Shown here in pieces: positions 1 through 25,135 of a DNA stretch of 25,135 nucleotides. The DNA is from Catajapyx aquilonaris (lineage: Eukaryota). Each line of letters opens with the position of its first letter. Position 1 is the stretch's first letter. The stretch lies in NCBI GenBank assembly GCA_000934665.2, contig KZ538082.1:124001-149135 (forward strand), given 5' to 3'. The notes under the pieces were generated by a model, which saw only the letters and a program-made list of their open reading frames with translations, did not search any database and was not told the origin of the DNA. The translations under genes and the position numbers were made by a program.

Positions 1-180
1 TGTCTTTGGGGGAAACGAGGCAACACTGCCAGGTTTGGGAGTGTATGTGGGGAGGTGAGGTGAATGAGAATGAGGCCCAGAGTGAAGAACAAAGAGGGGG
101 GAGAAAGAATAAACCTAGAGGACGCCGTTTTGCCAAGCATCGCCTTTTTTGGCTCCGGGGGTCATTGCTGTTATAGCGAT

Positions 181-247
181 TATTTGCAAGATTCCGACAT
201 TAGTATAGTGTCGGAATCTTGCAAATACCTATAGTATACTATAGGTA
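181..247. repeat. Two overlapping perfect inverted repeats
   Basis: TATTTGCAAGATTCCGACA (181-199) and its reverse complement (209-227) flank a 9-nt loop. They overlap a loopless 22-bp palindrome TACCTATAGTATACTATAGGTA (226-247). Confidence 0.9.
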
Positions 248-2873
248 TGTGGAAAGTGATTAGCAGCCAGCTTTTGTTTGTTTGAGTGGCTGGGAACGCA
301 AATGTGCAATGGTTTTTCAGAACTCGCCCCCATGATCTCTCTGGGGACATATACCCGCAATTTAATCAACATACCGGCGTGCCATAAACCCGGTTATTTA
401 CCTCCCCCTCTCCCTCTTGCACCCCACCCATCTCTCCCCCTATGCTCTAGTAGAGCAACTTTTTTCCCTCCGGTTCGAATATTTTTTTGCGCTCTTGCCC
501 TTGTCTTCCAGCCATTGATAATGGCAGGTTTCCGTCCTGAAGAAAATCGCGCAGCACACTTGCGTGGATCCCATGTCATTGGGAGCAAAGTTGATGATGA
601 GCACAAATGGAGGTAAAAATTGGGGCATTTGACTAGGGTGGGCTGGAAACGCCTGCTATTGGCCGCCATTTTGTCATCACTGGAGACAGAAGTGGAGTCC
701 ACAACGGCCCACAAGAATATGGGATACGCCCATGTTGTGCGCCCATTGTATCATAGTTGTAGTCATTTTCTGTTGCAAAACAAAAGCGAACGTATAGGCT
801 CGTAAATCATAAGGGTAGCCAAGCATGTAGTCCCATGGTAGAGAAATATATATATATTTTTTACTGTAACCAGCTCAATAAATCAAATTAATCACGATTC
901 TTCCCAGCAAAACATGAGCCACTCAGATGGTGATGGATGCGCACCCTTTTTCACTCCTTCCTGTAGCTGATATCTAACAATGATTTGGCGGTCGTTGGGA
1001 AGGTCGATGTGACTTCAACTAAATACCTGGTGCAGTATACACAAAGCAAAAGGGACTAGTTTTTTTTTTCTTCTTCTTCCTTTCCTTTGGTTCGAAGGAT
1101 AGGAGTGACCGGTGACCAGTTCAGCTACCAGGCTCCAAAGGAGATTAATCTCTCCTTGGTCAGTTGCCACCTTGCAAAATTACCCACCTGTTGGCGGATA
1201 CCTCCCACCATTCGCCAGCACCGCCGGCACATTTGTCTAGCCCAATCCCCCTGCCTTCGATTGTTGTGTTTGGCCACTTGGCCCAAAGTTTGAATTAATG
1301 GCGTGACTCTTGCTGTTCTTTTTTTTTTTTTGCGTAAACTCATTCCCATTAGTTAGCCTTCATCCGGGATCTTTGAAAACGAAGAACCGAACTAATGAGA
1401 TATATGAGTGTGTTGTGTTGCAGCTATTATTAGGGTAATGCCGTGAATAGAAAGGCAACTGGCGGAAACCAGGCGACCTTTTGCGGGGTCGGGGTAGTTC
1501 GCATGCTAAACCGACTTCCGACATTTCATATTCGAAAGAGGTGGGGTGGGTGTAACACCAATGTGGCAACACCTGCGTGCAGCCTGACACCTGACGAGCT
1601 CGAGGGGAACAACAAGGAAATTGGGGAGGTTAAACACCTCGGTTGGGCGCCGCCATTGGTGGGCAGGAAAGCGTGCAGGGTCAGCAGGGGCATGGATTGT
1701 AAATACCCCTGGATCTCATATCCGGCGCCAAAGGGACCCTAGTGCGCGACTTCCTCTGAACTTGCGCGACTTTTTCATATATGTAATGCTTCAAAAGGTG
1801 GCGGTAACAGCTGGCCAGTTCCAAAGTCCGAGAGCCACTGCCCTTGTTCTAATTTGCGTATTTATGAATGAAGTCACCGTGGGTCTGGAGGAGTATCGGA
1901 TTGCGGCGGTAGTGTGACCTGGAGATGTCAAGCCTCACTTTTTATTAGCCATTGGCGAGACGACAGGGGTTTATTATGTCATTGGGGACAATGGGCGCAG
2001 TTTGGCTGATTACGAAGATGGTTGTTGTTGTTTTTTTTGCGAAAGTTCTAGTGAAGGACAAGCTGGCATTTAATGAAGCGTTGTGAGATGGCGAAATGAG
2101 GAGACGGCGACAGGTGATAGCGCGAGTTATGGCCATCTTTATTAATGAGAGGCAGTGAAAAACCTTAATTAGCAGGAGATTGCAGGGCTTGGTGATATGC
2201 GCGATCCGTGTTTGGCAAGAGTTTTTTTGAAGTTCGTGATCAGCGGTTGACCCCGGGTACGCCATGACTCCTACATTTACGGGTCTCATAAATAGGCATT
2301 TTGTGCGGCTCGCTTTGGCTGGGTCTGACAAGGCCAGTGGTTTGAAGTGTATGGAAAGGACACGGGTCGTCTTTGCCCCGGGCCCTTACCTTGAATAATG
2401 GCAAGTGGAACGAATTATTCTACTCTCTGTATCGCCCTCGCTCTTTCTCTCGCCTTCACCTGTTGGGTGCCTAGGATTTTTATTTTATTTTATTTTTTTA
2501 AGGAGGGGGAAATAGGCAAGCGTTGCTAAAATGCGAAGTGTCTGGCGTGGGACGGCGTTATAGGTTCAAGTTATGTGTCCAAGTTTTCCCCGTCCACATA
2601 TGGTTGTGCATTGCCTTACGCAATTCTTTGCGAGGTGTGGTGTCGCAAAATCATAAATAAATCTGGCGTGCTGTGCAGTAGCGTGATAGTGCTTTGTCTG
2701 AAACTTTCTTACCCTTGGCATTTATGTCGTTGCGTTATGAATAATCGTGGTTAAATTTATGAAGTGGGATGCCAAATGTAGCGATATTTGATTGGAGTAG
2801 GACATAGGTGAAGGAAAACACCTTGGCCAAATGTGTTGATGTTTTAAAATGTTTTTTCCCCCTTCCTTTACAG

Positions 2874-2917
2874 GTTGTGGGCAGGCCAGTCTTGATCGCA
2901 ATCTCATCAACGTAAAG
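2874..2917 (+). other. Candidate 44-nt non-coding upstream exon, possibly Hr39 5'UTR
   Basis: A long polypyrimidine acceptor TTTTTTCCCCCTTCCTTTACAG| (AG 2872-2873) is followed by donor AAG|GTAATG at 2918. The only support is these splice signals. Confidence 0.3.
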
Positions 2918-3226
2918 GTAATGTACTCGTTTTTCTGTTTGTTTATGTCGCATTATACATTCTGCGGCACAGGTCATGAGAGACCTTTTCCTGGATATGC
3001 TATCAGGGATCGTGCAGGGAATTAGTTTCTGAGAAACGCAGTCGAGTGGTCCAATCACACCAGTGTGTAATTATTAGCTTGCGCAACCCCCGGGCCCACC
3101 CATCGAGAGTAAAAGTTCAGGGATAATTGTAGCTTTAGACTCTTCCAAGTGAGAGCGCGCATTGTGTCAGGGAAGAAGTACGGCACCGATAAAGAGGAAG
3201 GAACAAGACGGCATATGGTGTTGAGA

Positions 3227-3245
3227 GGGGGGGGGGGGGGGGGNG
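3227..3245. repeat. Poly-G tract containing an ambiguous base (N at 3244)
   Basis: G17-N-G. The true length is uncertain and the N is a likely assembly ambiguity. Confidence 0.85.
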
Positions 3246-4956
3246 AGTTACGATGGTTACAAGTTTGCATGCTCGGCTTTTCCCTCCCAATAAAAAAAAC
3301 GAGGGCCAAGAGACCGTTGGTACAAAAGCATGTAATTCCCAGAATTATCCGCAGCCATTCCTGAGTCATCGGCTAGGGGGGTATCGAATGTGTGAACGTG
3401 GTTGCCAAATTGGTCAACATCGTCACCCATGATGTGTGTCGGGGGTTTTTATTTTCCAGGAAGTTGGTTCTTCTCTAAGGGGGCCTTCCGGCTAGTATGT
3501 GTCTGTGGAAACATTTCGCGACGTGTGGTTTTTCAGTCGTTTTCGTGGAAGACCTAATGCAACCCCGGGAAAACTAGTTTTAACGCAGGGGTCAATAGTC
3601 AGAAGGAAGAACCGGAGTTGGGATGCAACAGGAGCAGACTCGCAGTGCTTTGTTGTGAGTGGGGACAATATCTTGACTTTCTGACATGGACATGCAACTA
3701 GTCACGCCCATCCTAATCACCCCTTTTTCTTCTCTTCCCATTTTCTTTATCACATATGCGTATCTCACGCACAGGGGGGGGACCAACCAACCAACCAGCA
3801 TTTTTTTGAGTCATCCTACTGTGTTATGTCGCCAGTCAGGAAACGACCTTTGAAGTGTTTGAACCTTAAAACTCCCTCCTCATTAATGTGCGTATGAAAG
3901 GCAATAAATCTTATGGCTCGGGCTTGAAAATGGCAGCCTCGCCTTTTACCAAGGGCCCCAAGGGCCTCTTTTGGATGACTATTCAACAGGTGAGCTGAGG
4001 CCAAACAGCGAGGATGGATGACGTTTTTCGTGCACCCCCAGGGCAGACCCAAGGGATTAATTTCACACGCCTAAAACCTTGCTACACTTTCCCCTCAACT
4101 CGCAAAAAATATATAGGTGGAGAACATTTAGATTGAGACGTCCATTGCATGTCTTTTTGCCTGGTGCAGCATCCATTTTCTGTTAGATGGACCAACACGT
4201 CTTATCTGACTCTGGCACCCTTTCAGCATTGTTTACCGGCTGATTGATGGTGATGGAGGATCGCTGTACTGGGACCCCCAATCACTAAATAAAGTCTCGC
4301 ACTATAGAAGCCTTCAAGGGTTGGTTAGAATTCCACAAGGAGCTAGTAGGTGACATTTAAATTTGTGGGCGAGCTGGTCGCCAAAAATTCCAGAGTTGAG
4401 GCCAAAATGGTGCCCCCGCTTTTTTTTATATATTGTTTTTTGACCCAGGGGGAATAATGGGAGAGTATCGAGCCTCTTGCACTATACCATCATCCACGTG
4501 ACGTGCTCGACCTTCACGGGGCCTTGGCCAGAGGGGTCATCCGAGGCTTTGATGATGATGGTCTTGGAGAGGGAGGGGGAGAGAATCGAGCAGCGGAACA
4601 TCCATTCTGGAGCTCCGGTTCCCGTTCCCACGAGCCAGTCGCCCCCGTATATTTTTTGAATATATTCGGCCACTTTTTTTTTTTTTTTTTGCATGGGCCA
4701 TGCACTTGGAACACTGCGGATGACCTTGCCCTCAGACAGGGGCTTCCGAACTGAACACCCCCATCCCCCCAAAAAATGCTATTTTGGATGGTCTCTATTT
4801 TGGCGGCCTCTACTCCCCCTTTTTCCTGTCGGGTCATCGCGCCCGGGAATCTGGGAGCAGGGAATGCTTCCCGAGGGATGCTGCGGGGGTGGCCCGGGAG
4901 ATATGCACCATGTGTTTGGCAGAGCATCGGCGTGGGCTGGTGTTCGGTGAGATGTG

Positions 4957-4987
4957 ACACACACACACATGCACACACACACACACA
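4957..4987. repeat. (CA)n microsatellite, interrupted
   Basis: ACACACACACACATGCACACACACACACACA. Confidence 0.9.
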
Positions 4988-7900
4988 ACAGCCTTGCCGC
5001 AACCTTCTCAAGGTGACGAGCGAAGGGGGAGGAGGGGGGAACGAGGGGGCGGAGGGAGTGGGGGAGAGGGGAGGTGTTGAGCTAGAGCAGCATGCAAAAT
5101 TGGCCTCCCCAAGAGAGGCCCTCTGGAGGTTGAGGGAAGAAGTCGTGTTTTAACCAGTGTCCAGTGTTGGGATTTGTACAGTGGATTTTAGGGGTGAGTT
5201 TTTAAAAATACAATTGGCGGATGCACGTTTTTTGGAGGTTTTTGTAGAAAAATGTGGTGTTTCGCAGTCGGCGGTCGTTTTTTTTTCTGTGATATCGATG
5301 CGGTTGGGGTGAAAGAACCTCCTTTGCGAAGGACGGGGGTTCGGCGGAATTTGCGTTGCGTAGCTATGTGGAGCCCGCGCTATCAAGATTGACCTTAGCC
5401 TGGATTCCGGATGGGGGGGGGGAAATGTGTTTTTGGCAAGAGTTACATCATTTTTTTGGCGCACCTGAATATTTGCATGTGCTATCCTGTATCGACCCTT
5501 CCGCATCAATCGTATGCGGCGCACATGTCATCGCACCGTGTGTTGCGCAGAACCTTGTTTTGGACAAGCGCAAAAATAATAATAATAACAATAGAGCAAT
5601 AGGCGTGATTTTTACGAGCAGCTGCCAACAGTGCAGGTCCAAAGTGCAATCGGTTTTTACCTGGCAAAAGAGTGTGTGGACTGGAGCAAAAAGGCAAGCA
5701 AGGACCGGCCTGCTGACGTCGGCCTTTTGGGCGAAGGTCAGCGTCCTGCATTCCACACTCCCTAGAGAGAGACCTGCAACTGTGTCGCTTGCTCAGGACC
5801 CCAAGACATATTCGCAGTTGCCACATCGGGGGGTCGTGGTTTTTGATGGCAAAACCGTGTTTCTGGCCGTCATCATCAAGGGGTTGGTTATTATGAGGAA
5901 TGGAGTCAAAGGAAGGGGAGAGAATGTGTAATAACGCACCGAGCCCGTTGCACCATTAAGTTTCCGTTTTACGACAGAAGATTTGTTCTCGGGGGCTCTC
6001 TGGAGATTCGGGACACACGTTGGTACTCTACGGCACTTTAGGAGTTCTCGGAAGATGAAAGGGGACCAAAAAAAAGGGGAAAAAAGGTGGGGCTCGTCAC
6101 TGTTATAGGGTCCCCGACACCGATCTCTAGAGGTGACGATCCGCTAGGCATGTGAGAGGCTTATCTGCCATTTCCACATAGTTCGTTTCTCCCACATGCT
6201 GACGCATCTTGTACAAGAGGGCAGGGGGATAAAATTGTCGGACGTGTTTTAAACGTTTCAAAAAAACTTCAGACCTACTGGGAAAATTGTATACGAAATG
6301 AGGCTCCAGGCATAGTAACTACGCGAAATGGTGCCTGTGGGCTGTTGCACAAAATGAGCAATTAGGCATAGAATTAATGTTGTGGATCAGAAAGTTTCTG
6401 CGGTAATTAGCACAACATGGTAAAGATTGACTGAGCATGGTTGCATATAATGACTGTCCAGATCAAAGGTTTCACATTAGGTCCCACCCATCATGGCGAC
6501 ATCAAATGTTTGCATATATTTTGTGCCAAGTGCTAGGAAGTGCGATGCTTTATGGCCCCCCAAATTGAAATACAAGTTTGTTCATTCATGACAAGTCCGT
6601 TTTGTCATGCTTCTCGTGCGGATTCTTGAGATGAGTCTGACTGCCGAGACCGGCGCAGAAGAGGGCAGTGACCACTAACCAGATTTTTTTTTCTTTTTTT
6701 TCTTACGCTGTAAACACCCATAGGGAGGGTCGATGCTTCTGTCGGATTGCAGCTCGAGAAATTATTTTGGGGGGGAGAATAACTAGGGTCTTTAACCCAG
6801 GCCTTATTGTAGCATAAATAGCGCGGGTCCCGCATGTGTATATATACAGTTGGAGAAATTTTGCGACATATGTCTCCCCATGTAATTCCTGACTAGCATA
6901 ATTGAAGCGGGTTAATCCTCTTTGCGAACCAACCCGATCTGGTTGGATAATGAGGATAATGACAGGTAGCGTCCAGGACGTCGCTCTCGGATTGTCGGCC
7001 AGGTACGCATAAGTATGGGTTCAGAGGCGGGATTCTGGGATTCTATATAGGATTGGCACTGAGCTGTCGACGGTTTAATTTGTGCGAGGGCATTGCGGGG
7101 TGTGCGGTTTAAGCAAAAACGCGGGCCTCGGAATGTGTCAAATCATTCGCAGGCTGATTTATACCGTTTGAAAACGGAATTGAAGGTCGTATATAATAAG
7201 TTGCCGTTTGTTATGTGGCTGCGAGACGAGATTCAATTACGGCCTGGGTACTCTGGATAAGGGAAGTACACGAGCTTCCGTTGGGCTGCAAAGGACGTGG
7301 GAAAAAAATAATATGAAGGGGGGTGGGTGGCGATAAGTGAAGCGAACCCCATTGACCCTCTCTGTTTCCATGCTGATCCCACGCTGGTCAGGGAAAGTCC
7401 TCGTGCAAGGTCACGGCAGCATATGTACTGACAGAGCCTGCTTGTGTAATTACCTTTGTTTACATTACACTGATTTACGTACGAGCTTCGAGGTGGTTTA
7501 TGCGCCGCAAATAGGTTGCCCCGTATGCATATCGACGTCCTTTTAAAAATTGCTGTGCTAACCGACAGTGGACAGCTGATGGTTCGTTGCGTTGTCCCGT
7601 AATATTTTATGCATGTGGCCAGCAGGCCAATTTGCAATGCGGTTACCAGTACGTACACGTATATAGTATTGTGCGCGAGCCCCAACCCGTGTAAGGTCCT
7701 CGAAATAGGTGTTGTAGAGCGTGACTTAGCTGCCACTTAGAGCGGATTATTTCTGAGGGCGGGGATTGGCAATTAATGGGTCCAATTGGGTCGTGTCTGC
7801 CCCGCTCACTTTCTCTACGTGTTGATATCTCAATTGCGAAGTCTAAGTACGGTACAAGGTAGTTTTTTTTTTTTTTTTTTTGCGTTGACCTCTAAGGTGT

Positions 7901-10633
7901 GGCCGCGTTTTTCTCGTAATCGTACGGAGCAAAACGTATCCTGGCCGAAATGAGGCCCCGGATTTCCTGCCCTGTGTCGATTCTTAGGAGCTGACCCACT
8001 TGCGACGGAGGAGAAGATGCCAACCACAGTCGAAGGTAGAAGGTTGTTTTTAGTATAGCGTATATCCCCCGCTGTGTTCTCTCTAACGCGGCCTACTTTG
8101 ATGGGGCGGAAAACCCCGAGTAATAATATTCGTCCTGGAAAAGGACTCTGAATCCGGCTTGTGCCAGCGGTCCGGACTAAAAATGGCGGCGCCCACGTCC
8201 GATAGGCCTACTTGGGAAACATCTGATGGAAATTGCCCTCCCTGGTTGATATTTGCATGTTACACTGGTAGGAACCGGTATACGCATGCATTATCGCCTT
8301 TATCGAGCGCGCGGGGAAGTTTTAATGCGGTAAAAGTGATGCTGCCTCTCGAATTAAATACCCCTCCGACTCCCGGATGTTGGTGGTGTATAGTTCAGCG
8401 AACCTTCATCGTGTCGTCTCCTCCTTTTCTTCTTCCTCTAGCGCCGCCTTGAGAATTAATTACCTGCCTCGACGCTTGCTTCCAGGTGGGAGGTCCAGCT
8501 TTGTGATACCTTGATAGATTAGGTGCTGGTCTAGTGCGCTTTTTGGAGAAGGTGGGGGGGAGTAGCGTCGCTAATTCCATGTTTTTTTTAAAGAGTGTTC
8601 CGGCGGTGCAAGTGAAAACTGTCCGTGGTTAGTGTGAACGATGCGAAGGTCGTCGGAGTGGAAATGTTTGGGAGAAAAACGATCGGAAACGTGTGAAGCA
8701 GGCCATCGTTGCGTTTAATGAACCAGGAATCAGTGATTTGGTTCGTTTTTATCCTTGCGGACTGGGGGAAAGTGAAATTGGCGGGTAATTAGATTCATTT
8801 GGTGTTTCGGTTGTAGTTAAAACAAATGTAATCAACACGTGTATATTCCAACGGCGTGAAGGGCACAGGCAGGCAGATAGCCCTCTGTATATAAAAGGTA
8901 CTGGCCCGGATCTCACTCCCCGTCTGCACTTATCTTATCTTATTTGCAGGCCGCATTTTCTGTTTACCTGGCGAACGTTATAGGAAGGGGGAAAACAATT
9001 TTTCTCGGTGAGGAACTGGAACTAGTTTCGACCTCGGATTGGTGATACCAAAAGTTCTCGTTGCGTCATGTGAACTGTATTTTTAGGGTTAGTCAATCGA
9101 AGGTTGATGAAGTGTATGAAGGTCTTTTGAAATGTGAGACGCGTGCGGAATGTTCGTGGGCGTCGACACCACTACGTCATTATACATTCGCTTCAATCAA
9201 AATTGGCACCTTGATTAATGCTGTTCATAACCGAGATGCGTTTTGGGCTTGCTGATAAATTTTTATTATCGGGACTAGAATGCAGTTGCATACGTTTTAA
9301 TCGCTTTTCGGATCATGCACATGATGATCCTGCCGGGTGTTTATTTTGAAAAAATCTAGACGATTAAAAATTGGCCTTTGCCACAAATTGATAAAAGATG
9401 AAACTATGTGTCACACTGTAGCACTAATGACGCAACGATTTTTGATCTGTAACAATAATGTTGTGACGACTCGTTACGTGTGAATGTCTAGGTTTAGACG
9501 AATTGCGTCACGGGCCGCTGGGAGTTGCCAACATTCGGGGCAATATGCAATTTGCAAAATCCGTACAGCCGGGGCTCCCCACCAATTACGTGGGCTGGAA
9601 TTCGTTGGGCGATGCCCAGGTCGTCTCATTCGTCACGGCGACCTCGGCGACCCCTGCCGGACGGTCCGGTCAACTGTATATTCTTACGTAACCTTCAATT
9701 CCACCCCCAAAGTGAGATCGTGAAGAAAAAGGCGATTCCTGGTTGCGTTCCCTTTCGCAAATCCTGTGCAGGCAAGTAGAGAAAATCAAAAGAGCTCCCC
9801 TTTCACATGGCAGAGCTGGAGTGACCTTCAGATGTCGTTGCTCCCGAGCCTTCTAGTCACCTTTACCTGGGCCCGGGAGTCTACCTGTAGTCACCTGTGC
9901 TGAGGAAAAGAAAGCCGGATTTGCAATGCGAGACATTGCGGTTCGCAGTGCACGATTGCGCTGGCATTTCCTTCGACCTTGGCGTTAAGTTAGGTCAAAC
10001 CCTTTTACCCCCGTACATTCCAGGTAGTTGTGTTTATTTCACGGGGTCTGCGTGGCTGGCGGGAAAGGAGGGGGGGAGGAAAAGCCAACCTGAGCAATGG
10101 CCGACGGTCCCAATGAACCTGCTGCCAGAGACCTTGGCCGGATGACGTCACAATGTGGTTCTGGTAGCGCCAACATTTCGGGGCGTGGGCTCACCTTTTT
10201 GCCTTCTCCATATCCCCCAACCCTGCTGGTTGTCGTCGAAAATCATACACCTGTGCCGTGTGTCGATCGGTGGGGGAAATCTTTGGGAGACTAGACGGCG
10301 ACCCATCTGTGAGTCATGGGGTTAGCCAAAATAAAGCGCGGCCAATTTCTGGTCCGGTCGTGTATACCTGGAGGGCGAATAATTTATGTTCTCAAGGTGG
10401 GCTGTTGTTGAAGGCAGGCTGGCTGGGTAGGCAGGGGAGGCAGCCGGCGTCATGGTCAACGGCGGCGGCCATCTTGGGGTATGTTGAGGACCTGGTTGGC
10501 TGGCCGCCTGCTTGTTGGTTGGCTGCAGAGAGGGTCGGGACAACAGGGCCGCCGAACCGAGGATGATGCTGGAGGGGCAAGGACGTTTGGAGGGACACCT
10601 GCCTGATGTGCGGTTGTGCGTACGGTGTGTGCT

Positions 10634-10653
10634 GAAGAAGAAGAAGAAGAAGA
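10634..10653. repeat. (GAA)6 microsatellite
   Basis: GAAGAAGAAGAAGAAGAAGA. Confidence 0.85.
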
Positions 10654-13323
10654 GTTGGCTAAGTGAGTGTGGGTATCCACAAAACCTGTTGTAGAAAGGT
10701 CAGTGGCAGGTGCGTTGAGGACTGTGGTTGTCAACACTGGAGGATGTACCGTGCGTTCAACCGGACCCGGCCAAAATGATTCAAGTGCAGCTGAAGGACA
10801 ATGGGTGCGGGGAACAGCCTTGACCGTCAGGTCCTGCTTGCTGCTGCAGCAGAACAAGAATAACAAGCAGCCAGCAGGCCATATTTTTATTCCACCCACC
10901 AGCAACGAACTGAAAAAGGAAGATCCGTAGCCGTGTAGAGCCAAGGTCGCTCCCGCATGTTGGGACCTAGCACATAAAAAAAATTTGGGTGGAAAAAATA
11001 GAAATGTAAAAGGGCGTGCCTTAGTGGGTGTGCAAACTGTGGAACACATATGGAGACAAACACAAGCGTTTCCGCCAGAATGCAGCGGGATTACATCAAC
11101 TTTCTCACCTTGAGAAGCCAGAGAGGTGTGCCGAATGATTCATTTCGCAGAGCAGGGAAACGTGCGTTTTCGTGAATGACGTCCGTACTGGCCGTACACT
11201 ACTATCCGCCGCCTTGCGACGACAAGGAAATGGAAAGCCCGAAGTAACCTTGGCTGTTTATTGTTCTGCTAGCCATTTCTAATACCCGTCGGCGATTTAT
11301 TACCATTTGGGTCATCCGCAACACATTTCGCAAGAACGGCCCTTTTCACGACTTTCAAGATGAAAGGGAAGCCTTTTTGCAGTGCTGCCCTTTCGCTCAA
11401 ATCGGCATGGAGTGCTAATAGGCCCGTAGGCCGCGCATTTAAATTCTCGGTTCGGACGTCACATACCAGATATCACGTATCAGCTAGCTAATGAATGACC
11501 TTTGGCCAGCCAATATAAAAGCGCAAAAAACTAGGAAAAGCTTGCTTATCGCATGCAGGGACGAACTATTGCACACTGCACGTTTGTCGCCCCCAACTAG
11601 GAATAAACTAGTTTCTATTTATGACCAGAGGGTGTGGTCCATGCTGGAAGCTGTCGGCACAAAAAAAAGCCACACATGTGTAGGCTAATTAGTGCTCGTT
11701 ATGTAAGCCCAGCGTCACGGAAGAGCTTTCGTGCTGGGAAATTATCAATCATATGTCGCCTCTCCCTGACATGAACTGTTGGTCGGCCTTCTTTTCTTTC
11801 TCATGCACTCCCCCAGAACCGTGAGGATAATCCACAATAGTTGGTAAACTATCCGTGACGCGGTAGACTGCTGGACGGAGGTGGGGGTCACCCACAAGAG
11901 ACACGTGTGTTGTTTCCGACCGTTTTCCGCCCGGCCCTCCCACCTATGGCGCGTAGGACTGGTTGCTGACGAAAAGGAGGAAAAAGGATAGGCAAAGGCC
12001 GTCTGAAGGCCGTCTCGGTCGCCTCCGATGACGGAGCTTCCCACCCCCGGCACACACACACAGCAGGACTTCGCCGATTGCCCAACTTGACACGTAAGGT
12101 CAAGCGCGGGAGACATACCCACGTGCGAATCTTATCGCGTGAGGCACCTTGGAGGCAGATATCGGCGGGACGGTTGTTTGAACTGGTTTGTCCAAATTGA
12201 AGCTTGGCAACACGAAAAATATTATATTTGCCCTTTGCTATTTTCAGAGAGTCGAACTTTGTTCCGTGGCTGGGGAAGGGACGTCATCGTGATTTCCCCC
12301 CCGCAGCCTTCCCCCTCTCTTGCCATAAGATGGAGTTGTCCCTTCCAATGAAGGGACATTGTGTGCAAATGTCCCCGCGGTGTTATTGGGGCCCATAAAA
12401 GAGATTGGAGTGGAGAGGACCCATAAAAAGTGAAGGGGGGGGGGGGTGAATTTGAGTTCGTATATCTTCATTGTTTGCCGGTGATTTAACATCGGATCGC
12501 GTTATCGCAGCATTGTGATATGGCGTCCGTCCGGATTTGTTTCCATTGTGGATTCGTCCGTATGAATACACATCTGTTGCCAGTGACTTGGACAATCCGC
12601 CCCCTTTGGTTGTAATCAGTAAGGTCATTACGTTAAGGGGGCTCGAGTTATATTCGTGAACAGTGGCTGTGGTTTGCGATGGGGAACCGGTGCTCCAGAA
12701 GGTTGCGGACGGAAGGAGCGAGCATAGAAGAATGTAGTGGTGGCTGGGCCGAAGGGGGAGAAAAAAATGAGATAAAAAGTGGGCTTCAACATTGCTGGAC
12801 TTGTGTTACCGGTTATTGCCAAAGCTGGTTGTGCATAAGGGCAAGAGGGTTGAACACTCCCAGGGGAAAAGACTCGGCATGTTTCGCGCAATTTCCGCAC
12901 ATATTCCACCCACCTCTCGGAAATAAAATATTCATTGGCCAGGCGTAGGATGATTTTAGTTTATGAATCAGTCGGTTTTTTTTTGTGTGTGTGAGATTCT
13001 ATTCTTAAGGGGAAATGTTGGGGGGTACAACCTTGTCAATGGCTTATCTTTTATCGTGGCGACCCTGGTTTTTTGGTTCTTATATCTGTCTTATGGTCGT
13101 GTAAATCAGGCGTTTACAGGAAGGTCGCTGAATTTTTTCCACAAAGATATCATGCGTGACATTGAATGTGAATTGGTTCTTTTGATAGTGTTTTTTTTGT
13201 TGTGTTTGTTTTTAGCTTGGATGTCAAAGTCTGCAGATTAGCAATCGAAATGAGAATGTCAAAGTTACGTGAAACAAAGAAACTTGTTACATATTTTTAA
13301 TGAATTTGTCCTTTTTTTTCCAG

Positions 13324-13552
13324 GTGCCTTGAAACACTTCTTGAAACTGACTGGGTGTGTGTAATTTGTGCTCAAGTGGATGGAAGGTGACCTGTGACAT
13401 TAGTGCATTGAGGAAGTTTATGGCCTGTCTCACCTGGGACATAGTTGTTGGCCCAGCAATGAACCAGTGCGGGTGTGTCAGTGCGGACAATGATGCCCTG
13501 AGGCCCTCCAAAGACTGGACCAGATGACACTCTGTGGTTTTGGGCAAGAGAC
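13324..13552 (+). other. Hr39: Probable Hr39 5'UTR portion of the first coding exon, containing uORFs
   Basis: A strong acceptor TCCTTTTTTTTCCAG| (AG 13322-13323) lies upstream of the ATG, which implies further non-coding 5' exon(s). Base composition switches from CpG-rich to CpG-poor here. Confidence 0.6.
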
Positions 13553-14057
13553 ATGAATGAGACCATGGACAGCAAAGCACTGGTGAGCGGGTGGGGTGGG
13601 GGAGGAGGGGGTGGGGGAGGGGGAGGTGCAGGAGGAGGAGGCACAGGGGCCACTTCTTCAGCATCTCACTACCACCTGCACCACCACCACCACCATCACC
13701 ATCACCACCACAACAGCAGTAACGCACAACATTCCTTGGGATCCTCTGGAGCGCCTACTTCCACCTCATCTTCATCCTCCTCTTCGTCTTCTTCGTCTCC
13801 TTTACTCCTGGCCAAGATAGCCAATGTGCCAATTCCATCGCCTGTTCCGCTGTCCCCGCAGCTGGGGCAGAGGATAGGTGGGGTAATCCTTCTTCATCAC
13901 CACCACAACGGTGCCAAGGTGGAGGCCACAGAAATGGACTCAACTGTCAGCCTCCAGCAACAGCAACAACTACAACAACAGCAACAACAATCTCCTGAGC
14001 ATGCCTCCAGTGTAGGGGGCAAAGACAATAGACCACCACATCTCTCTTCTGTTGTGG
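13553..14057 (+). CDS. Hr39: Hr39 (FTZ-F1beta/NR5B1) coding exon 1; low-complexity N-terminal A/B region with poly-G, -H, -S and -Q runs
   Basis: ATG at 13553 follows an in-frame TGA at 13499-13501. A second in-frame ATG in strong context (ACCATGG) at 13565 may be the real start. The exon ends at donor GTG G|GTGAGT (GT at 14058), phase 1, which joins in frame to the exon at 15329. Confidence 0.8.
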
Positions 14058-15328
14058 GTGAGTTGCAAGAGTGCTGAAGCGCTTTTGTTCTGTGTTTTAC
14101 CGCTTTTTTAAAAAACTTGCGTAGTGCTCATTTTTGTAACAAAGAGATTGACTTTCTCTGTGTAATTACCCGTACTCAAATAAAAGGTCAGTTTGTGTGT
14201 GATGAAGTAAATAATGACAACTTGCTGAAGAAGAGGAATTATTGTGCTCTTCAGGTTCAGGAATTTCTTTTTTTGGCTGCTCTGAATTACACATGAATCC
14301 ATTATTTATGTTAATTATACGAGTGTATGCATATATGAGCCAAATGTGTCTAAGAAGAAGAAGAAGGTCCACTGTGATAAGCCCTCGACCCTCTCAAATG
14401 TCTGACTTAATTACTTTAATCACTGTACAGTACACTGAATTTTTAAATGTGGCCTAATATGTTTTTATAGGGGAGTTCATAAAATTGTATAATAGTGCTT
14501 TCAAGAACTGTCAGAAGTCAGGAGCACGATGTGATGAAATTTTGACCAAGACTTTTAAAATGTGGAACAATTTTCTTCGCTCATTATTTAAATCATCCAT
14601 TTGATCATATGCAATCATTTCTAAATTCATCTATAGTCTTTGGACAATCTCAATCTGTTTTGAAAAAATTAGGGGGGAAACTTGCCACATCAATATGACT
14701 CATACAGTGTGAGGAAAGTAAGGGGACTATAAGACTAGGACTGGTGGTTGCTCACAGCCCTAAAATAAACCTCAGTTTTGTCCTTGACCCTTGATAATTA
14801 AGCAGTAGTAATGGATCGTTGACATACAGAAAACTCCAGATAATTTGTAGACCACATTTTTTGTGCCAAAATTCATTTGTATGACATGTCTACACCAGAG
14901 TAGCTCACTGATACCAGTGTCAAGGAGTTTTAAAATCTCTGCATGAACCATGCTGCACCATGCTGGTAATTTCTGATTCTGCTTTATTCAGCTATAAAAT
15001 ATTGTGATTTCTTGAGACAATAACATTACAAGCTTTGTTGCAATCTTCATTTTTTGGTGGCACTTGCACATGAGTTAATGTTTAAGTTGTTTTAGTTGAA
15101 TGTTTAACAACTTCCTGATCTGGTCCTATGAATATGAATATTGCCCAACTGTGAGACTGCTGTAATGCAATGGAAGGGATGATCATTTGTCAAGAAATTT
15201 CAGATATCATGGAGGTTAAATATATAAGATGATATCAGCAGTAGATAAAATGCTTATTTTCTGGCTTAGTAAACTGTAGTTTTTTGTGTGTTTATTATGC
15301 ATGATAATAATTACCAATTTGTTTATAG

Positions 15329-15636
15329 TGCACACCAACAGTCAAGAAGAACCTCTTCAGCTGAAGAGCTCTGCATCTACCCCAAGGCTTCCCATGGAAG
15401 CAGAAATTGGTGGTGCTGCGGAAGACGAGGACAACTCTGGCTCTGATGCAGAGGTTAGCAAGATTGACTTCACGGCTACTCACGTGAATCTTCGTAACAA
15501 GAAGAAGCACGGAGATGGAGCCGAGGAGCAAGAGAGGCCTATGTCTTGGGAGGGGGAGCTCTCCGATGGAGAACTCAGCCAGATGGATGACACTGTGGCA
15601 GCCCCACCCAACAACAGCATTCTGCCTTGCAAACAG
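15329..15636 (+). CDS. Hr39: Hr39 coding exon 2 (acidic A/B region, ...ERPMSWEGELSD...)
   Basis: Acceptor TTTATAG| (AG 15327-15328) is phase 1 (G+TG = Val). The frame is open from VHTNSQEEP to LPCKQ. Donor CAG|GTAAGT at 15637 is phase 0 and matches the next exon. Confidence 0.88.
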
Positions 15637-16256
15637 GTAAGTTTGTAAGACTAGGGAAGTGCTGCATTTTTTTTAGGTTTCTTTCCATGATCACATACAT
15701 TTTTATCATTGGAAAAGGTTTCTAAATAATACACCCTTGAAAAAAGTTCTTATTACTGGTTTTCAGTAGTGTACAAAGGTTATAAACACCATTCGTTTGC
15801 ATAGTAGCCTTACAGAATTATTGTGCAGCAATACCCATCAGTGACAAAGTCTGAGTAGAGCAAATACTTGTCCATTGCAGATCTTTTGTTTGCTCTTGAT
15901 GCAGGATTTTAAATGGTAGGCCTATGTCTAGCACATATGATAATGGAAAGTCATATAAACCAGTTCAGCACAGCGAATTTTTGTGGCGTTGAGCAACTGC
16001 TGTAGGCAGGTGTCAGTAGTCAAATCTTGAATTTCATGTATTGTTGACTTCAAAATTAGCTCTCTTTTGTTCAGGTATTTCAAGCTGAATTTGTAATTAT
16101 ACCAGTGTTGCGCACTCCTGAATAAGCACTATTGACAGGAGTTAAATACTGTTACTCTCTCAGCAGAACTAATAATAATCATCCCTGTTTAAGAGTGAAA
16201 AAAAGGGTGTTGATGTTACTAAATTTCTGTATGTTAATATTTTGTTTCCTCATTAG

Positions 16257-17844
16257 GAACCAGAAGAGACATCCATGGAGGGCATCCAGACCACAAGTCC
16301 TGGCAGCCCTCACCCGAAACCGGAGGAACCTCCACCAGATTGGGATAAAGCACCAGAGATGCCCCCAATGTACCACACACAGCAGCAGCCTCCTCCACCC
16401 CTGCCTCCTCCTCCTCCAGACTTCCCTTCAGAACTGCCACTACCCCTCTCAGACCGGATCTTGGGGACATACAGCAACACCCCCAGTCAGAGCCCACTTC
16501 AGACTAGACACAAGCAGCCCCCACAGGCCCCTACACCAAGTCCTGATTCAGCCATACATTCAGCTTACTACTCCCCAACCCAGTCCCCAGTGCAATCCCG
16601 ACATCTCTCAGGATTCAGCAGTCCATTCTCACATCGGACCACTCCCAGCTTGTCTAGGAACAACTCAGATGCTTCACAATACGGGGGGTCACAGCACTCG
16701 TACTCATCGTCAACAACGAGTCCAATATCACCTACACATTTTTCACCAACGCATTCCCCAGTGCAGGCCAGGCATCTAAATGGTGCTGGATTTATGTACG
16801 GGTCACGCCCTGATCTCCCATCCTCGCCACTAGCACCGCGACACCTGCCTGGATACCCGCACATGTTTCCAGATGAAACTCCTGACAATGACGAAGACAA
16901 ATCACAATCACTCCCACCTGATCTTATGCAACACTCAGCATTGGCAGCTCAAGCCGGTATATCTCGCCAGCAGCTGATCAACAGCCCTTGCCCCATATGT
17001 GGTGACAAGATATCTGGGTTCCACTATGGTATCTTCTCATGTGAAAGTTGCAAGGGCTTTTTCAAGCGAACTGTGCAAAATCGGAAGAACTATGTGTGCC
17101 TGCGAGGCTCAACTTGTCCAGTAGCCATTGCCACACGTAAGAAGTGTCCAGCTTGCCGCTTTGAGAAGTGCCTCAAGATGGGCATGAAGTTAGAGGCAAT
17201 CAGGGAGGATCGTACAAGGGGAGGAAGAAGCACATACCAGTGCTCATACACACTTCCAGCCAGTCTGGTCCAATCTAGTGAAACTAGGGGTGGTCCAGGA
17301 ACATCTTCATTTGCACCACCAGAAGTCCCAGTTAAGGTGGAGACACCTGAGACATCAGCAGGACTAAGCACTGTTCCACATTTGCTTCAGGAAATTATGG
17401 ATGTGGAGCATCTTTGGCACTACAATGATCAGGAAATTCATCCGAAAGCCTCATCATCAGCATCAGAAGCATCGAAGATGGCTGCTGACTCAAACTCAGA
17501 CTACCTGACTTCACTTTGCAATATTGCAGACCATCGTCTGTACAAGATAGTGAAGTGGTGCAAGTCACTACCTCTGTTCAAGAACATTCAGATTGATGAC
17601 CAGACCTCGCTACTAATCAATGCATGGTGTGAGCTGCTTCTCTTTTCGTGCTGCTTTCGGTCCATGCCTTGTCCTGGGGAGATCCGAGTCAGCCTAGGGA
17701 AGTCCCTGTCCCTGGAACAAGCTAGGCAGTTGGGTCTCGGACCATGCATTGAGAGAATGCTCAACTTCACTGAGCATCTGCGCAGGCTCAAAGTAGACAA
17801 ATATGAGTATGTTGCCATGAAGGTTATCGTCTTGCTTGCATCAG
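16257..17844 (+). CDS. Hr39: Hr39 coding exon 3: Pro/Ser-rich A/B region, C4 zinc-finger DBD with FTZ-F1 box, hinge and most of the LBD
   Basis: Acceptor TTTCCTCATTAG| (AG 16255-16256), phase 0. The [34 protein letters not shown]...[14 protein letters not shown] (16989-17186) has the NR5 P-box ESCKG. It is followed by [21 protein letters not shown] (NR5B-type FTZ-F1 box) and the [26 protein letters not shown]. Donor TCA G|GTGAGT at 17845, phase 1. Confidence 0.97.
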
Positions 17845-18038
17845 GTGAGTTGCGCTTATTAAATTACTCATGTAATGTTTCTGTACAGTTGTGATAACTC
17901 TGTGGAGTATAATTTAAATCATTTTCCAGTCAATTAAGGCAATCTGCAGTGTTTTCCTGATGCTAATTATTCAGCTTCTCAGATAGGTTAAACAGAAGGA
18001 CTGAGGAACAATACTAAACATGGACCTTTATTTATTAG

Positions 18039-18283
18039 ATGCAAGTGGATTGAAGGAACCAGAAAAGGTACGCAGCTCCCAAGAGAAAGTGCTGCAGGCC
18101 CTGCAGCAGTATACCTTAGCTCACTATCCTGAGCTCCCGTCCAAGTTTGGGGAGTTGCTTCTAAGGATACCTGACCTCCAGAGGACATGCCAGGTGGGAA
18201 AGGAGATGCTCTCCATCAAGAATAAGGATGGAGAGGTGTCCAGTTTCAACCTCCTCATGGAGCTGCTCAGAGGGGACCATTGA
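18039..18283 (+). CDS. Hr39: Hr39 coding exon 4: end of LBD with AF-2 helix and stop codon
   Basis: Acceptor TTTATTTATTAG| (AG 18037-18038), phase 1 (G+AT = Asp). It encodes [17 protein letters not shown]...[24 protein letters not shown]...[12 protein letters not shown]. This C-terminus is typical of arthropod HR39. The spliced CDS totals 2646 nt (881 aa plus stop). Confidence 0.96.
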
Positions 18284-19167
18284 CATGTGCCACAAAGTCA
18301 GTTCACTTGATGTTAGGTGGGTGTCTCATAATAAGGGTTGTTACTTCAGAAACCAGTGCATGTGGGAGGTGAAGTGAATATACACCTAGCCTGAATGGGT
18401 GACACAAATAGCACAATGTGTCTGAGCAAAACATCATTGGACACTTATTATGAGACACCTCAATGCATCTCACTTATCATTTATGTTACATTGTTACCAA
18501 TAACTATTTCCTTTATTGCAGTTTGTTTCTCTGTGCCTTCCTTCATGCAATCAGGAAAATGCCAAATGCCAGTATGCTGCAGAAGACATGGCAGGACATT
18601 CTTTTTTATCATACTCGCTAGCCGCCAACCTTTTTAGTTGCTGGATGGGAAGCGGTGCAAGTGTAGTTTTTACATGTTTTTTTTTGTATACATGGAACAA
18701 GTGCGATATTTCTGGCTCCTCAGTGAGTTTACAGTGATGGTGACTGCTTTTTTACAATCCTTTTTGCAGCTTAGTTCTTTTTATAATTGCTGTAAGTGAT
18801 ACGTGAAGGTTCTTTTTTTTTTTTACGAAGAGGCTATTTCATATATGCTGTAATACAAATGCCTTTGTAAATGGTTTTGTAACAAACCAGGCTTTCCCCC
18901 CACTCCCCTCCATTTTTTAAAATAATTGCCAAGTGAAACCAATGACAGTTTATATTTCTACTGAAAATATTCTAGGTGTTGTAGTTGTGGTGATGTTTTG
19001 TGCCTTCACTAGCACTGTGTTGTGAGAGGATATAATTGAGCTGAGAAGTAAGTTTAGTGACACTTTGCAAAAACTTGACAATCCATACCTTCTTTGTGTG
19101 CTAAAATGTTTACCTGTTTTGGTTTAGGGTGTGGGAGGAAGGATCACTAGGTGTATATAATAAGTAA

Positions 19168-19223
19168 GGGTGGAATTTTCGTCCCACTGCTAGTTACTGC
19201 TAACTTAGACGAAAATTCCACCC
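19168..19223. repeat. 16-bp perfect inverted repeat (hairpin) downstream of the Hr39 stop
   Basis: GGGTGGAATTTTCGTC (19168-19183) and GACGAAAATTCCACCC (19208-19223) are separated by a 24-nt spacer. Confidence 0.9.
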
Positions 19224-21099
19224 CAAAACTTTAATTTTCTTTAAGAATTTTTTAAATATTACGTTTTTGGTGCTGGAAATGACCTTTTCAAAAGAATCCA
19301 TGCTCCCAATTAGCTCCTCCTTCCTCCCCCCTGCATGTTAGGTTAACACACCACAAGTGCAATGACAGAGTTAACTGTAGTTTAATGTAATATGATATAT
19401 TTTTTCGAATAAGCATGGGTTGCAAGTTGCTGCAACGTGTCACCACCACAGTTTGTACTTCATGTTGCCAGCTATTTATTACTAACTGCTCTATGCGCTG
19501 ATCCCAAACCCAAATTGAGTTTTGGATGTGAAACAAGGAGATTTTTTTTTAATGTTGATATTTTTATTTGCAATGGAATAGGAGTCATGAAGATGTAGTG
19601 CAATGGAAAGGAGAAGTATTCGATACATTCCCACCGAGGGATGTTTCCCTCGTCGTTATGTTACACATGAGAATCCCAGTGGTAATGAATAAGATGAGTT
19701 GAGAAATTATAGCTTTCGACCAGTATTTAAAAATGTGTGTGACAGCACTTATTTATTCTAAGGTTGTTTTATACCTCAGAATTATGTGCAGAAAATTATT
19801 TAGGGGGGGACTTAATGATTGGAGGAGGGAAGTAAGAATGAAGAGTGATAACATGTCTTATAAAGACACATGCCAGCAAACTCTCTGACATTCATTTGGG
19901 TGCTGATATTTTCACTGAGGCAATCTAATTTTCAATCAGTTCCTCGACAGGTACTGTCAGGCGCAAGACATGTTGGTCATTGCAGAAGTGTGGATTGGCA
20001 GGGGTTGGGGATAATTATTATTAGTATGTAAAAAAAGTAAGAATAATAATTCCGGTGACTTTCCCCTACCCCTGAGTGACAGCAAGGATCAAAAATTGTT
20101 TTATTCAGTTGTAGTTCTGGTACTTGATTGAACCTAGACTCTCAAAAACTGTTCTCATGTGAATCATGATATGTGAGTCAGTGTTAGGTTAAAAAGGGGG
20201 GAAAAAAAGTTCTCCCCACCTCTCCCCATTTCTGGTTTTACCATGCCATCCCCATTTTTTATATTGAATGAATGAATGAATGTGATGCTTTGTACTCTTG
20301 TTTTTTCATGGAGAACTTGCATCTATTGGACAAAAAAAGAGATGCTTTTTTATATCACTGGCGAGTTTATTGACAATCTGGTGTCTTGCTTTTTCAGGTG
20401 GTGGTAGGTTTATTACTTCCTTTCAGGCATGGATGTTTCTGCAACAAGTAAGGCATTAATATAATGTATAGGCTATGTAGTTTTGTTGTCAGTTCTCTTT
20501 CATATGTGATGCCTGCCTCAGCCAAGAAGCTAGTTCCGAAGTAATTGTTGTGCTCAAGAAACCAAGCAATATTCCAAGTGAAGTAATGAATGTGGGTCTC
20601 TGGTCCTTTGTTTAACTTGCCTGGTTTTCAACATTCCACCTTGTAATCATGAACAAGAATACTTCATTATCTTAACGCACGAAGGGTATCTCTTGAATAA
20701 TATTGGCATACTTTTTTATTGTCTTTGTGCAAAAACTGGGTATAATATAATATGACAACCTTCACTACATGTGTGCAATTATGAGCAAAATAATGGAGAC
20801 GGACTTGTTAGAAGATCCAGTGAGTTCAGTGTAAAAATGGGACTGTCTCTGGCCCAATATAAAAAGATGGTGTTGGCTGCCCCAGTCTTCCAGACGTAGC
20901 CTACTCTATTATTCAAACCAGAAACTTTCTGGACAATTTCCAAGTGTTCCCTGGATATTTTTATGTCAGGCCTATTAGAACAGGTTTTTAAGAACCAAGA
21001 ATTTATTGATATATTACTTGCTATCATTCTGTGTATGGGTTAATTTGCATAGCAGCTTTGACATTTTCCTTAGTTTTTCCTACACGACAAGGAGCCAGT

Positions 21100-21850
21100 T
21101 TTTTGCGACCCACAATGTTCAAGATGTAGCGCGTTCATGTATGTCCTGTCGTGGTGCTACATTGAGGCCACACTTTTGGGCCACACCATCTCATCTGGAA
21201 GGCACGACGAAGTGCTTGATACGATACCCATTTGAAAGTCGCGGACACGAGGTGAATACGATACCCAATGTTCCCACCCCCAGAGCACCCCTCCTTTGTG
21301 TCGCTAAAAAGGAGCGTGCATGGCCGCACTATTAAACGTTATATGACATCGGGATATTCTTACTCTCGACGTGTGACTAGATCCCTAGTTTGCTGTGTTT
21401 TATTTTCCCCACCCTCTTTACCATCCCCTCTTTCTGGCGGGCGCTCTCCTTCCCTCCCTTTCTGTTGGCAACACTGAGGCGTCCATATTGGCTGAGCGAG
21501 GCATCCATCGCTCCTCGTCGAACGTCGATCTTCGTCCGTCCGACGGTCTCTCTGTCGGTGGAGCCTCGCCTCGTTCCCCAGCAATTTGATCAGTCCCTGT
21601 CGGTGTTCATCTATCTCACGGAGGGTGTGCCGGTGAGACCCCGCCAGATCCACACGGACAACAGGCCAGCCACCATCCCATACTCGTGGAAATGGCAGAG
21701 GAAGACGAGTGCGTGATATTGTCCGACGACGAGGAGGAGGAGGCGGAGGAGGGCCACCAGGAGGGGCAACAAGGATTCAAGAGGGTGCCGGTCATTGCGG
21801 TAATACTTGCTTGCACGCACGTGTTGGGGGCCGATCAGCACCCCCCTATC
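21100..21850 (+). promoter_or_regulatory. CpG-rich island, probable Daxx promoter and 5'UTR
   Basis: At least 13 CpG in 21481-21600, against CpG-poor flanks. An inverted CCAAT (ATTGG) lies at 21487-21491 and an Inr-like TCAGTC at 21590-21595, about 100 nt before the ATG. The boundaries are approximate. Confidence 0.55.
21692..21799 (+). CDS. Daxx: Daxx-like coding exon 1 with N-terminal SUMO-interacting motif
   Basis: MAEEDECVILSDDEEEE resembles the DAXX N-terminal SIM (hydrophobic core plus acidic run) and lies at the end of a CpG-rich island. The best donor is GCG|GTAATA at 21800 (phase 0). A weaker in-phase alternative is AGG|GTGCCG at 21785. Confidence 0.65.
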
Positions 21851-22695
21851 CTAAAGACAACTTGCAGATTAGTCCTGCCTCCTGTCTGGTGTGATCTAAC
21901 ATGTGGCCCCGTTCCTTGCCCACTGATCCAGGAAATGGAGACAATGCGTTTCTTGCTTAGCACTCAAAATGTGTGGCCTCACATTTCTTGACCTTGTGGA
22001 TCTAGGAAAACTGATCTGGAAGAGTGGCTAGTTTTTAAGTGGTTTGGCTGTGTACTGTCTACCTGGCTGAATTAATTCAGCATTTCACAGCCAGGGAAAT
22101 ATTTCAAATAAAATTAAATGAATGCTCCTTACAGTTGCAGCACAATGTTTGACCACACCCCGAATCAATATTATAGCCATTACACTTGCCCTAATTGATT
22201 TTCTGAAAATAAGCACCAGCAGAGCCTTGGCCCAGTCAGTGAGACAACCGGGAGAGTTATTTACAGGGTGTGTTTGGAAGCAGGACAAGTGATTTTAATT
22301 GTTGGGTGATGAGCCCAGGCCACGTGCAATGTCAGGGGGAGTGCAGTCACATGTTTCACTGACCCAGAGAACTGACATGTGTTAAGTGCAGCCTATTAGA
22401 AACCCTGGTTGGCATGATGATAGGCACAACTGCACAAGACACACTCCACACTTCCTAGCAACGAGGAGCATAATGGGAGCTAGTAGATGAGAATGGAGAC
22501 TATCAAATGAAGTGACGTTTATAGCCATGCCTCAAAAAACCATGATACGTCACGGCTAGCCATAAGAAACTTTTCAGTGATGATCGTTGATCTGCGTCCT
22601 GTTCGGATTACCTTATAGACGTGTGCATCAAACTTGTACTTCCTCTTACCAACAACAATGTAGCAAGTTTTAAAGGTGTTAACTTTTTTTTTCAG

Positions 22696-22830
22696 AATGT
22701 GATGTCCCTGAAGCCTAAAACTGACCCTGGAGGCAATAAACCCACAATTAACCTCTGTGATGATGAAATAGAAATAATCAAAGAGGTGGATCCACTGGAT
22801 GCGTCAGAATCCCGGACTCTAATAGACAAG
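22696..22830 (+). CDS. Daxx: Daxx-like coding exon 2
   Basis: Acceptor TTTTTTTTTCAG| (AG 22694-22695), phase 0. It encodes NVMSLKP...INLCDDEIEIIKEVD...RTLIDK. Donor AAG|GTGCGA at 22831 is phase 0. RTLIDK joined to VLLVCK gives the first helix of the Daxx helical bundle. Confidence 0.78.
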
Positions 22831-23021
22831 GTGCGACCAACAAAGAAATATATTGTAATTTGGGTTACTATGTTGACTGTGAATATAAGTCTTGGCTATA
22901 ACAAACTCTCGCTTATAGCAGACTCATTTCCGCAGTCCCTTGAATTATGTTATCCTGAGTCTACTGTATATGCATGCAAGTAGGAATATATCATAACTAA
23001 GTGAACTCTCTGATATTGCAG

Positions 23022-23565
23022 GTCTTGCTGGTTTGCAAACCTCACACTACACCAAAGGAGCATGACAGGTTGAGCCGGAAGGTTCTTAAGCACTATGGCA
23101 AGGCTCAGCGGTCCTACCTGACCTCACCTGGCTTCCTGTTAGTACTCAAAAATACAGTGGCCAAGCTAGAGGATGATCCCAAGGATCTTTTTGTTCACCT
23201 ACGAGACATAGTGGATGACCTCAGGTCATGGAGCAGACCATTTTCCAATCGCTGCAAGCTCCTTCCATCTCCAAAGAAGGAGGAGGCTGCAAACGAGGGT
23301 AGTCCTGTTGCAGGTGGATCTGGTGAGAGGAAGCCAGCATCTGAGAAGCATGCTCGGAGATTAGAACGTTTGATGGAGAAACTGTCTAAGAAAATACAGG
23401 AACTGGAGGCACAGGACTTTGATCTGGATGAAGATAAATCCAGCGCATATATGATGGAGGACAAATTCAAGAAAAGATACATGCTGGTCTTTTACAAGTA
23501 CTGTCAGATCACAGGCACGTCTAGGAAAATAGGGCGACATCTAGACAGGAAGATACGCTTCACAG
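23022..23565 (+). CDS. Daxx: Daxx-like coding exon 3: Daxx helical bundle and first half of the histone H3.3-binding domain; gene probably continues beyond the window
   Basis: Acceptor TGCAG| (AG 23020-23021). LVCK...YLTSPGF...PKDLFVHLRDIVDDLRS matches the Daxx helical bundle pattern. SEKHARRLERLMEKLSKKIQELEAQDFDLDEDKSSAYMMEDKFKKR...GRHLDRKIRFTG matches the Daxx histone-binding domain (recognised from memory of the family, not by search). Donor ACA G|GTCAGT at 23566, phase 1. Confidence 0.88.
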
Positions 23566-23911
23566 GTCAGTTGCTGAATGCTCGAATTAAGTAAATATAC
23601 TTTTTGAATGGGCCCTTTTCTTCCCAAGTCCTATGAGTAATGCACCTGATACCACCTTAAGGAAATCGTGATTGCACAAAAACTGGAAATGAATTTTTAA
23701 TAACAGTGGGAGCATGTTTAGCCTTAACGAAGATCTAAGAAGTTTGCGTTTGCCTCTCTAATAGGTTCTGACATTTCTCACCTGTCTGACCTTCAACACG
23801 ACCTTACAGGGTTCAATTTTTGACACTTTTTAGGACGTTGCAGTAGAGGACCATGAAACCGAAATCATAAAAATGGTTGAAACTGCTTTGTAGGGCTTGG
23901 AAGTTACGAAC

Positions 23912-23979
23912 TTTTTTTTGTTGTTGTTGTTGTTTGTTTGTTTGTTTGTTTGTTTGTTTTTTGTTTTGTTTTTGTTTTT
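23912..23979. repeat. Compound (GTT)n/(GTTT)n/(GTTTT)n simple repeat in the Daxx intron
   Basis: Directly visible T-rich tandem repeat. Confidence 0.9.
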
Positions 23980-24068
23980 AAATTCAAGGCAGCACATTCG
24001 AATCAATTGAACTTGCCTTTTAATTCATGGTATTTTGTGGCACAGGCATTACGTTGCCCCTTAATATA

Positions 24069-24616
24069 CAGGGTGTATCAGAGTCACGGGTCAAGCGAGT
24101 GCGAGGGGGTGGGGAAAAATCGTAGGTGGCGACAACCCCGGTCGGTTTTATAAAACAATTAGAAATACGGCAGTAATCAATTTATTTAATCACGGTCTAC
24201 GGCGTGACGTCACGTCCAATCAGCTTGAATCGGTCAGGTGGGCTGGCAACAGTCAAGGTAAATTTGTACCTGGTTGTACAGGTTTTCAGCCTTGCGGGTT
24301 GCACTGAAAAAGGCTACGCCGGCAGGGTACTGAACACACTACAGTAGTGTGTTCAGTACCCTGCCGGTATAGCCTTTTTCAGTGCAACCCGCAAGGCTTT
24401 TACCCATACAACCTGGTTCAAATTTACCTTGACTCTTGCCAGCCCACCTGACCGATTCAAGCTGATTGGACGTGACGTCACGCCGTAGACCGTGATTAAA
24501 TAAATTGATTACTGCCGTATTTCTAATTGTTTTATAAAACCGACCGGGGTTGTCGCCACCTACGATTTTTCCCCACCCCCTCGCACTCGCTTGACCCGTG
24601 ACTCTGATACACCCTG
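24069..24616. mobile_element. Non-autonomous Tc1/mariner-type foldback MITE, 548 bp, near-perfect palindrome
   Basis: Termini are TA|CAGGGTG...CACCCTG|TA, with TA target-site duplication at 24067-24068 and 24617-24618. Arms 24069-24342 and 24344-24616 are reverse complements around a single A at 24343. The outer 181 bp match perfectly. There is no transposase ORF. Confidence 0.88.
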
Positions 24617-25135
24617 TATAGAAAACGATGCTGTCGTATTTCATTTCATTGCACGTATTATTCACAACTTGGGATTTATCTACAGTATAATATTAAAATC
24701 CTAAAGTGTTTGAAGCAACCTTCTGATTGGTCCCCCGCTTATTGTGTCTGCCACTTCTTCCTATTGGCCCTCGTCCATTGTTACTGTGACAGTGTTCGAA
24801 ATTGGGATACATAGGCAGGTCGCCAGTGGCACCTGATATGTATAGCATGGTCGCCAAAACTGTATGTCTAGTCGCCATTATTTTATTTTATTATAATATT
24901 ATGTCATTACTGTTCCATAGCACGAAATCGCATATAGTTATAGTGTACAGCGTTAATGTGCTTCACAATTCAGAAGCATATTTTAGTATTTTACCAACTG
25001 CTTCTTTTTAGACACGGAACTGCAATAATAGCCTACACCAATCACATCAATGATGGATTCACGGGATTCCTCGGTGTTGATTTTATGCTGGCAGACTCCT
25101 CTTCTTCCTCGTCAGCTGGTTTGCTGACTTTGGCA

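Follow-up and report, generated by a model that had tools for sequence, protein, structure and literature searches.

The DNA lying 5′ of the coding exons of Hr39 in Catajapyx aquilonaris contains, within 13.3 kb, 18 copies of the heptamer AAGGTCR, about five times the number expected by chance. The word is sharp, its copies are independent of one another and nearly all of them are solitary, and the gene that follows, on the + strand, encodes a nuclear receptor. We tentatively propose that the 18 sites are solitary nuclear-receptor half-sites, through which receptors of the ecdysone cascade would feed into Hr39; the binding, the receptor involved and the effect on expression are all putative.

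The Hr39 gene and its 5′ domain

The window, i.e. the whole stretch analysed, comprises 25,135 nt of the forward strand of contig KZ538082.1 (positions 124,001-149,135; assembly GCA_000934665.2). Judging from the encoded protein, the gene it contains is the + strand orthologue of Hr39/FTZ-F1 beta (NR5B). Among 1233 relatives at E <= 0.001 the best named ones are called 'nuclear hormone receptor FTZ-F1 beta'; they are 73-76% identical across 95% of residues 250-545, and all of them possess both PF00105 and PF00104. The best relatives of solved structure are the DNA-binding domains of NR5A2 and SF-1 (E = 3.5×10−38). A 12-residue stretch of the putative FTZ-F1 box aligns with EAVRADRMRGGR of these two proteins and keeps the RGGR part; directly after it, the second half of the box has diverged (STYQCSY versus NKFGPMY).

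The first coding exon, which encodes tracts rich in Gly, His, Ser and Gln, is placed at 13553-14077, 13553 being the first in-frame ATG of ORF 13502-14077 and the unmapped 3′ end lying at or before 14077; an RNA-like contig covers 13744-13949. An internal coding exon (15366-15634, in ORF 15280-15648, with its 5′ limit somewhere within 15280-15366) is joined by a GT..AG junction, 15634>16255, seen in run X5, to the large exon at 16255-17842. The latter, delimited by this junction and by 17842>18037, encodes in translation a Pro/Ser-rich N-terminal region, the zinc-finger DNA-binding domain with the FTZ-F1-box RGGR, and the beginning of the ligand-binding domain. The end of that domain is encoded, according to ORF and junctions, by the last coding exon (18037-18296; the stop codon ends at 18283), from which the transcript continues, through a junction at 18296>18522, into the 3′ UTR.

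The region upstream, positions 1-13300, is not depleted in CpG and may extend past the left end of the window. Its GC content is 0.485 and its CpG observed/expected ratio 0.85, versus 0.432 and 0.43 for positions 13301-25135; per kilobase, the ratio stays between 0.62 and 1.13 up to 13 kb, and between 0.19 and 0.37 from 13 to 21 kb. Within 1-13300, none of the six ORFs tested matched a Pfam family, and neither an Rfam match nor a spliced RNA-like contig was found. As part of the half-site interpretation, and with the same reserve, we take 1-13300 to be the CpG-undepleted regulatory landscape of Hr39, possibly unmethylated in the germ line.

Overrepresentation of AAGGTCR

The original prediction was that the region is strongly enriched in the binding site of the receptor's own family. 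All 23 positions and strands of AAGGTCR on which it relied were reproduced, 18 within 1000-13127 and five beyond (14184, 19280, 21989, 23787 and 23799), and its expectation of about 3.2 copies for the first 13.3 kb at uniform base composition is correct. The enrichment persists against dinucleotide-shuffled sequences: for 1-13300 the expectation is 3.26 ± 1.80, the maximum reached was 10 and none of 1000 shuffles attained 18 (Poisson P = 1.2×10−8). For 13301-25135, five copies compare with 2.85 ± 1.74, and at least five were obtained in 162 of 1000 shuffles; the excess thus ends where the CpG-depleted gene body begins. Over the whole window, 23 copies stand against 6.30 ± 2.51 in 100 dinucleotide shuffles, the largest value being 14 and none reaching 23. 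Both variants contribute, since an order-2 Markov model of 1-13300 predicts 1.79 AAGGTCA and 1.47 AAGGTCG where nine of each are found.

When the 1836 non-repetitive hexamers of 1-13300 are ranked, AAGGTC comes first (P = 3.7×10−6, 0.0067 after Bonferroni correction; the runner-up has P = 1.5×10−4). Six sequences served as controls, five of them related Hr39 gene-body loci and the sixth 13301-25135; their best hexamers have P-values of 1.6×10−4 to 3.2×10−3, and none passes the Bonferroni threshold. The related gene-body DNA (70.7 kb, CpG-poor and partly redundant) holds 15 AAGGTCR for a uniform expectation of 17.25. The excess of AAGGTC is smaller under an order-3 Markov model, which partly absorbs the motif (22 versus 12.1, P = 6.8×10−3, rank 15), and it is unevenly divided: in the distal half, 1-6650, the hexamer is outside the six best, and in 6651-13300 the signal is stronger (14 versus 3.72). 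Another word, the palindrome AACTAGTT, is also overrepresented in 1-13300 (three sites, counted as six, versus 0.27).

Sequence and arrangement of the sites

The distal sites are AAGGTCG at 1000-1006 (+, preceded by G), 1474-1480 (−, preceded by A) and 3844-3850 (−, preceded by A, TCAAAGGTCG). AAGGTCG lies within TGAAGGTCG at 4508-4514 (−) and 7183-7189 (+), and AAGGTCA within GCAAGGTCA at 4721-4727 (−) and 7407-7413 (+); AAGGTCA is preceded by T at 5390-5396 (−), 12096-12102 (+) and 12621-12627 (+). Single forms are AAGGTCA in CGAAGGTCA at 5734-5740 (+), AAGGTCG in CGAAGGTCG at 8646-8652 (+) and AAGGTCA in TGAAGGTCA at 9822-9828 (−). The nonamer CCAAGGTCG occurs at 9974-9982 (−) and 10941-10949 (+), and the NR4A/NBRE-like octamer AAAGGTCA at 10695-10702 (+) and, within CCAAAGGTCA, at 11496-11503 (−), as had been reported. 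The most proximal site, AAGGTCG preceded by G at 13121-13127 (+), is about 430 bp 5′ of the ATG at 13553. The near-matches listed previously were all recovered as well: ACAAGGCCA at 2328 (+), TCAAGGTGA at 5008 (+) and 11105 (−), CCAAGGTCT at 10129 (−) and CCAAGGTTA at 11245 (−).

The enriched word is sharp. All 18 one-letter neighbours of AAGGTC occur at 0.4-1.5 times expectation in 1-13300, including variants that receptors usually tolerate (AAGTTC, 6 versus 5.3; AGGGTC, 9 versus 7.2; AAGGCC, 9 versus 8.7). AGGTC is preceded by A in 22 of 38 cases and AAGGTC followed by a purine in 18 of 22 (P = 0.002), with no enrichment of AAGGTCC or AAGGTCT in 1-13300 (one and three copies); the final purine is A in nine sites and G in nine. 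The base at position -1 is G in seven sites, A in four, C in four and T in three, and no similarity among the flanks of the 18 sites was found beyond the heptamer. None of 18 direct-repeat families and 22 inverted pairs covers a site, nor does any tandem array. Since the copies have unrelated flanks and the repeat families miss every one of them, an origin as a recognisable repeat family or as transposon-derived copies is not supported.

The sites are in both orientations, at about one per 700 bp across 13 kb. A second RGKTCR half-site within 8 bp is absent at 17 of the 18, the exception being the site at 1474, which has an everted GGGTCG 6 bp away (1486, +); such solitude is the arrangement expected of monomer-type sites. 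Their arrangement does not support a homotypic array in the sense used for enhancers: there are at most two sites per 500 bp, below the null mean of 3.28, and the smallest gap is 152 bp, a value as large in only 2.1% of random placements. The coefficient of variation of the spacing is 0.79, against 0.95 for the null, with 21% of null placements equally even. A search at distances of up to 60 or 100 bp from the sites revealed no accompanying motif. An EcR/USP-type palindrome is present at none of the 18, and RGKTCANTGAMCY with up to two mismatches occurs 13 times versus 11.24 (39 of 100 shuffles reach 13).

Match to the NR5 consensus

AAGGTCR corresponds to the 3′ seven bases, final purine included, of the NR5 element YCAAGGYCR (PMC7239656, PMC3861103), and it is this part of the element that proved enriched; the YC extension specific to NR5 receptors is at chance level. 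Two of the 18 sites, the CCAAGGTCG copies, are full matches, versus 1.07 expected (at least two in 291 of 1000 shuffles). YCAAGG (22 versus 18.4) and AAGGCCR (6 versus 4.4) are likewise at chance level in 1-13300. All three motifs derived from Drosophila FTZ-F1 CUT&RUN data, as published, contain C at -1 (PMC7239656); here it is present in four of 18 sites, and if 70% of true sites had it, four or fewer would have a probability of 4×10−5. The one-mismatch neighbourhood of YCAAGGYCR is in excess (33 versus 20.5 ± 4.3; none of 200 shuffles reaches 33), but ten of these matches are AAGGTCR cores and the other 23 are near expectation, the expected share being obtained by simple arithmetic. TGAAGGTCR, found at three further sites, brings the plausible candidate NR5 sites to five of 18, and a published reporter used TGAAGGTCA as the consensus for Ftz-F1 binding (PMC3861103). 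The final purine is not diagnostic of NR5 receptors, because binding to RGGTCR is reported for RXR too, and binding to single half-sites for most human nuclear receptors (PMC10345098).

Possible origins of the excess

How could these sites act? Monomer-binding receptors would dock at the extended half-site A-AGGTC-R and, as members of the ecdysone cascade, would set Hr39 transcription. Candidate binders are HR39 itself and FTZ-F1, for which most of the sites would be sub-optimal; ERR, HR38, HR4 or USP-type half-site binders are further possibilities. This interpretation, plausible enough to be our working one and still short of an even chance, is favoured by the count, the enrichment of both variants, the hexamer rank and the clean controls, as well as by the sharp word, the unrelated flanks, the 17 solitary sites and the end of the excess at the gene body. 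It also agrees with published descriptions of Drosophila Hr39, which is 20E-regulated (PMC1414087), occupied by EcR in wings as well as in S2 cells (PMC6525475) and genetically repressed by FTZ-F1 (PMC3390346). The antagonism invoked in the original prediction is thus in print, including competition of both receptors for one site (PMC4070562). Against it, none of the 5′ extensions typical of known monomeric receptors is in excess, tolerated variants are at expectation, the even spread shows neither enhancer-like modules nor a partner motif, the signal weakens under the order-3 model and in 1-6650, and the word may be frequent throughout the unmethylated intergenic DNA of the genome.

This last point leads to the main alternative, which we consider unlikely without dismissing it: the excess would be functionless, either a genome-wide trait of unmethylated intergenic DNA (k-mer bias, or ancient, unrecognisable copies) or an extreme picked by a scan over very many windows and motifs. 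It would account for the lack of flank preference, partner motif and clustering, for the exact coincidence with the CpG-undepleted block, for the weaker order-3 and distal signals and for other unusual words such as AACTAGTT; CpG-to-CpA decay of AAGGTCG might also produce the terminal A/G alternation. However, the Poisson probability concerns a motif taken from the gene's own family and not from the data, AAGGTC survives correction over all hexamers with nothing similar in the six controls, and neighbour words at expectation argue against a broad compositional trend. Moreover, there is no repeat family, and no excess in 13301-25135 or in the related, CpG-poor and partly redundant DNA.

A second alternative, which seems to us improbable, is that AAGGTCR is the word of a factor other than a nuclear receptor, e.g. 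a lineage-specific zinc-finger or architectural protein, marking or organising the unmethylated domain at roughly one site for every few nucleosomes. The 7-base word is very sharp and devoid of the usual half-site degeneracy, it lacks a receptor-type 5′ extension, and its copies are evenly spaced and at least 152 bp apart; all this would suit such a protein, but the spacing statistic is weak, given that a fifth of null placements are as even. We know of no such factor recognising AAGGTCR, and none was found in the literature consulted, where words of the AGGTCA type are described as a nuclear-receptor hallmark (PMC10345098).

The strict version of the prediction, in which genuine NR5 elements would form a homotypic array for high-affinity binding of HR39 and FTZ-F1 and for auto- or cross-regulation of Hr39, is more improbable still: the core with its final purine, the CCAAGGTCG copies, the five plausible sites, the one-mismatch excess, the conserved RGGR and the Drosophila data (PMC3390346, PMC4070562) speak for it, but the full consensus, YCAAGG and AAGGCCR are at chance level, C at -1 is rare in comparison with the CUT&RUN motifs (PMC7239656), the one-mismatch excess consists mainly of AAGGTCR cores, the sites are unclustered, and the second half of the HR39 FTZ-F1 box has diverged, so that its site preference cannot be assumed.

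Comparison with known systems

Homotypic clusters of transcription-factor sites, including low-affinity ones, are a recognised feature of enhancers. The Catajapyx sites resemble them in that a single motif recurs many times close to a developmental regulator gene and that most of its copies are probably sub-optimal for whichever factor is considered; they differ in lacking local clustering, sites being fewer per 500 bp than with random placement. Other extended half-sites are the NBRE, AAAGGTCA, bound by NR4A/HR38, and the ERRE, TNAAGGTCA, bound by ERR. The AAGGTCA core is common to these and two AAAGGTCA copies are present; however, AAAGGTCA accounts for two of nine AAGGTCA, TNAAGGTCA occurs once in 1-13300, as by chance, and nine of the 18 sites have G as their last base. 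With the FTZ-F1/NR5 elements described in Drosophila ftz, Edg84A and Adh, the sites share the AAGGTCR core, the terminal A or G and the single, monomer-type layout (PMC7239656), and competition of NR5 family members for one site is reported in that insect (PMC4070562). However, the Drosophila targets as described have one YCA-extended site less than 500 bp from the start site (PMC7239656), whereas 16 of the 18 Catajapyx sites lack YC and the set is spread over 13 kb. The cross-regulation in the Drosophila ecdysone cascade offers the same target gene, Hr39, and the same kind of proposed input (PMC3390346, PMC6525475, PMC1414087); the accessible text of this literature yielded no definition of the Hr39 cis-elements, and no EcR/USP palindrome stands out here.

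Going further, one may speculate, at long odds, that the dispersed sub-optimal array acts as a concentration meter or sink for which FTZ-F1 and HR39 would compete, so that Hr39 would switch only during high pulses of moulting-cycle receptors, in a conserved arthropod design unlike that of compact enhancers.

It is known that the moulting-cascade nuclear receptors regulate each other, and in the accessible literature we did not find the DNA elements controlling Hr39 defined. Should AAGGTCR turn out to be frequent wherever this genome is unmethylated, the excess would be no more than a compositional quirk. If the 18 sites are bound, they would provide a concrete, mutable set of elements for the antagonism of FTZ-F1 and HR39 beyond Drosophila, and an example of regulation via many dispersed sub-optimal sites.

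Excess of AAGGTCR upstream of Hr39

A pattern search on both strands of the whole window returned 23 AAGGTCR matches, reproducing the positions and strands of the original prediction, and the near-matches that it named are all present as well. Dinucleotide-shuffled versions of the window contain 6.30 ± 2.51 matches (largest 14), and none of 100 reaches at least 23. When the window is split at 13300 and each part is shuffled separately 1000 times, the 18 sites in 1-13300 stand against 3.26 ± 1.80 (maximum 10; 0/1000 shuffles reach 18; Poisson P 1.2e-8), and the 5 in 13301-25135 against 2.85 ± 1.74, a count that 162 of 1000 shuffles reach. The enrichment claimed for the upstream region and the sparser occurrence claimed for the remainder are thus both borne out; under equal density, the probability that at least 18 of the 23 would fall in 1-13300 is 0.011.

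The excess is also apparent without a prior motif, AAGGTC being the top word among the 1836 non-repetitive hexamers of 1-13300 (22 versus 6.91 expected, P 3.7e-6, Bonferroni 0.0067). The hexamer in second place has P 1.5e-4, and the best hexamers of six controls (13301-25135 and the five related Hr39 gene-body loci L006, L004, L013, L011 and L001) attain just 1.6e-4 to 3.2e-3. The word is sharp: all 18 of its single-substitution neighbours lie at 0.4-1.5 times expectation, and of 38 AGGTC copies 22 have A in front. Eighteen of the 22 AAGGTC copies continue with a purine (P 0.002), the others being AAGGTCC (once) and AAGGTCT (three times), and under an order-2 Markov model of 1-13300 AAGGTCA (9 versus 1.79) and AAGGTCG (9 versus 1.47) are each enriched alone. 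The excess is weaker under an order-3 model, where 12.1 AAGGTC are expected (P 6.8e-3, rank 15). By halves, AAGGTC is outside the six best hexamers of the distal one (1-6650) and ranks first in the proximal one (6651-13300), with 14 versus 3.72. We conclude that an excess of AAGGTCR beyond chance is real inside the window.

The gene that follows was outlined from stop-to-stop frames together with the spliced contigs of X5, a run whose kind is unrecorded. On the + strand, the first coding exon starts at about 13553, with a contig over 13744-13949; frames and contigs together outline an exon whose 3′ end is at 15634, a large one at 16255-17842 and the last coding exon at 18037-18296, with GT..AG joints at 15634>16255, 17842>18037 and 18296>18522. 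A search with residues 250-545 from the large exon gave 1233 relatives, the best named of which are insect 'nuclear hormone receptor FTZ-F1 beta' (73-76% identity), and the best solved matches of the zinc-finger region are the NR5A2 and SF-1 DNA-binding domains (E 3.5e-38). Because of these relatives and zinc-finger matches, the gene is an arthropod Hr39/NR5B orthologue, as had been predicted. Its FTZ-F1 box keeps RGGR, and the residues after it differ from those of NR5A2 and SF-1. Within the first coding exon (13585-13711), poly-Gly and poly-His tracts are encoded by a tandem array of the GGGGTGGGGGAGGAG type together with 15 CAC units. A pyrimidine run, CCTTTTTTTTTCCAG, lies at 13309-13322 (acceptor-like TTTTTTTTCCAG, with its CAG end at 13322), ~230 bp upstream of the first in-frame ATG; a non-coding exon may therefore precede the first coding exon, and part of the first 13.3 kb may be 5′ intron.

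Anatomy and layout of the sites

The 18 sites are split between the strands, ten + and eight −, and the base preceding the core is G in 7, A in 4, C in 4 and T in 3. The strict NR5 element, YCAAGGYCR, fits only CCAAGGTCG at 9974 (−) and 10941 (+), i.e. 2 matches versus 1.07, a number reached by 291 of 1000 shuffles; YCAAGG (22 versus 18.4) and AAGGCCR (6 versus 4.4) are likewise at chance level in shuffles of 1-13300. Sequences with exactly one mismatch to YCAAGGYCR are in excess (33 versus 20.5 ± 4.3; 0/200 shuffles reach 33), but in 10 of these the core is AAGGTCR and the mismatch is on its 5′ side; the 23 left over are close to the number expected. AAAGGTCA accounts for 2/9 of the AAGGTCA copies, and TNAAGGTCA occurs once.

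The sites are also solitary. No second half-site lies within 8 bp in 17 of the 18, and a search for direct, inverted or everted pairs among them gave just 1474/1486. Neighbouring sites are on average 713 bp apart, the gaps having a CV of 0.79 (null 0.95), 21% of random placements being equally even; the smallest gap, 152 bp, is matched or exceeded in just 2.1% of random placements. Compact homotypic clusters differ from this layout: here the sites are dispersed, with at most 2 per 500 bp versus a null mean of 3.28. In flanks of 60 or 100 bp, no other word is concentrated around the sites as a partner motif would be (best Bonferroni value 1). EcR/USP-type palindromes in 1-13300 are at chance (13 versus 11.24), the best being AGTTCAGCGAACC at 8392-8404, one mismatch from RGKTCANTGAMCY.

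An origin of the sites in repeats was considered and rejected: the 15 bases on either side are without similarity, none of 18 direct-repeat families and none of 22 inverted pairs overlaps a site, and six tandem-repeat rows are all away from sites.

Other features of the window

Region 1-13300 has a GC content of 0.485 and a CpG o/e of 0.85, versus 0.432 and 0.43 in the remainder; kilobase by kilobase, CpG o/e ranges over 0.62-1.13 in the first 13 kb and falls to 0.19-0.37 over the gene body. Six long frames of the 5′ region and four downstream ORFs gave no Pfam family, and the window gave no Rfam match. Spliced X5 contigs lie over coding exons only, the matches in 1-13 kb being T-rich and of low complexity. 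The palindrome AACTAGTT has three sites in 1-13300, counted as 6 on both strands versus 0.27 (1/1000 shuffles reaches 6), AACTAGT is counted 8 times versus 0.91, and both are absent from 13301-25135; they may constitute a second over-represented word of the 5′ region, one that resembles part of the knirps-type site. An inverted pair of 34 nt, 74% complementary, joins 1644-1677 and 8162-8195; its common core, TGGGCGCCGCCAT / ATGGCGGCGCCCA, is a Pho/YY1-like GCCAT word, as in Polycomb response elements.

On the 3′ side, DNA contig depth rises to about 6244 in bin 18677-19343, and 19166-19208 is where many contigs stop, which indicates a high-copy repeat directly 3′ of Hr39 (19164-19209). The + strand neighbour, at 21360-23594, is DAXX-like: residues 112-190 of frame 23001-23594 match solved DAXX histone-binding domain chains (E 3.7e-6), and its promoter is probably the CpG-rich kilobase 21001-22000 (CpG o/e 0.80). 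Inside this frame is an everted AGGTCA pair, TGACCTCAGGTCA, 1 bp apart (23216-23228), and at 23787-23805 (−), beyond the enriched region, one AAGGTCG and one AAGGTCA are arranged as a direct repeat, their hexamers separated by 6 bp.

Discussion

As the excess is located at a nuclear-receptor gene, a nuclear-receptor explanation is the natural one. The canonical FTZ-F1 motif is YCAAGGYCR, de novo CUT&RUN motifs for FTZ-F1 in fly follicle cells are CAAGGTCARV, CAAGGTCR and DBTCAAGGTCA, and classic targets have the motif <500 bp from the start site (PMC7239656). The SF-1 site is likewise given as YCAAGGYCR, and a reporter with Ftz-F1 consensus sites employed both TGAAGGTCA and TCAAGGTCA (PMC3861103). 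Hr39 is repressed by FTZ-F1, with which HR39, when misexpressed, probably competes (PMC3390346); DHR39 and FTZ-F1 contest one site (PMC4070562). DHR39 is regulated by 20E (PMC1414087), Hr39 belongs to the short-term targets of 20E (PMC12801496), its locus is bound by EcR in wings and S2 cells (PMC6525475), and an enhancer that contains nuclear-receptor motifs changes its timing upon Hr39 knock-down (PMC4097164). Among human nuclear receptors, most recognise single half-sites, RXRA binding RGGTCR (PMC10345098), and therefore the final purine is not diagnostic of NR5. In the publication listings and passages covered, neither AAGGTCR arrays at Hr39 nor an in vitro flank preference of HR39 are described.

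Of the reading first proposed, the excess stands; the NR5-specific features are absent. We tentatively favour a set of extended half-sites, each standing alone, by which one or more monomer-binding receptors of the moulting cascade would act on Hr39; the majority of these candidate sites would be less than optimal for FTZ-F1 or HR39. That the cause is neutral or genome-wide is somewhat less likely: related Hr39 gene-body DNA shows no excess, with 15 AAGGTCR in 70,674 bases versus a uniform expectation of 17.25, but this DNA is mostly CpG-poor, several loci share exons, and the 16 loci, obtained from a metagenome scan with the protein, are all gene-body pieces of Hr39 relatives, none extending to the 5′ region. 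That a factor other than a nuclear receptor reads AAGGTCR seems improbable. A strict NR5 autoregulation array is least probable of all, since the features that would tie the excess to NR5 proteins are absent and the layout is unlike a compact homotypic cluster.

The solitary half-sites would surprise a specialist only once binding or conservation is demonstrated. If functional, they would be a further example of the known cross-regulation among nuclear receptors via half-sites, and their dispersed layout would be unusual.
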